Positions 1 through 64,000 of a stretch of 64,000 nucleotides of DNA are shown here, piece by piece. The notes under the pieces are model-generated. The model was not told the origin of the DNA. It searched no databases and was given only the letters and a program-made list of their open reading frames with translations. Location of the stretch: positions 533,646 to 597,645 of the forward strand of contig JANXDH010000004.1 in the NCBI GenBank assembly GCA_025059745.1. The letters are read 5' to 3'. A program made the position numbers and the translations under genes. The first letter of the stretch is position 1; every line of letters begins with the position of its first letter. Source of the stretch: Aigarchaeota archaeon (GTDB lineage: Archaea > Thermoproteota > Nitrososphaeria_A > Caldarchaeales > Calditenuaceae).

Positions 1-378
1 CAAGAGTCTGGCGATCGCCTCCGCGGCAGACCCCTCAGGCAGCTCAACGTACGCCATGTTACCGCCGAGTTCAGATGCGAGGGGAACTACCGCCGAGACC
101 ACCACGGCACCGCTTTGAATCCTGTCTCTGACGGCCTTGATGACCTCATATATTCCGGTGAAGGGCACGGCGACGATTATCACCTCTGCATCTGTAACCG
201 ACTCCTCGTTAAGCCCTCCCTTTATCGGCCGATCGATCATCGAGTTCAACTCCTCGACGACACTCCTCGCGCGCTCCCCGGACCTCGACCCGATACTGAC
301 TTCGTGTCCAGCAACCGCCAGCCGTGCAGCTAATCCCTTACCCAGACCCGCAGTCCCGCCCAGAATCGCTATCCTCAA
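1..378 (-). CDS. fno: F420H2:NADP+ oxidoreductase (Fno/NpdG), N-terminal ~125 aa; 3' end lies beyond the window edge
   Basis: Reverse-strand translation from a TTG at 376-378 reads LRIAILGGTAGLGKGLAARLAVAGHEVSIGSRS...VVSAVVPLASELGG. It is colinear with archaeal Fno (GGTGxLGxGLAxRLAxxGHxVxxGSR Rossmann N-terminus). It is absent from the ORF track because it runs off the window and starts with TTG. Confidence 0.7.
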   Translation of the reverse strand, partial: MRIAILGGTAGLGKGLAARLAVAGHEVSIGSRSGERARSVVEELNSMIDRPIKGGLNEESVTDAEVIIVAVPFTGIYEVIKAVRDRIQSGAVVVSAVVPLASELGGNMAYVELPEGSAAEAIARLL

Positions 379-503
379 TTGAACCCTCTCATAACGTCAA
401 AAGAGGACCGTAAAAAGGGTGATGACGGCTCTCTAAACTTTGTAAGATCCCGCAATAAAGGTCCTGAGGACGACGATCACTGGCCCTAGTCACACTCAAT
501 ATG

Positions 504-1172
504 TTAGCCACCCTCCGGCCTCTTTATGCCCAGTTGTTCTAGTATCCTGTTCACCTCATCATCTGTCAAACGCGATACGTCCACTGAACCCCTCATCCAC
601 GGGTGAGGTATACAGTGGTACCGGTAGAGACCTGGTGAGACGAAGGTGTACTTGTACTGCACCCCCTTCCCGAACAACCCTGAGTCGAACCTAAAATTAT
701 CATCGGTCACGGTGTGCGCTATATCGAGATCCTCGTTGTTGGTCCAAACGACGGTGTTGTTCACCTTTAGAACGACTCTGATATCTCTGGGAACGTAACT
801 GTCCGGTTGATTGGGGTTCCAAGACCCCGGGATTATGCTCACGTAGACTATTACGGGTGACTCGGCCGCGGGGGGCGGAGGGGGAGTGAGGAGGGTGAAG
901 GGGCCGTATCCCGTGATGGCGGAGTAGGTGAGGCCACCGAGGGAGACCGCCACGACAGCGCCGATTACCGCGACGTACTTGAACTCGAGGCTAGGGAGGC
1001 CACCTTTGAAGAGACCCCCAGAGAAGAGCATTGCACCGAATAGGACTACCAGTATCGACAGGGCCTGGAGCCCCTCCTCAAATGTCTTGGAGACTCCCGC
1101 ATAGGTCAGGAATACGCCCCCAGCCCCTATGAAGATGAGGAGAGCACCGAGCAGCGTCTGATTCTTGTCCAA
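504..1172 (-). CDS. membrane-anchored type-1 (blue) copper protein, sulfocyanin/plastocyanin-like cupredoxin
   Basis: N-terminal hydrophobic helices, a Pro-rich linker (TPPPPPAAESP), and a C-terminal cupredoxin domain with H...C-x2-H-x2-M ligands (YRYHCIPHPWM). Confidence 0.75.
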   Translation of the reverse strand: MDKNQTLLGALLIFIGAGGVFLTYAGVSKTFEEGLQALSILVVLFGAMLFSGGLFKGGLPSLEFKYVAVIGAVVAVSLGGLTYSAITGYGPFTLLTPPPPPAAESPVIVYVSIIPGSWNPNQPDSYVPRDIRVVLKVNNTVVWTNNEDLDIAHTVTDDNFRFDSGLFGKGVQYKYTFVSPGLYRYHCIPHPWMRGSVDVSRLTDDEVNRILEQLGIKRPEGG

Positions 1173-1273
1173 ATTGTTCGCACCAAAAACAAATTTCTCA
1201 TAACTTACTATTTAACCTTCACGATGGGTGAGCGGGCGAGAAATCACCTCTCCTATGAGTATCCCTCAGTCAT

Positions 1274-3442
1274 CTATGATATGTAGACCATGCTCTTCTT
1301 GAACTCCTTCATTATCTTCTCGTACTCCCTCCTCATCTCATCGGTTATGCTGGGTTTGACCTTCTCTAGGGCCGTCAAGAAGTGCCGCGCGGAGACCCTC
1401 GAGACGTCTATGTTCTCCCTCGCGGCCGTCAATGCAGCCTCCCTACAGACGGACTCTATGTCGGCGCCCGTGTAACCCTCCGTGAGGCGTGCCAAGTCCT
1501 CTAAACTCACATCGCTCTCCAGGGGCATCGCAGCCGTGTGTATCTTGAATATCTGTAACCTGGCCTCGTAGTCCGGCGGGGGCACGAATATGACCCTGTC
1601 AAACCTCCCGGGCCTCAGCAACGCTGGGTCGAGTATGTCCGGCCTGTTCGTCGCTCCCATGACGACCACTCCCCTGAGGGTCTGTATGCCGTCCATCTCG
1701 GTGAGGAGCTGGTTGACTATCCTGTCTGTGACGCCCGCGTCGCTGTGGGTACCTCTGCGTGGCGCGATCGAGTCCAGTTCATCGAAGAATATTATGCATG
1801 GCGCAGTCTCCCTGGCCTTCCTGAATATTTCGCGGACCGCCTTCTCAGACTCTCCCACCCACTTGCTGAGGACCTCGGGGCCCTTAACGCTGATGAAGTT
1901 AGCCTGACTCTCGGTGGCGACTGCCTTAGCGAGCAACGTCTTCCCAACGCCCGGCGGTCCGTACAACAGGATGCCTCGCGGCGGCCTTATTCCCAACCTC
2001 TTGAAGACGTGTGGGTATCTCATCGGCCACTCTACTGTCTCCTTCAACTGCTGCTTCACGTCCTCCAACCCGCCGATCATATCCCATTTGACGTTCGGTA
2101 TCTCTAAGATCACCTCCCTCAGTGCTGATGGCTGTACCGACTTGAGCGCCTCCGCGAAGTCCTCCCTCGTGACCTTCAGCTGCTCTAAAACGTCAGCCGG
2201 TATCACCTCTTTCTCGAGATCGATCTTAGGCAGGAACCTCCGTAGTGCGTTCATGGCGGCCTCCCTGCAGAGTGCGGCTATATCGGCGCCCGTGAAACCG
2301 TGGGTGATATCAGATAGCTCATCTAGGTTAACGTCTTTGTCAAGCGGCATCCTCCGTGTATGTATCTGCAGGATCTCCTTCCTGCCGTTCTTATCAGGCA
2401 CCCCCACCCTGATCTCCCTATCGAACCTCCCCGGTCTCCTAAGGGCGGGATCTATGGCCTCGATCCTGTTGGTTGCACCGATCACGACCACCTGGCCGCG
2501 GGACTTCAATCCATCCATCAGCGTTAGCAGCTGAGAGACCACGCGCCTCTCCACCTCACCCGTGACCTCGCCACGCTTCGGTGCGATCGCGTCAAGCTCA
2601 TCGATGAATATTATGCTAGGCGCCTTCTGTTCAGCCTCTTGGAAGACCTCCCTCAACCTAGCCTCGCTCTCACCGTAAAACTTACTCATTATCTCGGGGC
2701 CGTTTATAGTTATGAAGTATGCTCCGGTCTCGTTCGCGAGGGCCTTCGCGATGAGCGTCTTCCCGGTTCCGGGCGGCCCGTAGAGGATGACCCCCTTTGG
2801 AGGCTCAATCCCTAAATGCCTGAAGAGCTCTGGGTGCTTCATCGGTAGTTCGACCATCTCCCTAATCTTCTGAAGCTCCTCATGGAGGCCACCTATGTCC
2901 TCATAGGTGATGCCCATGACCTCTTCCGCGCGCTTCACCGGAGTCGAGCTGACCTCTATATTCGTGTTTTCAGTTATGATCACCATGTTCGCCGGAGAGG
3001 TCGAGATGACCTTCAGTTCAACACCCATCCCCAGTATCGGTATGATTACCACGTCACCTTTCGCCAAAGGGACGTTCAAGAGTTGACTCTTCACTATCCT
3101 GCTGAAATCGCCCACGAACGGAAGTTGCTCGAATGGCGCCATCACTACCTTGGTTGCGTTCTTTATGACGGCCTTCGTGATGGTGATGTAGTCGCCTACG
3201 TTTGCACCCGCGTTCCTCCTGATCTCGCTATCGATGCGAATCATGCCGAGTCCATCGTCCTCCTTGTATGGAGGCCACGCTATGGCCACCGTGCTCCGTT
3301 TGCCCACTATCTCTATCGCGTCTCCCGCAGTGAGCCCGAGCTCCTTATATGCGACACTATCGACCCGTGCGACCCTTCTCCCAACATCACGCTGTTTGGC
3401 CTCTGCTACGCGTAACTGAAACGTCTTTTTATCGTCCAACAT
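1274..3442 (-). CDS. cdc48: CDC48/VCP-like AAA+ ATPase (two AAA domains)
   Basis: 722 aa. Two Walker A motifs ([26 protein letters not shown]), two Walker B ([16 protein letters not shown]), and an N-terminal double-psi barrel region. Confidence 0.95.
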
Positions 3443-3473
3443 TCCGTCCTGTACCCTATATCGACTCGGTTAC

Positions 3474-3489
3474 TTAAAAATATAAATTT
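3474..3489. promoter_or_regulatory. A/T-rich TATA-like element (ttaaaaatataaattt) in the divergent cdc48/mdh intergenic region
   Basis: It is the only strongly A/T-rich block in a 98-bp divergent intergenic region. It lies ~30 nt upstream of the cdc48 start codon on the minus strand, consistent with an archaeal TATA box and a leaderless transcript. Confidence 0.4.
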
Positions 3490-3539
3490 GATATGCGTTA
3501 AATCATAAAACCTATTTCAAGCGCCTGAGAGATAAATTC

Positions 3540-4490
3540 TTGTTCAAGGGAATGGTGCTGATATCCATAATCGGTAGTGGAAGGGTCGGAACCTCTGCAG
3601 CAGTACAGATGATCCTGAGGGAGCTGGGAGACTTGATGCTGATAGACGTGGTGAAGGGTTTACCGCAGGGCGAGGCCCTGGACCTCTCTCACATGGCCGC
3701 CATGAGAGGGATAGACGTTGAGGTGAGCGGGTCGAACGATTACAGGGACATCACTGGATCTGATGTGGTCGTGGTGACGGCGGGATTGGTGAGGAAACCA
3801 GATATGACCCGGCTCGATCTCTTGCAGAAGAACGCCAAGATCGTTGGGGAGGTCGCAATTAAGATCAGGGAGTACGCCCCTCGTTCCATCATCGTCCAAG
3901 TCACGAACCCCCTAGACGTCATGACCTATGTCGCACTGAAGACCTCTCAGTTTAGGCGTGAACGCGTTCTTGGATTCAGCGGTCTCCTAGACATAGGCAG
4001 ATACAGGTACTACCTCGCCAAAGCCTTGAACGTCTCTTACACCTCGATAGTGGCACCAATACTCGGTGAGCACGGTGACAGCATGGTACTCTTACCAGAG
4101 CATACCTGGGTTGGTGGTAGGCGGCTAACCGAGTTACTCGACAAGGCGAAACTGGCGGAGGTGATCGATATGACGAGAAGGGCCGGTGCCGAGGTCATAT
4201 CGCTGAAGGGATGGTCTGCGCATCACGCCCCGGGCGAGGGGATAGCCGAGATGGTGGACGCGATAGTGAAGGACAGGAAGATGGTGATCCCCTCCTCGAT
4301 ACTACTGGACGGCGAGTACGATGTGCGGGGAGTCTGTACTGTTGTCCCCGTCGTTTTAGGGAGGGAGGGCGCGGAGAGGGTCGTGGAGTTGGACCTGCCA
4401 GATGAGGCGAGAGCCTCTTTCCTGAGGAGCGTGGACGTCATCAGGAGAGCTCAGGCGGAGGTCGACAGTTTACTCCGGTCAGGCTTTTGA
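3540..4490 (+). CDS. mdh: malate dehydrogenase (LDH-like MDH family)
   Basis: IIGSGRVGTSAA dinucleotide-binding motif and LDH/MDH-family colinearity (VVVTAG..RKPDMTRLDLL, active-site region GEHGDS). The start could alternatively be ATG 3552. Confidence 0.9.
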   Translation: MFKGMVLISIIGSGRVGTSAAVQMILRELGDLMLIDVVKGLPQGEALDLSHMAAMRGIDVEVSGSNDYRDITGSDVVVVTAGLVRKPDMTRLDLLQKNAKIVGEVAIKIREYAPRSIIVQVTNPLDVMTYVALKTSQFRRERVLGFSGLLDIGRYRYYLAKALNVSYTSIVAPILGEHGDSMVLLPEHTWVGGRRLTELLDKAKLAEVIDMTRRAGAEVISLKGWSAHHAPGEGIAEMVDAIVKDRKMVIPSSILLDGEYDVRGVCTVVPVVLGREGAERVVELDLPDEARASFLRSVDVIRRAQAEVDSLLRSGF

Positions 4491-4548
4491 CCTCAGTCGT
4501 TCCTCAAGTCTCCATACGTGAAGTACATCAGGAGTACAGTATAAATAA

Positions 4549-5697
4549 TTGAAAGAGGTTGAAAGTGTGATGCTGCTGCTTCCTGGGCCCACCGATATAC
4601 CGGATGAGTCTTACCGGTCTATGACGAGGAGATTGATAAATCATAGGAGTAAGGAGTTCAGGGATTTTCATGAAGGTCTGTTGAAGAAGGTGAGAGAGGT
4701 ACTCGGCACTAGGTCGGATGTCTTCGTCCTCACCTGTTCGGGTACGGGAGGCGTGGAGGCCGCAGTGGCTAACGTCATTGACAGGGACGACAGGGTACTC
4801 GTGTTCAGGAACGGTCAGTTCGCTGAGCGCGTCGGCATCGCTGCAGAGTACTACTCTGACAACGTGATCTACCGCGATATGCCTTGGGGTACTGCGCCGA
4901 CATCAAGCTTTGTTAAGGAGGCACTAGACGAGGTGGGAGACGTAGACGTAGCGGTATTAGTGCACAACGAGACGTCCACTGGCGCTTTGACAACCGAACT
5001 AGGACGGATCGCGAGAGTATGTAAGGAGTCTGGCGCCTTCCTCATACTCGACGCTATAACCTCCATCGGCGGCGTCGACTTCAGGTTCGACAATCTAGAC
5101 GTCAGCGTGGTAGTGACCGCGACCCAGAAGTGTTTGGCGGGGCCCCCTGGTCTATCAGTGATCGGGGTCAAGGACTACGTATGGGAGAAGATATTGAGGA
5201 AGAAAAAGAGACCGTACTACTTCGACCTAATAACACACCGGGATTTCATGACGAAGTTGGAGACGCCATTCACCCCAGCGATCCCCCTCTTTTACTCTCT
5301 CGATGCCTCATTATCACAAGTCCTGAACCTCGGTATAGATCGTTGGGTTGACCGTCACAGGAAGGGCGCCAATGCCTTCTACGAGTCCGTATACAGGATG
5401 GGCTTGGAGGTTCTTCCTCCTCCGGAGTTCAGGTCACCAACCTTGATCGCCGTAAAGATGCCCGACGGCATAGTGGACCACGACGTTGCAGATTACATGG
5501 CGAAGAAGTTCGATGTCCACGTGGGTGTGGGTGTCTCTCGTACCAAAGGGAAGCTGATAAGGATCGGCAACATGGGACTCGTAACACCTGATAGGGTAAG
5601 GGAGGCCATTATCGCTCTATCTGAGTCTCTGAGACACCTAGGGTACAACTCCCCGAGGTTTGACGTCGACGAGTTGACGGGGCGGAACTTCAAGTAG
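4549..5697 (+). CDS. class V aminotransferase (serine-pyruvate / alanine-glyoxylate / aspartate aminotransferase family)
   Basis: LLPGPT N-terminal motif and a PLP-fold layout typical of AGXT-type class V aminotransferases. 382 aa. Confidence 0.75.
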   Translation: MKEVESVMLLLPGPTDIPDESYRSMTRRLINHRSKEFRDFHEGLLKKVREVLGTRSDVFVLTCSGTGGVEAAVANVIDRDDRVLVFRNGQFAERVGIAAEYYSDNVIYRDMPWGTAPTSSFVKEALDEVGDVDVAVLVHNETSTGALTTELGRIARVCKESGAFLILDAITSIGGVDFRFDNLDVSVVVTATQKCLAGPPGLSVIGVKDYVWEKILRKKKRPYYFDLITHRDFMTKLETPFTPAIPLFYSLDASLSQVLNLGIDRWVDRHRKGANAFYESVYRMGLEVLPPPEFRSPTLIAVKMPDGIVDHDVADYMAKKFDVHVGVGVSRTKGKLIRIGNMGLVTPDRVREAIIALSESLRHLGYNSPRFDVDELTGRNFK

Positions 5698-6595
5698 TTA
5701 GACCGAGCGCCTCTCTTGTCATTCTTACCAGCTCGGAGGGCCTCTGAGCGACTCTCACACCCGACCCTGACAGCCTCTTAATCTTGGACGCCGCGTCCCC
5801 CACACCCATCGAGATGATAGCGCCCGCGTGCCCCATCCTCTTACCCGGGGGTGCCGAGGTGCCCGCGATGAAGGCCAGAACCGGCTTATTGTAGTTAGTC
5901 CTCCTTATGTAATCAGCGGCCCTCTCCTCGGCATCTCCCCCGATCTCCCCTATCAGGATGACGCATGAGGTCTCATCATCGCCCCTGAACATGTCCAACA
6001 GCTGTACAAATTGAGTCCCCACCACGGGGTCTCCACCGATACCGACTGCGGTGCTCTGCCCTATCTTGGCGTTGGTCAGATTGAGCGCGACCTCGTATGT
6101 CAATGTGCCGCTTCGAGAGATTATGCCAACCGGCCCTTCACTGAACACGTTGGCCGGCATGATGCCGACCTTCGACTTGTTGGGTGATATCAGCCCTGGA
6201 CAATTGGGCCCAATTATGTTCACACCCTTGTAGCGGGCGTACTTCACGAACGCCATGGTCTCATGTATCGGAATGCCCTCGGTGATCACCACGACGGTCT
6301 TTATGCCGCTATCGATCGCCTCATAGACCGCATCAGGAGCGGACTTAGCGGGCACGAATATCGCGGAGGTATTGATCTCAGGGTGCCTCTCCACCGCTTC
6401 TCGTACGGAGTCATAGACCGGTACCCCATCAACCCTCTCGCCTCCCTTATTAGGTGTGACGCCCGCTAACACCTTGGTACCGTACCTCAACATCGCAGAG
6501 GTGTGAAACCTGCCCTCCTTTCCAGTTACACCCTGGACGACGACTCTCGTCTCTCTGTTAACTAATATAGCCAAACCCGACTTGGGTGATCTCAA
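5690..6595 (-). CDS. sucD: succinyl-CoA synthetase alpha subunit (CoA-binding, SucD family)
   Basis: VVVQGVTGKEGRFHTSAMLRYGTKVLAGVTPNKGG, the phospho-His region GHAGAII, and citrate-lyase/SucD-like C-terminus. 301 aa. No adjacent sucC is present. Confidence 0.9.
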   Translation of the reverse strand: MRSPKSGLAILVNRETRVVVQGVTGKEGRFHTSAMLRYGTKVLAGVTPNKGGERVDGVPVYDSVREAVERHPEINTSAIFVPAKSAPDAVYEAIDSGIKTVVVITEGIPIHETMAFVKYARYKGVNIIGPNCPGLISPNKSKVGIMPANVFSEGPVGIISRSGTLTYEVALNLTNAKIGQSTAVGIGGDPVVGTQFVQLLDMFRGDDETSCVILIGEIGGDAEERAADYIRRTNYNKPVLAFIAGTSAPPGKRMGHAGAIISMGVGDAASKIKRLSGSGVRVAQRPSELVRMTREALGLTT

Positions 6596-6690
6596 CTCAC
6601 ATATTAACCATATCTAACACCTCTAGGCGCCATCCGATAGAGGCGGTCGTTCATTCAGGAAAATTTTAATAATGGTCATTTACTGTTATA

Positions 6691-7017
6691 TTGGGTACTG
6701 TAGAAGTAATGGATGGTAGTTGCCCTGTCTGTGGGCTCCCGAAGAACATCTGCGTCTGCGCTACTATATCGTACGAGGCACAGCGGATAAAGGTGAAGCT
6801 GGAGACGAAGAAATGGAACCGTCCCACGACAGTCATAGAGGGACTGACGTCCTCACCGATAGACCTCTACCAGCTTGCTACCGACCTGAAGACGAAATGT
6901 GCGTGCGGTGGCGCGGTGAAGAACGGCCTCATCATCCTTCAGGGTGATCAACGCGAGAAGGTCGTGAAGACGCTCATAGAGATGGGACTGTCGAGGGAGA
7001 ACATCGAGGTAATCTGA
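6691..7017 (+). CDS. sui1: translation initiation factor aSUI1 (eIF1 homolog) with N-terminal zinc-ribbon
   Basis: CPVCGLPKNICVC Zn knuckle followed by the SUI1 domain (KKWNRPTTVIEGL...KTKCACGGAVKNG...ILQGDQR). Confidence 0.85.
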   Translation: MGTVEVMDGSCPVCGLPKNICVCATISYEAQRIKVKLETKKWNRPTTVIEGLTSSPIDLYQLATDLKTKCACGGAVKNGLIILQGDQREKVVKTLIEMGLSRENIEVI

Positions 7018-7030
7018 TCCCAGACACACA

Positions 7031-7435
7031 TCAACCGGATTTTTCTTTCCCGTCCTCCGTACCCTTTTGTGTCGTCTCAAGGGCAGAGACTAGGTCCTTT
7101 AATTTCGCGTTTATGGCGTCCCTTATGTCCTGTCTCGTCAATCCCTCCGTGCCTATGTTGAGCTCTCTCGCGACCTTCAGCAACCTCATGTCTTCTGATA
7201 GTTCGGTGACGCCCTGTACGCGCGCGCCCTCCTTGGCGAGTGGGGTATAACTCGTCGAGGTTGAAGGGGATATGTTGAACGATATCATCTTGTTGAATTC
7301 TGACTGGGCCTTGGCGAACTCAGACCTCACTCGTATGATCGCCTTGAAGAGCTCAGCTATGTTCTCAGGCTTCCATAATAACATCAGTAGTGATACTATC
7401 GCGATTATCGCCCACTCGACTCCTTCGACAGGCAA
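7031..7435 (-). CDS. tatA: Sec-independent (Tat) translocase subunit TatA/E-like
   Basis: N-terminal TM helix (AIIAIVSLLMLLW), then a KPENIAELFKAIIRVRSEF amphipathic helix resembling TatA FGPKKLPEL...; the tail is charged. The start may be internal. Confidence 0.55.
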   Translation of the reverse strand: MPVEGVEWAIIAIVSLLMLLWKPENIAELFKAIIRVRSEFAKAQSEFNKMISFNISPSTSTSYTPLAKEGARVQGVTELSEDMRLLKVARELNIGTEGLTRQDIRDAINAKLKDLVSALETTQKGTEDGKEKSG

Positions 7436-7445
7436 CCCTACCCCT

Positions 7446-8384
7446 CTATACCGTGCTCTGCGGTTGCTCTCCCTCGAGTATCTCCTTCAGGCCCTTGAAC
7501 CTGTTCCTGACTGTGACCTCCGTGACCCCTGCGGCGCGCGCGACGTCCTTCTGAGTGATGTTCTGGGTAGTCTCCTGACATGCCATATAGAGAGCGGCCG
7601 CGGCTATTCCTACGGGGTCCTTTCCTATGGTCGCACCCCTCCTAGTGGCCTCCTGGAGTAACCTGACGGCCTCCTGAACTGTCCTCTGATCGAGGTTCGC
7701 GCGCGAGGCTATCTTGCTCACGTAGATCGCCGGGTCGGCTATCGGCACCCTTATGTTCAGGTACTTCAGTAGCAACCTGTATCCCTGTGCTATCGTCTTC
7801 CTCTTCACGAGCGGATAGGCCCTCTCGAACTCCCTGAGGTCTCGGGGCATTCCGGACAACCTGCAAGCCGCGTACGCAGAGGCTGCCATGATACTCTTTA
7901 TAGACCTGCCCCGGACCAGCCCTGCCTTGAGAGCCTTCCTGTATATCGTCATGGCCATCTCCGCCACAGACTGAGGGAAGTGGAGCTTGTCGACGTAGAT
8001 CTCTAGTACGTTGGCGGCCTGCTGAAGGTTTCTGGTCTCGGAGGAGTTGACCTGCGAGGTCTGATCTAGCTTCTTGAGCCTGAGCATCTTCTCCCGCGCC
8101 TCCTTGGTCAGCTTCCTCCCCGTCGCGTCCTCATCGACCCTCTCTATCACCGTTGAGAGGCCGTGGTCCCTGTACATTATCGAGAGGGGTGCACCGACCC
8201 TGCTCCTGTCACCCTCCTCATCCTCCAGCTTCCTCCATTCAGGTCCCCTATCAACGTCCCTCTCCATCACCACATAACCGCACTCGGGACAGCTCACCTC
8301 ACCGGTCTTGGGGTCCGTGACTAGATTTTGGTTTCCACACTCTGGACATATACCCTCTGCTCTCCAGCTCTTCAAACCTCCCAC
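7446..8384 (-). CDS. tfb: transcription initiation factor TFB (TFIIB homolog)
   Basis: N-terminal Zn ribbon CPECG...CPECG, B-finger/linker, and two cyclin-fold repeats. 312 aa from GTG 8384. A TTG at 8375 would give a leaderless start relative to the TATA at 8396-8408. Confidence 0.95.
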   Translation of the reverse strand: MGGLKSWRAEGICPECGNQNLVTDPKTGEVSCPECGYVVMERDVDRGPEWRKLEDEEGDRSRVGAPLSIMYRDHGLSTVIERVDEDATGRKLTKEAREKMLRLKKLDQTSQVNSSETRNLQQAANVLEIYVDKLHFPQSVAEMAMTIYRKALKAGLVRGRSIKSIMAASAYAACRLSGMPRDLREFERAYPLVKRKTIAQGYRLLLKYLNIRVPIADPAIYVSKIASRANLDQRTVQEAVRLLQEATRRGATIGKDPVGIAAAALYMACQETTQNITQKDVARAAGVTEVTVRNRFKGLKEILEGEQPQSTV

Positions 8385-8395
8385 GATCCCACCTC

Positions 8396-8408
8396 AAAAT
8401 TTATATCC
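8396..8408 (-). promoter_or_regulatory. TATA-like box (minus-strand ggatataaatttt) upstream of tfb
   Basis: A/T-rich element 12-25 nt upstream of the annotated tfb GTG. A second TATA-like element (ggtttatatattac, minus strand ~8430-8445) is also present. Confidence 0.4.
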
Positions 8409-8477
8409 AAGCCAGTAAATCTTATGTATCGTAATATATAAACCCTTTCTCAATCAGATGAGAGCACCAATTCTTTA

Positions 8478-8490
8478 GGTTTTATATCAC
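8478..8490 (+). promoter_or_regulatory. TATA box (ggttttatatcac) for cysS
   Basis: Centred ~28 nt upstream of the cysS ATG at 8512, consistent with a leaderless mRNA. Confidence 0.5.
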
Positions 8491-8511
8491 TAAGGGGGAT
8501 GTGTCACGTAT

Positions 8512-9987
8512 ATGGTCCTGAGCGGAGAGGAGGCCCCGAGGATCCACATCTATAACTCGATGACGAGGAGAGAGGAACCTTTCGTGCCGATACGCGGGAA
8601 CCGGGTCAAGATGTTCGTCTGCGGCCCGACGGTGTACGACGACATGCACCTCGGCCACGCCCGGACCTATCTAGCTTACGACATCATCGCGAGGTTCCTC
8701 AGGCGCGCTGGGTATTCCCTATTTTACTTGATGAATATAACCGATGTAGACGACAAGATAATTCAACGTGCAAGCGAACTGAGGCGCGATCCGTTATCGG
8801 TGGCGCGGGAGTATGAGCGACGGTTCAGCGAGGACCTCGAGAGTTTAGGGATAACCTCGGTGAACCTCTTCGCGAGGGCCACTGAACACGTGGAAGAGAT
8901 GATAGAGCAGATATCTGTGCTCATCAAGAAGGGTTTCGCGTACGAAACTGAGACCGGGGTTTATTACGACGTGACCAAGTTCCCCCACTACGGCGAGCTG
9001 TCACATCAGGACCCATCCGAGTTGATCAAGCATAGAGTAGATCCCGATCCGACCAAGAGACACGTCCACGACTTCGCTCTCTGGAAGAAGAGGCCGAGGG
9101 AGGAGTTTGGATGGAACTCGCCTTGGGGTTATGGCAGACCTGGGTGGCACATAGAGGACACCGCTATCACGGTGACCTATTTCGGACCGACCTATGACAT
9201 TCACGGAGGCGCCATAGAGTTGATCTTCCCTCATCACGAGGCCGAGATAGCTCAGGCAGAGGCCTTCACTGGTGAGAGGCCGTTGGTCAAGTACTGGACC
9301 CACACGGGGCTGTTGACTGTAGACGGCGAGAAGATGTCCAAGTCCCTCGGAAACTTCATCACCGTGAGGGAGATCCTCTCTAGGTACGAACCTGGTGTCA
9401 TCAGGTTCTATCTCGCGTCCTCCCACTATAGGAGTCCCATAGACTTTAAAGAGGAAAACGTCGCCCAGGCCGAGCAGGCCCTCGAGTCGTTGCGCAACGC
9501 GATCGATAACCTCGAAACGATCGATGTCACGGAGAGTGTCGAGGATTCGGACCTCAAGTTCTTAGAGAAGGCGAGGGCCCATCGTGAGGAGTTTATGAGG
9601 TCGATGTGCTCTGACTTCAACACTCCCTCGGCCATCGCAGCGCTATTCGCCTTCGCATCGGAGATAAACAGGTTTCTGGAGAGAGAGGGGAGGCTGAACG
9701 CCAACGTAAAGAACGACGCGTTGGCAATCCTCCACGAGATGACCTCGATACTCGGCATCAAAAAGTACCGCCGGGTGACCGAACTCGAATTGACCGAACT
9801 CTATGACTTGATCAGGTTGCTAATAGACGTTAGGGACGCGTTGAGGAGGGAGAGAAAGTACGAGCTCGCCGACGAGATAAGGGGAAGGCTGGAGCAAATG
9901 GGAATCGAGCTAGAAGATACGGCAGGTGGTACCAGATGGCGAATCGCCGGAAGACCGAGTTCTAAAGACGACGATCGTAATTTATAA
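8512..9987 (+). CDS. cysS: cysteinyl-tRNA synthetase
   Basis: Class I HIGH (HLGHARTY) and KMSKS (KMSKSLGN) motifs. 491 aa, colinear with CysS. Confidence 0.95.
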   Translation: MVLSGEEAPRIHIYNSMTRREEPFVPIRGNRVKMFVCGPTVYDDMHLGHARTYLAYDIIARFLRRAGYSLFYLMNITDVDDKIIQRASELRRDPLSVAREYERRFSEDLESLGITSVNLFARATEHVEEMIEQISVLIKKGFAYETETGVYYDVTKFPHYGELSHQDPSELIKHRVDPDPTKRHVHDFALWKKRPREEFGWNSPWGYGRPGWHIEDTAITVTYFGPTYDIHGGAIELIFPHHEAEIAQAEAFTGERPLVKYWTHTGLLTVDGEKMSKSLGNFITVREILSRYEPGVIRFYLASSHYRSPIDFKEENVAQAEQALESLRNAIDNLETIDVTESVEDSDLKFLEKARAHREEFMRSMCSDFNTPSAIAALFAFASEINRFLEREGRLNANVKNDALAILHEMTSILGIKKYRRVTELELTELYDLIRLLIDVRDALRRERKYELADEIRGRLEQMGIELEDTAGGTRWRIAGRPSSKDDDRNL

Positions 9988-10013
9988 ATCGAGGAGAAGA
10001 GTGATCAAAGGAG

Positions 10014-10700
10014 ATGAAGGCCGTCATTCTCGCGGGCGGATACGGTAAGCGTCTGAGGCCTCTAACAGACTCCATGCCCAAATCCATGGTCCAGATAGCG
10101 GGGAGACCGATAGTCGAGTGGCAGTTGTTGTGGCTCATAAAGCACGGAATAGACGAGTTCATCCTGTGCGTCGGATACTTGAAGGACAAGATCATAAACT
10201 ACATAGGTAGCGGTCAGAGATACAACGTAAAGGTGGGCTATGTGGTCGAGGACGAACCTTTGGGTACCGCGGGTGCACTGAGGAACGCTGCTCACGTCCT
10301 GGCGAGGGGCGAAAACTTCTTCGTGATCAATGGCGACATCATAACAGACCTATCACCTGTCAGCATGTTGGGGAAGATAGGCGACGCAATCGGCTCCATA
10401 GCGATAGTCCCACTCCCCTCACCTTACGGTATCATAAGGTTCGACAGCGATATGAGGGTCAAGGAATTCGCTGAAAAGCCCACGTTACATGACTATTGGA
10501 TAAACGCCGGCGTGTACCTGTTCAAGCCCGAGGTTATAGATTACTTGCCCGAGAAGGGTGATCTGGAGCGAGAGACGTTACCGGTCCTCGCCCGTCAGGA
10601 GAGGTTGATCGCTTCTCCTTATAGAGAGGTCATGTGGAAGAGCCTAGACAGTCACAAGGACCTCGAGGAGGCAGAGTCCATCCTCTTGAAAGCGAGGTGA
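10014..10700 (+). CDS. sugar-phosphate nucleotidyltransferase (NTP-transferase fold; G1P thymidylyl/uridylyl or mannose-1-P guanylyltransferase-like)
   Basis: MKAVILAGGYGKRLRPLTDSMPKSMV signature motif of nucleotidyl-sugar pyrophosphorylases. 228 aa. Confidence 0.8.
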   Translation: MKAVILAGGYGKRLRPLTDSMPKSMVQIAGRPIVEWQLLWLIKHGIDEFILCVGYLKDKIINYIGSGQRYNVKVGYVVEDEPLGTAGALRNAAHVLARGENFFVINGDIITDLSPVSMLGKIGDAIGSIAIVPLPSPYGIIRFDSDMRVKEFAEKPTLHDYWINAGVYLFKPEVIDYLPEKGDLERETLPVLARQERLIASPYREVMWKSLDSHKDLEEAESILLKAR

Positions 10701-10745
10701 AAGAAGAGTTTTTTATCCACGTCTCCGCAACCGTGGTGGACGACT

Positions 10746-11072
10746 TTGCAACGGCCCGAATCATTCATAAGGATCGAGGTAGACAGTCTCGAAGATCTGG
10801 CCATGCTAGCGTCAATGCTACCCATCCCTCACCTGAACTACGACGTCAGTGGCCGCGTCCTTTACCTATTACTTGTTGGGCCGAGTTGGTGGGGCCTGAT
10901 CTACTACTACAGACTCGATGCCGACCTAAACGCCAAATTCCTCCAAGTCGATAAGTTCACGGGCAAGGTCACGACGGGAGATAAGTCATCTATTGACCCA
11001 TCGATTACATCAATCGCAATCATCAGGGTGAGGTCTCAAGAGTTCGATGTGACTAAAGGCTTCTCGCCATAA
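10746..11072 (+). CDS. hypothetical small protein (uncertain; could be non-coding)
   Basis: 108-aa ORF with unbiased composition fills a ~350-bp gap between convergent genes. No recognisable motifs. Confidence 0.25.
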   Translation: MQRPESFIRIEVDSLEDLAMLASMLPIPHLNYDVSGRVLYLLLVGPSWWGLIYYYRLDADLNAKFLQVDKFTGKVTTGDKSSIDPSITSIAIIRVRSQEFDVTKGFSP

Positions 11073-11550
11073 CATACGCATTCTCTCCATCTAGGTAGTA
11101 ATGTTTCAGGACCTCGCTCACTACGAAACCTAAGTTCTCATATAATCTTATTGCTTGCCAGTTACTCACCCGGACCTCGAGGAAGACCTCATCACACTTA
11201 TATCTATCCTTAAGGACGCTCAACGCCACTTCCATCAGGCGTCTCCCCACCCCTCGTCCACGATACTCTGGAAGGACCGCGATAGATATGACGTGTCCAG
11301 CCCTCCTGTATCTAAACCTCTCAATCTTTGAGAAGATCCTCTCGACGCGGCACATTATGTACCCGACGACCATCGAGTCAACCTCTGCCACCAGGAACGC
11401 GTTAGGAAAGGTCTCGTAGATGTTATGAAAGAAAGAGTAACTGTAGTTCTCAGGGAGAGATACTCGATTGATATGCATGATCGTAGGTAGGTCCTCGGAC
11501 TTAGCCTCCCTGATGTGGACCGAGAGACCGTCTCTATCAGTCCTTTGCAA
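11053..11550 (-). CDS. ard1: N-alpha-acetyltransferase Ard1/NatA-like (GNAT family)
   Basis: Colinear with Sulfolobus Ard1 (EDLPTIMHINRVSLPENYSYSFF, VGYIMCRVE, GHVISIAVLPEYRGRGVGRRLM, LEVRVSN, GENAYVMARSL). The ORF track extends to 11718, but that part overlaps the M50 protease gene and its TATA box. An in-frame TTG at 11550 gives a 166-aa product matching Ard1 length. Confidence 0.7.
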   Translation of the reverse strand: MQRTDRDGLSVHIREAKSEDLPTIMHINRVSLPENYSYSFFHNIYETFPNAFLVAEVDSMVVGYIMCRVERIFSKIERFRYRRAGHVISIAVLPEYRGRGVGRRLMEVALSVLKDRYKCDEVFLEVRVSNWQAIRLYENLGFVVSEVLKHYYLDGENAYVMARSL

Positions 11551-11607
11551 GACGCTATAATTTACGGAGATATAGGGATTGATAAAAGCATCGCCGTGAT
11601 AACGCAA

Positions 11608-11621
11608 GGGTTTATAATACG
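11608..11621 (+). promoter_or_regulatory. TATA box (gggtttataatacg) immediately upstream of the M50 protease GTG start
   Basis: Located 8-20 nt upstream of the GTG at 11629; the same A/T block may serve the divergent ard1. Confidence 0.4.
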
Positions 11622-11628
11622 CTTGTAG

Positions 11629-12777
11629 GTGAGTAGATGGAATAGTTTGGGGGTAGAACCCGAGACGTACGCGGAGAAGCTCGGTAGTATAAAGAGCGCC
11701 GTTTACAGTCTGTTCCACGTGTCTGATGTGAGATACGAGGCCGGAGTCCTCACCTTCATCACGGAGAAGGCCGACATCAAGGACGCCTTCAAGAGGTTGT
11801 ACAACGATCTAAAGCCGATGGGTTACGTCCCGACCGCTGAGAGAATGGGAGACTCGGTGGTCATAAAGATCTACCCCTTCAAACCCCCCAGGATAGGCAG
11901 CGCGAGGCTACCGTTGATACTAATGGCGGTCACCTGTACGACGGTCTTCATCGACGGGTTGCTCAGGTCGAACGGGATCTACAAGTACGCCTCAACGGTC
12001 TATGAAAACTTCAACGCTTGGTACTACGCAGCCCTCTTCACGGTCTCGCTGTTGGCTATCATAGGCATTCACGAACTAGGGCACAAGATAGTCGCTCGTA
12101 TGAGGAAGATCGACTCGACTCTCCCCTACTTCATACCCGGGATACCGGGGGAGATACCAACTTTCGGAGCTGTTATACTCCAGAAGGGTCCCTTGGTCAA
12201 CAAGGACGACCTCTTCGACCTCGGTATAAGTGGTCCCATCGCTGGGTTCGCCGTCAGTCTCCTCGTCCTCTTCTTAGCTTACTCAACGGCAATCTGGGTG
12301 CCCTATGGGACAGCAGAGGACTTGTACAGGTGGATGCAGAGCGAGGGAGGGATCTTCCTACCGAGGCCGTTCATCTTCGACATCTTCGAGAGCTTCTTGG
12401 GGAGGGACTCAGAGGTGCCCCTGATCGCCTTCACACCCTACGCGTTCCCGGCATGGCTGGGCATGCTGGTGACGGGACTGAACATGGTGCCCATATGGCA
12501 ACTGGACGGGGGCAGGGTAATGAGGGCTCTGGTCAGCAGGAGAGTTCACATGATATTGTCGTACGTGGGCGCCGTCTTCTTGTTCATCACTGGTTACGTT
12601 CTGATGGCGTTACTGCTCCTGTTACTTATGCGGAACACCATGGATCTGCAACCGCTCGATACGGTCTCCTCGCTATCCCTATCGAGGAAGCTGATCTTTC
12701 TGGGTGGACTCGTGATGCTCGCGGTGACCTTCGTAGCCCTCCCCAGCCCCTTCATTCCTCAATTAAGGGGTCAGTGA
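11629..12777 (+). CDS. site-2 protease family (M50) membrane zinc metalloprotease
   Basis: HELGH zinc-binding motif inside a TM helix and multiple hydrophobic segments. 382 aa. Confidence 0.8.
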   Translation: MSRWNSLGVEPETYAEKLGSIKSAVYSLFHVSDVRYEAGVLTFITEKADIKDAFKRLYNDLKPMGYVPTAERMGDSVVIKIYPFKPPRIGSARLPLILMAVTCTTVFIDGLLRSNGIYKYASTVYENFNAWYYAALFTVSLLAIIGIHELGHKIVARMRKIDSTLPYFIPGIPGEIPTFGAVILQKGPLVNKDDLFDLGISGPIAGFAVSLLVLFLAYSTAIWVPYGTAEDLYRWMQSEGGIFLPRPFIFDIFESFLGRDSEVPLIAFTPYAFPAWLGMLVTGLNMVPIWQLDGGRVMRALVSRRVHMILSYVGAVFLFITGYVLMALLLLLLMRNTMDLQPLDTVSSLSLSRKLIFLGGLVMLAVTFVALPSPFIPQLRGQ

Positions 12778-13759
12778 CGTAACCGTGCGGAATCAAGCAG
12801 ACTGAGAGACCCTTACCGTGCAGACGAGTGATGTAGTGAACTGAGTCCTGGATCGTATCGAACGATCGAAAACCGCAAACTCCCTCCACGTAGCTCTTCG
12901 GGAGCGGTGTCACCATGCCCACGTGATAGTTCTCCCTTACCCCTTTTACGCTCGTGGCCATCAGATAGTGATAACTCGACTCATCGTCCACTTCAGAGGT
13001 CAACAAGTACCTCAACAACTTCTCTGAACCGATGCCCTTCTCGCACTCAGTCACGAGTATGACCGTACCGGAGCCCTTTATGACACGGGAGGATAAGAGG
13101 AGCGCATTGATGCTCAGCATGAGGGTCTGGTCGAGCGGCTCACCGCCAACTGAAGCTATGACCGCGTCGTAACGTTTAGGTAACCTAGCGACGTAGGACC
13201 CGCCACCTGTCTCATCGGACGAGACGGACAGGAGTGATCCGTCCAGTCCGAAGGAGAGGCCCACGGTCGTCACCTCTAAGGAGGACGCCCACCTTGATAA
13301 CGCATCGGGCCATACGCCGACCATGCCCGAGACAGCCGTAATGAACCTCTGAGACGAACTCGAGAGACCACTGAGGGGTGTAGGTAAAGTCGGCACAATG
13401 AACGCCACACTCTTGATGTCTTTCAACAGATCACCTCTCTTTACGAAGTCATCCACCAGGTGGACCCCTTCCCTATCACTGAAGTCACGGATAATTACAT
13501 CACCCATTACCTCACCGACCCTCCAAGTACTGAGGAGGATCGGCCTCGTCTCGAGTTGAGATATGAGGTCCGCGTACGCCCTCAGTGGTAGGTAATCTAC
13601 GACAACCGCATCAGTACCCCTTGTCCTCTCCCGGACCTCTTCGACTACGTTCGAACTGATGTTCTCAGACCTTACTTGGGGTATCGCCGTGTAGACCTCA
13701 GCCTCATCGGGTAGATCGAACGAGTACTCGAATTTCCCCCTCCTCAACCAGTACTCCAA
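12752..13759 (-). CDS. hypothetical protein; N-terminus resembles LarA/DUF2088 (lactate racemase N-terminal) domain
   Basis: N-terminal pattern (YG..E..LPDEA.V...P) recalls DUF2088, but the protein is only 335 aa. Lies 14 bp downstream of gnd on the same strand. Weak assignment. Confidence 0.3.
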   Translation of the reverse strand: MEYWLRRGKFEYSFDLPDEAEVYTAIPQVRSENISSNVVEEVRERTRGTDAVVVDYLPLRAYADLISQLETRPILLSTWRVGEVMGDVIIRDFSDREGVHLVDDFVKRGDLLKDIKSVAFIVPTLPTPLSGLSSSSQRFITAVSGMVGVWPDALSRWASSLEVTTVGLSFGLDGSLLSVSSDETGGGSYVARLPKRYDAVIASVGGEPLDQTLMLSINALLLSSRVIKGSGTVILVTECEKGIGSEKLLRYLLTSEVDDESSYHYLMATSVKGVRENYHVGMVTPLPKSYVEGVCGFRSFDTIQDSVHYITRLHGKGLSVCLIPHGYVTDPLIEE

Positions 13760-13772
13760 CCATAGCTCGACC

Positions 13773-15170
13773 TCATGTCAGCCTCCAAGTGGAGTGGAAC
13801 TCGCCCTCTCTATCGGATCTCCTGAACCCGTGGGCCCCGAACAGGTCACGTATCGCCTGTATCAAGTTAGTAGGTAGACGCTCTGAGGTCATCATGAGGA
13901 AGTAGTTGAACGCCGATGAAATAACGGGTATCGGTAGGCCTGAGGACGCGGAGAGCCTGATGAACTCCTTCCATCTCTCCACCCTCTCGAGGGTACCCTT
14001 CGTGAAGATGGGTGTGCTGAAGAGGTACCTGCTACTCGATTCTTCCGACTCATATGCCGTCTGCACTATCTTAGACCGGATTATACAACCCGAGCGCCAG
14101 ACCCTTAACGCCCTGCGGGGCTCCGTCTGGTAACCGAGACTCTCGATGGCCGCGACCAGCATGGACAGGCCCTGCGAGTAACTCATCACGTACGTGCCGT
14201 AGAGCGCGGCCTCCGAGAGTCTTTCAGCGAGTAACCTTCCGATCCTCTCATATGTCAATCTAGGAAACGACTTACTCAGCGCCAACCTGTCGCCGCGTGA
14301 CGTCGATGCAATCCTCTCAGTTACTGCCGCGTCGATGGAGGGGGCCGGAACTCCGAGCCTCATGGCCTCCTCGCTCGCCCACATCCCCGTGCCCTTCTGT
14401 TCCGCCTCATCGACCACCTTCTCCACCAACTCGACCTCACTACCCTCCTCGCGGAACCTCAAGACCTGCGACGCGGCCTCTAGAAGGTAAGATCCGAGCT
14501 CACTACCGTTCCACTCGGAGAAGCAGTCAGCGATCTGACCGTTGCTGAGACCCCCCACCCTCCTCAGGAACTGATAGACCTCAGCTATGCCGCCGAGCAT
14601 GGCGTACTCTATGCCGTTGTGTACTATCTTCACGAAGTGCCCGGCTCCACCCCTCCCAAAGTACCCCTCGCATGAATCATCGTTATACTTGGCCGCGATC
14701 GACCGTAGGAGCTCCCTCACCTCGGCGTACCCAGTCTCATCTCCACCCACCATGATAGAAGGTCCTTTGAGCGCGCCCTCAACTCCACCACTCACACCGA
14801 CCCCTAGGAACCTGATACCCTCACGTAGGAGCTCCTCGTAACGTCTCTCGGTATCTCTGAAGTGGGAGTTCCCGAAATCGAGCACTATATCGCCCCTCGA
14901 GAGCAGTTTCTTCAGCTCAGCTACGTAGTCGTCTACGGGTTTGCCAGCCTTGACCATTAAGATTACGAGCCTTGGAGGACTCAGGGAATCTACGAACTCT
15001 CTAAGCTCCCTGTAGCCCCTCACCCTCAAACTCCCGCACTTCTCCTTAAGGAAACTCTCGACCTTCTCGTAAGTCCGGTTATAGAGCGAGACGGAGTACC
15101 CTCGACTCTCCACGTTGATCACTATGTTCTCCGCCATGGGACCCAGTCCTATGATGCCGACCTCTCCCAA
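13773..15170 (-). CDS. gnd: 6-phosphogluconate dehydrogenase, decarboxylating
   Basis: N-terminal IGLGPMAENIVIN Rossmann motif, 6PGDH catalytic domain, and C-terminal FGAHGFRRSD..GEFHSTW tail typical of Gnd. 465 aa. Confidence 0.9.
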   Translation of the reverse strand: MGEVGIIGLGPMAENIVINVESRGYSVSLYNRTYEKVESFLKEKCGSLRVRGYRELREFVDSLSPPRLVILMVKAGKPVDDYVAELKKLLSRGDIVLDFGNSHFRDTERRYEELLREGIRFLGVGVSGGVEGALKGPSIMVGGDETGYAEVRELLRSIAAKYNDDSCEGYFGRGGAGHFVKIVHNGIEYAMLGGIAEVYQFLRRVGGLSNGQIADCFSEWNGSELGSYLLEAASQVLRFREEGSEVELVEKVVDEAEQKGTGMWASEEAMRLGVPAPSIDAAVTERIASTSRGDRLALSKSFPRLTYERIGRLLAERLSEAALYGTYVMSYSQGLSMLVAAIESLGYQTEPRRALRVWRSGCIIRSKIVQTAYESEESSSRYLFSTPIFTKGTLERVERWKEFIRLSASSGLPIPVISSAFNYFLMMTSERLPTNLIQAIRDLFGAHGFRRSDREGEFHSTWRLT

Positions 15171-15283
15171 ACCAGACTAGCTCCGTGTACCTCATAAGAT
15201 AAATGTGTCAGTAATACGACCGGCTCTCAACTCGGATGGGAGGGTATTAAAACGTAATAAACGCCCGCTCCATTCCGACCCTC

Positions 15284-15661
15284 ATGCGTTACGTCAGGGC
15301 TAGGGACTTGGAGGAGAGAACCAAGCGGATGGTCGATGCCCTCGGTCTGAACCATATAGACCCCGAGAGGGTGATCTGCATCAGGAGTTACGGATCTCGG
15401 TCCAAGAGGACGCTCGCTAGGGTCCATGCACCCTCGAAGGCCGTACTCGCGGCCCTGAACATGAAGCCCGTCTACGTGATAGAGTTCATTGAAGAAGCAT
15501 GCAGGAGACTGACCGATGAGCAGCTGGAGGACGTTATTCTCCACGAACTGCTTCACATCCCCAAGTCGTTCAGTGGAGGCCTGCGTGGCCACGACGCTAG
15601 GTTCTCCTCGGAGTTAGAGAGTTACAGGAAGTTCCTCAGTAGAGCTCGCAGATACCGATGA
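15284..15661 (+). CDS. small predicted zinc metallopeptidase (HExxH; SprT/WLM-like minimal domain)
   Basis: HELLH motif in a 125-aa protein. The 3' end overlaps the convergent cyclase gene by 26 bp. Confidence 0.45.
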   Translation: MRYVRARDLEERTKRMVDALGLNHIDPERVICIRSYGSRSKRTLARVHAPSKAVLAALNMKPVYVIEFIEEACRRLTDEQLEDVILHELLHIPKSFSGGLRGHDARFSSELESYRKFLSRARRYR

Positions 15662-16304
15662 CCGTGCAAGGTGTGCTGTCAACCCCCTCTATTAATAGCG
15701 GAGCCACTATGACCAGATCGTAATAGTTATCCTTCCCCGCGAGCGCCATGTCCTCTATGATCAGGAGGTCGGGGGCCGACAGGAGAACTCTATGTGACCT
15801 CCATCCCTCATCTCTGTGACGCGGAGATCCTATGCTTATAGCGTCTGTGCCCACGCATCTGAGACGCGGATAGAACTTGATCAGGTACTTCGCGCCCTCC
15901 TCGGATATACACGGTCCATCGTTCGCGAACTTGACCGGATCGCTCACCGCCATGCGCTCGATACCAGTGCGTATCATGACTAAGCCCGACCTGGATATGG
16001 CCTGCTCATGCGCCTCGAGATCTCTTCTCGTTATCAGCTCCCCAGGTCCCTTGGGTACGTCTATAATGACTCCCCTCTTGAAGACTAACTCCTCCGGTCT
16101 GAAGTCCGAGATCGCTCGCCCCTCACCGTAGAAGTGTCTCTGGGCGTCCACGTGTGTTCCAACGTGGTTACCCAACATCATAGCGTAGCTGTTGCTCGTA
16201 TCCCCTGAGGAGATCTGACGCAACGGTGAGACCCTCAGAGGCATCATTCCGGGGTACACCGGAGTCCTCTCAGATAGGGTCTTTGATAATAGTGCCGCCT
16301 TCAA
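15636..16304 (-). CDS. cyclase-family metal-dependent hydrolase (kynurenine formamidase-like)
   Basis: HVGTHVDAQRHF motif (HxGTHxDxPxH of the PF04199 cyclase family). 222 aa. Confidence 0.8.
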   Translation of the reverse strand: MKAALLSKTLSERTPVYPGMMPLRVSPLRQISSGDTSNSYAMMLGNHVGTHVDAQRHFYGEGRAISDFRPEELVFKRGVIIDVPKGPGELITRRDLEAHEQAISRSGLVMIRTGIERMAVSDPVKFANDGPCISEEGAKYLIKFYPRLRCVGTDAISIGSPRHRDEGWRSHRVLLSAPDLLIIEDMALAGKDNYYDLVIVAPLLIEGVDSTPCTVIGICELY

Positions 16305-16370
16305 CTTTTCAATTCAATCCGTTCGTCGAGTTAAATAATTTTTCGATTCTCCACCTGAACGAGCTCGGTA

Positions 16371-16384
16371 AGGGTTTATATCTC
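16371..16384 (+). promoter_or_regulatory. TATA box (agggtttatatctc) for the Fgd-like gene
   Basis: Centred ~27 nt upstream of the GTG at 16403. Confidence 0.45.
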
Positions 16385-16402
16385 TAGGCCCCGGCCTTTG
16401 AG

Positions 16403-17449
16403 GTGAGTATGGTGACCAGATCGCTCCAGTTGGGGTACTGGGCCGCGCAAGAGCAGTACTCGCCGGACACTCTCTTGAAGTTTGCGATACGAGCGGAGAT
16501 AATGGGCTTCGACATCATAGTGACGAGCGATCACTTCCACCCATGGAGCGACACCGGTGGCCAAAGCGGTCATACGTGGATCTGGTTGGCGAGCGTGGCC
16601 GAGCGCACGAAGAAGGTCGAGGTCGGCACCGCGGTCACCACTCCCCTCTTCAGGTATCATCCCGCCATAGTGGCGCAGGCGTTCTCCACGCTCGACCACC
16701 TATATCCTGGGAGGATCTTCCTAACAGTCGGTACTGGACACGCGATGAATGAGGTGCCCTTAGGTTACTCCTGGCCGGGGTACAGAGAGAAGGTGGGTAG
16801 GTTGAAGGAGGCGATAGAGGTGATCAAACTCCTCTGGGAGGGTGACTTCGTGACGTATGAGGGCGAGTACTATAGGCTGAACACCGCAAAGCTCTACACG
16901 AAGCCCAAGAGCAAGATCAGATTATACGTCGCGACGTCCAATGAGAGAGTAGCCGAGATAGCAGGGACGCACACGGACGGGATCTTGACGAACCCGAGGG
17001 GACTAGAGAACCTTAAGGAGATAATCGAGTCGATGGAGAAGGCGGCCAGGCGCGCCGGGAGAGACCCGTCTACTCTGAGCAAGTGCATGGAGTTCAAGGT
17101 CTCCTACGACCTCGACTACCAGAGGGCACTAAGGGCGGCCAGTTTCTGGGCGCCGACCGCTATACCGAGGGAGAAGAGGGAGAAGGTCGCCGACCCAAGG
17201 GTTCTGGAATCTATGGTGACGGAGAAAGAGATAGAGAAGATAAAGCGGACCTGGCTGATAACGACGGACTCCGACGACATATTCAAGGCACTGGGGGATT
17301 TCCTGAAGCTAGGGTTCGATAGAGTATACATACATAGCGCCTCCCCCAACGAGGAGCGATTTCTGAACCTCCTAGGCAGGGAGATACTGCCTTGGATGAG
17401 GGAGTACTGGGAGGAGCTGAGGGCTCCTATCAGATCTGCGGCGGAGTGA
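16403..17449 (+). CDS. fgd: F420-dependent glucose-6-phosphate dehydrogenase family oxidoreductase (luciferase-like monooxygenase class, Fgd-like)
   Basis: Block-by-block similarity to actinobacterial Fgd1: LGYWAAQEQYSP, VTSDHFHPW, FRYHPAIVAQAF, LTVGTGHAMNE, GEYYRL, FWAP, WLITTDSDD. 348 aa. Confidence 0.7.
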   Translation: MSMVTRSLQLGYWAAQEQYSPDTLLKFAIRAEIMGFDIIVTSDHFHPWSDTGGQSGHTWIWLASVAERTKKVEVGTAVTTPLFRYHPAIVAQAFSTLDHLYPGRIFLTVGTGHAMNEVPLGYSWPGYREKVGRLKEAIEVIKLLWEGDFVTYEGEYYRLNTAKLYTKPKSKIRLYVATSNERVAEIAGTHTDGILTNPRGLENLKEIIESMEKAARRAGRDPSTLSKCMEFKVSYDLDYQRALRAASFWAPTAIPREKREKVADPRVLESMVTEKEIEKIKRTWLITTDSDDIFKALGDFLKLGFDRVYIHSASPNEERFLNLLGREILPWMREYWEELRAPIRSAAE

Positions 17450-17450
17450 T

Positions 17451-18608
17451 CTAAGACGTTACGGAGTGGTGCCACCTCAGGATGTACTCCGGTAACTTCA
17501 GTCCCCTCTCCTGTAGTTTGTAGACCAGTAGGAGCGGTATGGGGCTGGAGGCGAACGCGGCCTTAAGATAGAAGTCATTGGGACCACCATCGAAGGAGTT
17601 GGATGGTATGTAGTACGAATAGTCCGAAAGGGCCTCTATCGTTGATCCCTTGGTACCGACTATTGATGCGACGACGCCCCCCATCTTCTTGAAGTTCTTA
17701 CACCACGCGGCAACGACCTCTATCTCTCCGCTCTGAGATATGACCAATAAGAGATCTCCAGCCCTCGGTGAGGGCGTGCTCGCGTCCCCTGCGACATAGA
17801 CCTGGTCCCCTATGGCCCTCTTCACGTGTCCCAACCTCACTGCGGTCATTCTGGCTACCTCCCTGCTGCTCCCTAAACCGGCAAGGAAGCAGACGTGCCT
17901 TTTCTCGAGCATATCGACGACGGTCTTCATGAAGTCCGATCTCACGACGTCCTCCACCACCTTCGTCACCTCCGAGGTGAAAGACGCTATGTACTCACGG
18001 ATCTGACTGGCCGGCGCGTCCCTGTTCAAGGTCTCGGCCAACCCATAGAGGAACAGGAGACCTCCGAGAATGAAGACGTCCTCTAATATACCAACTGATC
18101 TGAACTCGACGGTATCGATCTTGTCTTCACTGAGCTCCCTCCCCTTCAGGACCATGAGTGTGCCGTACTTGTAACCGAGTTTACCTAGCGGAGACTCCGG
18201 GTCACTCGTTATCACGTCTATCTTATGGTCCTTATAGTTCTCGGACTTGGCGATCAATAACGCGAGCTTTTGAGCGTCGATCAGCGGTAGGAGAGACTTC
18301 CCGCTACCGGAGAGTATTAGGAGCGAGATCTGCCCGAATCGTCTCCTCAACGTGGGCGCGGCCTCGTCTATATGCCTCGCGGGGAAGCCTATGTCACCCC
18401 TATCGATGACCACCTTACCGTTCTTCATCTTAGCTAGCTCGCTACAGAATATGCTCAGGGCACCCTTCGTCCTCCCCTCAGCGCTTGGTACTATAACGCC
18501 GGAACTCCTGATATCGGTATAGATGTCCTCGGTCGCCTTGTTGTCCAGTTCGTACAGATTGTTTACGATTTTGTTGATGAAACCAATCGAGGCGGAAATT
18601 TCACCCAT
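17451..18608 (-). CDS. double SIS-domain sugar-phosphate isomerase/deaminase (GlmS-C / AgaS / PGI-PMI-like)
   Basis: The C-terminal half matches the SIS/6-phospho-3-hexuloisomerase pattern (GLGSSREVARMTAVRLGH..DLLLVISQSGEIEVV..). The N-terminal half carries a second SIS-like core (ISLLILSGSGKS...VITSDPESPLGKLG). 385 aa. Confidence 0.6.
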   Translation of the reverse strand: MGEISASIGFINKIVNNLYELDNKATEDIYTDIRSSGVIVPSAEGRTKGALSIFCSELAKMKNGKVVIDRGDIGFPARHIDEAAPTLRRRFGQISLLILSGSGKSLLPLIDAQKLALLIAKSENYKDHKIDVITSDPESPLGKLGYKYGTLMVLKGRELSEDKIDTVEFRSVGILEDVFILGGLLFLYGLAETLNRDAPASQIREYIASFTSEVTKVVEDVVRSDFMKTVVDMLEKRHVCFLAGLGSSREVARMTAVRLGHVKRAIGDQVYVAGDASTPSPRAGDLLLVISQSGEIEVVAAWCKNFKKMGGVVASIVGTKGSTIEALSDYSYYIPSNSFDGGPNDFYLKAAFASSPIPLLLVYKLQERGLKLPEYILRWHHSVTS

Positions 18609-18664
18609 CCTAAGTTCACCTCTCTCTCCCTGAATAAAAGTATTAACCCATTAACATGGGTTTT

Positions 18665-19420
18665 TCATAGGTCCTCCCATTTCACGTATCTACGGGCCAA
18701 CAACCCCTCTACCACAACGAACCCAAGCAAGCCGGCTATTATATAGAGCAGTTCCACCTCACCTATCTCGCTCAGACTGAAGGACATCTGAATTATCCTC
18801 GCACAAACGTAAGTTGGAGTCAGGAAGGCCAGCTGTGCTATCTGGGGCGGGAGCAACTCGTGCGGGTAGAAGACCGGTGGTAGAACTGTCAGTAGTGCGG
18901 TGATCATGGGAGAGTAGGTCCATAGGTCCTTCAGCTCCTTTGCCCTGCTACCGATTATGAAACCCCACACCGATATGGTGATCCACAGCAATATCACGCA
19001 CCCCCCTATCACCAATAGATTGAACACCGTGACGGGGACGACCTGTGAGATCAAGAACAAGATCATTACCAGTGCAGGTACCGTAATAATCAGGTTGCCG
19101 AGAGCGATACCGAAGTAGTAAGGTAGAGGGCCACTCGGCGACGCAACGAAGACGTCCTGGAGCCTCAAGAGGACGCGCATGTGAGCTATGTCCGTCTCCA
19201 CTACTATGGTCGACGCGACCGTGATTGATATGAGGCCGCCTATCAGGGCATACGGCATGATAATGCTGCCCACGTAAACATACGCGAAGAAGATTATGGT
19301 AAATGGAGTGATGAGGTAGTTGAGGGCCCAGATGGGTTGCCTCTTGAACGGGATCAGGTTCGTGAGGTACGCTATCAGGAACGACCTCCACAACCCCATG
19401 AGAAGGCGCCTACCCCTCAT
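18665..19420 (-). CDS. ABC-2 type exporter permease
   Basis: Six predicted TM segments and ABC-2 family topology. Start overlaps the ATPase stop (TAATG). Confidence 0.75.
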   Translation of the reverse strand: MRGRRLLMGLWRSFLIAYLTNLIPFKRQPIWALNYLITPFTIIFFAYVYVGSIIMPYALIGGLISITVASTIVVETDIAHMRVLLRLQDVFVASPSGPLPYYFGIALGNLIITVPALVMILFLISQVVPVTVFNLLVIGGCVILLWITISVWGFIIGSRAKELKDLWTYSPMITALLTVLPPVFYPHELLPPQIAQLAFLTPTYVCARIIQMSFSLSEIGEVELLYIIAGLLGFVVVEGLLARRYVKWEDL

Positions 19421-20325
19421 TACTCAGCCCTGTTTACTACCTCGAGGAAGACGTCCTCCAGAGTGAGAGGAGATATGGTGGCTTTTGCTCCGTTACTTAC
19501 AGCTATCTCCGCCAACTCCCTCGCACCCCTCAGGTCGGTATAGACCCTCACAATCGAGCCCAGTACGATACAACGCCCGTAACCCCTGACAAGACTCAGG
19601 TCTAGACGTGACGTCTCGAGGTCAACCCTCATTTTCTTCTCGATCCTAGCCTTCAACTCTTGAACTGAAAAGGACGCTAGGACCCTTCCGGCCTCCAAAA
19701 TGGCTACGCTATCCGAGAGGACCTCAGCCTCTTCCATATCGTGGGTCGTCAATAGGACGGTCCTACCCTCACGAACAGACTTCCTAACGACCTCCCACAC
19801 TCTGTGCTTGCTAACAGGATCTAGACCTATCGTAGGTTCATCGAGGAAGAGTAGATCGGCCTCGGACGCCAACGCCATCCCGACAAGCACGCGCCTCCTC
19901 AAGCCGCCTGAGAGGTTGGAGGCTGGAACGTTCATGTAATCTGAGAGTTCCAGGTCTTTTAAGTAGCTCCTCGCCCGCTCCCTCGCCTCACTACGTCCTA
20001 TCCCCCGTATGTTCAGGTAATAGTAGACGTGTTCCCACGGCGTGCAGAGGTGCAGGGGATGTGACTCCTGGGGCACAACGGCCACCCTCTCCCTAACCAT
20101 CTTAGCCTCCCTCTCAACGTCATATCCCAATACCCTTAACTCACCCTTGGTCTTTCTGAGCTGTGTGGCCGCTATCCTCACGAAGGTCGTCTTCCCCGCT
20201 CCATTTCTACCCAGCAAGGAGACTACCTGTCCCCTCATGACCTTCAAGGAGAAGTCCTCAAGTGCCCATCTGAGACCGTCGTAGGTCTTATAAAGTCTTG
20301 TCGCCTCTATGGCGATCTCACTCAT
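19420..20325 (-). CDS. ABC transporter ATP-binding protein (ABC-2/DrrA-like)
   Basis: Walker A LLGRNGAGKTT, ABC signature LSGGLRRRV, and Walker B LLFLDEPT. ATGA overlap with the upstream GcvH/TusA gene. Confidence 0.9.
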   Translation of the reverse strand: MSEIAIEATRLYKTYDGLRWALEDFSLKVMRGQVVSLLGRNGAGKTTFVRIAATQLRKTKGELRVLGYDVEREAKMVRERVAVVPQESHPLHLCTPWEHVYYYLNIRGIGRSEARERARSYLKDLELSDYMNVPASNLSGGLRRRVLVGMALASEADLLFLDEPTIGLDPVSKHRVWEVVRKSVREGRTVLLTTHDMEEAEVLSDSVAILEAGRVLASFSVQELKARIEKKMRVDLETSRLDLSLVRGYGRCIVLGSIVRVYTDLRGARELAEIAVSNGAKATISPLTLEDVFLEVVNRAE

Positions 20326-20999
20326 GTCTTCTTTATGAGGACGTGTGCCAACTTCTGTTCGATTCTAAAATCGAGCACAACGTTCCCCGTAAATTCAGAC
20401 CACTGTCGTAACTGTTCATCTGAACCAGGGCTGTATTCTGCGACCACGTGGACAACCTCTCCTGGAGGTATAGAATTTATCATATCAGAGAGTACCATCA
20501 GTACCTGAGCGCAATCTACGCCTATCGCGGCGTAGACGTGATCCGGTACGTGATCGAAGCACATCAAACCTCTCCTCTTTGAGTCCTCAGCGACCCTATC
20601 AGATATCTCATCCCATTTTTGGAGGGAGCTGATTGAGCCTCTATCCAGTACCTCCGCCTCATAGATCCACCCGTCCTCGTAGTCCCCTATTTGTAAACGA
20701 TGTGGGTTATCCGACACGCCTTCATTGACCCTCAATATCCTGAGTCCTATAGGTGAGTGCACGTTACCGAGAAATTTGCGCCCTTCAATCATGAACAACA
20801 CCCCCTCGGGTTCTATGACCGTCCCCTCCCCCTTCAGCTTGATCCTTCTGATCTTGCCAAAGAGGGCCTGCGTGATAGGGAGTAGTCCTAAGCGAGAGAT
20901 AGAACCGTCCCTTACCTCGAACCACAAGTTACGCTCATAACTGTAGAGAAGATCTTCCCTATACTTACATCCTTGGATCACGTTAGCCCCTGCAGACAT
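20322..20999 (-). CDS. fusion protein: GcvH-like (lipoyl-domain fold) N-terminal domain + TusA-like sulfur-carrier C-terminal domain
   Basis: The N-terminal ~125 aa align with glycine-cleavage H protein, including a Lys at the lipoyl-lysine position (MIEGRKF vs AESVKAAS) and the GWI[FY] C-terminal motif. The C-terminal ~75 aa align with TusA (IGVDCAQV vs LGLRCPEP, PGEVV, LIKK). Confidence 0.6.
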   Translation of the reverse strand: MSAGANVIQGCKYREDLLYSYERNLWFEVRDGSISRLGLLPITQALFGKIRRIKLKGEGTVIEPEGVLFMIEGRKFLGNVHSPIGLRILRVNEGVSDNPHRLQIGDYEDGWIYEAEVLDRGSISSLQKWDEISDRVAEDSKRRGLMCFDHVPDHVYAAIGVDCAQVLMVLSDMINSIPPGEVVHVVAEYSPGSDEQLRQWSEFTGNVVLDFRIEQKLAHVLIKKT

Positions 21000-21057
21000 C
21001 CAACTGACATCATCTGTTATGCGGAGAAATAAAAAGGTAAAAAAGCAGGCCTGTAAA

Positions 21058-21900
21058 TTAACGCTCTATCGGTAGGCCCACCACGTTGCCCCACTCGGAC
21101 CAACTACCGTCATAGTTCCGTACTTTCGGATACTTCAACAGATACTTCAGTACGAACCAAGTCACGGATGACCTCTCACCTATTCGACAGTAGGTGATGA
21201 CCTCCTTATCGGGCGTTATCCCTAAAGACTCATAGAGCCTCCTCAGCTCCTCAACTGACTTGAAGGTCCCGTCCTCGTTTATGGCCTTTGCCCACGGTAC
21301 GTTCACGGCACCCGGGATGTGGCCACCCCTCTGCGCGTGTTCAGTCGGATACTCCGGTGGCGCTAAAATTTTACCAGCGTACTCGTCAGGAGATCGTACG
21401 TCAACCAAGCACACGTTCGTACTCCCCAGTCTAGATCTTACGTCGGGTAATAGTATTCTATACTCGTAGTTGACCCTCGTGACTTTGTACCTAGTCTGCT
21501 TATTACTCGGTACGTCTTTCACTAACGGCCTCTCCTCCTCGATCCACTTTCTCCTACCCCCGTCCATCAGGCTCACCCTCTTGTGGTCGTATAGCTTGAA
21601 GACCCAGAACGCGAACGAAGCGAACCAGTTGTTGAAGTCGCCGTAGAGCACAACCCACGTCTCATTCGATATCCCGTTCCTCTCCATTAACTTCTCGAAA
21701 CCCTCCTTGCTGACGATATCCCTCTCGAGCTCATCGTTTATATCCCTCTTCCAATCTATGAGCGTAGCGCCTTCTATGTGACCTTGGTGATAGGCCGCCG
21801 TGGGTTCGTAATCGACCTCCACCACCCTTACGTTATCAGCCTTTCTGTTGTTCCAAACCCAGTCTGTCGTCACTAAAGGAGGTGATTCTTCGGTAGACAT
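21058..21900 (-). CDS. thiosulfate sulfurtransferase (tandem rhodanese domains)
   Basis: Two rhodanese domains. Catalytic loop CRIGERSS (CRxGxR, TST-type). 280 aa. Confidence 0.85.
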   Translation of the reverse strand: MSTEESPPLVTTDWVWNNRKADNVRVVEVDYEPTAAYHQGHIEGATLIDWKRDINDELERDIVSKEGFEKLMERNGISNETWVVLYGDFNNWFASFAFWVFKLYDHKRVSLMDGGRRKWIEEERPLVKDVPSNKQTRYKVTRVNYEYRILLPDVRSRLGSTNVCLVDVRSPDEYAGKILAPPEYPTEHAQRGGHIPGAVNVPWAKAINEDGTFKSVEELRRLYESLGITPDKEVITYCRIGERSSVTWFVLKYLLKYPKVRNYDGSWSEWGNVVGLPIER

Positions 21901-22013
21901 CAGCGATCCAATATCTTAGGTTATTATTATATTATTATATCTAACATATTATTGAGTTATATGTCCATGGATGTTTGAAACGATCGATTAACTATTTTAT
22001 GTAGTTAAAAACG

Positions 22014-22024
22014 CTTTTATACTA
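22014..22024 (+). promoter_or_regulatory. TATA box (cttttatacta) in a very A/T-rich divergent intergenic region
   Basis: ~37 nt upstream of the ATG at 22056. The region 21901-22055 is ~28% GC, versus mid-50s for the window. Confidence 0.4.
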
Positions 22025-22055
22025 TAAGTAAGCCATATATACTGAGGAAACGAGA

Positions 22056-23702
22056 ATGAGCAGTTTAGAATTTGACGGAGTAATTATAGGTGCAGGACAC
22101 AACGCCTTGGTCTTGGCCGGGTACATGGCTAAGTCGGGTCTGAAAGTGGCCCTGATCGAGAGGAACGTCACGATCGGCGGAGGATGCGGTACCTACATGC
22201 ATCCGGAGTATCCGGGGTTCCTTCACGAACTCCACTCCCAATTCCACAGGAACATTCCGAATCTACCGTGGTACAGGGACCTAGAGCTCTCAAACTACGG
22301 CCTTGACTACATATATCCACAGGCGAACAACGGGACGCCACTCAGCAGCGGTAAGAACATCGTAGTACACGCTAACCCCGACGTCTCCTACAAGTCCATC
22401 GAGAGGATCTCCAAGAAGGACGCCGACTCCTATTACAAGGTCTACCACAAGTACCAGGAGATGGGCAGGAAGATATGGTTCGTCCGCGATTACTCGCCCC
22501 CACTCCCTCCGGATGAAGAGGCTCGACTCCTAGAGAAGAGCGAGATGGGGCGCGAGTTCCTCCAGATCAACAAGAGGAGCGCTTACGACATCGTCATGGA
22601 TCTATTCGAGTCCGTGGAGATGCGCACGTTCTACCTCTTCCTCTACTCTATCAGAGGATATCTACCATCGCCCGAGAGCAAGAACACAGGTTTCGCTGCA
22701 GTCGCCATGACTTATCTGGGAAACAAGGCCATGTTACCGCGAGGAGGCTCAAGGATGCTCACCAACGCCCTGAGCAAGGTTGTACTCACGCACGGGGGGA
22801 TGATATTCGAGAACCACGAGGTCTCGAGGATAATCACGAAAAACGGGACTGCGATCGGTGTGGAGACCACTAACGGGAGGAAGTTCATGGCGAAGAAGTT
22901 CGTGGTGAGCAGCGTGGATCCGACCCAGACGTTCCTAAGGTTCATAGATGACGGACACCTCGGGAGCGACTTCTTGAAGAAGGTGAGGAACTACAAGTAC
23001 GGTGCATCGGCTAGGAGCTTCGGCGTCCTTTTCACTCTACACGCTGGAATCCACCAGCCCCCACGTTACGCATCGGAGAAGTGGGATCCGATGATCAACG
23101 AGGTCTTCAACACGTGCATAGGCTATGAGACGCCCGAGTCGATAATCAAGCACATTCATGAGACGATGGAGGGGATCGTACCCTCAGAGATAGGACTCCA
23201 GTGTGCTGTTCCGACACTCTTTGATCCAACGAGGGCACCTAAGGGTAAGCACGTGCTCCTCGCGTGGCAGTTCGCTCCGTATCATATAAAGGGTCACGGG
23301 CCAGAGAAGTGGGACGAGATAAAGTACTCGTATCTCGAGAAGGTCTTAGACAGGTGGGCCGATTACGCACCGAACCTCAGGAAGTCCTCGGGCAACATCA
23401 TATACATGTTCCCGCAGACCCCGCCTGATACGGAGAGGCACCTCATAAACATGAGGGAGGGAGACTTTCACGTGGGCGCCCTGATACCAGAGCAACTCGT
23501 GTACAACAGGCCCTTCCCGGAGGTCTCAAACTACCGCACACCGATAAAGAACCTCTACCTCACAGGAGCACCAACCCACCCAACCGGCAACATAACTGGA
23601 GCACCGGGCTACAATACCGCTCGAGTGATCGCGCAAGACCTCGGGATTAATCTCTGGTGGAATCCACCAGATCCGAGGAGGGAGTGGGCCTCACTAGAGT
23701 GA
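22056..23702 (+). CDS. FAD-dependent oxidoreductase, phytoene desaturase (CrtI)-related family
   Basis: GVIIGAGHNALVLAGYMAKSG..ALIE dinucleotide-binding motif and CrtI-like length (548 aa). Confidence 0.65.
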   Translation: MSSLEFDGVIIGAGHNALVLAGYMAKSGLKVALIERNVTIGGGCGTYMHPEYPGFLHELHSQFHRNIPNLPWYRDLELSNYGLDYIYPQANNGTPLSSGKNIVVHANPDVSYKSIERISKKDADSYYKVYHKYQEMGRKIWFVRDYSPPLPPDEEARLLEKSEMGREFLQINKRSAYDIVMDLFESVEMRTFYLFLYSIRGYLPSPESKNTGFAAVAMTYLGNKAMLPRGGSRMLTNALSKVVLTHGGMIFENHEVSRIITKNGTAIGVETTNGRKFMAKKFVVSSVDPTQTFLRFIDDGHLGSDFLKKVRNYKYGASARSFGVLFTLHAGIHQPPRYASEKWDPMINEVFNTCIGYETPESIIKHIHETMEGIVPSEIGLQCAVPTLFDPTRAPKGKHVLLAWQFAPYHIKGHGPEKWDEIKYSYLEKVLDRWADYAPNLRKSSGNIIYMFPQTPPDTERHLINMREGDFHVGALIPEQLVYNRPFPEVSNYRTPIKNLYLTGAPTHPTGNITGAPGYNTARVIAQDLGINLWWNPPDPRREWASLE

Positions 23703-23792
23703 TATCAAACGATACAGCTCTCTATCATCAAATTTTTTTGACTCAGTTTCACTCTAAACATATATATTTAACATCTTTAGGGATATCTGGAG

Positions 23793-24038
23793 ATGCCGAT
23801 AGCGTTCGTCCTGATAAATACGGAGATCGGATCTGAGGAGGACGTGGTGAAGCAGTTGAAGAGGATAGAGGCCGTCAAGGAGGCGTACGCGGTCTATGGA
23901 GTCTATGACATAATCGCGAAGGTTGAGGCCGAGTCGATGGACAAGCTGAAGGAGATAGTCTCGTGGAACATAAGGAGGTTAGACAAGGTCAGGTCCACCC
24001 TCACCATGCTAGTCATGGGAAGCGAGGGCAAGACCTAG
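23793..24038 (+). CDS. stand-alone Lrp/AsnC-type RAM (ligand-binding) domain protein
   Basis: 81-aa beta-alpha-beta-beta-alpha-beta pattern typical of AsnC_trans_reg domains (AFVLINTE...VKEAYAVYGVYDIIAKVEAES). Confidence 0.7.
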   Translation: MPIAFVLINTEIGSEEDVVKQLKRIEAVKEAYAVYGVYDIIAKVEAESMDKLKEIVSWNIRRLDKVRSTLTMLVMGSEGKT

Positions 24039-25322
24039 AGGTCTGACCAGGTGACGCCTCGCCGATACCGCAACCTCATACATCCCCGGCCTCAGGTCCC
24101 TCTCGATCACCTCTATCTCTGGCGTACCACCCAACCTAATTCCACACCTCCTACACCTGTAACCCTTACCGAATCCCGCAGACTCACCCCTCTTGCCACA
24201 TGTCCCGCATATGGGAGGCCTGACCGTCACGATTTCGGCTAACCTCAAGATGAGTAACTTCTCGAGGTTCATGGTTATCCCCTGAGGTTTATGCTTGATC
24301 GCACCGAACGCAACCACCTCGTCTCCAGGGAGGAGGCTGCACACTACTCTCCTGAAGGAGAGGGTAGGTTCGTAGGCGGCCAGTGTCAGGTGACCAGTGT
24401 AATCCGTTATCTTTGCGAACACGTGACCCCCCCTCTCAACGTACGGCTTACCCACTACTACTCCCCTCACTGATGCAGAGACGCCGTGTCTTACCTCGGA
24501 CACCCGCGATTCAACGTAATGGATGTCCGTCGCCTGATTGGTCGCGAAGATCTCCCAGAAGTCGACTCTCTCGTCGATCTCGATCATCTGGAGCGCACCT
24601 TTCAATACCTCCCTCGAGGTGCCGCGTATGCCGACAAGGACGGGACACGGCGTGTGCGGCGTCAATCTGACGCTTCGTTTTTCGTAATCGTAATTATCGA
24701 ATGTGTACGGTCTCGTAGACTGATCCATCCTGATTACAGAGTCTGGTGAGACCCTCCGCGGTCTCCCCCAGTTCCCTCGCTCCCTATAAGCGAGTAACTC
24801 GTAGGTAAGCAGGTGAGACTCATCTACCGATGTGGCAGAGAGTGCTCCTATAAGCCCCCTACCCTCTTTGAAATACTTGTAGGCCAGAGCGTACTCGTCG
24901 CATAACCTCATAGCCTCATCGATATCCACCAGCTCCCTCAGGGTCCTCAGGTAGAAGTCTCTGAGACGCTCCATGACACCGTAGGGCATAAACACTATGC
25001 CTGGATCAGTACCCTCGTCGTCTAAGTCCGCCAGCTCACGAACCACCTCAGATACCACCCCGATAGCACTCTCAACCGTGATGCGACCCAGTTTGACGGA
25101 GAAGCCAACGGCTGCGTTACCGCGGGTCTTGTAAGGACAGTTGGGGTTCAGCCTGACGAGCACTGGGTCTCCTACCCTGACGCATCCCAACAGCTCTAGG
25201 GCTCGGAGGGCCCTACAACCTACGTACGTCGTACACATGGTCCTCTTAGAATCGGTATCGTCGATTCCGACCCTCACTACCTCCCTACTCAAATCTACGG
25301 TGAAATTGCATTCACACCTCAT
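24009..25322 (-). CDS. tiaS: tRNA(Ile2) 2-agmatinylcytidine synthetase TiaS
   Basis: GIDDTDS kinase-like N-terminal motif, central OB-like region, and C-terminal Zn ribbon (CGTCGKRG...CRRCG). The ORF gives 437 aa; a likely GTG start near 25277 gives ~422 aa. Confidence 0.8.
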   Translation of the reverse strand: MRCECNFTVDLSREVVRVGIDDTDSKRTMCTTYVGCRALRALELLGCVRVGDPVLVRLNPNCPYKTRGNAAVGFSVKLGRITVESAIGVVSEVVRELADLDDEGTDPGIVFMPYGVMERLRDFYLRTLRELVDIDEAMRLCDEYALAYKYFKEGRGLIGALSATSVDESHLLTYELLAYRERGNWGRPRRVSPDSVIRMDQSTRPYTFDNYDYEKRSVRLTPHTPCPVLVGIRGTSREVLKGALQMIEIDERVDFWEIFATNQATDIHYVESRVSEVRHGVSASVRGVVVGKPYVERGGHVFAKITDYTGHLTLAAYEPTLSFRRVVCSLLPGDEVVAFGAIKHKPQGITMNLEKLLILRLAEIVTVRPPICGTCGKRGESAGFGKGYRCRRCGIRLGGTPEIEVIERDLRPGMYEVAVSARRHLVRPLGLALASHD

Positions 25323-25368
25323 ATACTTAAAAGGGTGGTTTTATTACTTGGTCTTTGGGTCGATCAGA

Positions 25369-26472
25369 GTGTTAGTGAGGGAGGTTCTCAGGAGACTCGA
25401 GCCTTACGCGTTCGAACCATCGGATAGAGAACTCGCATCGCTGGTTGGACTGAGACCGGATCAGATAGTCCGGTTAGATACCAACGCCTCGCCATATTAC
25501 CCAAAGGGAGTGATCAACTCGGTCTGCAGATCGGTCTCCAAGATCAGACTCAACCACTACCCCGATACAAGCTATGCGTCCCTCCGTCACTATATCTCCT
25601 GCTACGCGGGTGTCGGTCCTGATAATGTCATACCGACCAACGGTGCCGACGAGGGGATCGACATAGTGACTCGGGCGTTCGTCGAGAAGGGCGATGAGGT
25701 CCTAGCGCCGCATCCCACATACAGCTACTTCAGAGTCTCCTCAGAGATACAAGGGGCCGAATTCATCAGGATCGATAGCGATGATAAGTTCAGGATCGAT
25801 ATAGGTGCGTTAATCTCCCGCGCCTCAGAGAGGACCAGCCTGATCTTCCTGTGCAACCCGAACAACCCGACAGGTCAGTCGTTACCCATGAGGGAGGTTG
25901 AACGGATATGCAGTTCTGTCGAGGTGCCCGTGCTGGTGGACGAGGCCTATTACGAGTACTGCGGGACCTCAGCGGCCCCACTCATCGAGAAGTACCAGAA
26001 CCTTATAGTGGTGAGGACTCTCTCGAAAGCATTCGGTCTGGCGGGCATACGCATAGGTTACCTCCTGGCATCTGAAGAGACCGTGGACCTGCTCAACAAG
26101 GTCAGGCCTCCGAACAGTCTCGGAGTACTCAACATAGCAATAGCAGAACGTGCACTCAGGGACCCTCAGTTCGTCAAGAGGTTTGTCGAGAGGATCGCCG
26201 GGGTGAGGGAGTGGCTCTACAGAGAACTCGCGTCGATTAAATCGTTGGAGGTCTTCCCCTCAAGGACGAACTTTTTACTCGTCAGGCTGTTAAAGGGAGA
26301 CTCACAGGATCTCTGGACCAGACTCTTAAAGAGGGGACTAGTCGTCAGGAGGTTCGCAAGCGATCCGATGCTGAGGAACTGTCTGCGGATAACTATAGGT
26401 GAGATGAAGCACGCGAGGGTAATTGCAAACGTAATAACGAGGTACATAGAGGACGCTGAGGGGGAGGTTTGA
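25369..26472 (+). CDS. hisC: histidinol-phosphate aminotransferase family (class I/II PLP aminotransferase, HisC/CobD-like)
   Basis: NPNNPTG, DEAYYEY and RTLSKAFGLAGIRIGY (Schiff-base Lys) motifs. The ORF track starts at 25141 but that overlaps tiaS; in-frame TTG 25348 or GTG 25369 follow a ttttatta box at 25338-25345. Confidence 0.8.
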   Translation: MLVREVLRRLEPYAFEPSDRELASLVGLRPDQIVRLDTNASPYYPKGVINSVCRSVSKIRLNHYPDTSYASLRHYISCYAGVGPDNVIPTNGADEGIDIVTRAFVEKGDEVLAPHPTYSYFRVSSEIQGAEFIRIDSDDKFRIDIGALISRASERTSLIFLCNPNNPTGQSLPMREVERICSSVEVPVLVDEAYYEYCGTSAAPLIEKYQNLIVVRTLSKAFGLAGIRIGYLLASEETVDLLNKVRPPNSLGVLNIAIAERALRDPQFVKRFVERIAGVREWLYRELASIKSLEVFPSRTNFLLVRLLKGDSQDLWTRLLKRGLVVRRFASDPMLRNCLRITIGEMKHARVIANVITRYIEDAEGEV

Positions 26473-26876
26473 TAAGGGTCTTCAGCATAGACGTCAACAC
26501 ACAGAAGAGGGTCGAGCTGGTAAACATAACGCGAAGGATCAACGAGAAGATATCGGAGGCGAGGGTCAGGGACGGCGTCGTTGTCGTCTTCACGAGACAC
26601 ACAACGTCCGCGCTAATAATCAACGAGGACGAGGAGAGGTTGAAGAGGGACATACTGGTACTGATGGACAGGCTAGTGCCGACCGGTGCGGGATACAGAC
26701 ACGACGAGATAGATAACAACGCCGACGCGCACCTCAGGCAGAACCTCATGCAACCCTCGCTGACCGTACCCATCGTGAACGGCCGTATGGCACTGGGGAC
26801 TTGGCAGAACGTCTTCCTCTTTGAACTGGACGGCCCGAGGACTCGAGAGGTCACGGTAGTCTTAATCGGTGAGTAG
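26469..26876 (+). CDS. YjbQ/UPF0047 family protein (secondary thiamine-phosphate synthase-like)
   Basis: HTTSALIINEDE, NADAHL and LGTWQNVFLFELDGPRTREV motifs. 135 aa. Confidence 0.85.
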   Translation: MIRVFSIDVNTQKRVELVNITRRINEKISEARVRDGVVVVFTRHTTSALIINEDEERLKRDILVLMDRLVPTGAGYRHDEIDNNADAHLRQNLMQPSLTVPIVNGRMALGTWQNVFLFELDGPRTREVTVVLIGE

Positions 26877-26881
26877 AAATC

Positions 26882-28354
26882 TCAGGAGAATCTCTGATAG
26901 GCCTCGTTTAATTCCCTCCTTAACCTCTTGACCCAGTCTTGGAAGCCACCCTTCATCTCCGGGTACTCCATATATAATTTGATTAGTTTCCTGCTCTTGT
27001 CTGCTGTGAACTTTAGGTTTCGCGCGAGTTGGGGCTCCTGCCTTATCCTCGACCTCAACTCACCGTCCGTGAGCAACCTGATCAGGTTACTCAACCTCGG
27101 AAACCGCGGGTGCTCTCGTCTCTTTATGCTCTCTATGTCGTCTTGGGAGAGGAAGTACCTCATACCGAAATCTATCTTCTCGTTGGGGAGCGTCTGAAGG
27201 TACCTCCTCAGCACCTCGAAGCTCGCCATCTGATAGCCATAGGCGTGGACGTAATCAACGTTGTACTTCCAGAGTCCGTCCTCGCTGGTATCATTCGACT
27301 CGACCGCCTCTACCAGCACCTTCCCTAAAATCACGCTCGCGTATAGGGCGGGCCCCATCCCTCCTGCGTCTATCGGCCTCGGCATCCACGCGGCGTCTCC
27401 AATAATAACGAAACCGTTGGCTACCATGCAGTCGTTCTGTCTCCTCACCGGCACCTGCCAGGTGCTGTACTCGTTACCAGAATCTTGCGATCCCGCGGCT
27501 AATCTGGCGTTCCTTATCGCCTTGTTTCGCCTGACGTACTCGTCGATCAGACTGACCAGCGTGTCCTCCTTTCCGTACGCCCTATTTCGCCGCTCCAAAG
27601 CCTTCCTCTGCACCCCGAGGCCGACGTTCATCTTCGACTCGCCCTTTGGGAAGACCCAGCAGTAACCTCCAGGTGCGAGGTACTGATCGAGGTGTATAAT
27701 ACAGTACCTGGGGTCAAACCAAGTCTCGTCATCACCCGCCCGCTCGAAGTCTAGTATATAACGCCCCGTCGCCTCCATGTCGTTCTCTTTATCTATCTCG
27801 CGTTCTATCAGAGTATCTATTGGTATATGGGCCCTCAAGACTGATGCCGATCCGGAGGCGTCGACGACCACCCTCGCCCTTACCCTCACCGGCGTTTGGT
27901 CTGATAACCTGAGACCCGCGACTCCGACTATCCTGCCGTTCTCCGAGAGCAGCGTCCTCGCATCGATCTGGTAGAGGACCTCTACACCGAACCTCTCGAG
28001 GTACTCCCTCTGTTTCTGCGGCCAGAGCTTCCTGTTGAGCATGTATCCCTCTCCGTCAAAGAGGACCTTGACTTCGTGGTCGGGGGAGTAGACCAGCACG
28101 CCGTCGACCTCATGCTCTATCTCGGGGTACGAGTAGGATATGTTCAGGGAGTTGCAGACGGTATCGAGACTCCTCTTACTGACGGCGTCGCCACACGACC
28201 ACCCCCTCCTAGTCTTCTTGCCGAACTCGCCCGGAGGGTTGCGGTCCACCAATATTACCCTCAGATTCTGGTTTGAGAACTTAGCGACGGCCATCGCGGT
28301 GTGTGAGCCGGCTGGACCTCCGCCCACAACCACGACATCGCATTCGTACTCCAT
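26882..28354 (-). CDS. geranylgeranyl reductase family FAD-dependent oxidoreductase with C-terminal extension
   Basis: DVVVVGGGPAGS FAD motif and GGR-like core. 490 aa, ~90 aa longer than typical GGR. Confidence 0.7.
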   Translation of the reverse strand: MEYECDVVVVGGGPAGSHTAMAVAKFSNQNLRVILVDRNPPGEFGKKTRRGWSCGDAVSKRSLDTVCNSLNISYSYPEIEHEVDGVLVYSPDHEVKVLFDGEGYMLNRKLWPQKQREYLERFGVEVLYQIDARTLLSENGRIVGVAGLRLSDQTPVRVRARVVVDASGSASVLRAHIPIDTLIEREIDKENDMEATGRYILDFERAGDDETWFDPRYCIIHLDQYLAPGGYCWVFPKGESKMNVGLGVQRKALERRNRAYGKEDTLVSLIDEYVRRNKAIRNARLAAGSQDSGNEYSTWQVPVRRQNDCMVANGFVIIGDAAWMPRPIDAGGMGPALYASVILGKVLVEAVESNDTSEDGLWKYNVDYVHAYGYQMASFEVLRRYLQTLPNEKIDFGMRYFLSQDDIESIKRREHPRFPRLSNLIRLLTDGELRSRIRQEPQLARNLKFTADKSRKLIKLYMEYPEMKGGFQDWVKRLRRELNEAYQRFS

Positions 28355-28451
28355 TCAGCCCTCATCTAATTTCTTTACTATAAAAACCATAGTCTACTGA
28401 ACGTGTTGTTTGGATGCACTTATAAGTACCTGACCGAGAGAGACTCGTGGT

Positions 28452-28910
28452 ATGAGGGTAGGAGAGTTAGCGCCCAACTTCTCTCTGCCAGATCACGAAA
28501 ACAGAGTCCGCTCCCTCAGAGACCTCTTGGAGAACAAGAAGTTCCTTATCCTCTACTTCTATCCCAAGGACGATACCCCGGGTTGCACCAAGGAGGCGTG
28601 CGGCTTTAGAGACCTACTGAATGAGATCCGTGGGATGAACGGCGACGTGGTGGGGATAAGCGTGGATGACGCGCGCTCCCATCAGTCGTTCTCTAAGAAG
28701 TACTCTCTGGGCTTCACCTTATTAACGGACAGCAAGGGCGAGGTCGCTCGACTCTTCGACAGCTTCAGCGAGGAGAAGGGCAGGTGTCTCAGAAAGACAT
28801 TCGTGATCGATGAGAAGGGTAGAGTGATTGGTGCGTTCGAGGAGATTAAGGCAGAGGATCACCCGCTGAGGGCCTTGGAGTACGTCAAGGAAAAGATCGG
28901 TAGAGGCTAG
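28452..28910 (+). CDS. bcp: peroxiredoxin, Bcp type
   Basis: YFYPKDDTPGCTKEACGFRD peroxidatic and resolving Cys motif. 152 aa. Confidence 0.9.
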   Translation: MRVGELAPNFSLPDHENRVRSLRDLLENKKFLILYFYPKDDTPGCTKEACGFRDLLNEIRGMNGDVVGISVDDARSHQSFSKKYSLGFTLLTDSKGEVARLFDSFSEEKGRCLRKTFVIDEKGRVIGAFEEIKAEDHPLRALEYVKEKIGRG

Positions 28911-30484
28911 GGATGGGCGCGCGGATGTTCGACGATCCCCAAGTAGATCTCCCCCCTCTGTGATCTGTACGCAGGTACCCCGATCGCCACGGTCATCATG
29001 TTCTCCTTATCCGCGGCATGAGGCGAGAAGAACTCTCTGACGTCGTCATCGTAAAACGTCAGGCCCGTAGCGCCCAGACCCAGTGCGTAAGCCGCGAGGT
29101 ACGTCCTCCCAGCGCGGACCCCAGCCTCTAACTGGCACGCCCTGTAACCCCTCTCTCCGAGCATCTTCACCACCTCTCTCACGTCAGCCATGAAGAAGAG
29201 CACCGCGCTCGCGTCGCCCCCGAGGTCCTGCTCCAGACACAGGTGCCTCGAGACCGTCCTAAACCTCCCCCTCTTCAAGCCAACCAGACTGTCTCTGACC
29301 CGATCGTAGAAGTATGCGCCCTCCTCTAGTCCGTCTACCTCGTTTACTATTAAATAGATATCGAGTAACGAGAGGGTTGGCTTTATGGTGAAATCGGAGT
29401 TCAGGCTCGATGAAGAACAGCGCAATATCGTCTCTAGGTCTCCCCTTTTTATTGGCCTGCGGCTGAACCGCCTCGTGGAGCCCCTCTGGAGTATCACCTC
29501 GTGGAGAGGTCTATCGTTCTCTGATGGTATCTCGACCCTCATATCCACCAGTCTATCGTCGGTGATCTTCGACCTAGCGTACTCAGCGACGCGGGCCCTC
29601 CACTCTCTGAGAGCTTCTGCACTCTGTAATGCGGAGGTCTCGAAGGCCTTGACTATCGCCGGGTAACTCAACTCTCTGGGTGAGTACGGTAGCCTCGGGA
29701 GATCCAGACTATCCAGCTGTTCGATGGCCCTAGGTACGGTAGCTGCACCCCCATTGACCTTCATATCAAGGACGGCGATCGCTGACTCCTCCATCCCGCC
29801 TATCCCCAATAAGTCGTTGACCCTCTTGTCAACGAACCCTACAAATATCTTAGACTCGATACCTAACGCGTTGGCTACGGAGATCATGTTCGCAAGGATG
29901 ACCCCACCATCCCAGAAGGAGTGGCGATAAGACCTCTCTCCGTACTTCCACGCGTTGCGCCAGGGAACCGAGGTGAGAATTACGCTCGCCCCACACCCCT
30001 TCACCGAGTCGTCCAACGTCGCCTCCCTCATCCACCATCTGAAGTCTCCCCTCCTCAGTACTGTCAGCACGAACTCTCCCGGGTCAAAATGGTAGACCCC
30101 TTGCTCCAAACCCACCACGTTATGACTGACCACGTAGAGCTCTGATTGATAGAGTGCGCCAGTGCACGGTGCTGCCCTGAAGTAGAACCTCTCGCCGAAG
30201 TACTCCCTGACTCTAGTTATCCCGTAGGAGAAGAATAGCAGCCCCGAGAGTGAACTGACGTCCAGACGTTCCATGACCTCAGATCTGCCCGTTATCGATC
30301 TCAGGGCCGAGCTCTTTGGTAGTCTCAACTCCTTGGGCAGGTGAACCCTCTCACCGTCTAGGTAGACCTTGAATGGGTAGGGCTTGTTGCTCCAGTCCAA
30401 CCTGTGGCCTGAACTCCTAATGCTGATGTAGCTGTGTTTGGTTGACTCGTGGTAAGTTAATGCGTAGCTCTCCTCCCCCCTCAT
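28907..30484 (-). CDS. tandem SagB-type (nitroreductase-superfamily) dehydrogenase domain protein
   Basis: N-terminal YHESTKH motif (SagB-type dehydrogenase signature). Two nitroreductase-like halves. 525 aa. Confidence 0.6.
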   Translation of the reverse strand: MRGEESYALTYHESTKHSYISIRSSGHRLDWSNKPYPFKVYLDGERVHLPKELRLPKSSALRSITGRSEVMERLDVSSLSGLLFFSYGITRVREYFGERFYFRAAPCTGALYQSELYVVSHNVVGLEQGVYHFDPGEFVLTVLRRGDFRWWMREATLDDSVKGCGASVILTSVPWRNAWKYGERSYRHSFWDGGVILANMISVANALGIESKIFVGFVDKRVNDLLGIGGMEESAIAVLDMKVNGGAATVPRAIEQLDSLDLPRLPYSPRELSYPAIVKAFETSALQSAEALREWRARVAEYARSKITDDRLVDMRVEIPSENDRPLHEVILQRGSTRRFSRRPIKRGDLETILRCSSSSLNSDFTIKPTLSLLDIYLIVNEVDGLEEGAYFYDRVRDSLVGLKRGRFRTVSRHLCLEQDLGGDASAVLFFMADVREVVKMLGERGYRACQLEAGVRAGRTYLAAYALGLGATGLTFYDDDVREFFSPHAADKENMMTVAIGVPAYRSQRGEIYLGIVEHPRAHP

Positions 30485-30538
30485 ACTGACACCCCATCGA
30501 CCACTCCACGTGATAAAAGTGTCGCGTTTTTATCTCGC

Positions 30539-31270
30539 TTGGTTTATCATGTAACTGGGTACTTGCCGGGACCCGGGTTCAACCTTAGGGCCTTTAAGGA
30601 GGCCGTAGACGAGCAGATGAGTCAGCTGCCTGACCTGAGGTCCTTCTGTGACCGCTGTCTGAGGACAGAGAGGTGGAGGGGGAGCGTGGTGTTGATGGTA
30701 GTGGACGCCTCTTTCACCTCCATCGGCATGAGCTACCTCAGGGCCGTGGTCCCGAGCGTTCTGAACTTCGAGAGGAGGTTCGTGAGGAGCGGTGTGATCG
30801 CATCCCTGAGGGACCTGACCGAGGTGCCGACAAGAGCTCTTAAGGCCGTGTGGAAGAATGAGCGTTCTTGGGCGATCGCCAAGGGCATAGCTGAGACCCT
30901 GACAGGACTCTCATCCGACGATAGGTCTGCGCTCCGAGGGTGGGCCGAGCGGAGTAGCCTCTCAGGTATGCGGGATGATCCGATAGGCCGTCTGAAGGGT
31001 GTAGGGCCGGTCACCTTCCAATACCTGCGCATGATGGGAGGTGTGGACACCGTCATGCCTGATAAGGTCGTCAAGAAGGTCCTCAACGAATTCATTATCA
31101 AGTCTGGAGGTGTGGCCCCAAAGGGTAACGTAGAGTTCGTCGAGACGATAGAGTGGCTGGCCAGGGAGTGTGGTTACAGGCCGGTAGAGCTCTGCTGGAT
31201 GACCTGGTTGCTCACGTCCGATAGGGAAGTACGAGTAAATTATGACACCGCGATACTGGAACGCATCTAG
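30539..31270 (+). CDS. hypothetical protein with helix-hairpin-helix-like motif
   Basis: LKGVGPVTFQYLRMMGGVDTVMPDKVVKKVL resembles the HhH-GPD hairpin of EndoIII-like proteins. No other motif recognised. Confidence 0.35.
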   Translation: MVYHVTGYLPGPGFNLRAFKEAVDEQMSQLPDLRSFCDRCLRTERWRGSVVLMVVDASFTSIGMSYLRAVVPSVLNFERRFVRSGVIASLRDLTEVPTRALKAVWKNERSWAIAKGIAETLTGLSSDDRSALRGWAERSSLSGMRDDPIGRLKGVGPVTFQYLRMMGGVDTVMPDKVVKKVLNEFIIKSGGVAPKGNVEFVETIEWLARECGYRPVELCWMTWLLTSDREVRVNYDTAILERI

Positions 31271-31344
31271 TTCTCTTGAATCGATCCCTGACCGGTCCCG
31301 CTTAATACAGAGTTAAATGATGGGAAACTCGACGAGGTTACGTA

Positions 31345-32268
31345 ATGAAGACGGCGCTGGAGGAGTACGTGTTCCAGGACTTCACCGTGCTGACCTTGGA
31401 GAGTCCCACTTTTAAGGAACTGGAGGACCTCGGTAGTAGGTTCGGGTTCCACAGGTTAGAGATAGAGGACTGTCTATCTAGGAGACAGCTCTCCAAGATC
31501 GAGCACTACCCTGACCACCTTTTCGTCATACTCCGCTTCCCGGCCATGATAGGCAAAGAGAAGGTCGTCGTCCCAGCTCAACTATCAGCATTTCTGAGGG
31601 ACGATTACCTAGTCATCGTACACGACCCGCGGCTCAGCTCGTTAAAGAACGTCATAGCTGAACTTAAAGGGAAAGAGGGCAAGATAAAATCGCCCAGCTT
31701 CGTCCTCTATAAGATCATAGACAGACTCATCGATGACCTCTTTCCGATATTAGAGAATCTAATGGACGACATAGAGGCGATCGAGGACCTCGTGTTCGAC
31801 GAGAAGCTGGTAGGGGTCAGAGAGGTGTCCACCCTCAGGAGGAGGGTCTCCTCATTGAGGAGGATAGTTTATCAGTTACGAAGGACCTTGGGCGACCTAG
31901 CCGTTGAACTCCAGATGAGGAGCAAGGAGGACCTCTCGGCCTACCTGAGAGACCTCAACGATCACGTAGAGAAAGTCTGGGAAGTGCTTGAGGAGGCAAA
32001 GGAGGTGATAGAGATCTACAAGGACACGGACTTCGTCCTCAGCACCGAGCTCACTAACAAGATCCTAGCCGTCCTTACGGTGATATTCACAGCGACCATA
32101 CCCGCGACACTGGTGGCGTCATTCTACGGCATGAACGTCGATCTCCCGCTGGCCGACTTACGTCTGCCTCTGATAGGGGAGTACAGCGCGTTCGCCATAC
32201 TTGTGGGGGGCTCCCTGACGATAGCCGGCGTCATGATGTACTTCTTTAGAAAAATAAGGTGGCTCTGA
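31345..32268 (+). CDS. corA: CorA family Mg2+/Co2+ transporter
   Basis: YGMN signature before the last TM helix, two C-terminal TM helices, and a large cytoplasmic N-domain. 307 aa. Confidence 0.9.
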   Translation: MKTALEEYVFQDFTVLTLESPTFKELEDLGSRFGFHRLEIEDCLSRRQLSKIEHYPDHLFVILRFPAMIGKEKVVVPAQLSAFLRDDYLVIVHDPRLSSLKNVIAELKGKEGKIKSPSFVLYKIIDRLIDDLFPILENLMDDIEAIEDLVFDEKLVGVREVSTLRRRVSSLRRIVYQLRRTLGDLAVELQMRSKEDLSAYLRDLNDHVEKVWEVLEEAKEVIEIYKDTDFVLSTELTNKILAVLTVIFTATIPATLVASFYGMNVDLPLADLRLPLIGEYSAFAILVGGSLTIAGVMMYFFRKIRWL

Positions 32269-32277
32269 GAATCACAT

Positions 32278-33138
32278 TTAAAGATTCAGAGAGGCGTTCG
32301 ATAACGAGCGATAGTCCTCATCCGAGAGTCTCCACCCAGATGCCCCGGCGTTCTCCTCTAGGTGGGGTCTCTTGATGGCCTTCGGTATCGTGATCACGTT
32401 CTCATCATGGACGACCCAGTTCAGTAGTATCTGGACCGGCGTCCTCTGGTACCTCTCGGCGAGTCTCGACACGACCTTATACAATTCGCTCCTCTTGTTA
32501 TTGAGCTGTGCGAGCAGACGGCCCTTTCCCAACGGGCTGTAAGCGGTTACTGTGATCCTTTCGCGAGAGCAGTGTTGTAGGAGGCCGTTCTCGGCCCACC
32601 TCGACAGCAGGCTATACTCGACCTGATTGGCGACCACCTCGGTCACCGAGAGGTACGACCGCGCCTGCTCTACCTCATCGATTGAGAAATTGCTCACACC
32701 GATGTGTCTGATCTTACCGTCTCTGTAAAGCTTTTCCAGGGCCTTCATCGTGTCCCTGAGCGGTACCTCCCTGTTCGGCCAGTGTATCATATAGAGGTCT
32801 ACGTACTTCATTCCGAGCCTCCTAAGAGTTGCATCACACGATCTTATCACGTCATCGTATCTGAGGTTGGTGGGCCATACCTTGCTGGCCACGAACACCT
32901 GATCACGCGGGTACTGCCTGAGGGCCTCGCCGACCAACTCCTCTGCGTGCCCCGCAGCGTACATCTCTGCAGTATCTATGTGCGTCATCCCTAACTCGAC
33001 AGCATACTTGATTGCATTGATAGCATCTAGGTCGTGGGAGTAGTCGGGTATAGACCTGCCACCGATCTCCCAGGTCCCTAATCCTATCTCGGGGATATAC
33101 TCGTCTGTGGACCCGAGTCTCTTTTTAATAATCGACAT
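32278..33138 (-). CDS. aldo/keto reductase
   Basis: IGLGTWEIGG N-terminal motif and AKR (alpha/beta)8 colinearity with catalytic Tyr/Lys region. 286 aa. Confidence 0.85.
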   Translation of the reverse strand: MSIIKKRLGSTDEYIPEIGLGTWEIGGRSIPDYSHDLDAINAIKYAVELGMTHIDTAEMYAAGHAEELVGEALRQYPRDQVFVASKVWPTNLRYDDVIRSCDATLRRLGMKYVDLYMIHWPNREVPLRDTMKALEKLYRDGKIRHIGVSNFSIDEVEQARSYLSVTEVVANQVEYSLLSRWAENGLLQHCSRERITVTAYSPLGKGRLLAQLNNKRSELYKVVSRLAERYQRTPVQILLNWVVHDENVITIPKAIKRPHLEENAGASGWRLSDEDYRSLSNASLNL

Positions 33139-33272
33139 CTGGTTGATACGTGTTAAAGGACATTTTTTAATTTTTTCCCTCTTTTACGCACGCCCTCCGA
33201 GGACCCTCGAGATCATCGAGGTAGCCCCCAGTGCTAGCGCCCGTGACCGGCGACTCCGTTTTATCACGAAAA

Positions 33273-33289
33273 ATTAGGAGCGTCCTAAT
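33273..33289. promoter_or_regulatory. perfect 7-bp inverted repeat ATTAGGA-gcg-TCCTAAT in a 320-bp divergent intergenic region
   Basis: Seen directly in the sequence. Candidate transcription-factor operator between the aldo/keto reductase and ABC ATPase genes. Confidence 0.3.
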
Positions 33290-33457
33290 ATTTAGTCGTG
33301 ACGCTGTAAGGTAATCATAACACTCCTTGTGCACAGATCTAATCAATAGACGCGAGCAAGCCCTCGAGCGATCAACTAAGAGCCAACGAGATCGAGTCAG
33401 TTCATCACAAACAAATTTTTTAGGCGCTCCCCCCTCCTTACCATTAGATACCCGCAT

Positions 33458-34456
33458 ATGGCAGGCGTTATCGAGACCGTCAATTTAGTCAAACGATTCG
33501 GTGATGTGGTGGCTGTCGACGACGTTAGCATAAGCGTTGAGGACGGTGAGCTCTTCGGTTTCCTCGGACCTAACGGGGCGGGGAAGACCACCACCATCAA
33601 TATACTCACCACCCTAATGCGTCCAACATCAGGTAGGGCTGTGGTGGGAGGTTACGACGTGGTAGAGAACCCCAACGAGGTGAGGAGGATCGTTGGGGTA
33701 GTGCCTCAGGAGTTGACGGTCGATGAGGATCTGACTGGATGGGAGAACCTGATGCTCCAAGGCGGGCTGTATCACCTGTCGAGCGCCGCTCGGAGGCAAA
33801 GGGCCGAGGAACTGCTCGAGCTCGTGGGCCTCTCAGACGCAAAACATAGGAGGGTGGAGACCTACTCGGGGGGCATGCAGAAGAGGTTGGAGCTGGCATG
33901 CGGACTTATGCATCGACCAAAAGTGTTGTTCCTCGATGAACCTACATTAGGGCTCGACGTCCATACGCGCTCGGCCATATGGGAGTACATAAGGAGGTTG
34001 AGGGACGAGCTGAACATAACTATATTCTTAACCACTCATTACCTTGAGGAGGCCGACGCGCTCTGCAACAGGGTGGCTATAATAGACAAGGGGAGGGTTA
34101 TGGTGACCGGTACGCCGAGCGAGCTGAAGGTGAGAGTAGGGGGTGACATAATAGAACTCGAGACGTTCAACGGTCACGAGGGTCTGGTCCACGCTCTGAA
34201 GGAGATAGACGGGGTGAAGAGGGTGATTAGCAGAGATAGGGCGTACCATCTGACCGTTGAGAGGGGAGAGGAGGTGTTGCCGACCATCCTGGAGGCGTTC
34301 GTCAGGTTGGGCGTCAAGGTAACAAAAGTCACGATGAAGAGGCCGACGTTGGACGAGGTATTCTTAGAATACACTGGTAGGCAGCTGAGACAGGAGAGCT
34401 CGGACTGGGAGGACAAACTCAAGAGCAGGTTCACCATCAGGAGGATTAGATCTTGA
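33458..34456 (+). CDS. ABC transporter ATP-binding protein (ABC-2/DrrA-like)
   Basis: Walker A FLGPNGAGKTT, signature YSGGMQKRL, Walker B LFLDEPT. 332 aa. Confidence 0.9.
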   Translation: MAGVIETVNLVKRFGDVVAVDDVSISVEDGELFGFLGPNGAGKTTTINILTTLMRPTSGRAVVGGYDVVENPNEVRRIVGVVPQELTVDEDLTGWENLMLQGGLYHLSSAARRQRAEELLELVGLSDAKHRRVETYSGGMQKRLELACGLMHRPKVLFLDEPTLGLDVHTRSAIWEYIRRLRDELNITIFLTTHYLEEADALCNRVAIIDKGRVMVTGTPSELKVRVGGDIIELETFNGHEGLVHALKEIDGVKRVISRDRAYHLTVERGEEVLPTILEAFVRLGVKVTKVTMKRPTLDEVFLEYTGRQLRQESSDWEDKLKSRFTIRRIRS

Positions 34457-34493
34457 AGACGGCATATGGTCGTCTAGCGGGTGAGGCAGTCTC

Positions 34494-35351
34494 ATGAGTA
34501 CTCGGTTGCGTGACTTGATCTCTATCACCAAGCCAAAGATCGCGCTGTTGAACCTGATGACCTGCCTCACCTGCTACTTCGCTGGTAGCGGCCCTATCGT
34601 CGGCGCACTACCGCTCTTTATCTCGGGATACTTGGCCGCTGGTGGATCTGCAGTCCTCAACAATTATCTCGATAAGGAGTTGGACTCAAAGATGCGTAGG
34701 ACAGTCAAAAGACCAATTCCCTCTGGAAGGTTAAACCCCTTCCTTACGCTGGTCATGGGTTTACTGATGCTCATCGCATCTCTGGTGATCTCCGCCTACA
34801 CCCTTAACCCGTTAACGTCTCTACTCATGCTCTCAGGAGCCCTGTTCTACGTGATCGTCTACACCCTCGTCCTGAAGAGGAGGACGTATTGGAACATCGT
34901 CATAGGTGGGGCCGCGGGTAGCTTTCCACCATTGGCGGGGTGGGCCGCTGCCACAGGTACGGTAGCCGCAGTACCGGCGTTGCTCGCGGTCTTAATTTTC
35001 CTCTGGACCCCAGGACACTTCTGGGCGCTCTCGATAAGGGCTGTGGATGATTACAGGGCCGCGGGTATACCGATGCTCCCAGCTGTAGTGGGCGTTGAGA
35101 GGGCCTCTGAGGTCACCGGAGCCTCCAACCTCTCTATGCTGCCGCTGTGGGGACTCTGCACCTTCCTCGTTCCCAACCCCGTGCTATACCTCTTGGTCTC
35201 TGCCCCTCTGACATTCGTCCTCTCGTTCTACAGTCTGAGGCTGATGTCGTCACACGATCCGGGAATCGCTTGGAAGTTGTTCAAGTACTCGAGCCCATGG
35301 TTGATGTCGGTCTGTATAGCAGTCCTGGTATCCTATTTGATCGTCCCATGA
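34494..35351 (+). CDS. ctaB: protoheme IX farnesyltransferase (heme O synthase, UbiA family)
   Basis: ITKPKIALLNL N-terminus, UbiA motif NNYLDKELDSKMRRTVKRPIPSG, and ~8 TM segments. 285 aa. Confidence 0.85.
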   Translation: MSTRLRDLISITKPKIALLNLMTCLTCYFAGSGPIVGALPLFISGYLAAGGSAVLNNYLDKELDSKMRRTVKRPIPSGRLNPFLTLVMGLLMLIASLVISAYTLNPLTSLLMLSGALFYVIVYTLVLKRRTYWNIVIGGAAGSFPPLAGWAAATGTVAAVPALLAVLIFLWTPGHFWALSIRAVDDYRAAGIPMLPAVVGVERASEVTGASNLSMLPLWGLCTFLVPNPVLYLLVSAPLTFVLSFYSLRLMSSHDPGIAWKLFKYSSPWLMSVCIAVLVSYLIVP

Positions 35352-35412
35352 GATCTTTTGGTGCGTACATCAATCAAGGATTTATACGACGTCCACGACC
35401 GGGGTTGTCAGA

Positions 35413-36282
35413 TTGAGGGAAGTACTGAGCGAGATATCGGCCCTTACGATGAGGGAATTGAAGCACTGGTACAGGTCACCGTTCCTGCTCGTCATGACCT
35501 TCGTTCAGCCCGTGTTATGGATGGGCCTCTTCGGGAAGGCCATGAACTTGACTGGGATCCTGAGAGTCCCCGAGGAGGTCCTCGCGCAGCTTCCCCCTTA
35601 CATCTCATCAGAGATCTCAGCGGTCTTCAACAAGGTCATCTCCAACGTATTCGGTACTCCCCACGCTGACTACTTCACGTTCATGTCAGTGGGGATGCCC
35701 ATAATAGTCATACTCTTTACGTCCATGTCGAGCGGTATCTCGATCTCGTGGGACAGGCGTCTCGGGTTCCTAAACAAACTACTGGTCGCGCCTGTGAGGA
35801 GGGGGTCTATAATACTCGCAAAGGTCCTCTCAGGTGTGATAAGGTCAGGTGTTCAGGCCGCGTTGGTGTTATTGGTCGCTGTGGCCTTCGGCGCTAAGTA
35901 CGTTACGCCCCATCCGCTGATGATACTCGTCTTGATCGGTGCGATACTGCTGTTGGCCCTCGGTATCTCGTCACTCTTCATCCTTCTAGGCATCAGACTG
36001 AAGTCCTGGGAGTCCCAGATGACTCTCATGAACCTTCTTACCTTGCCCTTAATGTTCGCGAGCAACGTTTTCTATCCCCTCGATATAATGCCCCAGTGGT
36101 TGCAGGTCGTTGCGCAGCTCAACCCGCTGACTTACGCTGTCGACCTCCTACGCCAGCTTCTAGTCACTGGTTCATACGAGAACTACCTCTTCTTCGGAGA
36201 GCTTGGTGGACTCGTCCTGTTCACGTTATCTGTGACGTTCCTTAGCGTACTATTTGCTGAGAGGGGCTTGAGACGAGATTAG
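35413..36282 (+). CDS. ABC-2 type exporter permease
   Basis: ABC-2 membrane protein topology (6 TM). 289 aa. Likely partner of the ATPase at 33458. Confidence 0.75.
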   Translation: MREVLSEISALTMRELKHWYRSPFLLVMTFVQPVLWMGLFGKAMNLTGILRVPEEVLAQLPPYISSEISAVFNKVISNVFGTPHADYFTFMSVGMPIIVILFTSMSSGISISWDRRLGFLNKLLVAPVRRGSIILAKVLSGVIRSGVQAALVLLVAVAFGAKYVTPHPLMILVLIGAILLLALGISSLFILLGIRLKSWESQMTLMNLLTLPLMFASNVFYPLDIMPQWLQVVAQLNPLTYAVDLLRQLLVTGSYENYLFFGELGGLVLFTLSVTFLSVLFAERGLRRD

Positions 36283-36352
36283 CGTTTAAGAAAGTGGCCG
36301 GTCTATCGACGTACAAAAGATTTATAACTGTTAATAAGTAAACAATCAATGA

Positions 36353-37090
36353 TTGACGCTTACAATGCTTGAGGGCACGGGCATCACTAAAAGGTTCGGT
36401 GGCCTCATCGCTCTCAACAACGTTGATTTTCGTATAGATGAAGAGGAGATATTGGCACTGATAGGACCTAACGGATCCGGCAAAACCACCCTCTTCAACG
36501 TAATTACCGGTCTGATAAAACCTGATAAAGGCCGTGTAACATTCAACGGCAGCGATATAACCCACAAGCCGCCGCACGAGATCGCTAAGTCCGGTATAGC
36601 GCGTACGTTCCAGATAGTGAGACCTTTCAAGAACCTGAGCGTGAGGGAGAACGTGGCAATAGCCGCGATGCACGGAAAGGAACCATTGGACATGAGGAGG
36701 GCTCTCAAGAGGGCCGAGGAACTGTTGAGAGTGGTGGGGCTGGAGGACAGGATTTATTCTACGGCCAACTCTTTAACCCTCATGGAGATGAAGAGGATGG
36801 AGGTCGCAAGGGCCCTCGCTCTGTCCCCCCGAATCCTACTCTTGGACGAACCAATGGCCGGATTGAGACCAAGTGAGATAGATCAGGCGAACCAACTCAT
36901 AAATCATATAAGGGCCGAGCTGGGAGTGAGCGTCTTTTTAGTCGAACACGTGATGAAAGTAGTCGTCTCAGTAGCGGACAGGGTTATGGTCTTAAATTAC
37001 GGAGAAAAGATCGCCGAGGGGACACCGACTCAAGTCATGAACGAGACCAAGGTCATAGAAGCGTACCTGGGGGCCCGTGAGATGAGATGA
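36353..37090 (+). CDS. livG: branched-chain amino acid ABC transporter ATP-binding protein LivG-like
   Basis: Walker A IGPNGSGKTT, signature, Walker B LLLDEP. 245 aa. Confidence 0.85.
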   Translation: MTLTMLEGTGITKRFGGLIALNNVDFRIDEEEILALIGPNGSGKTTLFNVITGLIKPDKGRVTFNGSDITHKPPHEIAKSGIARTFQIVRPFKNLSVRENVAIAAMHGKEPLDMRRALKRAEELLRVVGLEDRIYSTANSLTLMEMKRMEVARALALSPRILLLDEPMAGLRPSEIDQANQLINHIRAELGVSVFLVEHVMKVVVSVADRVMVLNYGEKIAEGTPTQVMNETKVIEAYLGAREMR

Positions 37091-37803
37091 TGCTAGGCGT
37101 CGACAACGTAGTTGCAGGATACGGTGAGGTAACCGTTCTCAAAGGAATTAATTTGACGGTGAGAAAAGGAGAGATAGTGTCGCTATTAGGAGCTAATGGT
37201 GCGGGGAAGACAACGACTTTAAAGGTCATCTCCGGACTACTCCAACCGAAAGGTGGCCGCGTTTCGTTCAACGGTCATGATATAACGACGGCGAGGACCA
37301 ATGAGCGGGTAAAGATGGGAATAATATTGGTCCCGGAAGGCAGGCAACTCTTTCCGAGGATGACGGTGCTGGAGAACCTAGAACTCGGTGCCTACACTAA
37401 AAAGGCTAGGACGAGAATTAAGGAGACGCTTCATCGCGTCTATGAACTGTTCCCAATCCTTAAGGAGAGGAAGTTTCAACTCGCTGGGACTTTGAGCGGA
37501 GGCGAGCAACAGATGTTGGCTATTGGACGAGGTCTCATGGCCCTACCCGAACTACTCCTGTTAGATGAACCATCGTTAGGCCTCGCGCCAAAGATCGTTA
37601 AGCTCGTGATGGACGCAATAGACAGAATAAACAAGGTGGACGGCATCACGGTCCTTTTAATTGAACAGAACGTCTATAGGTCTCTTCAGATTTCTGATAG
37701 GGCATACATAATCGAGAACGGTATGATAACCTTGGAGGGATCCGGTCAAGAACTTCTGAACGAACCGAGGGTTAGGTCGGCGTACCTCGGTCTGTCAGCC
37801 TAG
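37087..37803 (+). CDS. livF: branched-chain amino acid ABC transporter ATP-binding protein LivF-like
   Basis: Walker A LGANGAGKTTT, signature LSGGEQQML, Walker B LLLDEPS. ATGA overlap with livG. Confidence 0.85.
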   Translation: MMLGVDNVVAGYGEVTVLKGINLTVRKGEIVSLLGANGAGKTTTLKVISGLLQPKGGRVSFNGHDITTARTNERVKMGIILVPEGRQLFPRMTVLENLELGAYTKKARTRIKETLHRVYELFPILKERKFQLAGTLSGGEQQMLAIGRGLMALPELLLLDEPSLGLAPKIVKLVMDAIDRINKVDGITVLLIEQNVYRSLQISDRAYIIENGMITLEGSGQELLNEPRVRSAYLGLSA

Positions 37804-38730
37804 AGGTCTTACTAGTCTCTTCACCAGGTCCTTGGTATGCCCAATGAGTCCCTCTGGCATAAACCTGACGACTAGGATAATAATTATAGAGAAGAAGAGT
37901 AGCCGCATGTTCGCTAGAGTCGCGACGCTCTGACCGATCAGCGTGTAGACGACTGCACCAAGTATAGGTCCCAGGAAGGTCCCGAACCCACCAAGGATCG
38001 CCATGAATACGGGTCCTATTCCCCACTCCAAGTGGAATGTCGAGTGGGGTTCTATGTACGTCTGATAGCTAGTATAGACACCCCCTCCTATTCCGAATAT
38101 TACTGCGCTTATCACTAATGCGAGAATTTTGTAGGGCAGGATCCTTATGCCCAGTACGCTGGCAGCTGTCTCATCCTCCCTTATGGCGTTAAGGGTCAGC
38201 CCCAACTTTGATCTGTGTACGAAGAGAGCAACGAGGGCGGTGACTAAGCAGTAAGCTAAGGCCGTGTAATAGAAGGGCTCTAACACGAAGACCGTTGGTA
38301 TTGGAAGGTAAAGGCCGACTCCTCCACCTACTGCATCCCAGTTTAAGAAGACCTGTTTGGTGACCTCGTTCAGGAAGAGTGTACCTATTGCGAAGTATAT
38401 GCCTCTGAGTCTGAAGGTCGGTATCAGTAGTAAGGCTGAGATTCCAGCGAGCATACCGCCCAGCATAATTCCAGATATCGGAGGATGCCCGCTCAACCAT
38501 ACGACCGCGGTAGTGTAGGAGCCTATACCGAAGAAGACCGCGTGTCCAAGACTCACCTGACCCGTTAACCCGCCTATTATGTTCCACCCGGTCGATAGGC
38601 CTATGAATATGAACATGATGAAGAGCATGTATATCACGTAGGAGTTCTTTACGACGAGAGGTAGTAGCCCGAGCGCTATAGTTGCAATGATGAAAAGGTA
38701 TAGCGAGCGGTTCTTAAATATCGACATCAT
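37795..38730 (-). CDS. livM: branched-chain amino acid ABC transporter permease LivM-like
   Basis: Polytopic membrane protein, LivM/BPD_transp_2 family. 311 aa. Confidence 0.8.
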   Translation of the reverse strand: MMSIFKNRSLYLFIIATIALGLLPLVVKNSYVIYMLFIMFIFIGLSTGWNIIGGLTGQVSLGHAVFFGIGSYTTAVVWLSGHPPISGIMLGGMLAGISALLLIPTFRLRGIYFAIGTLFLNEVTKQVFLNWDAVGGGVGLYLPIPTVFVLEPFYYTALAYCLVTALVALFVHRSKLGLTLNAIREDETAASVLGIRILPYKILALVISAVIFGIGGGVYTSYQTYIEPHSTFHLEWGIGPVFMAILGGFGTFLGPILGAVVYTLIGQSVATLANMRLLFFSIIIILVVRFMPEGLIGHTKDLVKRLVRPLG

Positions 38731-39695
38731 CTCTCACCGAAGAGACCCGACGGTCTCAAGATGAGGACTAACAAAAACGTTAAGAGCGCTACCGCGTTTA
38801 TGAACCCGCTACCTACTATGTAGCCGACATAGGTCTCTATGAGACCGAGTATCAAACCCCCAACCAGGGCGCCCGCCACACTCCCTATTCCACCGAGAAC
38901 TATGATGGCAATCGTCTTACTCGTCAACACGGGGCCATCTAACGGACTAACGCTAAAGACCATACCTAACATTGTACCTGCTATCGCTGCGAGACCAACG
39001 CCCAGAGAATAGGCTAATACGTTGACTATAGAGACGTTTATCCCCATCAACGCAGCCGCCTCCCGATTCTGGGAGATGGCGCGCAACCCCTTCCCTATCA
39101 TGGTCTTCTCAATAAAGGCCTTTACCAATAGGATGAGGACTATCGCCAGAATGAACGAGACGAACCGGGCCAGCTGAATTGATACTCCCTCAACCTGCAC
39201 TGTCGAGTCTATCAAAGGACTCCTGATAATTCTTACGTCTGCAGTCCACGCTAATATCATAAGGTTCTGGAGCGCAAGCGCTATCGCAAAAGCTAAAAAG
39301 ACGGGAGGGTTCAGACCATATCTCATGGCGCTATTGAAGAGGGTGCTTTGGAAGAATACTCCAATAACGAACAACACTACGAATGATATCGGCAACACGA
39401 ACAACGGATCTGTTCGGAGGAACGTCGATATCCAGAGCGAGATGAAACCGCCCAACATCATCAGCTCTCCGTGAGCTAGATTGATTATCTTCATCACCCC
39501 GAAAATTATCGTTAGACCAGTTGCCGCGAGACCATAAATCCCGCCCAACATCAATCCGGACGTTACGAGCTGAGCAAAAAGAAGAGAGGTGTTATTCATG
39601 ACGTAAACTACGTAGTAGTAAGCTATCGCCGAGGAGATCACGAAGGCCAATATCAGGGCGGCGATCAGTTGAAAGTTAGGCCTCGCAATAGACAA
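38727..39695 (-). CDS. livH: branched-chain amino acid ABC transporter permease LivH-like
   Basis: Polytopic membrane protein, LivH family. 4-nt overlap with livM. Confidence 0.8.
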   Translation of the reverse strand: MSIARPNFQLIAALILAFVISSAIAYYYVVYVMNNTSLLFAQLVTSGLMLGGIYGLAATGLTIIFGVMKIINLAHGELMMLGGFISLWISTFLRTDPLFVLPISFVVLFVIGVFFQSTLFNSAMRYGLNPPVFLAFAIALALQNLMILAWTADVRIIRSPLIDSTVQVEGVSIQLARFVSFILAIVLILLVKAFIEKTMIGKGLRAISQNREAAALMGINVSIVNVLAYSLGVGLAAIAGTMLGMVFSVSPLDGPVLTSKTIAIIVLGGIGSVAGALVGGLILGLIETYVGYIVGSGFINAVALLTFLLVLILRPSGLFGER

Positions 39696-39793
39696 GCAGA
39701 ATCACCCACGTGAGCTATTCGGTATTGACGCTCATAATCGTAAGTACCATCAGCAAAAATTATTCGTCAATTTCCGCGGGATGGCTCATAGGT

Positions 39794-41056
39794 TTACCGT
39801 CTGTCCCAGCTAGGTGCAGGATATGCTAGAGTACCAGTGGCATATTCCCTCGGCCATATCAGTACCTGTTTCATGTTCATCCATTGGATTGCGTAATCCG
39901 GTGCTATCATTCTCCCGGGGTCGCTAGAACCCTCCTTCATGAACTCTACGGGGCCCAATATCGTAGTCATCTTGGTGTTGGAGAGAGCCTCCCTGATCGA
40001 TTCTCTGGTCAAGGATCTAGCGTTCTCTATGGCGTTGGCTATTATCTGAAGCGCCGCGTAATCGGCTCCGTGCTCCTTCCCAGGTTCTTTATTGTACTTC
40101 GCGACGAACTTTCTATAGAACTCTTGACTACCAGGGTATGGTAGCGCGGGGTGCCACGTGACTGCAGTAACTACCGCGTAGTTTGAGTCGACCCTCAAGG
40201 TGTCTGCATAAGAGATGAACGAGTGTGCTGTCCAACCGACATACAGCCTGGGGTAATAGTTGTTAGTCTTCATCTGTCTATCGAAGTTGAAGACGTCTGA
40301 GTGGAAGAAGATCACATTGACTAGCACGTCCGGGTTGAGAGTCCTAAGCCTGAGTATGGACGGTGTGAAGTCCGTCTGACCGGCCGTTACGTTCTCCTTC
40401 AGTACTATTCTGTCCCCGTATCCTCTATTCTTCGCTACATCGACGAAAGAGACCAACGCTTCCCTCCCGAACGCGGTGTTGTCAGCCACTATCGCGAACG
40501 TCCTAGGACGTCGATCACTAGGTATGAGGTTCTCGACTACGTCGAACAGGACCGGCCAGTCTTGATAGAAGTGCTTGTAGGCTGAAAAGACGTACTTGAA
40601 CCCCCTCCTTGTCAGCTCCGCAGTAGATGTCTGGACGGTGACTATCGGTAGTCCCAGTCTTTCGGCTGCAGGAGCCGCCGAGAGCGCGAATACGGTGCCC
40701 GCAGGTCCGAAGACTACGAGAGCACCCTCGCTCGCTAGCCTCTCCATGTTCTGTGCCGATATGGCTGGATTGCTCTGATCATCTAGTAGAATCGTTCTAA
40801 CAGGTATCCTCCTATTATACGCCTTCACGAGCAACCCGCCCTGAGCCCTCACCTCCTCAAGCCATATCTCGAGGGTCTCCTGACCTGTCAACCCGATAGG
40901 CGCAGACCCGCCTGTCAAGGGTAGGTTAACGCCGATCACGATCTCTCTGGGTATTTCAGGTGCTGGAGGCGCCGATAGGAGTAGGAACCCGAAACCGCCA
41001 GCGATGAGGACAACAACCACGAGGATAACTAAGACTAAAGTTTTTCTTGGGATCAT
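39794..41056 (-). CDS. ABC transporter substrate-binding protein (Leu/Ile/Val-binding protein family)
   Basis: N-terminal signal/anchor helix, then a periplasmic-binding-protein type I fold colinear with LivK/LivJ. 420 aa. Confidence 0.8.
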   Translation of the reverse strand: MIPRKTLVLVILVVVVLIAGGFGFLLLSAPPAPEIPREIVIGVNLPLTGGSAPIGLTGQETLEIWLEEVRAQGGLLVKAYNRRIPVRTILLDDQSNPAISAQNMERLASEGALVVFGPAGTVFALSAAPAAERLGLPIVTVQTSTAELTRRGFKYVFSAYKHFYQDWPVLFDVVENLIPSDRRPRTFAIVADNTAFGREALVSFVDVAKNRGYGDRIVLKENVTAGQTDFTPSILRLRTLNPDVLVNVIFFHSDVFNFDRQMKTNNYYPRLYVGWTAHSFISYADTLRVDSNYAVVTAVTWHPALPYPGSQEFYRKFVAKYNKEPGKEHGADYAALQIIANAIENARSLTRESIREALSNTKMTTILGPVEFMKEGSSDPGRMIAPDYAIQWMNMKQVLIWPREYATGTLAYPAPSWDRR

Positions 41057-41219
41057 ATTAATAGATCATTATATTATGTTATATAAACTTTAATAACAGT
41101 TAACGGAAGACCGCCTACTGCACCGCCCCTCGGGCTCAGATCTCCCTCCGTAGATCTTAGCGACTCTCTTAGAGTTCAGGCCCCTCTTTATAAAGTGGGA
41201 AATTGATGTTAAGAAAAAG

Positions 41220-42263
41220 ATGACGAAACCCATCGCCCGACGACTCAGAGAGTCCGATGAGGAAGAGCTACTCCAATGGATCTCGACGAACAGGTTAAGA
41301 AAGGTCCTGATCCAGGCCCCACTCGGTCTAAAACACCTGATTTCGGAGGTGAAGGCGGTATTGGAGCGATCCTCAGTAGATTACGTCGTGTCGGCTTCGA
41401 ACTGCTGGGGTGGGTGCGACGTGGCTGTGGGCGAGGCTCTGCGAGTCCGTGCAGACGGTATAGTACACATAGGACACGCACCCTTCATGAGGATAGATAG
41501 CGTGAAGGTGTTCTATCTCGAGGGCAGGTACCTAGACCCCGAGCCTTTACTGAACGTACTCGGACCCACAATCGAGCAACTATCCGGGCACTCGCGCGTA
41601 GGTCTCGGGATGAGCGTGCAGTGGCTAAACTTCCTTGATCTGGTGATATCGAAATTGAATGATCACGGGATAGAGGCAGTCACCGGCGAAGCTGAAGGTC
41701 GCTTAGCACACAGAGGCCAAGTGATCGGCTGCGACTACACGCCGTTGATGAAACTCAAGGGAGCGGTCGATGTGTACCTTTGCATAGGCTCACTTTTTCA
41801 CTCGTTGGGACTGGCCATGACCTCTTCCAAGCCAACTCTCTCTGCTGACCCACACACGTGCAAGGTCCTCTGGGCGAACGAACTGGCGGATAGAATGTAC
41901 AGGCAGCGCTACGCCAACATAGAGAGATTTAAGTCCGCGAGAAAAATAGGAGTTATACTCAGCACAAAGCCTGGGCAGTACTTGCCCGGATTGGCGAAGA
42001 GGATCACCAGCCTCCTAAAGGATCGCGGTTACGAGGCTGACGAACTGGTCACGGATGAGGTCAACGAGTACTTATTGATGGATCAGAGGTACGACGCCTA
42101 CGTTAACAGCGCCTGTCCTAGGCTGAGCGTGGAGGACCAGTCAAAGTTCACCAAACCACTCCTATTACCCTCGGAGGTACTGGTAGCGCTGAACATAATA
42201 TCGTGGTCAGAGTTCCTAGAAAGGGGTCTGCTATTCAGAATGTACGTCCCCGGAGGTGTCTGA
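41220..42263 (+). CDS. dph2: 2-(3-amino-3-carboxypropyl)histidine synthase Dph2 (diphthamide biosynthesis, radical-SAM-like)
   Basis: Colinear with archaeal Dph2 (VLIQAPLGLK, three conserved Cys in separate domains, GCDYTPLMK, GSLFHSLGLAM, ACPRLS). 347 aa. Confidence 0.85.
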   Translation: MTKPIARRLRESDEEELLQWISTNRLRKVLIQAPLGLKHLISEVKAVLERSSVDYVVSASNCWGGCDVAVGEALRVRADGIVHIGHAPFMRIDSVKVFYLEGRYLDPEPLLNVLGPTIEQLSGHSRVGLGMSVQWLNFLDLVISKLNDHGIEAVTGEAEGRLAHRGQVIGCDYTPLMKLKGAVDVYLCIGSLFHSLGLAMTSSKPTLSADPHTCKVLWANELADRMYRQRYANIERFKSARKIGVILSTKPGQYLPGLAKRITSLLKDRGYEADELVTDEVNEYLLMDQRYDAYVNSACPRLSVEDQSKFTKPLLLPSEVLVALNIISWSEFLERGLLFRMYVPGGV

Positions 42264-42265
42264 TC

Positions 42266-42844
42266 TTGAAGAGGGATTTAGCGTTCCCAGGGAAGAGACT
42301 ATGCGTCATAGAAGAGTTCTTACCAGGTCGATACGCGTTCATCTCTCAGGGCGGTGAGGTCGTATCTTCAGTGATCGGCTACCCGGTATATGACACGAAA
42401 CAGCACGTCGTCAGCGTGAGTTCGATGAGGCCCTCCCTCAAACCGGTCGTCGGAGATGTCGTGCTCTGTGAGGTGAGAGAGGTCCAAGACCGCGTGGTGC
42501 TCTGTGACATAATAGCGAAGGAGGGGGGAGAGGTGAAGTACAGGTGGAACGGAGCGATAGTTACCACGCCCAGGAGCGGTAAGGCCTCGCTACCCGCGTT
42601 CACCATCGGAGATTTGGTGGTGGCTGTTGTGAAGTCGGAGAGCTTCGGCATGTACGAGTTAACGATAGACGAGAAGGGGTTAGGTGTCGTGCTCGCCTTC
42701 TGCGACTATTGCGGGAGAAACCTGATTTACAGGAGGGGCTCACTGGTCTGCAACAAGTGTAGAGTCGCGTTCAGGAGGAAGACGGTGAGTTACTATGGGA
42801 ACAGGGAGGCGATACTATCAAGGTTTGGGCTTCAGTTATCTTAA
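42266..42844 (+). CDS. csl4: exosome complex RNA-binding subunit Csl4
   Basis: N-terminal domain VIEEFLPGRYAF, S1 domain, and C-terminal Zn ribbon CDYCG...CNKCR. The ORF track starts at 42203 inside dph2; TTG 42266 gives a typical 192-aa Csl4. Confidence 0.75.
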   Translation: MKRDLAFPGKRLCVIEEFLPGRYAFISQGGEVVSSVIGYPVYDTKQHVVSVSSMRPSLKPVVGDVVLCEVREVQDRVVLCDIIAKEGGEVKYRWNGAIVTTPRSGKASLPAFTIGDLVVAVVKSESFGMYELTIDEKGLGVVLAFCDYCGRNLIYRRGSLVCNKCRVAFRRKTVSYYGNREAILSRFGLQLS

Positions 42845-42856
42845 AATAAGAGAGGT

Positions 42857-43156
42857 GTGAGGTGGCCCCCGTTGGAGCTGAAGGTAGCTGGTTTGAGGGA
42901 GGACTTTCTCGAGCTGGATACCGGGGGAGTGGACTTCAGCGTCCTCGACTCCTTGAAGACGATCCTCAATGAGGACCAGCGCATCGAGTATGCAGGTGTT
43001 AACCTGACGCACCCCCTAACCCGTCGTATAAGGTTCATCGTGAAGTCAAAAGGTAATGTTGACGTGATGATCGTAGTCAAAGAGGGAATCGATAAACTCA
43101 TGAAGCTCTCTAACGAGCTCAGTACCTTGATCGGGGACACATTGGGTAGGAGTTGA
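42857..43156 (+). CDS. rpoL: DNA-directed RNA polymerase subunit L (Rpb11 homolog)
   Basis: LELKVAGLREDFLELDTGGVD...IEYAGVNLTHPL colinear with RpoL. GTG start. 99 aa. Confidence 0.75.
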   Translation: MRWPPLELKVAGLREDFLELDTGGVDFSVLDSLKTILNEDQRIEYAGVNLTHPLTRRIRFIVKSKGNVDVMIVVKEGIDKLMKLSNELSTLIGDTLGRS

Positions 43157-43197
43157 TAAACCGTTGGCGATAAAATATTAAATTAGTAGGAGTTTGG

Positions 43198-43542
43198 TTG
43201 TGTGTTACGAATATGGAGTTCTGTCCTAAGTGCGGGGGAATACTCTCGGCCTCAAAGCGTTCAGGTGGAAACTCCTTGAGGTGTCGTAAGTGCGGCTTCG
43301 AGAAGTCCTCGAGTGAGAGCTACGTGACGATAGCCAAGTTCGGTAAGAAGAGACAGGGAGTCGCGTTCCTCATAGAGGACACCGAGGCCGAATTACACCC
43401 TAAGACCACCGACATACAGTGCCCAGCATGTGGGAATAGAGAGGCCTACTGGTGGAGCGTCCAGACGAGGTCTGCAGATGAGCCCACCACCCAATTCTTC
43501 AGGTGTACGGGTTGCGGGCACACGTGGAGGGAATACGCCTAG
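43198..43542 (+). CDS. tfs: transcription factor S / RNA polymerase subunit M (TFIIS C-terminal Zn-ribbon type)
   Basis: N-terminal Zn ribbon CPKCGG...CRKCG, and C-terminal TFIIS-type ribbon CPACGN...RSADEPTTQFFRCTGCGHTW with the acidic hairpin. Confidence 0.9.
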   Translation: MCVTNMEFCPKCGGILSASKRSGGNSLRCRKCGFEKSSSESYVTIAKFGKKRQGVAFLIEDTEAELHPKTTDIQCPACGNREAYWWSVQTRSADEPTTQFFRCTGCGHTWREYA

Positions 43543-43545
43543 AGG

Positions 43546-44277
43546 CTATTTCGAGTCCAGTATCAGCGTCGCTACTCGCTTAGTTCCGGAAGGGATGAGG
43601 ATCGATTCCCATACCTCTCTATACGCTACTAACGTACAGATGGCCGCTAACGGTATCCTGCTCTTTTCGAAGTGCCTGATTATCTCTCTGAGCGGACTCA
43701 CGGAGAAGACGCTACTCACGAACAGGACGATTGAGTTCCTTCTGTCTAAAGACTTCAGCGGTATCCAGAGCCTCTGCCTGCTCGCTATGCCGTCCACTCT
43801 ATAGCCTATCTCGACGTACTCTCCTTCTTGCCATAGGGGTTTTTCACTCGCGAAGAATAGGCTCGAGTTGGTCAGGGAGGCGAAGTAAGTCGCTATAGGT
43901 ATCGAGACGATATCGACCGCGAGGACTGAATTTATCTTAACTCCCAGGAGCTCGCTGAACGCGTGTAACGCCATTATCTTCACCTTCTGGACGTCCTGAG
44001 AGATGGTTATCAGGTTGTCTTGCTCGTTCGGCGGGCTCAGCACCTCCTTGATTATCTCACCGGGCTTTATTACCTCGGAGCAGATGTTGACTATCCTATA
44101 CGCGTTCTTGTAGCGGGGCAGCGTTCTCCCGCTCACGTAACGGGATAGGGTCGACGACGGTAACTTGGTCATAGAAGATATCTTCCTGTAATCATGTCTC
44201 GATTTCAGAAACCTCAACATGTCCACGGAGGCCTGAATGAGTCCAGAGGAGTTATTAGTCGAGTAGACGCGTCTCAT
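43546..44277 (-). CDS. putative transcriptional regulator: N-terminal HTH + C-terminal phosphoribosyltransferase-like domain
   Basis: HTH-like segment TKLPSSTLSRYVSGRTLP. The C-terminal region has a PRTase-like hydrophobic-acidic loop pattern (IVLFVSSVFSVSPLREII). 243 aa. Weak assignment. Confidence 0.35.
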   Translation of the reverse strand: MRRVYSTNNSSGLIQASVDMLRFLKSRHDYRKISSMTKLPSSTLSRYVSGRTLPRYKNAYRIVNICSEVIKPGEIIKEVLSPPNEQDNLITISQDVQKVKIMALHAFSELLGVKINSVLAVDIVSIPIATYFASLTNSSLFFASEKPLWQEGEYVEIGYRVDGIASRQRLWIPLKSLDRRNSIVLFVSSVFSVSPLREIIRHFEKSRIPLAAICTLVAYREVWESILIPSGTKRVATLILDSK

Positions 44278-44356
44278 CTGCGATCGTTTTTTAAAAGACG
44301 TATATAGGTTTTCTATAAATTAAAATTCGCGATAATACGCAAAAAATTTAGAGCAA

Positions 44357-44848
44357 CTAATGTCTATGCCCATGGTCTGAGGTATGGTCTGAGGGCGTGG
44401 CATCGAAGGACACCCTCTTCCCGCTCTCGAAGATGAGAGTGATGTGGAACTTCTTATAGTCGTGGACGTTTCCGAATATCATCACGTGGTACCCCTCACC
44501 CTCTACTCCGGTGAACCTCACCTCACTCATCGGTCCTATACAAACTCGATCTACCTTTACCATCTTCATCTCATACGGCCCTATCTCGGTCTTATGTAAC
44601 TCTGATTTAACCTTGGCACGTGACCCGGCACCCGTCACTCCTTCTACTTCCACACCAACCACGCAATCACCTGAGAGTCCGTGGTTATGGAGAACGAAGA
44701 AGATGCCCCCTGTATTAGTGCCCAACCTGATGAAGACGTCGTGCACCTCCGGCATGGATCCTACGGCTAGAACAGCAGCGAAAAGCGCGGCGACACCAAC
44801 GACTGCTGTGACTAACGCCAATAAAATTGGTTTGGATAGTTTAACCAT
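44357..44848 (-). CDS. periplasmic copper chaperone PCu(A)C (DUF461) with C-terminal His-rich tail
   Basis: Signal/anchor helix, GGIFFVLHNHG and GYHVMIFG (H(M)x10Mx21HxM-type Cu(I) site pattern), and C-terminal HTSDHGHRH. Confidence 0.65.
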   Translation of the reverse strand: MVKLSKPILLALVTAVVGVAALFAAVLAVGSMPEVHDVFIRLGTNTGGIFFVLHNHGLSGDCVVGVEVEGVTGAGSRAKVKSELHKTEIGPYEMKMVKVDRVCIGPMSEVRFTGVEGEGYHVMIFGNVHDYKKFHITLIFESGKRVSFDATPSDHTSDHGHRH

Positions 44849-44880
44849 TCAACCGCAGATAGACCGGGCAGTATTAAAGG

Positions 44881-46374
44881 CTATCCCTTCACAACTCCTA
44901 TCGGTACCAGCCGAGCCACCTTAGAGCTTATCCCGACCTCGTGCGCGACCTCGACCACCTCATCAGGATCCTTGTACGCCTCGGGCACCTCCTCGACTAT
45001 CGTCTCCATCGTGTCGCCCTTTACGTAAATGCCGCGGCTCTCCAGAACCCTCACCACTGTATCGCCGGAGTACTGTCTCTTCGCTCCTGACCTACTCATG
45101 GTCCTTCCCGCTCCGTGGACGGAAGACCCAAACGTAAGCTCGAGCGAGTTCATCCTACCCATCAGGACCCAGCTCGCGGTCCCCATGCTTCCGGGCACAA
45201 ACACTGGCTGTCCGAGGTCTCTGTAGTCGGTTGGTATGAACTGGCTATAATATGGGTGTCCGCCAGGGAAACTCCTCGTGGCGCCCTTTCGATGGACGAA
45301 GACGTCCACGTCAGAGCCGTCGACTTTATGCCTCTCGAACTTAACTATGTTGTGAGTTATGTCGTACACGATCTTTATCCCCATCTCCTCGGCGGGCCTC
45401 CTGAATACCTCCTCGAAGCTCTGCCTCACCCAGTGACTTATGGCCTGGCGGTTCGCGAACGCAAAGTTAACAGCACACCCGAAGGCCTTCAGGTATTGCG
45501 TCGCCTCTGGGCTGTTGGTTGGTGTGCAGGCCAGCTCCCTGTCTGGCAACCTGAGGTTGTACTTGCTGACAGCCCTCTCCATGACCCTGAGGTAGTCGCT
45601 ACAGATCTGGTGACCGTATCCCCTCGATCCACAGTGTATGAGTACCGTTATCTGGCCCTCTTGGAAGATGCCGAACCTCTTGGCAGCGTTCTGATCGAAT
45701 ATCCTATCGACCCTCTGGATCTCTAGGAAGTGGTTGCCGCTCCCGAGGGTCCCTATCTGTGACTCACCGCGGCTCCTGGCTTGCTGAGAGACAGCGCCGG
45801 GGTCAGGGTCGGGGACGTTCGACGACTTGTACCTAGGGTACCTCCCCTCCTCCTCTATGTTTTTGTAGTCCTCGGGCCACCCCAACCCATATTTCTCGAC
45901 TACGTACCTGGCCCCCTCGACGGCGATCCTGTCCAAGTCGGTGAAGCTCACTCTGAAGTCCCTCCTCCTCGATCCGAGCCCCGCGGGGACGTTACGGAAG
46001 ACTACATCGACCAGCTCCTTTATCCTCAGCCTCACCTCATTATACGTCAGGTTGGTCACCATGAGCCGTACCCCGCAGTTTATATCATACCCAACCCCGC
46101 CGGGTGAGATAACTCCCTCTGAGGCATCCATCGCCGCCACGCCCCCGATGGGAAAACCGTAGCCTTCGTGAGCGTCAGGTAAGACCGCGACTTGCTTCCT
46201 GACGCCGGGCAGAGTCGCTACATTGATGCCCTGTATGATGGTCCTGTCAGTCATCATCTTCTCCAGCAGTCTCTCTGATGCGAACACGTACACGGGGACT
46301 CGCATATCAGACCTGAAGCTCTTATCTATGACCCAGGTGTTCTTGCCGATCTTGTTCAGCTGAACTTTACTCAA
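44881..46374 (-). CDS. rtcB: tRNA-splicing ligase RtcB
   Basis: GGVGYDINCGVRL, HCGSRGYGHQ and HGAGRTMSR metal/GMP-binding motifs. 497 aa. Confidence 0.95.
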   Translation of the reverse strand: MSKVQLNKIGKNTWVIDKSFRSDMRVPVYVFASERLLEKMMTDRTIIQGINVATLPGVRKQVAVLPDAHEGYGFPIGGVAAMDASEGVISPGGVGYDINCGVRLMVTNLTYNEVRLRIKELVDVVFRNVPAGLGSRRRDFRVSFTDLDRIAVEGARYVVEKYGLGWPEDYKNIEEEGRYPRYKSSNVPDPDPGAVSQQARSRGESQIGTLGSGNHFLEIQRVDRIFDQNAAKRFGIFQEGQITVLIHCGSRGYGHQICSDYLRVMERAVSKYNLRLPDRELACTPTNSPEATQYLKAFGCAVNFAFANRQAISHWVRQSFEEVFRRPAEEMGIKIVYDITHNIVKFERHKVDGSDVDVFVHRKGATRSFPGGHPYYSQFIPTDYRDLGQPVFVPGSMGTASWVLMGRMNSLELTFGSSVHGAGRTMSRSGAKRQYSGDTVVRVLESRGIYVKGDTMETIVEEVPEAYKDPDEVVEVAHEVGISSKVARLVPIGVVKG

Positions 46375-46398
46375 TTCTATCTATATGTCCAGCCTGCG

Positions 46399-46408
46399 TT
46401 ATATAAAG
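46399..46408 (-). promoter_or_regulatory. TATA box (minus-strand ctttatataa) ~29 nt upstream of the rtcB start
   Basis: A/T-rich element in the divergent rtcB/bcp intergenic region. A second A/T block (aaaatactaaaataac, 46421-46436) lies ~28 nt upstream of the bcp GTG. Confidence 0.4.
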
Positions 46409-46457
46409 AATATCCGTGACGAAAATACTAAAATAACTAACCATCGTATTATCACGT

Positions 46458-46940
46458 GTGCCCCAAGTAGGAGATATCGCGCCGGATTTCATGCTGCCGA
46501 ACCAGGACGGTCATTTAGTGAAGTTCTCCGATATATATAAGAAATCAGGCGTCGTACTCTTCTTCTACCCGAAGGACGGATCTCCCGGTTGCACGAGAGA
46601 GGCCTGCGGGATGAGAGACGCTCACGGTGAACTGGGGAGGTTGGGATACGCGGTAGTGGGTGTGAGCGCTGACACCGTGAGGAGCCACAAGATGTTCGCC
46701 GAGAGAAACTCCTTGCCGTACCTACTACTCAGCGACCCTACCAAGAAGGTCGCGGAGATGTACGACGCTCTATCGCTGTTCAAAGTCTTCGTGAGAAGGG
46801 TCACTTACGTGATAGACAAGGGCGGTACGATCAAGTTCATCTACAAGGGTCTGAACCCGTCAAGTCACGTGAGGGAGGTCCTCAATTTCATAAAGAGAGA
46901 TCTCAGCCAACGATCACAGCAAGGGACGGGAACCTCCTAG
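46458..46940 (+). CDS. bcp: peroxiredoxin, Bcp type (second paralog)
   Basis: FFYPKDGSPGCTREACGMRD motif. GTG start. 160 aa. Confidence 0.9.
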   Translation: MPQVGDIAPDFMLPNQDGHLVKFSDIYKKSGVVLFFYPKDGSPGCTREACGMRDAHGELGRLGYAVVGVSADTVRSHKMFAERNSLPYLLLSDPTKKVAEMYDALSLFKVFVRRVTYVIDKGGTIKFIYKGLNPSSHVREVLNFIKRDLSQRSQQGTGTS

Positions 46941-47316
46941 AGAACTCTATGACCGCAGATTTATACGTGTAGTAGAGTCCGTCCTCCGTCCTGTTCACGA
47001 GTTTGCTACCCAGCAGCTTCGAGAAGACCCTTGAGGCGATTTCGCCGCCCTGTATCACGTAGCTGTCCCCCCCGAGATCCTCAAATTTCGCGAGGACGAT
47101 CGGGAATATCCTCGCATCGGCCTCGATCTCGGACAGCAACCCCCTAGACCTCTCTAGATCTCCTCTGTTGAATCGATGCACTCCCCTCCCTTGGGTCGGG
47201 ACGTGTGGGTCCTCTTGGAGGAGCAGCTCATTCAAAGACGCCCTGACTGCGGGCGCTATGCTCGCTACCTCCCTCAGCCTTAAGGATATCCATTTGCTCG
47301 CTACCTCCTCCCTCAT
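46903..47316 (-). CDS. hypothetical protein
   Basis: 137-aa ORF directly abutting the CBS-pair gene on the same strand. No recognisable motif. Confidence 0.35.
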   Translation of the reverse strand: MREEVASKWISLRLREVASIAPAVRASLNELLLQEDPHVPTQGRGVHRFNRGDLERSRGLLSEIEADARIFPIVLAKFEDLGGDSYVIQGGEIASRVFSKLLGSKLVNRTEDGLYYTYKSAVIEFSRRFPSLAVIVG

Positions 47317-47694
47317 TCAGAGCTCACCAATTATGAAGAAGTCCATGGTGGAAAGTATGCCTATCACGCGTCTCTCCTCGTTAACGACCGGAAGGTGGCC
47401 GATGTTGTGCGCCCTCATTATGTTCAGGGCCTCCACGGAACTCACGTCCGGGGTCACCGTTATGGGGTTCTTGGTCATGTGAAGCTCAACCCTTTCATCG
47501 AAGTTGACGTTGTTTATCACGTACCTGATCACGTCGCGTTTCGTAACTATGCCCACGCTTCTCCCAGACTCATCTACTATCGGGACCGCACCGATCTTGT
47601 TCCTGTACATCAACTCCACGACCTGCCTGAGCGTAGAGTCGGGTCTGGCAGTTATGACCTTCATGGTCATGAAGTCCTTGACCTTACGCGGCAC
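47317..47694 (-). CDS. CBS domain pair protein
   Basis: Two CBS motifs (MTMKVITARPD...GAVPIVDESG; MTKNPITVTPD...GHLPVVNEERR). 125 aa. Confidence 0.85.
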   Translation of the reverse strand: MPRKVKDFMTMKVITARPDSTLRQVVELMYRNKIGAVPIVDESGRSVGIVTKRDVIRYVINNVNFDERVELHMTKNPITVTPDVSSVEALNIMRAHNIGHLPVVNEERRVIGILSTMDFFIIGEL

Positions 47695-47820
47695 ACCTCG
47701 TCTAAGTTATATGCGCCTCTAATTAAACCATGTTATAAGATTATGGTCAATTTAGAGATTGGATGGCCGTCTATCGATGAGGCTACCTATTTAAGTAGCT
47801 ACGAATCAGAATAAGGTGGC

Positions 47821-48225
47821 TTGACTAGGGGAGTCACACAGCAGATCTTTACGGGCTTCCGGAAGGAAGCCAGGGTGAGGCTGAGGGTCAAATCTGGGAA
47901 GGGGAACGTCTTCATAAACGGCACACCCCTCCACCTCCTCGGGGACGAGATAGCTCGAGAGAAGATCATGACGCCCCTCAGGATGGACGAGAAGTTCTGG
48001 AAAAGCCACGACTTCTTTCTCCACGCGGAGGGCGGAGGCATGATCGGTGTCGCCGATGCAGTAGCTCAGGCCATTGCTAGGTCGATCGCTGCGAGCAACC
48101 CGGCAACAAAGGAGAAGATCATGGGGTACAATCGCTACCTACTCGCGGGGGACCCGAGGAGAACCGAGCCGAAGAAACCGAACAGGAGGTCCGCGAGACG
48201 GTTCAAACAGAAGAGCTACAGGTGA
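47821..48225 (+). CDS. rps9: 30S ribosomal protein S9 (uS9)
   Basis: GGGMIGVADAVAQAIARSI...LLAGDPRRTEPKKPNRRSARRFKQKSYR C-terminal uS9 signature. 134 aa. Confidence 0.9.
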   Translation: MTRGVTQQIFTGFRKEARVRLRVKSGKGNVFINGTPLHLLGDEIAREKIMTPLRMDEKFWKSHDFFLHAEGGGMIGVADAVAQAIARSIAASNPATKEKIMGYNRYLLAGDPRRTEPKKPNRRSARRFKQKSYR

Positions 48226-48237
48226 TAGGCGGCCTTA

Positions 48238-49380
48238 TCATCTGATCACCTTGCGCCAGAGTATTATGGAGGCCGAGGTCTGTAAAAGTAGCGCGTATAA
48301 CAGGACGATGGGTAGACCTAAACTCACGTCAACGAAGTAACCGAAGACTACACCTGCAGTTAGCGCTCCGCCGCCGTAGGCCGTCCCCAAGATACCATAC
48401 GCGGCGCCCAGACCTGAGCGGTCGACTAACAGGGCTACCGCGGACCTGAAGACGGACTCGTGAGCTCCAATAACGACACCAATCAAGACGCCCGCTATTA
48501 CTAAAGAGGAAACGTCACCGTACATCAGTACCGCCGGGATCACAGATAGCGGCATCATAGGGATCAGGGTTTTGATCTCGTATTTATCGAAGAGTCTGCC
48601 TAGAACGACGGCCGCCACTGCATCAGTCAGCATTATCACCGTATACGTAGCGGGAGTCAACCATCCTACGCCCTGAGAGTTCAGGGAGACCAAGTATAGT
48701 AGGAGGGGCGCGGGAATGAGCCCGGTCGCGGTCAGGTACGTCACCAACGACAGGTAAGCGAGCCTCGCCCTTGGCAACGTCACCAGTCTTTTGTTATCAA
48801 CTCTCTCGCGCTCACCTCCTCTGAAAACTGGGAGAAGCATCAGGACACTCAACAGCGTGACGTAGGGGGCGAGGAGAACGTAGAAGGGCATACGGAGGTC
48901 ATTAAAGGTAAGCAACATGAGCGTGACAGTCAGCGGCCCGAGAACAGCGCCCAACTGGTCCAATAACTCATGTATGCCGAAAGCAGTCCCGAGCTTGACG
49001 TCCTTACGGAGAAGGACGATACTTGCGTCCCTGGCGGGAGCCCTAATGCCTCTCGCTATCCTCTCCACGAATATCAGCAGCACCAGCAGCGATAACTCGT
49101 TGACAAAACCCATGAGCGGTACGACTATCAGCAGGCCGTAGCCCGCCCTCATCACTACGTCGTATCTTCTCGTGCGGTCGCTTAGGAACCCTCCGACCGG
49201 CCTCGACAACCAACCAGCCAGCTCGGCGAGTCCGAACACCAGACCGATCAGTGCGGCACCCACGCCCATAGTCATCATGTAGCTAGGGAGCACCGACCTC
49301 GCGCCCTCATAGATGAAGTCGCCGAGGAGACTGATCAGACCTATTATCAGGATCGCACGATAACCCGTGTCGAGTCTCAA
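48238..49380 (-). CDS. MFS transporter
   Basis: 12 predicted TM helices, with an MFS-type loop 2-3 motif (GFLSDRTRRYD). 380 aa. Confidence 0.75.
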   Translation of the reverse strand: MRLDTGYRAILIIGLISLLGDFIYEGARSVLPSYMMTMGVGAALIGLVFGLAELAGWLSRPVGGFLSDRTRRYDVVMRAGYGLLIVVPLMGFVNELSLLVLLIFVERIARGIRAPARDASIVLLRKDVKLGTAFGIHELLDQLGAVLGPLTVTLMLLTFNDLRMPFYVLLAPYVTLLSVLMLLPVFRGGERERVDNKRLVTLPRARLAYLSLVTYLTATGLIPAPLLLYLVSLNSQGVGWLTPATYTVIMLTDAVAAVVLGRLFDKYEIKTLIPMMPLSVIPAVLMYGDVSSLVIAGVLIGVVIGAHESVFRSAVALLVDRSGLGAAYGILGTAYGGGALTAGVVFGYFVDVSLGLPIVLLYALLLQTSASIILWRKVIR

Positions 49381-49444
49381 TTTATGTCCCCCAATAGCGT
49401 CTCGTATTTATAGAGGTTCTGCGCTCTTATTCCAGACTCCACGT

Positions 49445-49657
49445 ATGATGTTCCCAATAAGGTGCTTCTCCTGCGGATCTCCAATAGGGGACAAGTGGGA
49501 TGAGTACAAGTCGATGATTGACTCGGGTACCGAACCGTCCAAGGCCCTTGACAAACTGGGGATAACCAGATACTGCTGCAGGAGGATGTTCATAAGTCAC
49601 GTGGACGTGATGGAGGACCTAGTGAAGTTCCACTCGCTCTACGGTACCGGTGTTTGA
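49445..49657 (+). CDS. rpoN: DNA-directed RNA polymerase subunit N (Rpb10 homolog)
   Basis: MFPIRCFSCGSPIGDKWDEY...LGITRYCCRRMFISHVDV with the CX2C...CC zinc motif. The ORF track starts at 49367, but the conserved protein begins at the internal Met. Confidence 0.8.
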   Translation: MMFPIRCFSCGSPIGDKWDEYKSMIDSGTEPSKALDKLGITRYCCRRMFISHVDVMEDLVKFHSLYGTGV

Positions 49658-50925
49658 GCTTGACCGCTTACGTTAAGGAGATCAAGGCCAGGGCGATCTT
49701 CGATAGCAGGGGAGACAAGACCATCGAGGTGGAGGTGAGGGTCGACGGGGGGATAGGTGTGGCGTCGGTACCCTCAGGGAAGAGTAGGAGCCTCAAGGAG
49801 TGCGAGCCCTATCCCAAGGGGGGAGTGGAGGAGGCGCTCTCAGTAGTGAGATCTGTCATAGCGCCGAGGATAAGGGGGTTGGACGTCTCGAGGTTCGGCG
49901 CGATCGACTCGGAGTTATCGGAGATAGACGGTTCTACGAGGTTCGAGAGAATAGGTGGGAACACCGCACTGGCCACATCCGTTGCAACAGCGAAGGCAGT
50001 GGCTACCTCGAGGGGTGTACCTCTCTACAGATACCTCTCAGAGGAGCTCTCGGCGGACGTGAGGCTTCCGTTACCTCTCGGAAACATCTTGGGTGGGGGT
50101 AAGCACGCAGGGAGCGGTGCCCCCGACTTTCAGGAGTTCCTCGTCATACCGCTGAACTGCAAATCCATTCACGAGGCCTTAGAGGCGAACATGATAGCAC
50201 ACAAGGCGTTGGGAAGCCTGCTCTCTCTATCAGTGCCGGGTTACGCGCTCGGGAGGGGTGACGAGGGCGCGTACGCGCCGCCCCTAGATAACGTCGAGTC
50301 ACTCGAGGTCGTGAAAGCGGCGGTCGATCTCGTAGAGCGCGAGAGGGGCGTAAAGTTGGGGATCGGCCTCGATATCGCCGGATCTAACCTCTACGACCCT
50401 CGCAGGAGACTTTATTCGTTGCGATCCCAGGGTCTCTACCTGAGCAGAGAGGACTACCTCGCGTTCATATCTGAGCTCGCCGATGAGTACAACTTGGTTT
50501 ATATTGAGGACCCCGTCTGGGAGGAGGACTGGGAGTCATTCGTCGACCTCACGAGGAGTTTGAAGAGAACACTCGTCTGCGGAGACGATCTGTTAGCCAC
50601 TAGGGCGGAGCTTATAGGAGAGTACTCCAAGAGGGGGGCGATAAAGGCCGCGATAATCAAACCCAATCAGGTCGGAACCTTATCTCTGACATGGGCGGCA
50701 GTCAAGGCCTCCTTATCCAACGACATTGTCCCAGTCTCTTCGCATAGGTCCGGCGAGACAGACGACGCGTTCATATCACACATAGCAGTGGGGACGGGCT
50801 GCAAGGTGCTGAAGGCGGGCGTGGTCGGGGGCGAGAGGGTAGTCAAGGCTAACGAGCTCTTGAGGATAGCAGAGACGGAGGCAGATCGCGGGAGCCCAGC
50901 CACAATTTGGGAGCTTCACCTCTGA
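49654..50925 (+). CDS. eno: enolase (phosphopyruvate hydratase)
   Basis: IKARAIFDSRGDKTIEVEV N-terminus, SGETDD and KPNQVGT catalytic motifs. 423 aa. Confidence 0.9.
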   Translation: MSLTAYVKEIKARAIFDSRGDKTIEVEVRVDGGIGVASVPSGKSRSLKECEPYPKGGVEEALSVVRSVIAPRIRGLDVSRFGAIDSELSEIDGSTRFERIGGNTALATSVATAKAVATSRGVPLYRYLSEELSADVRLPLPLGNILGGGKHAGSGAPDFQEFLVIPLNCKSIHEALEANMIAHKALGSLLSLSVPGYALGRGDEGAYAPPLDNVESLEVVKAAVDLVERERGVKLGIGLDIAGSNLYDPRRRLYSLRSQGLYLSREDYLAFISELADEYNLVYIEDPVWEEDWESFVDLTRSLKRTLVCGDDLLATRAELIGEYSKRGAIKAAIIKPNQVGTLSLTWAAVKASLSNDIVPVSSHRSGETDDAFISHIAVGTGCKVLKAGVVGGERVVKANELLRIAETEADRGSPATIWELHL

Positions 50926-50998
50926 TGCGTCAGACCGTCCTCATACTTATTAGATACCAATTGAAGTAAAATGAAAAAGGGGGAACGAGTGAGCGGGA

Positions 50999-51628
50999 TT
51001 GAGCGAGGAGGTAGAGGCGACGTTCGGGGCTGAGCTGCAGGAGCTGCTGGTGAAGAGCGGCGCACATCTGGGCGCGAAGATAAAGGTCAAGCACATGGAG
51101 AGGTTCATCTACAAGTTGAGGGCGGACGGGATCTACCTGATAGACGTCAAGAAGATACTGAACAAGTTGAACATGGCTGCACGCATGATAACCATGCACG
51201 ACCCCAAGAAAGTAGTAGTCGTGACGACCCACGTCTACGGGATCAAGGCAGTGAACAGGTTCTGCGAGCTCACTGGCTGTACACCGATCGCCGGAAAGAT
51301 CCCTCCTGGGACCTTCACAAACAGGGTACTGAGCTACTACCTAGAGCCAGAGCTACTGCTGGTCTCGGACCCGCGTTACGACGCGCAGGCGGTCTTCGAG
51401 GCGAAGGTCGCTAGGATCCCGGTGATTGCGATGTGCAGCACCGACAACGTTTACAGCAACGTCGACGTAGTCATACCCATAAACAACAGGGGACGAACCT
51501 CACTACCTTTCGCGTTCTGGTACCTTGCCAGACAGGTGCTGATCGAGAGCGGCCGCGCAACGCCTGAGCTGCTGAGCAACATGACCATAGACCAGTTCAC
51601 CGCTCAACCCGTCGAGGGCGAGGAGTGA
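50999..51628 (+). CDS. rps2: 30S ribosomal protein S2 (uS2)
   Basis: LLVKSGAHLGAKIKVKHMERFIY...DGIYLIDV and VVVTTH...PIAGKIPPGTFTN uS2 colinearity. TTG start. 209 aa. Confidence 0.85.
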   Translation: MSEEVEATFGAELQELLVKSGAHLGAKIKVKHMERFIYKLRADGIYLIDVKKILNKLNMAARMITMHDPKKVVVVTTHVYGIKAVNRFCELTGCTPIAGKIPPGTFTNRVLSYYLEPELLLVSDPRYDAQAVFEAKVARIPVIAMCSTDNVYSNVDVVIPINNRGRTSLPFAFWYLARQVLIESGRATPELLSNMTIDQFTAQPVEGEE

Positions 51629-51629
51629 T

Positions 51630-54260
51630 TTACTCCGGTTGGTGGGGCCTGTGCCTCAAGTAGATCAAGGTCATCAAGGCCGCCACGATAGATATTAAGA
51701 GGACGCTGTACGGCCCGAGGGGGACAGTACGCCTCTGTGGTGAGGTCGTTGGGTCTATTGAGGATTCGCTCCTCAAACCCCCGAAGGTGATTGTCAAGGA
51801 CTTACCGTAGGGCGAGACTGGACCGAGACGGACGACACCGTCCCAGCTCGTTACACCCTCTGACTCTACGAACCCGTCCTCTCTGCTTACGGTCACAGAG
51901 AGCATGGGGGCGGGGAGATGGAACAGGTCCTTCAGAGTGAACTCTATGTAGTAGAGCCTCACCCCCACCCTTACCTCCCCCGAAGCCGCATCGACCGATC
52001 TCTGGTCCGTGACGTCGGCCCCTCTCCATATCGACCTCTGGACAGTCCATCTGCCTTCCCTCAACCATATTATACTCCCAGAATGATGAGATACGAATTC
52101 CCCGCCAGGTCCTATGAGTTCAAAGGTCACCGAACCCGAGGTGCCTGTGCGCGGCTCCTCGATAAGCAGGGACAGGACCTCCTTGACGTAACGAGCGGTT
52201 AGCGATAACGGGCGCGTGACCACCGCTGAGACGTTCACGAGCTCTGTGATCAGGTCACCGCTCCAGTGCCTGAAGGAGAGACGCTCCCGATCGCTCAAGT
52301 AGATGAACTCCGGCGCACTGAACGACACCTCTGAGCCCTGAGTGACCCAGAACCTCTGGGACTTTAGGGGTTCGGGATAGTTTATCGATATTAGGTGCTC
52401 TAGGGTCCAGATTGCTCGTACCCTCATCGGTCTATCCACTCTCACCTCGACCACCCTCTCGACAGAGGTGACGTCACCCTCCCACTTCTTGAAGATCGCC
52501 CGAGTAGAGTCCGATAGGTAACTGATCTGATCGGCAGAGACGATGGCCCTTGACCCCATGAGGTACCATCCCTCACCGCTGACTGATCCGACGCCGGATA
52601 TTAGGTCGAGGTAGTACTCCACGTCGTACCTCGCGATAGCGGTGATGGGCCTGACGACCCTGACCTCCAAGACCGTAGACCTGAGGTTGAGGCCACCCTC
52701 CCAAGACCTGAATACGGCTCTGGTCATGTTATCCCACTCAATATATCGAGGGTACTCGATCGTCAGCGTATCTCCCCTATCGATCCAGACGGTTTTATTG
52801 AGGTTGCCGTGAGTCGACCAGAGGGAGACTAGGTACTGCGTCGTCCACTCGGCGTACAGTCTCTTCGGCCCGTCGATCAACAGTCGCACCCTCGGTCCTT
52901 TCATCGCGTAATCTCCGGTGAATCCCGAGAGCTGGATCCTGGTCATGTTCATAAGGTCCACCGTAGACGGTTCTACCCACACCTCGGCTACTCCCCCCTC
53001 ATCGTACCAACCAGCACCGCGGGTGCTGCCATGTGCGGTGAATACGTCAACCTTGAATTGCCTCACCCACGTCGCGGTGACCTCGACAGGCCCTCTGACG
53101 ACGATCCTCAGTGTGTTTATCGTGGAGCCGAATGTACCGACCCACCTATCGAACCTTAACCTAGAGACCTCGCTTATCGGGACTACGCTGGGAACCTCTA
53201 AGTCTATAATGCTCTCCCTATCGAACCAATCAGTTAAGTCCCTCGTGAAGGTCCCGGCCACCCTAACCAGATATTGGGTCCTATAGTCTTGAACGACCTC
53301 CATGTGGTATCTCGGTCTGATTACTATCTCAGGAGAACTCGAGACGGCCCTTCCACCGATCGACCATCCGATGAACCTCATCCTAGTTGAACTATCGACA
53401 CCTACGATCTCATCACTCCTAAGAGTGATGGACTGACCAGGCTCGACGAGGAGTACTTCTAAAGGTATGAGGCCACTACCATCCACCCTGCGATAGATCT
53501 TGACGGAGAGCTTGATCGGGTACCCCTGTACGTCGAGCAGATAGAACATCGGTATCTCGGCTGGCAGGGTGACCCTCGACGGTACGTTCTCAAAGACGTT
53601 CGTAGCCATCCAGCGGTAAGCTACGGCCAGTGAATAGAGCTCAAGCGTGGACGGCCTGCTACCAGGGACCACGTACCTACACATTATGCTCCTGCAGTTC
53701 GTGGTGTGACCTATGCCGAGCGCGTGGGCGAATTCGTGGGCCGCCACCACCTTCGTGATCTCCTCATCGCCCCTCGTACACGACAACGAGATAGCTATGG
53801 ACGCGTTCACTATCTCCGTCCCCGCCCTGAAGATGTAGGCGACACCGCAGATACCCGAGCCCAACGTCTCAACGTACCTCATCCTGATGTCTCCCGAAGA
53901 ACCGTTAACGCCGTAGATCAGCACGTTGATCTTGAGCTCCTCCAAGTAGTTGTAACCGAAGAGAGCGGTGAATATCGGTATGGCGGTGATCCACCACCTC
54001 ACGCCCTCCGCCGCCCAGACCGTGTAAGCGTGTTCCTGGTGGGGATAGATGAGAACGTTCAGTTCCCTCTTCCTCCAAGAGCCCAGCAGATCTATCACGC
54101 CATCCTCTTGTCTCTGTTCGGTGAGGTTCGCGGGAGGACTCTCGTAGGTGATCGCGTGTGAGGACGATTGAAAGTCGTGGCCACCGTCAACAGGATGAAG
54201 AATAAGTATCACGAAAACAATTAAAATGAGCGTGATCGGTACCGCTCTCAAACACCTCAA
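51630..54260 (-). CDS. secreted, C-terminally membrane-anchored metzincin-type zinc metalloprotease with ~6 tandem beta-repeat domains
   Basis: N-terminal signal peptide, HEFAHALGIGH (HExxHxxGxxH), then ~65-aa repeats each with F-x2-W-x-G ... GxGWY motifs (InlB B-repeat-like). C-terminal TM helix PLGPYSVLLISIVAALMTLIYL. 876 aa. Confidence 0.65.
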   Translation of the reverse strand: MRCLRAVPITLILIVFVILILHPVDGGHDFQSSSHAITYESPPANLTEQRQEDGVIDLLGSWRKRELNVLIYPHQEHAYTVWAAEGVRWWITAIPIFTALFGYNYLEELKINVLIYGVNGSSGDIRMRYVETLGSGICGVAYIFRAGTEIVNASIAISLSCTRGDEEITKVVAAHEFAHALGIGHTTNCRSIMCRYVVPGSRPSTLELYSLAVAYRWMATNVFENVPSRVTLPAEIPMFYLLDVQGYPIKLSVKIYRRVDGSGLIPLEVLLVEPGQSITLRSDEIVGVDSSTRMRFIGWSIGGRAVSSSPEIVIRPRYHMEVVQDYRTQYLVRVAGTFTRDLTDWFDRESIIDLEVPSVVPISEVSRLRFDRWVGTFGSTINTLRIVVRGPVEVTATWVRQFKVDVFTAHGSTRGAGWYDEGGVAEVWVEPSTVDLMNMTRIQLSGFTGDYAMKGPRVRLLIDGPKRLYAEWTTQYLVSLWSTHGNLNKTVWIDRGDTLTIEYPRYIEWDNMTRAVFRSWEGGLNLRSTVLEVRVVRPITAIARYDVEYYLDLISGVGSVSGEGWYLMGSRAIVSADQISYLSDSTRAIFKKWEGDVTSVERVVEVRVDRPMRVRAIWTLEHLISINYPEPLKSQRFWVTQGSEVSFSAPEFIYLSDRERLSFRHWSGDLITELVNVSAVVTRPLSLTARYVKEVLSLLIEEPRTGTSGSVTFELIGPGGEFVSHHSGSIIWLREGRWTVQRSIWRGADVTDQRSVDAASGEVRVGVRLYYIEFTLKDLFHLPAPMLSVTVSREDGFVESEGVTSWDGVVRLGPVSPYGKSLTITFGGLRSESSIDPTTSPQRRTVPLGPYSVLLISIVAALMTLIYLRHRPHQPE

Positions 54261-54313
54261 CCTATAGTTGAAGGGATTTAAGGTTTATGACGTAGGTACG
54301 GGATCTCAGTTAC

Positions 54314-55327
54314 GTGGACGCACCAAAGCTCGCGGTCTATGCGAGCCACTCGGCTCTACAGATAATCACCGGTGGAAGGAGAGAGGGGCTAAACGTCACG
54401 CTCTTTGGACCGGCGGAGAGGCTGACTTTCTATCGGAGGTTTAGGGCCCTGCAAATGAGTACGCTGGAGTGCACCAACGAGGACTGCATAGAGAAGTTAA
54501 ACTCTCTGAGTGACCACGTGGTCGTTCCAAACGGTAGTCTGGTGGAGTACGTCGGTGCAAAGAACGTCCTAGAGTTGAAGACGCCCCTCATCGGCTCGAA
54601 GGGTCTCTTGTGGATCGAGAGCCGCTGGAACCGGAAGATGAACCTCCTGATGGACGCCGGTCTACCGGTCCCCAAGTGGTTCTCGAGACCCGAGGAGGTA
54701 GACAGGTTGGTCATAGTGAAGTTGCCTGGCGCGAAGGGCGGGCGGGGATACATACTGACGGACTCACCCGGAGAGATAAACGAGTCCCTGAGGGAGTACG
54801 TGAGAAAGGGTATCATAAGCGACGCATCGGAGGCCTACATACAGGAGTACGTCGTCGGTATCCCGGTCTACGCCCACTACTTCATGAGTCCCATAATGAA
54901 CAGATTAGAGATAACGGGATTCGATGTGAGATACGAGACGAACGTCGACGGCCTCAGGCGTCTGAGCCACAGGAGAGCCGCTGAGATCAAACCTAGCTTC
55001 GTCGTAGGGGGCAACTTTCCGGTATATTTACGTGAGAGCCTCATAGAAACGTACATAGAGTGCGGTGAGAGGTTCGTCGAGGCCACCGGAAGGTATCTGG
55101 GGAAACCCGTCGTGGGCCCGTTCTGCCTCGAGTCCGTGGTGACCGAGGACCTGACGCCGGTCTTCTTCGAGTTCTCAGGGAGGATAGTCGCAGGTACCAA
55201 CGTATACATGGACGGGAGTCCTTACCTCGAGTTTTACTGGGGTGAGAGGATGAACGTGGGCCAGAGGATCGCGAGGGAGGTGAGGCTCGCGGCAGAACAG
55301 GGTCGCATCGATGAGGTGGTGACCTGA
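54314..55327 (+). CDS. purP: 5-formaminoimidazole-4-carboxamide ribonucleotide (FAICAR) synthetase PurP (ATP-grasp)
   Basis: Colinear with archaeal PurP: YASHSALQI, VVPNGSLVEYVG, GSKGLLWIESRW, KLPGAKGGRGY, YETNVDGL, YLRESL, VGPFCLE, AGTNVYMDGSPY, GQRIAREV. 337 aa. Confidence 0.85.
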   Translation: MDAPKLAVYASHSALQIITGGRREGLNVTLFGPAERLTFYRRFRALQMSTLECTNEDCIEKLNSLSDHVVVPNGSLVEYVGAKNVLELKTPLIGSKGLLWIESRWNRKMNLLMDAGLPVPKWFSRPEEVDRLVIVKLPGAKGGRGYILTDSPGEINESLREYVRKGIISDASEAYIQEYVVGIPVYAHYFMSPIMNRLEITGFDVRYETNVDGLRRLSHRRAAEIKPSFVVGGNFPVYLRESLIETYIECGERFVEATGRYLGKPVVGPFCLESVVTEDLTPVFFEFSGRIVAGTNVYMDGSPYLEFYWGERMNVGQRIAREVRLAAEQGRIDEVVT

Positions 55328-55454
55328 TCTGAGGACCATATCCATCTCATGCATCGCGAGCCACTCTGCCCTCGACGTATTCGATGGGGCGAAGGACGAG
55401 GGTTTCCGGACAATTGCGCTCTGCCAGGTCGGGAGGTCCAAGGTCTACCAGACA

Positions 55455-56384
55455 GTGAGAGAGACGGTGGACGAGTGTCTTGTATTACCGAATTACGCGA
55501 AGATCATCGAGGACGAGGTCCAGGCCGAGCTGTTGGGGAAGGACGCGGTGATAGTGCCCAATCGCAGCATGGCCGTCTATGTAGGATACGACAGGATAGA
55601 GGAGAGGCTTAGGGTCCCTGTATTCGGTAACAAGAAGATGCTGAGGTGGGAGGAGCGAGTCGGCGGGAAGAACTACTACGCGCTGCTCGACTCCGCAGGC
55701 ATTCGAAGGCCGAGGGTGATGAGGATCGAGGAGGTCGACGGTCCAGTGATATTGAAGGTCCAGGAGGCCATGAGGGAGCAGGAGAGGGCCTTCATAATAG
55801 CCTCTGACAGAGAGGACCTAGAGCGTAAGATAGAGTCTATGAGGTCTAGGAACCTCATCAGCGAGGAGACGCTGAGACGCTCGGTCATCGAGGAGCTCGT
55901 ACTTGGTGCACACTTCAACATAAATTACTTCTACAGCGTCGTCAGAAGGAGGTTGGAGATAGTAAGCATAGACCGGCGCATACAGTCTAACTTGGACGGA
56001 CTCCTCCACCTTCCAGCGAGGGATCAGCTCGACCTCCGGGCACCCGTCCGCATGATCGAGGTTGGTCACGTCCCCGTCAGCCTCAGGGAGAGCCTCTTGG
56101 AGGAGGCGATGGAGATCGGTGAGAGGTTTGTGGATGCCACACGCAGATTAGAACCGCCCGGCATAATAGGTCCCTTCACCCTACAGGTGATGGTGTCGCC
56201 CGATCTGAAGATGATCGTCTATGACGTCGCGACTAGGATAGGCGGTGGTACCAACGCGCAGATGGGGATAGGCGGACAGTACTCTAAGCTCTTCCTTAGA
56301 AAGGCGGTCTCTATGGGCCGTAGGATATGTATTGAGTTGAGGGAGGCTCTAGAGTCGAGCGCTTTGACCTCTGTTACAAGTTAA
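55455..56384 (+). CDS. purP: PurP paralog (FAICAR synthetase family); annotated from the first in-frame canonical start, which truncates the conserved N-terminus (possible frameshift/pseudogene)
   Basis: Same motif set as the upstream paralog (VVPNRSMAVYVG, GNKKMLRWEER, YESNLDGL, SLRESL, IGPFTLQ, GGTNAQMGIGGQY). Conserved IASHSALDVFDGAKDEGF is encoded in-frame upstream (55341-55454) without an ATG/GTG/TTG. Confidence 0.6.
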   Translation: MRETVDECLVLPNYAKIIEDEVQAELLGKDAVIVPNRSMAVYVGYDRIEERLRVPVFGNKKMLRWEERVGGKNYYALLDSAGIRRPRVMRIEEVDGPVILKVQEAMREQERAFIIASDREDLERKIESMRSRNLISEETLRRSVIEELVLGAHFNINYFYSVVRRRLEIVSIDRRIQSNLDGLLHLPARDQLDLRAPVRMIEVGHVPVSLRESLLEEAMEIGERFVDATRRLEPPGIIGPFTLQVMVSPDLKMIVYDVATRIGGGTNAQMGIGGQYSKLFLRKAVSMGRRICIELREALESSALTSVTS

Positions 56385-56735
56385 TCAGAGCAGCCTGAGG
56401 TGTCCGGTAATCGGTGTCAGTAACTCTTCTGGCGCCGGCCCGATCCCGATCGATGTTACGGTGCCGGGCTCAAGTTGAGTGAGCCCCGCGTCCTCGACCG
56501 AGGAGTAGGGCAGGCCGGCCCTCTCCGCGGACCTCGCGATCTCGAGCAACTCGTCTAGGGAGTCTACCCTGAGGACCACCTTCTTTTGGCCCTCTAAGAG
56601 CCACCGCTCTGCCCACTCCGGTCTGGACCTAGTCGTGACCAAGTAACTGGAGACCGCTGCGTGTGCTACCTGCGCCGCCATCTTTCCACGCCCCATACCG
56701 AGATCGGTCCTAACTATCAAGACCTGCTTGAACAT
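56385..56735 (-). CDS. pth2: peptidyl-tRNA hydrolase, archaeal/eukaryotic PTH2 type
   Basis: KQVLIVRTDLGMGRGKMAAQVAHAAV signature. 116 aa. Confidence 0.9.
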   Translation of the reverse strand: MFKQVLIVRTDLGMGRGKMAAQVAHAAVSSYLVTTRSRPEWAERWLLEGQKKVVLRVDSLDELLEIARSAERAGLPYSSVEDAGLTQLEPGTVTSIGIGPAPEELLTPITGHLRLL

Positions 56736-57610
56736 AGCTCATCGAGAGCCGAGTGATTCGTGGGGGAACAGACTACGACCTCTCCCTCGTAATTACTGAA
56801 ATGCGACCTCACGTCACCGGTCACCTCTTTCTCGCAAACCGCGAATATCGTCGGTCCCTTACCTGACATTCCCGAGGCCATCGCGCCCAATCTCATCGCA
56901 CCGATTATCGGATCGAGGGGGACGTCGGTGATGACAGCGTGCATCACCCCGTTCAGTGTCGCGGCCGTCCAGAAGTCTCCGCGCGTTGCCATGTCGTGCG
57001 CCGCCTCGATCAACTTCTTTATCGGCCTCAGGCTCTCCCTATCGAAGGTACCTGTATATCGCTTCACCGGTGGTATCAGGAGCACCACGTTCACCCATGA
57101 GGGGGCCTCGCTCCTCATCAGTAACCTCCTGTTGAGGTTATCCGTCACCACTACACCTCCCAACAGACAGGCCGCCGCGTCATCCAAAGCTCCGGTTATC
57201 GAGGTCCCGGATCTGATCGATGCTGATACTACCATCTCCAAGACCTCATCCGACCTGACCTCGCACCCCGAAGCCTTGAGAGCGGCCACTGCAACGGCCG
57301 TGCCCACAGAGCTCGAGCTCTTGAGGCCCCTAGCGGACGGTATCTCGCTCTGCACCATGACCCTGAACCCCAGATCATCGATCCCCTTCCTCCTCCGCAC
57401 CTCCGTCACCACCTCCCTGATAAGACCGCCCTCTCTTGAGACTTCTAGCTCTCCATAGCGGTCCCTCGCACTCGCTATCTCGACGTCCCCTCCTTCGACG
57501 ACCTCTACCTCTGCGACAGTCCTGAGGTCTATAGCCATCGCGCTACCTTTAGATATCGAGATAGCGTTCACTATCGTGATCGCACCGTTTGTTACGACCA
57601 TCGCCTTCAT
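56717..57610 (-). CDS. aroK: GHMP-kinase family shikimate kinase (archaeal type)
   Basis: GHMP ATP-binding glycine/serine-rich motif (PSARGLKSSSSVGTAVAVAAL). 297 aa. Divergent from the shikimate operon. Confidence 0.65.
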   Translation of the reverse strand: MKAMVVTNGAITIVNAISISKGSAMAIDLRTVAEVEVVEGGDVEIASARDRYGELEVSREGGLIREVVTEVRRRKGIDDLGFRVMVQSEIPSARGLKSSSSVGTAVAVAALKASGCEVRSDEVLEMVVSASIRSGTSITGALDDAAACLLGGVVVTDNLNRRLLMRSEAPSWVNVVLLIPPVKRYTGTFDRESLRPIKKLIEAAHDMATRGDFWTAATLNGVMHAVITDVPLDPIIGAMRLGAMASGMSGKGPTIFAVCEKEVTGDVRSHFSNYEGEVVVCSPTNHSALDELCSSRS

Positions 57611-57861
57611 CAGGTTTTCTATGCGTCTATCGCTCTCGTTGATTTATAAACGCGAAATTTGGCAGGACACAGAACGAGATCGTAATTAGATTTATATGTA
57701 GGTCGATACAGCAAGTACCGGGGCGGGGGGAAATGGGCGCGGATCTAAGGTATACACTTGGATTCACCTCAGACGGACGCGCCTATTTCTACACGGATGC
57801 CCCATGAACGCCCCCTCTATCCCCCCGCGAACCGATCGGTGTCACATCGTGGTGATGAGAG

Positions 57862-58914
57862 TTGGGTAAGTTAAAGGCCGCAGTTCTCGGTGCGACTGGC
57901 ATGGTCGGCCAGATCTATCTCCAGCTCCTCTCAAGACATCCGTGGTTCGAGCTCTCAGCGGTCACAGGCAAGTCTAACGTGGGCAAGAAGCTGGTAGAAG
58001 CCTACAGGGGTAAGGGGTGGGTACCTCCTGAGTACGCCGACATCGAGGTGTTGCCCACAGACCCATCGAAGGTCGACGCTGACGTGGTCTTCAGCAGCCT
58101 ACCGACACCTGTAGCGAGGGAGGTCGAACCTAAGTTCGCGGAGGCCGGTCTTCCAGTGGTGAGCGATGCGTCCGCGTACAGGATGGCACCAGACGTACCG
58201 CTCATAGTCCCGGAGATAAATGAGGATCACCTGGCATTGATAGAGTTACAGAAGAGGAACAGGCGATGGGACGGTTACATAGTGACCACTCCGAACTGCA
58301 CTACTGTCGGACTCGTCATGCCATTGAAAGCGCTACACGACGCGTTCACTCTCAGGTACGTCAACGCGGTCTCCATGCAAGCCGTATCCGGCGCAGGGTA
58401 CGCAGGTGTACCATCGATAGCCATAATGGGGAACATCATACCGTATATAGACGGTGAGGAGAGAAAGGTCATCGAGGAGCCGAGGAAGATACTGGGCACT
58501 CTAAAGGACGGCAACATCATACCCGCTGAGGTGTCTATCGACGCTACCTGCACGAGGGTGCCGACTCTTTACGGACACCTGATATCCGTTACCGCGGAGC
58601 TTGAGCGCGACTTCACTATCGATCGTGTCGTAGACTCTTTCAGTTCGTTCAAGGGTAAGCCCCAGTTACTCGAGCTGCCGACCGCACCATCAAGACCGAT
58701 CGTGGTTCTAACTGAGGATGATAGACCCCAACCGAGGATTGACGTAGAAGTCGGTGACGTAAAGGGGATGAGCGTCTCGGTAGGCAGGATAAGGAAGGGC
58801 GTGAACGAGAGAACGCTCCTGTTCGTCACTTTGAGTCATAACCTGATAAGGGGCGCTGCCGGTATAGCGATACTGACTGCTGAACTCTTAAAAGTCGGTG
58901 GGTGGTTGGATTAG
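57862..58914 (+). CDS. asd: aspartate-semialdehyde dehydrogenase
   Basis: AAVLGATGMVGQ NAD(P) motif, active-site Cys region (TTPNCTTVGLV), and C-terminal dimerisation domain. 350 aa. Confidence 0.9.
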   Translation: MGKLKAAVLGATGMVGQIYLQLLSRHPWFELSAVTGKSNVGKKLVEAYRGKGWVPPEYADIEVLPTDPSKVDADVVFSSLPTPVAREVEPKFAEAGLPVVSDASAYRMAPDVPLIVPEINEDHLALIELQKRNRRWDGYIVTTPNCTTVGLVMPLKALHDAFTLRYVNAVSMQAVSGAGYAGVPSIAIMGNIIPYIDGEERKVIEEPRKILGTLKDGNIIPAEVSIDATCTRVPTLYGHLISVTAELERDFTIDRVVDSFSSFKGKPQLLELPTAPSRPIVVLTEDDRPQPRIDVEVGDVKGMSVSVGRIRKGVNERTLLFVTLSHNLIRGAAGIAILTAELLKVGGWLD

Positions 58915-59704
58915 TATGGTCTCAGGGAAACAGGTCAGGCTCTCGAGACTCACCGAGAACGGCAAGATGTTGTGCGTGCCCATGGACCACGGAGTCTCCT
59001 CGGGGCCCCTGAAGGGTCTGGATAAGATTTACAGGACGATAGAGCGTATCGAGGCCGGCGGCGCCACGGCCGTGCTCTTCCAGAAGGGCATAATCAAACA
59101 CATGCCGAGACCCCCGAAAATAGGGTTCATCGTACACGTCTCAGCGAGCACCTCGATGGGACCCGATCCCAACTGGAAGGTCAGGGTGAGCGGTGCTGAG
59201 CATGTAGTGAAGCTAGGAGCAGACGGGTTATCCGTTCACATAAACGTGGGCAGCAAGATGGAGGCCGATATGTTGAGGAAGCTCGGTGAGCTGGCGGACG
59301 AGTGCGATTCTTGGCAGCTACCGTTCATCGCTATGATGTACCCGAGGGGGGAGGGAGTGAAGAACCCGAACGATCCTGAGGTGCTAGCGCACGTGGCGAG
59401 GGTGGGGGCCGAGTTAGGGGCCGATCTAGTCAAGGTGCCTTATACTGGCGACGAGTACACGTTCAAGAGAGTCGTGGAGTCGTGTCCCTCACCCATAGTA
59501 GTGGCCGGAGGCCCGAAGATGGACAACGATCTGGACGTCCTCAGGATAGCTAGGGGAGCGATCAACGCGGGTGCGGTCGGGGTGACTATCGGTCGTAACG
59601 TATTCATGCACGATCGGCCCGAGGTCATAATGAGGGCACTGAGGGCGATAGTCATAGAGGACAAGGAGGTCGAAGAGGCGGCTGAGTTAGTTGCGATCAA
59701 GTAG
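58898..59704 (+). CDS. 2-amino-3,7-dideoxy-D-threo-hept-6-ulosonate (ADH) synthase, DeoC/FbaB-family class I aldolase (aroA')
   Basis: LSRLTENGKMLCVPMDHGVSSGP and class I aldolase Schiff-base Lys region (GADLVKVPY). Positioned between asd and DHQ synthase II as in the archaeal alternative shikimate entry. Confidence 0.75.
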   Translation: MGGWISMVSGKQVRLSRLTENGKMLCVPMDHGVSSGPLKGLDKIYRTIERIEAGGATAVLFQKGIIKHMPRPPKIGFIVHVSASTSMGPDPNWKVRVSGAEHVVKLGADGLSVHINVGSKMEADMLRKLGELADECDSWQLPFIAMMYPRGEGVKNPNDPEVLAHVARVGAELGADLVKVPYTGDEYTFKRVVESCPSPIVVAGGPKMDNDLDVLRIARGAINAGAVGVTIGRNVFMHDRPEVIMRALRAIVIEDKEVEEAAELVAIK

Positions 59705-60680
59705 CAGGGAGGTCGTAATCGAGGTCAACGGACCTCAAGAGGCGCTCGAGGCGTACAACAACGGCGCTACGGCCATACTCTGCGACCCATCGGACGTCCC
59801 AAGCGAGCTGAAGGGCAAGATCAAGGTGTATGACAGGCGTGAGCTTAAGTTCGTCAACGTCAAGTCGCAGGACGACGTACTAAGACTCGAGCAGCTGGTG
59901 AGGGGCGGGTCAACTTCACTGATCGTCGAGCCCGAGGACCTCAAGGTCATCCCTCTCGAGAACGTGGTAGCAGTACTTCAGCGCACAGACGCGAGGCTCT
60001 TCGCGCGTGCCTCATCGGTCGAGGAGGTAGAGACCCTTTTGGGCATACTCGAGAGGGGCGTAGACGGCGTAGTCTACAGGCCGAGGGACTGGCACGAGGT
60101 AAAGGTAATAGACGAGGTGGTGAGGACCCCCACTTCTCTCGAACTCAGACCTGCGAGGGTGGTGGAGGTCGTCCCTACTGGGATGGGTGATCGTGCGTGC
60201 GTGGACACCTCGTCGATGCTAAGGATGGGCGAGGGGATGTTGGTCGGCAGCATGTCTAGAATGCTCTTCCTCGTCCACAGCGAGGTCATCGGTTCCAAGT
60301 TCACCCCTCCCAGACCCTTCAGGGTAAACGCCGGAGCCGTCCACATGTACACCCTGATGCCCAAGGGAGTTACCAGGTACCTCTCCGAGATAACCTCTGG
60401 TCAGCGCGTGCTCGTGGTGGACTGGAGGGGGAAGTCAAGGGTCGTCTCAGTAGGGCGGGTCAAGATAGAGAGGAGGCCCATGGCAATGGTAGTGGCCGAG
60501 ATAGACAAAGTGAGGGGCGCGGCTATACTCCAGCTAGCGGAGACTATCAGGCTCGTCGACCCCAAGGGCTCCCCAATCGAGGTCACAAGTCTCAAGGGGG
60601 GCGAGGAGGTTATGGTCCACCTCTCGCGCCCAGCAAGGCACATGGGGATCGACGTCGAGGAATCGATCGATGAGGTCTGA
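59691..60680 (+). CDS. 3-dehydroquinate synthase II (archaeal aroB')
   Basis: 329-aa protein colinear with the MJ1249-type DHQ synthase II family, located between ADH synthase and aroD. Confidence 0.7.
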   Translation: MRSSSREVVIEVNGPQEALEAYNNGATAILCDPSDVPSELKGKIKVYDRRELKFVNVKSQDDVLRLEQLVRGGSTSLIVEPEDLKVIPLENVVAVLQRTDARLFARASSVEEVETLLGILERGVDGVVYRPRDWHEVKVIDEVVRTPTSLELRPARVVEVVPTGMGDRACVDTSSMLRMGEGMLVGSMSRMLFLVHSEVIGSKFTPPRPFRVNAGAVHMYTLMPKGVTRYLSEITSGQRVLVVDWRGKSRVVSVGRVKIERRPMAMVVAEIDKVRGAAILQLAETIRLVDPKGSPIEVTSLKGGEEVMVHLSRPARHMGIDVEESIDEV

Positions 60681-61395
60681 CGTACTGGAGAGGATCTGCC
60701 TCTCTATAAGGGAGTCCTCAGTTAGGGGTTTTGAGGAGAAACTCAGGAGAGCTCATGACCTAGATCCCGTGATGGTTGAGCTGAGGCTCGATGACTTGTC
60801 TCTTGACGAGTCGAGGGAGGCCCTGTCTCTGGCATCGGAGTATCCAGTAAAAGTCATCGCCACCATCAGGTCAGTCAGAGAGGGAGGTGGCTTCAGGGGA
60901 GACGACGAGACGATGATCAAATCGTTGAGGGAACTCTCTGGTCGTGCGGACCTCGTAGACGTCGAGTACAGGCTGTGCGAATTCGATCCGAGGATCGTAG
61001 ATCATCTGAGGTCGAACGGAGCGATGGTGATCGCGTCCAGACACGTCTTGACTCCGATTCTCAAGATTGACCAGATCTCGGAGCTAGCGGAGGAGATGAG
61101 GAGGGTGGCAGACCTGGTCAAGGTGGTCTATACTGCCACCAACACGGTCGTGGCCTTGGGGATCATCGATCTATATGCCAAGGAGTGGGCCAAGGGTAGG
61201 TTGATCTCCTTCTGCATGGGCGAGAGGTGGTCTCTCACGAGGCCCCTCAGCGTCATACTGGGTGCCCCGTTCACCTACGCGTCTCTAGATAATGAGCCGA
61301 CAGGACCTGGACAGCTGAGCTTCACCGAGCTTTTACACTCAATAGAGAAGCTGATGGTGATGCCGAGGATTGCCCCTGATAGGCATCATAGGTAA
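60670..61395 (+). CDS. aroD: 3-dehydroquinate dehydratase, type I
   Basis: TIM-barrel type I DHQase layout (IATIRSVREGG, conserved Lys/His region). 241 aa. Operon position. Confidence 0.75.
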   Translation: MRSDVLERICLSIRESSVRGFEEKLRRAHDLDPVMVELRLDDLSLDESREALSLASEYPVKVIATIRSVREGGGFRGDDETMIKSLRELSGRADLVDVEYRLCEFDPRIVDHLRSNGAMVIASRHVLTPILKIDQISELAEEMRRVADLVKVVYTATNTVVALGIIDLYAKEWAKGRLISFCMGERWSLTRPLSVILGAPFTYASLDNEPTGPGQLSFTELLHSIEKLMVMPRIAPDRHHR

Positions 61396-62203
61396 CCCAG
61401 TGACACACTCGCTCTCTCCCGCGATTCACAACGCGATGTTCTGGGAGATGGGGCTTCCATACTTCTACGTGGCGATAGAGTTGCAGAGCCCCTCAGTCGA
61501 TGATCTGAGGTCTCTCCTAAGATTTATGGGGTTCAGGGGTTTTAACGTCACAATACCCTACAAGGAGGAGGCCGCGAGGCTGGTAGATCGACTGTCCGAT
61601 GAGGCGTCGGCCGCCGGTGCGATCAACACGGTCGTTGTGGAGGACGGTGAACTCCACGGTTACAATACGGACATCGATGGGATCGTATACGCCGCGGAGA
61701 GCATCAACGTTCGGCGGGTCGAGAACGCGATGGTCCTCGGTGCGGGTGGGACAGCGCGGGCTGCACTCCTCTCGTTGATGAAGATGAACGTGGGGAGAAT
61801 CCTGATAGCCAACAGGACCCTCAGCAGGGCCGAGAGACTATCTGTTGAGTTCGGTAGGCTAGGAATGGATGTAAGAGCTATCCCTCTCGAGGAGGCTCGA
61901 GACCATCTAAAGGGAATCGAGCTAGTGGTGAACACAACCTCGGTCGGTCTGAAGAAGGAGGACCGTCCTCTGCTCGACTCGGAGAGTCTCAGGAGCGTGA
62001 GGTATCTGATAGACGTCGTATACTCACCTTCAGGTACGGCTCTCCTGAGAGAGGGGAGTGCAGCCGGGTGTAGGGTCTCTGACGGGATAAAGGTCCTCAT
62101 CGGTCAGGCCGTCCGTTCTTTCGAGCTCTGGACCGGTCAAAAGCCCGATCCAATATTTATGGAGAAGATCGCTAGGGCTAGACTGGAATCGGTGTGGAGG
62201 TGA
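61370..62203 (+). CDS. aroE: shikimate 5-dehydrogenase
   Basis: IGNPVTHSLSPAIHNA substrate-binding motif and VLGAGGTARA NADP motif. 277 aa. Confidence 0.9.
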   Translation: MPLIGIIGNPVTHSLSPAIHNAMFWEMGLPYFYVAIELQSPSVDDLRSLLRFMGFRGFNVTIPYKEEAARLVDRLSDEASAAGAINTVVVEDGELHGYNTDIDGIVYAAESINVRRVENAMVLGAGGTARAALLSLMKMNVGRILIANRTLSRAERLSVEFGRLGMDVRAIPLEEARDHLKGIELVVNTTSVGLKKEDRPLLDSESLRSVRYLIDVVYSPSGTALLREGSAAGCRVSDGIKVLIGQAVRSFELWTGQKPDPIFMEKIARARLESVWR

Positions 62204-62210
62204 GAGGTGT

Positions 62211-63503
62211 TTGTCCGTCCGCGAATCCGTCCATATAGAGTCAAAGGGACCCGTCTCCGGAACTGTTAAGGCCCCGCCGAGTAAGAGTTACTCTCATAGG
62301 GCCGTTATGGTCGGGATGCTGGCGGACGGTGAGTCGAGGATAATTAACGCCTCGTTCAGTAGAGACGTCTTGGCGACGATGAACGCTGCAATAAAGTTCG
62401 GCGCAGGCCTGAAGGTACACGAGTCGGAGCTCTCGGTGGTCGGAGTCGCGAGGCCATCAATACCTGACGACGTGATAGACGCCATGAACTCTGGCACCAC
62501 GATCAGGGTCATGACCGCGATCGCAGGACTGGTCGAGAACGGATACACGATACTGACGGGAGACGAGAGTCTCAGGAGGAGGCCTATGGGACCCCTTTTG
62601 GACGCCATGAACGAGCTCGGCGTGATGGCGCTGTCGTCGAGGGGGAACGGCTGTCCTCCCGTGATAGTGAAGGGTGGAGATATGGGAGGTGAATGCAGGA
62701 TAAGGGGTGACGTCAGTAGCCAGTTCATCAGCGGTCTGCTCATCGCGGGCCCTAGGTCAAGACGGGGACTCGCGGTGAACGTATTAGGGGATCTGGTCTC
62801 GAGACCTTACATCGATGCGACACTATACGTCCAGTCCGCGTTTGGATATAGGTCCATCGAGAACCGGGGGTACGCGCAGTTCAGAGTTTGGCCTGGAGGT
62901 TACTCGGCCACAGAGTTCGAGGTTCCGGGCGATTACGGACTGGCGTCCTTCCTCATGATAGCCCCTCTATTCGCAGGTGGACGAGTCGAGGTTCTAAACT
63001 TATCTGAGGGTCCCCCCCAAGCGGATTACAGAATCGTCGAGATACTAAGAAAGATGGGGGCTAACGTCGAGGTGATGAGGGACAGGGTAGTGGTTGAAGA
63101 GTCGGAGCTGAGAGGCATCGAGGTGAACCTTCAAGACGCACCTGACTTACTACCCGTGATCTCCGTTACGGCTTGTAGGGCCCGCGGTACTACCGTTATA
63201 AGGGGTGTGAGACACGCGAGGTATAAGGAGACCGACAGGTTGAGCATAATATCGTCTGAATTAGGGAAGGTCGGCGCGAAGGTCACAGAGTTGGAGGACG
63301 GGCTGATAATCGAGCCACCTGTGAGGGTGAAGACGGGGGCCCTTGACCCGAGGGGTGATCACAGACTTTTTATGGCGTTCGCTATACTTGCGTTGGCTTG
63401 TGAGGGAGGCATGACCGTACTGGACCCCTCGTCTGCTTCTGTATCGTACCCCAGTTTTATATCGGACCTCACAATGATAGGAGCTGGTGTGAGCTACACT
63501 TGA
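62211..63503 (+). CDS. aroA: 3-phosphoshikimate 1-carboxyvinyltransferase (EPSP synthase)
   Basis: PPSKSYSHRAVMVGMLADG, LGDLVSRPYID, RHARYKETDRL motifs. 430 aa. Confidence 0.9.
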   Translation: MSVRESVHIESKGPVSGTVKAPPSKSYSHRAVMVGMLADGESRIINASFSRDVLATMNAAIKFGAGLKVHESELSVVGVARPSIPDDVIDAMNSGTTIRVMTAIAGLVENGYTILTGDESLRRRPMGPLLDAMNELGVMALSSRGNGCPPVIVKGGDMGGECRIRGDVSSQFISGLLIAGPRSRRGLAVNVLGDLVSRPYIDATLYVQSAFGYRSIENRGYAQFRVWPGGYSATEFEVPGDYGLASFLMIAPLFAGGRVEVLNLSEGPPQADYRIVEILRKMGANVEVMRDRVVVEESELRGIEVNLQDAPDLLPVISVTACRARGTTVIRGVRHARYKETDRLSIISSELGKVGAKVTELEDGLIIEPPVRVKTGALDPRGDHRLFMAFAILALACEGGMTVLDPSSASVSYPSFISDLTMIGAGVSYT

Positions 63504-63536
63504 CCGGCAACGTTCTGGGCGAGAGGTTCGTTGTGA

Positions 63537-64000
63537 TGAGCTTCGGGGAGAGCCACGGTGCTTGCGTGGGCGCGCTAATAGATGGCTGTCCGGCAGGTCT
63601 GCCCATATCAGTTGAGGACATACAGAGACAACTCGATCTCAGGAGGCCAGGCCAGTCACTCGTCACCACCCAGAGGAGAGAGCGCGATGAGGTCGAGATA
63701 CTCACCGGAGTCTTCAACGGATACACGACAGGTGCACCTATCCTGATGATAACGCGGAACAAGGACGTGGACTCAACGAGTTACCTCAAACTCAGGGACA
63801 CCCCGAGGCCGAGTCATGCTGACTTCTTCGCGCACGTGAAGTACGGCGGTTTCAACGACTGGAGGGGCGGCGGTCGCTTCTCAGGCAGGGTGACGGTGAC
63901 CTACACGATGGCGGGCGCACTAGCCCTCAAGCTGTTGAACGTTTATCTGGGCATCGATGTGATCGCGTACACTAAACAGATCGGTGAACTCAAGGTCACG
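63537..64000 (+). CDS. aroC: chorismate synthase (N-terminal part; continues beyond window)
   Basis: MSFGESHGACVGALIDGCPAGLPIS, RRPGQS, SHADFFAHVKYGG motifs. The open frame runs off the window end, so it is absent from the ORF track. Confidence 0.85.

Follow-up and report, generated by a model that had tools for sequence, protein, structure and literature searches.

A gene neighborhood in an Aigarchaeota archaeon that may encode an F420-linked oxidative branch from hexose 6-phosphate to ribulose 5-phosphate

A gene neighborhood of a hot-spring archaeon belonging to the Aigarchaeota (Caldarchaeales) encodes, with about an even chance in our judgment, an archaeal F420-linked oxidative branch leading from hexose 6-phosphate to ribulose 5-phosphate (Ru5P). 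It lies in a stretch of 64,000 nucleotides (the window) from a MAG. The five ORFs claimed for the neighborhood in the first-pass annotation are all present and were correctly placed, and they encode an F420-dependent luciferase-like (LLM) dehydrogenase (positions 16403 to 17449, plus strand; 348 amino acids [aa], 345 aa in the GenBank call), which is a candidate sugar-6-phosphate dehydrogenase; a decarboxylating, NADP-type 6-phosphogluconate dehydrogenase, Gnd (13773 to 15170, minus strand; 465 aa); a cyclase-family (PF04199) metal-dependent hydrolase (15636 to 16304, minus strand; 222 aa); a putative phosphosugar isomerase with a predicted two-domain SIS fold, here called SIS2 (17451 to 18608, minus strand; 385 aa); and a short LarA-related protein (12752 to 13759, minus strand; 335 aa), the gene of which lies 14 bp downstream of gnd. 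A sixth gene, absent from that annotation, lies between gnd and the cyclase gene and matches the profiles of SprT-like (PF18894) zinc metallopeptidases (15284 to 15661, plus strand; 125 aa). It is kept at the equivalent spot in two related loci (L004 and L086) and probably has no link to the pathway; like the LarA-like gene, it is probably a passenger.

The neighborhood is not a single operon. Gene orientations alternate, giving at least four transcription units, with the cyclase and LLM genes divergent and the SIS2 and LLM genes convergent. The cyclase and LLM genes are separated by 98 bp (16305 to 16402) that contain A/T-rich TATA-like elements facing each of the two and may serve as a promoter region. 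Neither classical glucose-6-phosphate (G6P) dehydrogenase (G6PD) nor classical 6-phosphogluconolactonase (6PGL) families are encoded within the 64-kb window; the absence of the latter had already been remarked on in the first-pass annotation.

The LLM protein belongs to the luciferase-like F420 family (183 bits against PF00296) and to the broad Fgd/Adf/fHMAD group (235 bits against TIGR03557; cutoff, 210), as anticipated. Its best PDB matches are 3B4Y (Mycobacterium tuberculosis Fgd1), 5LXE (Rhodococcus jostii Rh-FGD1), and 1RHC (Adf, the secondary alcohol dehydrogenase of Methanoculleus). A more specific label as a true Fgd does not hold: the protein scores 287 bits against the Fgd equivalog TIGR03554, below the cutoff of 420. 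Scores across the window clade range from 279 to 310 bits, no better than the 305 bits of an unrelated Bathyarchaeia paralogue; bacterial proteins with the full Lys198/Lys259/Arg283 triad reach 482 to 498 bits. In a tree built by distance-based NJ only, with 100 bootstraps, the window clade and the Fgd/FSD clade were each monophyletic in 100/100 replicates and were joined in 0/100, and the window clade lay on the side of Adf and other archaeal "DH1" paralogues. The equivalog failure and the NJ grouping rule out an Fgd orthologue, and on sequence grounds the protein is classified in a subfamily specific to Nitrososphaerota, one with kinship to bacterial Fgd and FSD yet outside their clade.

With residues numbered as in M. 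tuberculosis Fgd1, the subfamily has a fixed signature (E13, H40, W44, T76, H109, R198, K232, R259, E/D260, and T/S283), in which the Arg198, Arg259, and Thr/Ser283 pattern holds without exception in 23 loci and about 83 cluster representatives. The LLM protein and the actinobacterial Fgds (Fgd1 and Rh-FGD1) have in common the TIM-barrel LLM fold, TIGR03557 membership, approximately 38 to 40% identity, and Glu13, His40, Trp44, Thr76, Asn112, and Lys232, together with basic residues at positions 198 and 259. Glu13, His40, and Trp44 contact the C1 hydroxyl of G6P in Fgd1, and Lys232 is a citrate/anion-binding residue. The Rh-FGD1 gene, too, has gnd and a G6P isomerase gene as its neighbors, although the isomerase partner of Fgd is a classical PGI, whereas the one in the window is a PHI-like double-SIS protein. 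Besides its sub-cutoff equivalog score, separate clade, and archaeal host, the LLM protein differs from Fgd in a one-residue deletion in the TSGK loop and in four sets of substitutions. The phosphate-binding Lys198/Lys259/Arg283 triad is described as strictly conserved among proteins with FGD activity (PMC5352752), and the R282Q substitution in Rh-FGD1 nearly abolishes activity, with kcat/Km falling from 57,000 to 0.67 M-1 s-1. In the window clade, the Fgd1 phosphate ligands Lys198 and Lys259 are both replaced by invariant Arg and Arg283 is replaced by Thr/Ser, so that the triad itself is not kept while two of its three positions stay basic. Glu109, which makes a hydrogen bond to the F420 ring, is replaced by an invariant His; outside the window clade, this position is Glu everywhere except in two sequences with Ala. 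The fourth change is H260E, with an acidic residue fixed at this position clade-wide.

The protein is nearly as similar to Adf as to Fgd1 (252 versus 266 bits). However, the Adf pocket is hydrophobic (Ala198, Trp232, Met177, and Asn283), whereas the window clade has Arg198, Lys232, Ser177, and Arg259, and residues at positions 198 and 259 are hydrophobic or absent in Adf, fHMAD, 9HAV, and other archaeal paralogues. At position 177 the window clade has Ser/Ala, a feature it shares with FSD and with the reconstructed sugar-6-phosphate ancestor; Adf has Met. The FSDs of Cryptosporangium and Nocardioides (clade DH3, Mascotti et al. 2018) resemble the LLM protein in the small Ser177 and a presumed hexose-6-phosphate pocket, but they keep the full triad and Glu109 and cluster with Fgd, and the window clade does neither.

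There is an appreciable, though minor, likelihood that the LLM enzyme acts not on G6P but, as an F420-dependent dehydrogenase, on some other anionic alcohol or sugar derivative, that its linkage to gnd stems from common regulation or an inherited gene order, and that 6-phosphogluconate comes from another route. The placement outside the Fgd/FSD clade, the sub-cutoff equivalog score, the missing Arg283, and the clade-wide fixation of E109H and H260E all favor such a role. In addition, archaeal paralogues with the KEGG label K15510 are numerous and their pockets heterogeneous, and in some lineages the LLM gene adjoins an SOD or aldo-keto reductase gene instead. However, Arg198, Lys232, Arg259, and the small side chain at position 177 are closer to sugar-phosphate enzymes than to Adf, and the linkage with gnd and a phosphosugar isomerase gene survives several rearrangements.

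The gnd product, called canonical by the first-pass annotation, scores 481 bits against the equivalog TIGR00873 (cutoff, 427), matches both PF03446 and PF00393, and contains the catalytic residues K181/N185/E188 and the NRT cofactor motif (N31-R32-T33), all of which are invariant; its sequence identifies it as a genuine 6-phosphogluconate dehydrogenase of the NADP type. The 5' part of npdG/Fno, encoding an NADPH-dependent F420 reductase, was correctly recognized at positions 1 to 378 (minus strand), where it is cut at the window edge; the full-length gene of the parent contig scores 187 bits against TIGR01915 (cutoff, 150). Since Fno is encoded, the organism uses F420. The gene is 16 kb distant, outside the conserved cluster, and was found near the LLM gene in no related locus.

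Two stand-ins for the lactonase had been put forward. The cyclase-family protein scores 86 bits against PF04199 with an intact metal motif (HxGTHxDxxxH...H...E), which bears out its identity as a metal hydrolase, and shares both fold and motif with the cyclase-family hydrolases KynB, 1R61, 8HMO, and MJ0783. It falls below the arylformamidase cutoff (51 versus 223 bits against TIGR03035). Its subfamily is small and archaeal, with genes that pair with the LLM gene, and its remoter relatives sit in sugar-acid polysaccharide clusters, not in tryptophan catabolism. It may be regarded as a candidate 6-phosphogluconolactonase; a search of the literature turned up no lactonase of the cyclase family. 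The LarA-like protein, which does lie just downstream of gnd as claimed, is related to LarA by its C-terminal domain (33 bits against PF21113), homologous to LarA residues 232 to 417, but is about 90 residues shorter than LarA, and the catalytic core is not alignable. PF09861 (LarA_N) gave no match even at an E value of 10, and LarA equivalogs (including NF033504) scored 41 to 48 bits against cutoffs of 460 to 500, so that the protein does not qualify as a LarA nickel-pincer racemase. The substrate residues Tyr294, Gln295, and Lys298 of LarA are replaced by Met, Leu, and Asn, and in the family alignment neither His nor Lys is invariant at any position. LarA_N reportedly carries the catalytic His residues and the NPN-tethering Lys, together with the Ni-binding His. 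The protein is, as judged from its alignment, a degenerate LarA relative that has kept the C-terminal domain alone, and it is a poor lactonase candidate because every LarA catalytic hallmark is missing.

The architecture of SIS2, annotated at first pass as a two-SIS-domain isomerase, is borne out by predicted fold but not by sequence profiles, which detect a single, PHI-like SIS domain (residues 211 to 337) and leave the N-terminal domain undetected; a profile comparison of the N and C halves also gave no match. The AlphaFold (AF2) model (pLDDT, 86.6) shows a pair of alpha/beta domains, and its full-length Foldseek matches are GlmS isomerase domains, AgaS-like proteins, and GlmD (probability, 1.0; TM, 0.5 to 0.6). 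Thus, two SIS domains are assigned by modeled fold only, a double-SIS fold common to GlmS, GlmD, and AgaS. The family is restricted to Nitrososphaerota. Because the contig already encodes a PGI/PMI-type isomerase (SIS plus bact-PGI_C), SIS2 need not be a PGI.

The likeness of the C-terminal domain to PHI/HxlB raises the alternative that SIS2 is a PHI which, with PGI, the LLM enzyme, and Gnd, forms a cyclic oxidative RuMP pathway converting formaldehyde to CO2, or that two alternative routes to Ru5P are grouped here. Consistent with this, the domain matches PHI structures in the PDB (the HPS-PHI fusion 9LJ9, MJ1247, and YckF), two PHI-like motifs (GE..TP and SxSGET) are retained in the family consensus, many family members are labeled hxlB by JGI, and HPS-like genes have been reported for some Aigarchaeota. 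However, SIS2 is a tandem of 385 aa, the N-terminal SIS-like domain of which is divergent, whereas PHI has just one SIS domain and about 180 aa; only the C-terminal half of SIS2 matches TIGR03127 (HxlB), at 79 bits against a cutoff of 160, too low for assignment as a 6-phospho-3-hexuloisomerase. An HPS partner gene is absent from the window and from all related loci, and in two loci (L167 and L168) the SIS2 gene is preceded by rhodanese and GcvH/TusA-like genes and has no LLM gene in its vicinity. A RuMP-linked function is therefore improbable. It is very improbable that the genes form an amino-sugar module in which SIS2 works as a glucosamine-6-phosphate (GlcN6P) deaminase/isomerase, the LLM enzyme uses an amino-sugar phosphate, and the cyclase-family protein is an amidohydrolase. 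In its favor, SIS2 is structurally most like GlmS isomerase domains and GlcN6P deaminases, amide hydrolysis (as by kynurenine formamidase) is the activity for which the cyclase family is best known, and LLM position 260 has a fixed acidic residue; however, these fold matches do not discriminate because GlmS dominates the double-SIS structures in the PDB, the sequence points to PHI rather than GlmS (14 to 22 bits), and the linkage to gnd is left unexplained.

Conservation of the neighborhood was assessed across 25 related loci. The SIS2 gene adjoins the LLM gene in 19 to 20 of them, the cyclase gene lies within 1 kb of it in 13, and gnd is no more than 2.4 kb away in 7 (about a third). Arrangements vary, with an LLM-gnd tandem in L004, divergent gnd and SIS2 genes in L015 to L017 and L166, and a cyclase-gnd tandem in L024, and the pairings recur in Caldarchaeales, Terraquivivens, Conexivisphaerales, and soil lineages at 60 to 75% LLM identity. 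The next most recurrent neighbor, an ABC-transporter ATPase gene also present near the LLM gene of the window, occurs in 6 loci, and all others occur in 5 or fewer. The synteny test proposed in the first-pass annotation is thereby passed, and the co-conservation in related Nitrososphaerota supports a functional link among the LLM, SIS2, cyclase, and gnd genes. Chance proximity, which the alternating orientations and the interspersed SprT-like and LarA-like genes might suggest, is largely refuted by these counts, since the clustering recurs in relatives despite changed gene order, and has a very low probability.

In the F420-linked route that we favor, the LLM enzyme would oxidize the C1 hydroxyl of G6P, or of a very similar aldohexose-6-phosphate, and pass the hydride to F420. 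The resulting 6-phosphogluconolactone may open spontaneously at high temperature or be cleaved by the cyclase-family hydrolase, after which the NADP-dependent Gnd, as assigned by family, would decarboxylate 6-phosphogluconate to Ru5P. SIS2 could interconvert fructose-6-phosphate and the hexose phosphate of the route in a PGI-like or PHI-like reaction, and Fno, encoded elsewhere on the contig and likewise assigned by family, would equilibrate F420H2 with NADPH. The gnd equivalog score and motifs, the C1-hydroxyl and basic residues and position 177 of the LLM protein, the synteny, Fno, the gnd and isomerase flanks of Rh-FGD1, the gene content of Aigarchaeota bins, and an earlier pathway proposal count in favor of this route. 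The TIGR03554 failure, the 0/100 grouping in the NJ tree, the replacement of Arg283 and Glu109, the proximity of gnd in only about a third of loci, the lack of co-transcription, the second, PGI/PMI-type isomerase, and the lack of a cyclase-family lactonase in the literature count against it.

The oxidative pentose phosphate pathway (PPP) of Haloferax volcanii, composed of the SDR-type G6P dehydrogenase Azf and GndA, is likewise archaeal and combines a nonclassical G6P dehydrogenase with a canonical Gnd. No lactonase has reportedly been identified for the haloarchaeal pathway. The haloarchaeal route uses an SDR with NAD+ and was shown experimentally, whereas the route proposed for the window would use an LLM enzyme with F420. 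Published Aigarchaeota bins contain gnd and lack K00036 (G6PD) and K01057 (Pgl), and Beam et al. 2015 (PMC4681859) proposed, by genome inference, an Aigarchaeote oxidative PPP without the lactonase and with an F420-using G6P dehydrogenase. The "unusual archaeal variant" of the first-pass annotation is therefore not new, since an F420-dependent oxidative PPP was published for Aigarchaeota in 2015 and the KEGG label K15510 is routinely given to archaeal proteins of this kind. The interpretation in that annotation is partly supported: its gnd and Fno assignments stand, as does the lack of a visible classical 6PGL, while the LLM protein is not a true Fgd. Overall, an archaeal variant of a known pathway is plausible.

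A more far-reaching combination of these observations is rather doubtful. In it, the LLM subfamily, with His in place of Glu109 and an Arg198/Arg259 phosphate pocket without Arg283, would be an independently specialized F420-dependent hexose-6-phosphate dehydrogenase that arose outside the bacterial Fgd/FSD clade, the cyclase-family protein would be an archaeal 6-phosphogluconolactonase, and gnd and the tandem PHI-like isomerase would complete an F420-driven oxidative pentose phosphate route. If true, the long-missing archaeal 6-phosphogluconolactonase would have been found, and F420 would have its first defined physiological role in nonmethanogenic TACK archaea.

All of the open reading frames described in the first-pass annotation were present in the window at the positions assigned to them. 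The gnd gene (positions 13773-15170, minus strand) encodes a decarboxylating 6-phosphogluconate dehydrogenase that scored 481 bits against TIGR00873 (cutoff, 427), matched both PF03446 and PF00393, and contained the NRT NADP motif as well as the Lys/Asn/Glu catalytic motif, which together bear out its description as canonical. The luciferase-like F420 oxidoreductase, hereafter LLM (16403-17449, plus strand), was recognized by PF00296 (183 bits) and TIGR03557 (235 bits; cutoff, 210). The presumed cyclase-family metal hydrolase (15636-16304, minus strand) matched PF04199, and its metal motif, HxGTHxDxxxH...H...E, is complete and invariant across 37 archaeal relatives. An additional gene overlooked in the first-pass annotation (15284-15661, plus strand) lies between gnd and the cyclase gene and encodes a SprT-like protein (PF18894, "phage metallopeptidase") with a HELLH motif. 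Its 3' end overlaps the 3' end of the cyclase gene by 26 bp, and it occupies the equivalent position in two related loci, L004 and L086. The alternating orientations indicate that these genes form a neighbourhood and not an operon. A scan with bacterial-type promoter and terminator models, which are unsuited to archaea, found no more sites than in shuffled sequence. Family scans of the 64-kb window detected no classical G6PD, Pgl, HPS, or F420 biosynthesis families, in agreement with the earlier remark that no classical 6-phosphogluconolactonase was visible.

Elsewhere in the window, an archaeal DKFP-type shikimate pathway cluster (57862-63503, plus strand) contains genes for aspartate-semialdehyde dehydrogenase, DeoC-type ADH synthase, type II DHQ synthase, DHQase, shikimate dehydrogenase, and EPSP synthase, and is followed, just outside the window, by a chorismate synthase gene. 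Two PurP-like (DUF1246/DUF1297) paralogues are arranged in tandem at 54314-56384 (plus strand), and an 876-amino-acid protein is encoded at 51630-54260 (minus strand), its only annotation being a faint Peptidase_M10 match.

Four independent tests show that LLM is not Fgd in the strict sense. The earlier assignment to the Fgd family holds for the broad TIGR03557 membership, but not for the Fgd equivalog TIGR03554, the tree placement, or the residues. LLM scored 287 bits against TIGR03554 (cutoff, 420), and the other members of its Nitrososphaerota clade (279 to 310 bits) did no better than an unrelated Bathyarchaeia paralogue (305 bits); proteins of Chloroflexi, Dormibacterota, Nocardioides, and alphaproteobacteria scored 482 to 498 bits. 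The similarity of LLM to Mycobacterium tuberculosis Fgd1 and to the Rhodococcus jostii enzyme Rh-FGD1 (266 bits each) was almost matched by that to the alcohol dehydrogenase Adf (252 bits). In a neighbor-joining tree of 85 sequences, the LLM clade and the clade of bacterial Fgd and sugar-6-phosphate dehydrogenases (FSD) were each monophyletic in 100/100 bootstrap replicates, yet they were sisters in 0/100, so the phylogeny argues against a grouping of LLM with Fgd. The LLM clade was placed with Adf, 9HAV, and assorted archaeal paralogues, a position that corresponds to the basal assemblage termed "DH1" by Mascotti et al. (2018). PDB entry 9HAV is the fourth-closest structure to LLM, and a literature search found no publication on it.

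The bacterial Fgd/FSD-type clade invariably carries Glu109, which hydrogen-bonds the F420 ring, and the phosphate triad Lys198/Lys259/Arg283 (M. tuberculosis Fgd1 numbering). The triad has been described as strictly conserved among active FGDs, and the R282Q substitution in Rh-FGD1 lowered kcat/Km from 57,000 to 0.67 M-1 s-1 (PMC5352752). The invariant set in the LLM clade is His109, Arg198, Arg259, Glu/Asp260, and Thr/Ser283, and its TSGK loop is shortened by one residue at Arg198; this pattern was shared by all of the 23 genomic loci and roughly 83 cluster representatives (at least 59% identity) that were compared. Thus, of the phosphate-binding residues proposed for inspection, positions 198 and 259 stay basic, as Arg, but the triad itself is not conserved.

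Other sugar-phosphate features are kept. The LLM clade retains the three residues through which Fgd1 contacts the C1 hydroxyl of G6P (Glu13, His40, and Trp44), as well as Lys232, which binds the competitive inhibitor citrate; fHMAD, Adf, and Mer have Phe, Trp, or Cys in its place. A basic residue is present at two positions of the phosphate triad, and the lid segment bears more conserved basic residues, Arg256 and Lys258. Position 177 is a small Ser/Ala, as in FSD and the reconstructed sugar-6-phosphate ancestor, unlike the Met of Adf. The next-closest archaeal paralogues (at most 52% identity) have Glu109 and hydrophobic, heterogeneous pockets. The retained contacts, the basic positions, and the contrast with the paralogues sharply define the subfamily and indicate, at the level of sequence, a pocket suited to an anionic polar substrate. 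The main alternative to a sugar-phosphate dehydrogenase, namely, that LLM works on another anionic substrate, would be compatible with such a pocket and with Thr/Ser at position 283; the retained C1 hydroxyl contacts and the genomic linkage to gnd point to a hexose-6-phosphate, and we consider this alternative rather unlikely.

The strongest evidence for a functional module is synteny. One genome per GTDB species was scanned with an alignment of the LLM clade as the query, the neighbours were compared, and one metagenome locus and SIS-centred look-ups were added, giving 25 loci with usable flanks. A metagenome scan with the gnd protein alone returned no matches; repeated with a gnd alignment, it returned mostly generic gnd sequences (about 40% identity), among which only L086 was informative. 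The expectation that the neighbours would be shared by relatives was confirmed, since the SIS, cyclase, and gnd genes recur beside LLM in several arrangements. In 19 to 20 of the 25 loci, among them loci of Conexivisphaerales and of soil lineages, the SIS gene directly follows LLM in convergent orientation. A divergent cyclase gene lies no more than 1 kb from LLM in 13/25 loci, two further loci have the cyclase gene within 6 kb, and the distance to gnd is at most 2.4 kb in 7/25. The order is gnd, SprT-like, cyclase, LLM, and SIS in the window and L086, and cyclase, LLM, SIS, and gnd, with gnd and SIS divergent, in the Terraquivivens loci (L015 to L017) and L166. LLM and gnd form a tandem pair in L004, as do cyclase and gnd in L024, where the pair is 6 kb away from LLM. 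An ABC-transporter ATPase was the next most recurrent neighbour, with 6 loci, one of them the window, and every other family occurred in at most 5 loci. Distant LLM clades, including the true bacterial Fgd, had no SIS, cyclase, or gnd neighbours within the fetched flanks. The Rh-FGD1 gene is reported to lie between gnd and a G6P isomerase gene (PMC5352752).

Other genes adjoin LLM in individual lineages. An aldo-keto reductase gene directly precedes LLM on the same strand in L009 to L011, with ABC-transporter genes further upstream in L009 and L011, and adjoins it on the opposite strand in L049. In three Calditenuis-like loci (L018, L019, and L021), an Fe/Mn superoxide dismutase gene lies directly upstream of LLM (about 700 bp) on the same strand. 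This pairing recalls mycobacteria, in which Fgd and F420H2 are linked to oxidative-stress defence.

The SIS protein (17451-18608, minus strand) is a member of a compact family (about 385 amino acids; 57 to 100% identity) that is confined to Nitrososphaerota and inconsistently labelled hxlB, GutQ, or "SIS domain protein" in the source records. The claim that it has two SIS domains is supported by the predicted fold but not by sequence profiles, which recognized one domain (residues 211-337). Pfam found nothing in the N-terminal half even at an E value of 10, and a profile comparison of the two halves detected no similarity. The AlphaFold model (pLDDT, 86.6; pTM, 0.88) contains two alpha/beta domains and gives end-to-end alignments with double-SIS enzymes, for example GlcN6P deaminases, AgaS-like proteins, and the isomerase domain of GlmS, so the two-domain nature is a prediction of the model. 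On the same contig, just past the window start (L085, 13065-15132 and 22161 onward), a PGM/PMM/GlmM-like mutase gene comes after Fno, and a gene for a SIS+bact-PGI_C isomerase of the PGI/PMI type lies about 7 kb beyond the mutase. The idea that the SIS protein is the organism's only PGI was therefore rejected, and, given this conventional archaeal enzyme, the reaction of the SIS protein could be PGI-like or PHI-like. The nearest relative of its recognizable domain is 6-phospho-3-hexuloisomerase, which would suit an RuMP-linked role; with no HPS gene in the window or in any related locus, this is a lesser alternative. An amino-sugar module, which the GlmS and deaminase alignments might suggest, is likewise a lesser one beside the linkage to gnd. 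A tandem-rhodanese gene and a gene for a 225-amino-acid GcvH-like protein whose C-terminal part is TusA-like (20322-21900, minus strand) are found upstream of the SIS gene. In two Calditenuaceae loci that have no LLM nearby (L167, 5429-6961; L168, 5362-6955), these two genes come immediately before the SIS gene, which hints at a link between the SIS protein and a sulfur relay or lipoate-protein system.

The cyclase protein represents a small archaeal subfamily; among solved structures, its nearest relatives are kynurenine formamidases and uncharacterised metal-dependent hydrolases. A literature search turned up no lactonase from the cyclase family; the linkage of the gene and plausible chemistry suggest that the protein may be a lactonase. 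Distant homologues (33 to 36% identity) in L169, L170, and L171 occur in polysaccharide or ulosonic-acid-type sugar clusters with CMP-sugar synthetase-like, HpcH aldolase, GFO/IDH oxidoreductase, and SIS genes, and this branch may act on sugar derivatives. The LarA-like gene (12752-13759, minus strand), the other proposed lactonase stand-in, is a poor candidate for any step. Its homology to LarA stands for the C-terminal domain, to which the family profile aligns (LarA residues 232-417 only), but the catalytic residues are absent: the family alignment has no invariant His or Lys, and the LarA substrate residues Tyr294, Gln295, and Lys298 are replaced by Met, Leu, and Asn. The family profile was used because a single-sequence AlphaFold model was unusable (pLDDT, 34). 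The family is tiny and fast-evolving (319 to 361 amino acids; about 12 cluster representatives among 1.84 billion proteins), and the gene follows gnd in three closely related lineages only. A lactonase or racemase function was therefore rejected, and the protein looks like a degenerate or repurposed LarA relative. The gene for the NADPH-dependent F420 reductase Fno (npdG; 5' part at 1-378, minus strand) is genuine, and its full-length form on the same contig passes TIGR01915, but its inclusion in the module was rejected, since it lies 16 kb away and is not near LLM in any related locus. Because Fno is encoded, the organism uses F420.

Pentose formation in most archaea is considered to proceed without an oxidative branch; within the archaea, experiments have established such a branch only for haloarchaea, which use an SDR-type G6PDH in it. 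The proposal of an unusual archaeal variant was not new, since Beam et al. (2015) (PMC4681859) had already interpreted an Aigarchaeote as having an oxidative PPP except for the lactonase, with a G6PDH that uses F420 and with F420 biosynthesis present. Hua et al. (2018) found gnd in 4/6 Aigarchaeota bins, with neither K00036 nor K01057. The JGI annotation and several papers call such proteins "F420-dependent G6PDH" via the KEGG entry K15510, with up to 12 copies per genome, a label that the curated Fgd criteria do not justify for these proteins. A 2021 review of F420 lists Fgd for "Thaumarchaeota?" with a question mark and notes no definitive experimental evidence for F420 production or a role of F420 in TACK archaea.

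The most likely reading, to which we give about an even chance, is an oxidative, F420-linked conversion of hexose-6-phosphate to Ru5P by way of 6-phosphogluconate. LLM, as a distinct archaeal subfamily, would oxidise hexose-6-phosphate with F420, the cyclase-family hydrolase would possibly act as the lactonase, and gnd would convert 6-phosphogluconate to Ru5P, with the predicted double-SIS protein providing a connection to fructose-6-phosphate. Beyond the literature, these LLM proteins are not Fgd orthologues by curated criteria and, judging from their residues, constitute one signature-defined subfamily with a His109 and Arg198/Arg259 pocket lacking Arg283. The gnd linkage belongs to this subfamily and not to the many other K15510 paralogues, and two partner genes can be named, a candidate lactonase and a candidate phosphosugar isomerase. 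Among the loosely labelled archaeal "F420 G6PDH" proteins, a single orthologous subfamily is thereby distinguished by its sugar-phosphate-like pocket and its conserved gnd linkage, which bears on pentose synthesis in archaea and on the role of F420 in TACK archaea and provides a gene set open to enzyme assays.

Follow-up and report, generated by a model that had tools for sequence, protein, structure and literature searches.

A probable F420-dependent sugar-6-phosphate dehydrogenase from an archaeal clade with an altered active-site signature

The locus and its conserved neighbours

The 64-kb window analysed here, a continuous stretch of DNA from an Aigarchaeota MAG, carries on its forward strand a gene for an FGD-like protein of the LLM/TIM-barrel F420-type dehydrogenases, whose longest open reading frame (16403..17449) encodes 348 aa. 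An earlier note had aligned this frame block by block with Fgd1, and both the frame and every motif that it quoted are real and can be read in the translation: LGYWAAQEQYSP (residues 10-21), VTSDHFHPW (40-48), FRYHPAIVAQAF (83-94), GTGHAMNE (110-117), GEYYRL (154-159), FWAP (248-251) and WLITTDSDD (284-292). The true start is probably not the GTG at 16403; the likely candidates are ATG 16409 and GTG 16412, the latter giving 345 aa, which is the length and start of the NCBI product for the same gene. Just 5' of these two codons lies GAGGTGA (16400..16406, forward strand), which from its sequence may act as a Shine-Dalgarno-like element. A putative TATA-like box, TTTATATC, is found at 16375..16382 on the forward strand, 26 nt upstream of ATG 16409 and within the range 16371-16384 where a TATA box had been proposed, and in other genomes the orthologues have AT-rich TATA-like elements about as far upstream.

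This box lies in the divergent intergenic region between the FGD-like gene and a gene on the reverse strand for a cyclase-family (PF04199) metal-dependent hydrolase (15636..16304; Pfam 86.5 bits), with a spacer of 98 bp when measured to 16403, as described earlier, or 107 bp to 16412. The hydrolase contains the HxGTHxDxxxH metal motif, and its nearest PDB entries are the 'metal-dependent hydrolase' structures 8hmo/1r61 and kynurenine formamidase. Its divergent pairing with the FGD-like gene is conserved in other genomes; in the reverse direction, close homologues of the hydrolase (~49% identity) are likewise divergently paired with an LLM gene. The hydrolase is a candidate 6-phosphogluconolactonase, a proposal confined to this close subfamily because homologues at 34-36% identity sit within nucleotide-sugar or sugar-acid biosynthesis clusters. 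A literature search for a PF04199 lactonase found none.

Beyond the hydrolase, also on the reverse strand, lies the gene for a 465 aa decarboxylating NADP-dependent 6-phosphogluconate dehydrogenase, Gnd (13773..15170). The protein passes the equivalog cutoffs of both NF006765 (506.9 against 413 bits) and TIGR00873 (481.1 against 426.7) and is a genuine 6-phosphogluconate dehydrogenase. Directly downstream of it on the same strand is the gene for a divergent LarA_C-like protein of 335 aa (12752..13759) with weak LarA C-terminal domain matches only; in two differing cluster arrangements Gnd is followed by this gene. On the other side, the FGD-like gene converges on a gene for a 385 aa tandem-SIS phosphosugar isomerase-like protein (17451..18608, reverse strand), with a single base separating the two stop codons. 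The C-terminal half of this protein is SIS/PHI-like, and the top Foldseek matches of its AF2 model (pLDDT 87.5) are two-SIS hexose-6-P isomerase domains at TM 0.5-0.6, the matches including PH0510, the GlmS isomerase domain and GlcN6P deaminase. We regard it as a candidate hexose-6-phosphate (F6P/G6P) isomerase.

Seen across genomes, this linkage speaks on both sides of the question whether the FGD-like protein oxidises G6P. At least one of the SIS, cyclase and Gnd genes is nearby in 19 of the 21 species-level loci of the clade to which the protein belongs, and 15 of the 19 loci that could be assessed have the tandem-SIS gene converging on the FGD-like gene, both of which count in favour. So does the association with a bona fide Gnd, the mark of an OPP gene cluster, which is present here and recurs in several other lineages in at least three different arrangements. 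A separate operon in Nitrososphaeraceae (Nitrososphaera), in which an FGD-like gene stands together with those for RpiA, cyclase, cupin and Gnd, counts on the same side. Against it, Gnd lies within 10 kb in only 4 of the 21 loci, and the tandem-SIS gene, being convergent, is not co-transcribed with the FGD-like gene. No F420 biosynthesis genes or further PPP genes were found elsewhere in the 64-kb window, and the lack of the former also weighs against G6P oxidation.

Homology, phylogeny and active-site residues

In a phmmer search of the PDB the FGD-like protein matches Mycobacterium tuberculosis Fgd1 (3b4y) at 266 bits (E 3.3e-78), residues 7-334 being aligned with three short gaps only; as query it reaches about E 3e-78 with both Fgd1 and Rh-FGD1, and BLASTP identity to Fgd1 is 37.3%. 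This similarity is far above chance. It also upholds the earlier view that the protein is much closer to Fgd than to Mer, which it matches at only about 93 bits. The Luciferase-like monooxygenase family PF00296 is matched at 183.5 bits (gathering cutoff 27.9), and the AF2 model (pLDDT 91.8) superposes on 3b4y with a TM-score of 0.88-0.92 and an rmsd of 2.0 Å; its top structural matches are all LLM F420 enzymes, supporting a (beta/alpha)8 TIM barrel. Identification as Fgd holds in part: the best NCBIfam match is TIGR03554, the F420-dependent G6P dehydrogenase family, and the subfamily cutoff of TIGR03557 ('F420_G6P_family') is passed (235 against 210.4 bits, residues 10-333), whereas the TIGR03554 equivalog cutoff for FGD proper (EC 1.1.98.2) is failed at 286.6 against 420 bits, which counts against G6P as the substrate. 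The best match is not to another LLM subfamily whose pocket would exclude a phosphosugar. The identical protein at NCBI is named as a member of the TIGR03557 family, an F420-dependent LLM oxidoreductase related to FGD.

Phylogenetically, the protein falls within a well-supported archaeal clade of at least 72 sequences that is thermophile-rich, unlike Fgd1/FGD. In a distance-based NJ tree this clade was recovered in 200 of 200 bootstraps, as was the bacterial FGD/FSD clade. The archaeal clade did not fall inside FGD/FSD in this tree, and the two appeared as sisters in only 16 of 200 bootstraps, a further point against G6P.

Residues were compared between 72 members of the archaeal clade and 26 bacterial FGD/FSD sequences. 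There are 63 positions invariant in both groups, among them Glu13, His40, Trp44, Thr76, Asn112 and Lys232 in Fgd1 numbering, which favours G6P. The Glu13-His40 dyad and Trp44, whose roles in FGD have been described (PMC12384609), correspond here to E17, H44 and W48. Other positions set the clade apart. The residue equivalent to Fgd1 Glu109 is a histidine (His113) in 72 of 72 members and a glutamate in all 26 bacterial sequences and in Adf, so that the resemblance of GTGHAMNE to GTGEALNE masks a change of the catalytic acid, which weighs against G6P. Similarly, the matching block WLITTDSDD is preceded by a threonine at the place of Arg283, the phosphate ligand essential in Fgd; this position is Thr/Ser in 72 of 72, which counts against G6P. 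The Lys198/Lys259/Arg283 triad is reported to be strictly conserved among active FGDs, and mutation of Arg283 almost abolishes the activity of Rh-FGD1 (PMC5352752); as such, the triad is absent from the 72 archaeal sequences. Basic residues nevertheless remain invariant (72/72) at or next to the other two ligands, Lys198 aligning with Arg199, in a loop where the alignment is ambiguous by one residue, and Lys259 with Arg259, and these favour G6P. An additional clade-conserved Arg/Lys at 256, one helical turn ahead of Arg259, may compensate for the missing Arg283. Further differences from Fgd1 are His260 to Glu/Asp and Leu252 to Thr/Ser. This altered signature of the archaeal clade is new here.

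Two other explanations of these substitutions were set aside. Arg282 of the window protein is not a shifted Arg283, as position 282 is not conserved and is mostly Glu in the clade. A compensatory swap from Glu109/His260 to His113/Glu260 was dropped as a family rule, since bacterial FGD/FSD sequences carry any of H, A, S, Q, M, V, T and E at position 260. The Nitrososphaera FGD-like clade, which has the clearest OPPP operon, lacks a basic residue at all three canonical positions, so residue signatures cannot be relied on in these archaeal clades, a caution that also weighs against G6P.

Substrate and cofactor

Alongside the observed homology, fold, residue conservation and gene linkage, we consider that the gene probably encodes an F420-dependent glucose- or sugar-6-phosphate dehydrogenase opening an archaeal oxidative pentose phosphate branch. 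A rather unlikely alternative is that the enzyme acts mainly on another anionic or phosphorylated sugar, such as a hexose- or hexulose-6-phosphate supplied by the tandem-SIS isomerase or an amino-sugar phosphate, or has broad FSD-like specificity. The rearranged phosphate triad and the changed catalytic acid suggest an altered pocket, and most neighbourhoods are without Gnd. The partner conserved most often, a two-SIS isomerase, is uncharacterised; its structural neighbours act on F6P, GlcN6P, tagatose-6-P and hexulose-6-P, and it may therefore yield something other than G6P. Position 177 points in the same direction, being Ser/Ala in the archaeal clade as it is in the broad-specificity sugar-phosphate FSDs and their reconstructed ancestor (PMC6279831); at the same time this residue, which is Met in Adf, counts in favour of G6P. 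The FSDs of Cryptosporangium and Nocardioides (clade DH3 of Mascotti 2018) are at a distance from Fgd1 comparable to that of our protein, FSD-Cryar being 37% identical to Mtb-FGD (PMC12384609), and share with it a Ser at the equivalent of Fgd1 Gly177 and, probably, a sugar-phosphate substrate. However, FSDs keep Glu109 and Lys198/Lys259/Arg283 and group with bacterial FGDs, neither of which is true of the archaeal clade. What argues against another sugar is that the third linked pathway gene, where present, is always a genuine Gnd, which requires the product of G6P oxidation, and that characterised FSDs themselves still prefer G6P (PMC12384609).

The comparison with Adf from Methanoculleus (PDB 1RHC) is instructive in a different way, as this archaeal enzyme of the same fold is as similar to the window protein as Fgd1 is (251.7 bits; 37.6% against 37.3% identity), with its His39/Trp43 equivalents conserved. 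This equal distance counts against G6P as the substrate. It also makes the block-by-block match a mark of the F420 dehydrogenase group and not of Fgd specifically, contrary to its earlier use. Fold comparison fails to tell the two apart, the TM-scores to Adf (0.86-0.90) being indistinguishable from those to Fgd1. It might be argued that the protein is an Adf-like F420 dehydrogenase of a non-phosphorylated alcohol or sugar and that the gene linkage is coincidental: in the analysis of Mascotti et al. (PMC6279831) the basal DH1 group contains Adf together with archaeal sequences that are uncharacterised, and paralogous archaeal clades at 45-50% identity are without the basic pocket and occur in unrelated or sugar-acid contexts. 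We find this very unlikely. The clade grouped with Adf in 0 of 200 NJ bootstraps, and the Adf-type pocket (Cys76, Met175, Cys249 and no basic cluster) is absent from it, the corresponding residues being Thr80, Ser179, Thr252 and Arg199/256/259. Adf keeps its glutamate (Glu108) and is without basic residues at 198, 256 and 283, having Ala at 198 and Ser at 256 where the clade has invariant Arg199 and Arg/Lys256 in addition to Arg259. Its narrow hydrophobic pocket combines Cys76, Trp232 and the pocket-narrowing Met175, where the clade shares Thr76 and Lys232 with FGD/FSD and carries Ser/Ala. Furthermore, Adf has no phosphosugar gene context, while clade members from different orders remain linked to phosphosugar enzymes.

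That F420 is not the oxidant at all, the protein being instead an FMN-binding 'revertant' of the FGD family, similar to TIGR03885, or a physiological F420H2-dependent reductase, is highly improbable: although the FMN-dependent 'flavin revert' family TIGR03885 is the second NCBIfam match (256.5 bits), Glu109, which donates the proton to F420 N1, has given way to His and the window lacks F420 biosynthesis genes, the TIGR03885 score is far under its cutoff of 398.7 while TIGR03557 is passed, the close structural relatives are all F420 enzymes, the Gnd linkage fits the oxidative direction, and F420 biosynthesis is reported in Aigarchaeota and other TACK archaea (PMC4681859, PMC8498797).

The proposed oxidative pentose phosphate branch

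Returning to the sugar-6-phosphate dehydrogenase that we favour, we infer what it oxidises, with which cofactor and in which direction, and what the SIS and cyclase proteins do, as follows. It is a cytoplasmic luciferase-like TIM-barrel enzyme that most likely uses F420 to oxidise G6P, or a few hexose-6-phosphates, to 6-phosphoglucono-lactone. Glu17-His44, equivalent to Fgd1 Glu13-His40, would take the proton of the C1-OH as hydride passes to C5 of F420, and His113, at the Fgd1 Glu109 position throughout the clade, would protonate N1. The rearranged basic cluster of Arg199, Arg/Lys256 and Arg259 would hold the sugar phosphate in place of Lys198/Lys259/Arg283. In the pathway, the tandem-SIS isomerase would convert F6P to G6P, the FGD-like enzyme would yield the lactone and F420H2, the cyclase-family hydrolase would open the lactone to 6-phosphogluconate, a step that might also occur spontaneously at high temperature, and Gnd would produce ribulose-5-phosphate, CO2 and NADPH. 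Only tentatively do we extend this to a complete OPP branch in Aigarchaeota and deep Nitrososphaerota whose first three steps are all non-canonical (a two-SIS F6P/G6P isomerase, an F420-G6PD with a His acid and a relocated Arg phosphate clamp, and a PF04199 6-phosphogluconolactonase), of which the Nitrososphaeraceae operon would represent another version.

The oxidative pentose phosphate pathway is thought to be missing from most archaea. In haloarchaea it comprises Gnd and an Azf-type G6PD, Azf being an NAD-dependent short-chain dehydrogenase. The Aigarchaeota locus resembles this arrangement in that a non-canonical G6P dehydrogenase would feed a conventional 6-phosphogluconate dehydrogenase; it differs in having an F420-dependent TIM-barrel enzyme as its candidate, with isomerase and lactonase candidates that are likewise non-canonical. 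Fgd1 and the window protein are alike in being associated, in their genomes, with the pentose phosphate pathway.

An archaeon with an actinobacterial enzyme is only a small surprise, less than the earlier account implied. Beam et al. inferred an OPPP with F420-dependent G6PD and F420 biosynthesis in an aigarchaeote (PMC4681859), and F420-dependent G6PD has been inferred for Nitrososphaera gargensis (according to the account in PMC3835317), for Gagatemarchaeaceae (PMC10640624) and, in a review, for 'Thaumarchaeota?' (PMC8498797); the JGI annotation already names many clade members as such. As these Aigarchaeota and Thaumarchaeota genome papers predict the F420-G6PD and OPPP, the novelty is modest, and lies, besides the active-site signature, in the cyclase as a candidate for the 'missing' lactonase. 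The general picture drawn from genome annotation is unchanged by any of these points. What F420 does in non-methanogenic TACK archaea has been described as unconfirmed (PMC8498797), and an F420-dependent G6P dehydrogenase, if verified here, would give Aigarchaeota a defined source of F420H2 and ribulose-5-phosphate. The cyclase-family hydrolase would fill the lactonase gap of published genome reconstructions. The dehydrogenase would also mean that the catalytic acid and phosphate clamp of FGD can be rebuilt from other residues, and would provide biocatalysis with an F420-regenerating enzyme that is thermostable by nature.

An archaeal relative of F420-dependent dehydrogenases

The ORF at 16403..17449 (+), read in the earlier note as encoding an Fgd-type enzyme, gives a 348-aa translation, in which all of the quoted conserved blocks are found. 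Because an identical protein at NCBI is 345 aa long ("TIGR03557 family F420-dependent LLM class oxidoreductase", Aigarchaeota MAG GCA_033581295.1), the true start is probably GTG 16412 or ATG 16409, which are preceded by GAGGTGA at 16400-16406. A TATA-like element, TTTATATC, lies upstream at 16375-16382, and the upstream regions of orthologues carry comparable AT-rich elements at a similar distance.

The resemblance to Fgd1 is genuine and far beyond chance. In a phmmer search of all PDB sequences, Fgd1 of M. tuberculosis (3b4y) matched with an E-value of 3.3e-78 and 266 bits in an alignment that spans residues 7-334 and is broken by just three short gaps, and R. jostii FGD1 (5lxe) likewise scored 266 bits; BLASTP identities are 37.3% and 37.6%, respectively. 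Modelled with AlphaFold2 from 35 clade sequences (mean pLDDT 91.8), the protein superposes on 3b4y with TM 0.88-0.92 and an rmsd of 2.0 Å. The block-by-block match, proposed as pointing to Fgd rather than to Mer, holds as far as Mer is concerned, which is far more distant at about 93 bits, but it is not specific to FGD: Adf (1rhc), an archaeal F420-dependent secondary alcohol dehydrogenase, resembles it as closely as Fgd1 does (251.7 bits, 37.6% identity, TM 0.86-0.90), and for this reason the shared blocks are a signature of the F420 "dehydrogenase" branch within the luciferase-like family and not of FGD itself. Among NCBIfam models, TIGR03554 (FGD) ranks first with 286.6 bits, under its curated cutoff of 420, followed at 256.5 by TIGR03885 (the FMN "revert" family), which also misses its cutoff; the only model passed is the broader subfamily TIGR03557 (235 vs 210.4).

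Out of 107 full-length homologues, 72 are at least 58% identical to the window protein; their sources are Aigarchaeota/Caldarchaeales, Terraquivivens, Conexivisphaerales and further MAGs of deep Nitrososphaerota. With 200 bootstraps, neighbour joining on 88 sequences recovered this archaeal clade as monophyletic in 200/200 replicates, as it did a bacterial FGD/FSD clade comprising Actinomycetota, Chloroflexota, Dormiibacterota and one alphaproteobacterium. A sister pairing of the two appeared in only 16/200 replicates, and a grouping of the archaeal clade with Adf in 0/200. Members are also present in several soil MAGs labelled "Bathyarchaeota", and others (71-74% identity) occur on short contigs (L018, L028; proteins P0039, P0040) of MAGs labelled Clostridia, Acidoferrum, Terriglobales or Acidoferrales; mis-binning of contigs from archaea is the probable explanation, since L028 also carries an archaeal-type SIS neighbour.

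The substrate and cofactor pocket

The archaeal clade and the bacterial FGD/FSD clade share 63 invariant positions, among them the Glu13-His40 dyad, Trp44, Thr76, Asn112 and Lys232 (Fgd1 numbering). Where FGD has the acid Glu109, which donates a proton to N1 of F420 (PMC12384609), the archaeal clade has His in 72/72 members, and Arg283 gives way to Thr/Ser in all 72. An invariant Arg199 stands in place of Lys198, with a one-residue ambiguity in the loop alignment, and an invariant Arg259 in place of Lys259; all 72 have Arg/Lys at position 256, and Glu/Asp occupies position 260. At position 177 the clade has Ser/Ala, which it shares with FSDs and the ancestor reconstructed for them, where FGD has Gly and Adf has Met (PMC6279831). 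Nguyen et al. reported the Lys/Lys/Arg triad to be strictly conserved among active FGDs and an R282Q variant to be nearly inactive (PMC5352752), and for that reason the window protein is not an FGD by the published definition. A three-residue basic cluster, in which Arg256 may take the place of Arg283, is nevertheless conserved on the same lid elements and fits the binding of an anionic (phosphate) group.

We consider it reasonably probable that the gene product is a G6P/sugar-6-phosphate dehydrogenase. Another phosphosugar as the main substrate, suggested by the altered triad, is considerably less likely. An Adf-like enzyme with a non-phosphorylated substrate, suggested by the similarity to Adf, is very unlikely given the conserved cluster and the tree, and FMN dependence or a reductive direction is slightly less likely again. 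Paralogous archaeal clades (40-50% identity) retain Glu109, lack the basic cluster and have unrelated gene contexts. Pocket signatures do not carry over reliably between these clades, as the Nitrososphaera FGD-like clade with the clearest OPPP operon has no basic residue at canonical positions 198, 259 and 283.

Gene neighbourhood in the window and in other genomes

As the earlier note described, the gene is divergent from a PF04199 cyclase-family metal hydrolase gene (15636..16304, -). On its other side lies a convergent gene for a 385-aa SIS protein, a single base separating the two stop codons. This protein is modelled with confidence (pLDDT 87.5) as a pair of SIS domains, and the structures that it matches best (TM 0.5-0.6) are modules of hexose-6-phosphate ketol-isomerases, namely PH0510, the GlmS isomerase domain, GlcN6P deaminase and a putative tagatose-6-P isomerase. 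A genuine decarboxylating 6-phosphogluconate dehydrogenase (Gnd), passing two equivalog cutoffs, is encoded 1.2 kb upstream. The gene that directly follows Gnd, in the same orientation, encodes a 335-aa LarA_C-like protein (12752-13759, -), which matches the LarA C-terminal domain only weakly (some 70 residues align with malate/lactate racemases); it could conceivably be a nickel-pincer 2-hydroxyacid or sugar-acid epimerase, and the order Gnd then LarA_C-like is kept in two different cluster layouts (loci L001 and L005). Between Gnd and the cyclase, a 125-aa SprT-like/"PhageMetallopep" (PF18894) zinc-metallopeptidase-like gene (15284-15661, +) is convergent with the cyclase, overlapping its 3′ end by about 26 bp, and adjoins it in the L001 and L005 lineages also.

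Across 21 species-representative loci of the archaeal clade, the SIS gene is the immediate convergent neighbour in 15 of the 19 assessable, the cyclase lies within about 6 kb in 11/21 and Gnd within 10 kb in 4/21, with at least one of these partners present in 19/21. The Gnd linkage takes at least three arrangements, one being a same-strand FGD-like/110-aa/Gnd/LarA_C-like run. A close cyclase homologue, chosen without reference to FGD, is again the divergent partner of an LLM gene; more distant homologues are located in sugar-modification clusters. In Nitrososphaeraceae MAGs (L050:9965-13776; also L052, L055 and partly L072), genes for an FGD-like LLM 43% identical to the window protein, RpiA, a PF04199 cyclase, a small cupin protein that may be a PGI/PMI of the cupin type, and a short-type Gnd follow one another on one strand. 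[quoted passage not shown] This adjacency hints that F420H2 production may be tied to oxidative-stress defence, a link already proposed for mycobacterial Fgd. A paralogous LLM at L017/L040 (contig_14655; ~6001-7020 of L017; 48% identity), with Glu109 kept and the basic pocket absent, neighbours MR_MLE enolase-superfamily dehydratases, an SGL gluconolactonase-like gene, SDRs and a zinc ADH, which suggests an F420-dependent dehydrogenase of a non-phosphorylated sugar-acid pathway.

Elsewhere in the window, a run at 57862-63503 (+) encodes aspartate-semialdehyde dehydrogenase, a DeoC-family aldolase, DHQS-II, type I dehydroquinase, shikimate dehydrogenase and EPSP synthase. Together they make up the archaeal entry into the shikimate pathway that does not depend on erythrose-4-phosphate, with the DKFP-type aldolase and DHQS-II at 58898-60680. 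For an aigarchaeote without the non-oxidative pathway, Nunoura et al. list this DKFP route as an alternative (PMC3082918). The window also holds a 525-aa SagB-family (TIGR03605) nitroreductase-fold dehydrogenase (28907-30484, -) with a peroxiredoxin gene alongside, tandem paralogues with DUF1246 and DUF1297 (PurP-type ATP-grasp, FAICAR synthetase family; 54314-55327 and 55455-56384, +), and an 876-aa ORF (51630-54260, -) for which neither Pfam nor NCBIfam gives a match at E <= 1e-5.

A proposed oxidative pentose phosphate branch

With the FGD-like protein taken as a G6P/sugar-6-phosphate dehydrogenase, the coherent reading of the locus is an oxidative pentose phosphate branch. The tandem-SIS isomerase would convert F6P to G6P, and the FGD-like enzyme, on the strength of homology, pocket charge and context, would oxidize G6P with F420 to 6-phosphogluconolactone and F420H2. 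The lactone would be hydrolysed by the cyclase-family hydrolase or spontaneously, and Gnd, well supported by HMM, would convert 6-phosphogluconate to ribulose-5-phosphate.

The prediction of an F420-dependent G6PD in such archaea is already published and is not new. Beam et al. described the OPPP of Calditenuis aerorheumensis as complete but for gluconolactonase, with a G6PD that uses F420 and with F420 biosynthesis present (PMC4681859); an F420-dependent G6PD was reported for N. gargensis (PMC3835317), and up to 12 copies of K15510 for Gagatemarchaeaceae (PMC10640624). A review of F420 enters Fgd for "Thaumarchaeota?" and describes F420 roles in TACK archaea as being without any experimental evidence (PMC8498797). 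What is new here is that the clade forms a distinct subfamily, which departs from the published definition of FGD at two functional sites and is defined by a His acid together with a cluster of Arg199, Arg256 and Arg259. The partners that accompany it most consistently are the tandem-SIS isomerase and the cyclase-family hydrolase, and the hydrolase is a specific candidate for the lactonase that is reported to be missing.

What the first reader, a model, noticed from the sequence alone, without database searches (positions are those of the whole stretch)
18665..21900. Rhodanese, then GcvH/TusA fusion translationally coupled to an ABC-2 exporter
On the minus strand, a tandem-domain thiosulfate sulfurtransferase (CRIGER active site) is followed after 58 bp by the GcvH/TusA fusion. 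The fusion's TGA stop overlaps the ATG of an ABC ATPase (ATGA at 20322-20325), whose stop in turn overlaps the permease start (TAATG at 19418-19422). A sulfur-carrier protein co-translated with an ABC-2 exporter is an unusual pairing. A CrtI-like FAD oxidoreductase is transcribed divergently from a 155-bp, very A/T-rich promoter island.
Basis: partly seen in the sequence, partly recalled or inferred. Interest (0 to 1): 0.55.

Follow-up and report, generated by a model that had tools for sequence, protein, structure and literature searches.

The report
Archaeal rhodanese–LbpA/TusA sulfur relay with exporter
This hot-spring archaeon carries a previously undescribed three-cysteine sulfur-carrier fusion protein that sits beside a rhodanese enzyme across many archaea, and only in this lineage and one sister clade is it also joined to a small ABC export pump, so the pump pairing is real but the rhodanese is the deeper partner.

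Summary
All sequence observations hold.

The window comes from a Caldarchaeales ("Aigarchaeota") MAG.

**The fusion protein.** It is real and folds confidently (pLDDT 94.8) into a GcvH-fold domain plus a TusA-fold domain. The N-domain is of the LbpA type, not a glycine-cleavage H protein. The lipoyl-lysine position is Arg in 96 of 128 relatives. Three cysteines (C11, C147, C163) are essentially invariant.

**Partners.**
- The family is archaeal, with more than 400 metagenome loci.
- Its one conserved neighbour is an orthologous CysA/SseA-type tandem rhodanese, present in 71 of 77 informative Thermoplasmata-like loci and in six Caldarchaeales genomes plus other lineages.
- The fusion–ABC ATPase–permease triad occurs only in the window and in six species of one Caldarchaeales clade. 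Their permeases group together, and the closest other homologues are stand-alone two-gene pumps.
- No other sampled genome has rhodanese, fusion and ABC together.

**Best reading.** This is a lipoate-independent cysteine sulfur relay (rhodanese to fusion). A lineage-specific operon link to an ABC-2 exporter of unknown substrate has been added.

I class it as a new variant of a known kind, of moderate interest.

The parts
21058..21900 (-). Tandem-domain rhodanese (thiosulfate sulfurtransferase type), 280 aa, with active-site loop C238-R-I-G-E-R in the C-terminal domain.
   Evidence: Two PF00581 stretches. It scores 342 bits against Thermus rhodanese 1UAR and 311 bits against the mycobacterial thiosulfate sulfurtransferases 3AAX and 3HWI. 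CRIGER is at residues 238-243. Orthologues scoring 350-500 bits lie next to the fusion gene in most relatives.
21000..21057 (-). 58-bp spacer between rhodanese and fusion. It holds T6 and T5 runs (a possible archaeal oligo-T terminator) and TTTTTATTT at -36..-28 from the fusion ATG (a possible TATA box).
   Evidence: Sequence. Clade A relatives have only 6-28-nt spacers without T runs. Clade B relatives have a conserved GGCTTAAAGC about 33 nt upstream of the fusion ATG. Any function of these signals is inferred.
20322..20999 (-). LbpA-like/TusA-like fusion protein, 225 aa. The GcvH-fold domain covers about residues 8-147 and the TusA-fold domain about 150-225. Conserved cysteine codons: C11 (20967-20969), C147 (20559-20561), C163 (20511-20513). 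The position equivalent to the lipoyl-lysine is K75 (20775-20777).
   Evidence: Pfam matches. K75 aligns with the lipoyl-Lys of solved H proteins. AlphaFold2 gives pLDDT 94.8 and pTM 0.87. Foldseek gives H protein TM 0.87-0.90 and TusA 3lvj_C TM 0.86. In the 128-sequence alignment C11 is present in 126, C147 in 127 and C163 in 128 sequences, and column K75 is R in 96 and K in 28. The nearest stand-alone relatives are LbpA-type proteins.
20322..20325 (-). ATGA overlap of the fusion stop (TGA) with the ABC ATPase start (ATG).
   Evidence: The ATPase N-terminus MSEIAIEATRLYKTY is the normal length before Walker A at residue 39.
19420..20325 (-). ABC ATPase, 301 aa, DrrA/ABCA-class nucleotide-binding domain with a C-terminal extension of about 70 aa.
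   Evidence: PF00005 at 97.6 bits. TIGR01188 drrA at 226.8 bits, below its cut-off of 312. The nucleotide-binding domains of ABCA lipid exporters are the best solved matches. Motifs found.
19418..19422 (-). TAATG overlap of the ATPase stop with the permease start.
   Evidence: ATPase and permease also overlap in all six clade B loci.
18665..19420 (-). ABC-2 type permease, 251 aa, with an N-terminal amphipathic helix plus six hydrophobic segments.
   Evidence: Weak PF01061 match. Homologues at 27-41% identity carry PF01061/PF12698. Hydropathy peaks. It groups with the clade B linked permeases (83% bootstrap). The clade has no conserved cysteine.
18645..18662 (-). Hairpin followed by a T-rich tail directly after the permease stop; a possible end of the transcription unit.
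   Evidence: Consensus scan. The number of such sites is no higher than in shuffled sequence, so this is weak evidence.
21901..22055 (.). 155-bp A/T-rich divergent intergenic region between the rhodanese and the CrtI-like gene. A TATA-like ATATAATAATATAATAATAA lies 21-40 nt upstream of the rhodanese ATG.
   Evidence: GC 0.28-0.32. Sequence.
22056..23702 (+). CrtI/CrtO-like FAD oxidoreductase, 548 aa. It is a neighbour only and is not conserved with the module.
   Evidence: Pfam and NCBIfam matches. It is absent from all related loci.
17451..18608 (-). 385-aa protein with a C-terminal SIS / 6-phospho-3-hexuloisomerase-like domain. In Caldarchaeales clade A it is the syntenic neighbour directly downstream of the fusion gene.
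   Evidence: 524-532 bits in L010-L014 and L021.

Best explanation
The core of the locus is a conserved archaeal two-gene sulfur-relay module.

**The module.** A CysA/SseA-type tandem rhodanese takes sulfane sulfur, most likely from thiosulfate or a persulfide, onto its Cys238. It passes the sulfur to the invariant Cys163 of the TusA-fold domain of the fusion protein.

The fusion's other half descends from LbpA, the GcvH-like carrier of the sHdr sulfur-oxidation pathway. It has given up the lipoyl-lysine (Lys and Arg are interchangeable there). It keeps LbpA's N-terminal cysteine (C11), and C147 lies where LbpA's C-terminal cysteine would be. Sulfur is therefore probably moved or resolved among three protein cysteines without lipoate, and then handed to an unidentified acceptor or released.

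**The exporter.** In this genome and in one Caldarchaeales sister clade, the fusion gene is the first gene of an operon with a two-gene ABC-2 (type V) exporter. Here the genes are translationally coupled through ATGA and TAATG overlaps. The exporter's substrate is unknown. The most likely link is co-regulated removal of a product or by-product of the relay, such as sulfite or a sulfane-sulfur species, rather than covalent hand-over of sulfur, because the linked permeases lack any conserved cysteine.

**Shown:** gene order, folds, residue conservation, neighbourhood conservation and the common origin of the linked transporters.

**Inferred:** direction of sulfur flow, the roles of C11 and C147, transcript boundaries and any transport substrate.
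For: **Folds.** AlphaFold2 gives pLDDT 94.8 and pTM 0.87. Foldseek matches H proteins at TM 0.87-0.90 and TusA (3lvj_C) at TM 0.86, rmsd 1.5 A, and also YeeD/TsuB.

**Residues.**
- C163 aligns with TusA Cys19, and K75 with the lipoyl-Lys.
- Across 128 family members C11 is present in 126, C147 in 127 and C163 in 128, while the lipoyl column is R in 96 and K in 28.
- K and R alternate even among close Caldarchaeales relatives.

**LbpA ancestry.**
- The top stand-alone matches to the N-domain profile share the GCxFPEDLLY N-terminus. Most carry an ESxK lipoyl motif and a cysteine near the C-terminus; the best-characterised group (P0275-P0279, P0095) ends GFGGC.
- One of them, P0275, lies in a complete Rhd-TusA-HdrC1B1A-hyp-HdrC2B2-LbpA-DsrE-LbpA-radical SAM-LplA cluster.
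- These features match the published definition of LbpA (PMC6067878).
- A physical TusA-LbpA interaction has been reported in Aquifex (PMC11094781 abstract).

**Rhodanese linkage.**
- It is co-directional and adjacent in the window, in six clade A genomes, and in L006, L023 and L024. In L020 (Thermoprotei) a rhodanese fragment lies about 540 nt upstream.
- It is convergent and within 30 nt in L008 and in 64 of 80 Thermoplasmata-like metagenome loci, and within 4 kb in 71 of 77 informative loci.
- No other gene family recurs in more than 13 of those 80 loci.
- On one Bathyarchaeia contig the order is Rhd-fusion-DsrE-TusA-cysteine desulfurase.

**ABC linkage.**
- The window and six clade B species carry fusion-ATPase-permease with overlaps or gaps of 6-41 nt.
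- Clade B has a conserved TATA-like motif upstream of the fusion gene.
- The linked permeases are monophyletic (83% bootstrap).
Against: - No biochemical data exist for any family member.
- The TusA CPxP motif is absent here (CAQV) and in most members; only 7 of 128 have CPET or CPGP. The Pfam TusA score is below its cut-off.
- The distances between the three cysteines could not be measured, because the tool does not return model coordinates.
- ABC linkage is missing from clade A and from every non-Caldarchaeales member.
- The closest other transporter homologues work as stand-alone pairs in unrelated contexts.
- The linked permeases have no conserved cysteine.
- The ATPase tree groups the window with clade B only weakly (33% by the rooted-clade bootstrap measure).
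- No other sulfur-metabolism gene lies in the 64-kb window.
Confidence: 0.55

Rival explanations
1. The exporter is a generic efflux pump with no functional tie to the sulfur carrier. Fusion-ATPase-permease is simply gene order inherited from a common Caldarchaeales ancestor, and the 4-nt overlaps reflect compact archaeal operons rather than a shared pathway.
For: - The nearest non-Caldarchaeales homologues are stand-alone ATPase-permease pairs beside unrelated genes.
- Clade A keeps rhodanese-fusion but has no ABC genes at the locus.
- None of 80 Thermoplasmata-like loci has the permease.
- The linked permeases have no conserved cysteine.
- TiaS is retained upstream in both the window and clade B, which shows the region is syntenic by descent.
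Against: - The triad stays contiguous while its flanks differ: rhodanese/SIS in the window against TiaS/TrmO in clade B.
- It does so across deep divergence (fusion 34-41% identity, permease about 38-40%).
- Clade B has a conserved promoter-like motif in front of the fusion gene, which makes it the first cistron of the operon.
Confidence: 0.4
2. The reading implied by the first reader: the fusion is a substrate-delivery subunit of the exporter. It hands a sulfur species to the ABC-2 pump for export, a mirror image of the TusA-like YeeD working with the YeeE thiosulfate importer.
For: - Translational coupling in the window.
- A conserved operon in seven species.
- The C-domain resembles YeeD/TsuB in the YeeE-YeeD complex structures.
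- Rhodanese turnover of thiosulfate yields sulfite, which must be removed (established rhodanese chemistry).
Against: - No cysteine is conserved in the permeases.
- Most family members have no transporter nearby.
- No literature precedent was found.
- The substrate is wholly unknown.
Confidence: 0.2
3. The three invariant cysteines bind a metal or an iron-sulfur cluster, or form a redox switch. The fusion would then be a sensor or regulator of the rhodanese and, here, of the pump, rather than a carrier of sulfur.
For: - Three near-invariant cysteines plus conserved H184 and H219.
- The high pTM suggests a fixed two-domain body.
- CPxP is lost in most members.
Against: - C163 sits exactly at the sulfur-binding position of TusA.
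- C11 matches LbpA's N-terminal cysteine and C147 lies where its C-terminal cysteine would be; these positions were proposed as sulfur-binding.
- The obligatory neighbour is a sulfurtransferase.
- H184 lies in the TusA-derived core strand region.
Confidence: 0.15
4. The fusion is a true lipoylated H protein or LbpA that serves glycine cleavage or an sHdr sulfur-oxidation complex encoded elsewhere in the genome.
For: - The window protein itself has Lys at the lipoyl position within an E-x-x-K hairpin.
- The N-domain is closest to LbpA proteins.
Against: - The position is Arg in 96 of 128 members, including all of clade A and half of clade B.
- NCBIfam GcvH scores are far below their cut-offs.
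- No gcvT/gcvP, shdr, lipoate ligase or LipS genes lie in the 64-kb window, nor near the 80 metagenome loci.
Confidence: 0.05

Closest known systems
[quoted passage not shown] 2018, PMC6067878)
   Same: - GcvH fold.
- N-terminal G-C-x-[FI]-P-[ED]-D-L-L-Y motif with a cysteine.
- A second cysteine at the end of the domain.
- Works in the company of rhodanese and TusA.
- LbpA proteins are the best stand-alone matches to the N-domain.
   Different: - The strictly conserved lipoyl-lysine of LbpA is replaced by Arg in 75% of this family.
- The domain is fused to a TusA-fold domain.
- No shdr, lipoate ligase or lipoyl synthase genes lie nearby.
TusA / DsrE-TusA / Rhd-TusA sulfur relays (E. coli TusA; Allochromatium Rhd_2599-TusA; Metallosphaera DsrE3A-TusA)
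   Same: - TusA fold, with the cysteine at the N-terminus of helix 1.
- Encoded beside a rhodanese, as in the documented Rhd-to-TusA transfers (PMC11094781).
   Different: - The CPxP motif is mostly lost.
- The partner is a tandem-domain CysA/SseA-type rhodanese rather than a single-domain one.
- The carrier is fused to an LbpA-like domain and has two additional invariant cysteines.
YeeE-YeeD (TsuA-TsuB) thiosulfate uptake system
   Same: A TusA-fold protein genetically and physically paired with a membrane transporter for a sulfur compound. YeeD appears among the structural matches.
   Different: - YeeE is a secondary-transporter-like importer with its own conserved cysteines.
- Here the partner is an ATP-driven ABC-2 exporter whose permease has no conserved cysteine.
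- The direction of transport and the substrate are unknown.
DrrAB/ABCA-type ABC-2 (type V) exporters
   Same: - Nucleotide-binding domain of the DrrA/ABCA class.
- A six-helix ABC2_membrane permease.
- Overlapping ATPase-permease genes.
- No binding-protein gene.
   Different: A sulfur-carrier gene precedes the pair in the same operon. The homologues most similar outside Caldarchaeales lack it.
Thermus thermophilus rhodanese 1UAR and mycobacterial CysA/SseA thiosulfate sulfurtransferases
   Same: Two rhodanese domains and the CRI[GA]ERS active-site loop, scoring 272-342 bits.
   Different: The archaeal orthologues are systematically encoded next to the fusion gene. That neighbourhood was not examined for the bacterial enzymes.

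Membership tests
TusA family (PF01206) | Two-layer alpha/beta TusA fold | tested here: met
   Foldseek gives TM 0.86 and rmsd 1.5 A to E. coli TusA 3lvj_C, and also matches 1dcj and 3hz7. The model has pLDDT 94.8.
TusA family (PF01206) | Sulfur-binding cysteine at the start of helix 1 (Cys19 of E. coli TusA) | tested here: met
   C163 aligns with it and is invariant in 128 of 128 relatives.
TusA family (PF01206) | CPxP motif around that cysteine | tested here: not met
   The window has C-A-Q-V. Only 7 of 128 family members have CPET or CPGP.
TusA family (PF01206) | Score above Pfam's gathering cut-off | tested here: not met
   20.3 bits against a cut-off of 28.6.
Glycine cleavage H protein (PF01597 / TIGR00527) | H-protein fold and Pfam score above the cut-off | tested here: met
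   52.8 bits against a cut-off of 22.2. TM 0.87-0.90 to solved H proteins.
Glycine cleavage H protein (PF01597 / TIGR00527) | Conserved lipoyl-lysine at the hairpin tip | tested here: not met
   K75 is present in the window protein, but the column is R in 96 and K in 28 sequences across the family, and K and R alternate among close relatives.
Glycine cleavage H protein (PF01597 / TIGR00527) | NCBIfam equivalog score, and a context with gcvT/gcvP | tested here: not met
   TIGR00527 scores 32.3 against 115.85. No gcvT or gcvP lies in the window.
LbpA (sHdr-associated lipoate-binding protein) | Two cysteines, near the N- and C-termini of the domain, that GcvH lacks | tested here: met
   C11 lies in the shared GCxFPxDLLY motif. 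C147 lies at the end of the domain, where LbpA has its GFGGC terminus (definition). Positional equivalence of C147 is by inspection only; the BLASTP alignment stops at residue 112.
LbpA (sHdr-associated lipoate-binding protein) | Strictly conserved lipoyl-lysine | tested here: not met
   The column is R in 96 and K in 28 of the 128 aligned members.
LbpA (sHdr-associated lipoate-binding protein) | Encoded in or next to shdr and lipoate-ligase gene clusters | tested here: not met
   None is present in the 64-kb window or recurs near the 80 related loci. By contrast, the genuine LbpA P0275 sits in such a cluster.
Tandem-domain rhodanese / thiosulfate sulfurtransferase | Two rhodanese domains with a CRxGxR active-site loop in the second | tested here: met
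   Two PF00581 stretches. C238-RIGER. 342 bits to 1UAR.
Tandem-domain rhodanese / thiosulfate sulfurtransferase | Thiosulfate:acceptor sulfurtransferase activity | not testable with these tools
   This needs an enzyme assay.
ABC-2 (type V) exporter | ABC nucleotide-binding domain with Walker A, signature and Walker B motifs, of the DrrA/ABCA class | tested here: met
   The DrrA subfamily score of 226.8 is below its cut-off of 312, so this is not a DrrA equivalog.
ABC-2 (type V) exporter | Six-helix ABC2_membrane permease, with no binding-protein gene | tested here: met
   Six hydropathy peaks. Homologues carry PF01061. The window protein's own Pfam score of 17.1 is below the 26.9 cut-off. There is no binding-protein gene in the operon.
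ABC-2 (type V) exporter | Export direction and substrate | not testable with these tools
   This needs transport assays.

The most novel reading that the evidence does not exclude
The LbpA-like/TusA-like three-cysteine fusion and its rhodanese would form a widespread, lipoate-independent archaeal sulfur-trafficking system that has not been described. In Caldarchaeales this carrier would dock onto an ABC-2 pump, giving the first ATP-driven exporter fed by a TusA-type sulfur carrier, for example to expel sulfite or excess sulfane sulfur.
Probability: 0.2. Interest if true: 0.75.

Novelty: new variant of a known kind. Interest (0 to 1): 0.55.

Why it matters
TusA, rhodaneses and LbpA are the known parts of cytoplasmic sulfur trafficking. 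How LbpA receives sulfur, and what its two extra cysteines do, is still open.

This family fuses an LbpA-type domain to a TusA-type domain. It drops the lipoyl-lysine, keeps every cysteine, and stays next to one specific rhodanese across Thermoproteota and Thermoplasmatota.

That makes it a natural "Rosetta stone" for the reported TusA-LbpA contact. It also offers a tractable system for testing the cysteines without the complication of lipoate.

It occurs mostly in archaea not known as sulfur oxidisers (peat and soil Thermoplasmata-like lineages, Methanomassiliicoccales, Bathyarchaeia, hot-spring Caldarchaeales). This hints at a housekeeping or detoxifying sulfur route that current annotation labels "hypothetical" or "TusA family".

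The exporter link, if functional, would be a new way of coupling sulfur carriers to membrane transport.

Tried and rejected
- **Word-indexed homologue search with the fusion alone.** It returned only the protein itself. The exhaustive representative search was needed to find relatives.
- **Locus scans with broad alignments A1 and A3.** Narrower alignments A2 and A4 worked.
- **Profile search of the large protein collection with A1.** It was limited by its candidate cap and gave few new members, but it surfaced the LbpA-type relatives.
- **Conserved cysteines in the fusion-linked permeases.** I looked for these as evidence of a covalent relay. There are none, and clade B permeases have no cysteines at all.
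- **Other conserved neighbours of the family.** None was found besides the rhodanese.
- **sHdr, lipoate-ligase, DsrE or glycine-cleavage genes in the rest of the window.** None is present.
- **ATPase tree.** It reproduces the window-plus-clade-B grouping only weakly.
- **Bacterial-type promoter and terminator scan.** It is uninformative for an archaeon and found no more sites than in shuffled sequence.
- **Literature searches.** Searches for a GcvH/LbpA-TusA fusion or a TusA/ABC-2 pairing found nothing relevant.
- **Distances between cysteines.** They could not be measured because model coordinates are not returned.

Full report
**1. Observation**

The ORF list and the minus-strand sequence confirm every coordinate in the finding.

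| Feature | Coordinates | Size |
|---|---|---|
| Rhodanese | 21058-21900 | 280 aa |
| Spacer | 21000-21057 | 58 bp |
| Fusion | 20322-20999 | 225 aa |
| ABC ATPase | 19420-20325 | 301 aa |
| Permease | 18665-19420 | 251 aa |
| A/T-rich divergent region | 21901-22055 | 155 bp |

- The fusion TGA and the ATPase ATG share ATGA at 20322-20325. The ATPase TAA and the permease ATG share TAATG at 19418-19422.
- The divergent region has GC 0.28-0.32 against about 0.53 in its surroundings. It lies in front of a CrtI/CrtO-like FAD oxidoreductase at 22056-23702.
- The rhodanese has two PF00581 stretches. The fusion matches GCV_H (E 4.6e-14) and weakly matches TusA (E 4.9e-4, below the cut-off). The ATPase is DrrA-like, and the permease is a weak ABC2_membrane match.
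- The exact protein is on record from an Aigarchaeota/Caldarchaeales MAG (GCA_033581295.1) and from a Logan assembly of a sequencing run. The locus is therefore reproducibly assembled.

**2. What the fusion protein is**

An exhaustive HMMER search found 404 relatives at E <= 0.001. About 35 of the representative clusters have the same full-length two-domain architecture of 215-245 aa.

An AlphaFold2 model built on 31 of them is very confident (pLDDT 94.8, pTM 0.87). Foldseek matches the N-terminal half to solved H proteins (TM 0.87-0.90). It matches the C-terminal half to E. coli TusA (TM 0.86, rmsd 1.5 A) and to YeeD/TsuB.

C163 aligns with the sulfur-binding Cys19 of TusA, and K75 aligns with the lipoyl-lysine of H proteins. 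In a 128-sequence alignment of the family:
- C11 is present in 126 sequences, C147 in 127 and C163 in 128.
- The lipoyl column is Arg in 96 and Lys in 28.
- Lys and Arg alternate even among close relatives. Clade A is all Arg, clade B is three Lys and three Arg, and the window has Lys.

Lipoylation is therefore not a property of the family.

The best stand-alone matches to the N-domain profile share the GCxFPEDLLY N-terminus. Most of them carry an ESxK lipoyl motif and a cysteine near the C-terminus. The best-characterised group is a set of 145-aa proteins ending GFGGC. One of these, P0275, is encoded in a complete Rhd-TusA-HdrC1B1A-hyp-HdrC2B2-LbpA-DsrE-LbpA-radical SAM-LplA cluster.

That is the published signature of LbpA: a conserved lysine plus two cysteines near the termini that GcvH lacks (PMC6067878). 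Canonical GcvH sequences score lower against the N-domain profile.

The fusion is therefore an LbpA-type domain joined to a TusA-type domain. It keeps LbpA's N-terminal cysteine. C147 lies where LbpA's C-terminal cysteine would be, though that equivalence rests on inspection only. It is no longer dependent on lipoate.

TusA and LbpA are reported to interact physically in Aquifex (PMC11094781). I found no paper describing such a fusion. Sources label these proteins "hypothetical" or "TusA family", or give a composite COG name.

Named members come from Caldarchaeales/Aigarchaeota, Thermoprotei, Bathyarchaeia, Thermoplasmata and Methanomassiliicoccales.

**3. Which neighbours are conserved**

Thirteen species-level genomes hold one copy each, twelve from Caldarchaeales/Nitrososphaerota-related lineages and one from Thermoprotei. 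I mapped the window's proteins onto these loci. Two arrangements appear.

| Group | Loci | Gene order | Missing |
|---|---|---|---|
| Clade A | L010-L014, L021 | rhodanese-fusion-SIS gene, with 6-28-nt gaps between rhodanese and fusion | ABC genes |
| Clade B | L003/L015, L016-L019, L022 | TiaS (divergent), then fusion-ATPase-permease, with 6-41-nt gaps and overlapping ATPase/permease genes | rhodanese |

The window is the only case that holds both arrangements: TiaS ... rhodanese-fusion-ATPase-permease-SIS.

Trees:
- In a tree of the fusion proteins, clades A and B each have 100% bootstrap support. The window branches on its own, weakly with clade A (60%). The outgroups have rhodanese-fusion.
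- In a permease tree, the window and clade B form one clade (83%). It is separate from the closest other homologues (Thermoplasmata, Marsarchaeota and others), whose contigs show stand-alone ATPase-permease pairs next to unrelated genes.
- The ATPase tree gives the same topology, with weak support.

The simplest history is an ancestral rhodanese-fusion pair that gained the ABC pair once in Caldarchaeales. Clade A later lost the ABC genes from the locus, and clade B lost the rhodanese. The window keeps the complete arrangement.

Beyond Caldarchaeales, the rhodanese stays close to the fusion gene:
- upstream and co-directional in L006 and L023;
- upstream and co-directional in L024, where DsrE, TusA and a cysteine desulfurase follow the fusion gene;
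- convergent in L008.

A metagenome scan found at least 414 relatives. Of the 80 loci fetched:
- 64 have an orthologous tandem rhodanese (350-400 bits) convergent within 30 nt, often with the 3' ends overlapping;
- 7 have it further away, within 4 kb;
- 6 have none despite at least 900 nt of downstream sequence;
- 3 are too short to tell;
- none has the permease.

Clustering all neighbouring ORFs showed no other family in more than 13 of the 80 loci. The conserved unit is thus the rhodanese-fusion pair, and it is kept together even where the two genes are not co-transcribed.

**4. The other parts**

- **Rhodanese.** It is closest to Thermus rhodanese 1UAR (342 bits) and to the mycobacterial CysA/SseA thiosulfate sulfurtransferases. 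It shares their CRI[GA]ERS loop, here C238.
- **ATPase.** It has intact Walker A, signature and Walker B motifs. It most resembles the nucleotide-binding domains of ABCA lipid exporters.
- **Permease.** It has an N-terminal amphipathic helix and six hydrophobic segments, and no solved relative detectable by sequence. No binding-protein gene is present. The linked permeases have no conserved cysteine, and clade B permeases have none at all.
- **Rest of the window.** It encodes housekeeping functions and a second, unrelated ABC-2 system. It has no sHdr, lipoate-ligase, DsrE or glycine-cleavage genes.

**5. Transcription units (inference)**

- Clade B loci share GGCTTAAAGC about 33 nt upstream of the fusion ATG. 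This is consistent with an archaeal TATA box and a near-leaderless fusion-ATPase-permease transcript.
- The window's 58-bp spacer has T6 and T5 runs, and TTTTTATTT at -36 to -28. From general knowledge, archaeal RNA polymerase terminates at oligo-T tracts. The rhodanese may therefore be partly or wholly a separate transcript here.
- In clade A the 6-28-nt spacers leave no room for that.
- A hairpin with a T-rich tail follows the permease, which is weak evidence.

**6. Mechanism**

The best-supported reading is a cysteine-based sulfur relay. Rhodanese Cys238 takes sulfane sulfur and passes it to Cys163 of the TusA-like domain. The LbpA-derived C11 and C147 then act as further carriers or as resolving thiols. 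This step replaces the lipoamide arm of true LbpA.

The conserved Lys/Arg at the former lipoyl position may simply supply a positive charge; that is speculation.

The exporter is an operon partner in one lineage. The absence of permease cysteines argues against covalent hand-over. It leaves two possibilities open: co-regulated export of a relay product or by-product, or no functional connection at all.

My estimates:
- about 0.6 that rhodanese and fusion form a sulfur relay;
- about 0.3 that the exporter is functionally tied to it;
- about 0.4 that the exporter is only a syntenic passenger.

**7. Verdict**

The sulfur-carrier/ABC-2 pairing is unusual, is conserved in relatives and appears unreported.
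- The pairing is lineage-restricted, and the exact three-part arrangement is unique to this genome among those sampled.
- The more important finding is the undescribed LbpA-like/TusA-like three-cysteine family and its near-obligatory rhodanese partner.
- It is a new variant of a known kind (sulfur-relay proteins), of moderate interest.

Noticed in passing
window 33458-36282 (+): A second ABC-2 system. Its ATPase has a DrrA1-3_C tail and its ABC2_membrane permease scores well. The two are separated by a UbiA-family prenyltransferase gene (34494-35351), an odd insertion into a transporter operon.
   Followed up: partly
window 17451-18608 (-): A 385-aa protein. The C-terminal part is SIS / 6-phospho-3-hexuloisomerase-like, and the N-terminal ~200 residues match no family. 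It directly follows the fusion gene in all six clade A genomes, and here it follows the permease.
   Followed up: partly
L024 1-2534 (Bathyarchaeia contig JBHIDC010000210.1): Rhodanese-fusion-DsrE-TusA-cysteine desulfurase, all on one strand. This is the richest sulfur-trafficking context seen for the family.
   Followed up: no
L029-L108 (Thermoplasmata-like metagenome loci): Fusion and rhodanese genes are convergent, and in many loci their 3' ends overlap. The pair is thus kept adjacent without being co-transcribed.
   Followed up: partly
L003, L016, L017, L022: about 33 nt upstream of the fusion ATG: A conserved GGCTTAAAGC (GGCTTAAAAC in L022), with CTCTTAAATC at a similar position in L018. 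It is probably the TATA box of the fusion-ABC operon in clade B.
   Followed up: no
L012 6682-9668: About 3 kb is inserted between the fusion gene and the SIS gene. It contains a 233-aa minus-strand ORF of unknown family, and may be a mobile element.
   Followed up: no
window 54314-56384 (+): Two tandem paralogues with DUF1246/DUF1297 domains (PurP-like ATP-grasp enzymes).
   Followed up: no
window 15284-15661 (+): A 125-aa ORF matching PF18894 (PhageMetallopep). It is conserved in the same place in the second assembly of this locus.
   Followed up: no
window 504-1172 (-) and 44357-44848 (-): A plastocyanin/azurin-like copper protein and a PCu(A)C copper chaperone. These hint at aerobic respiration in this organism.
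   Followed up: no
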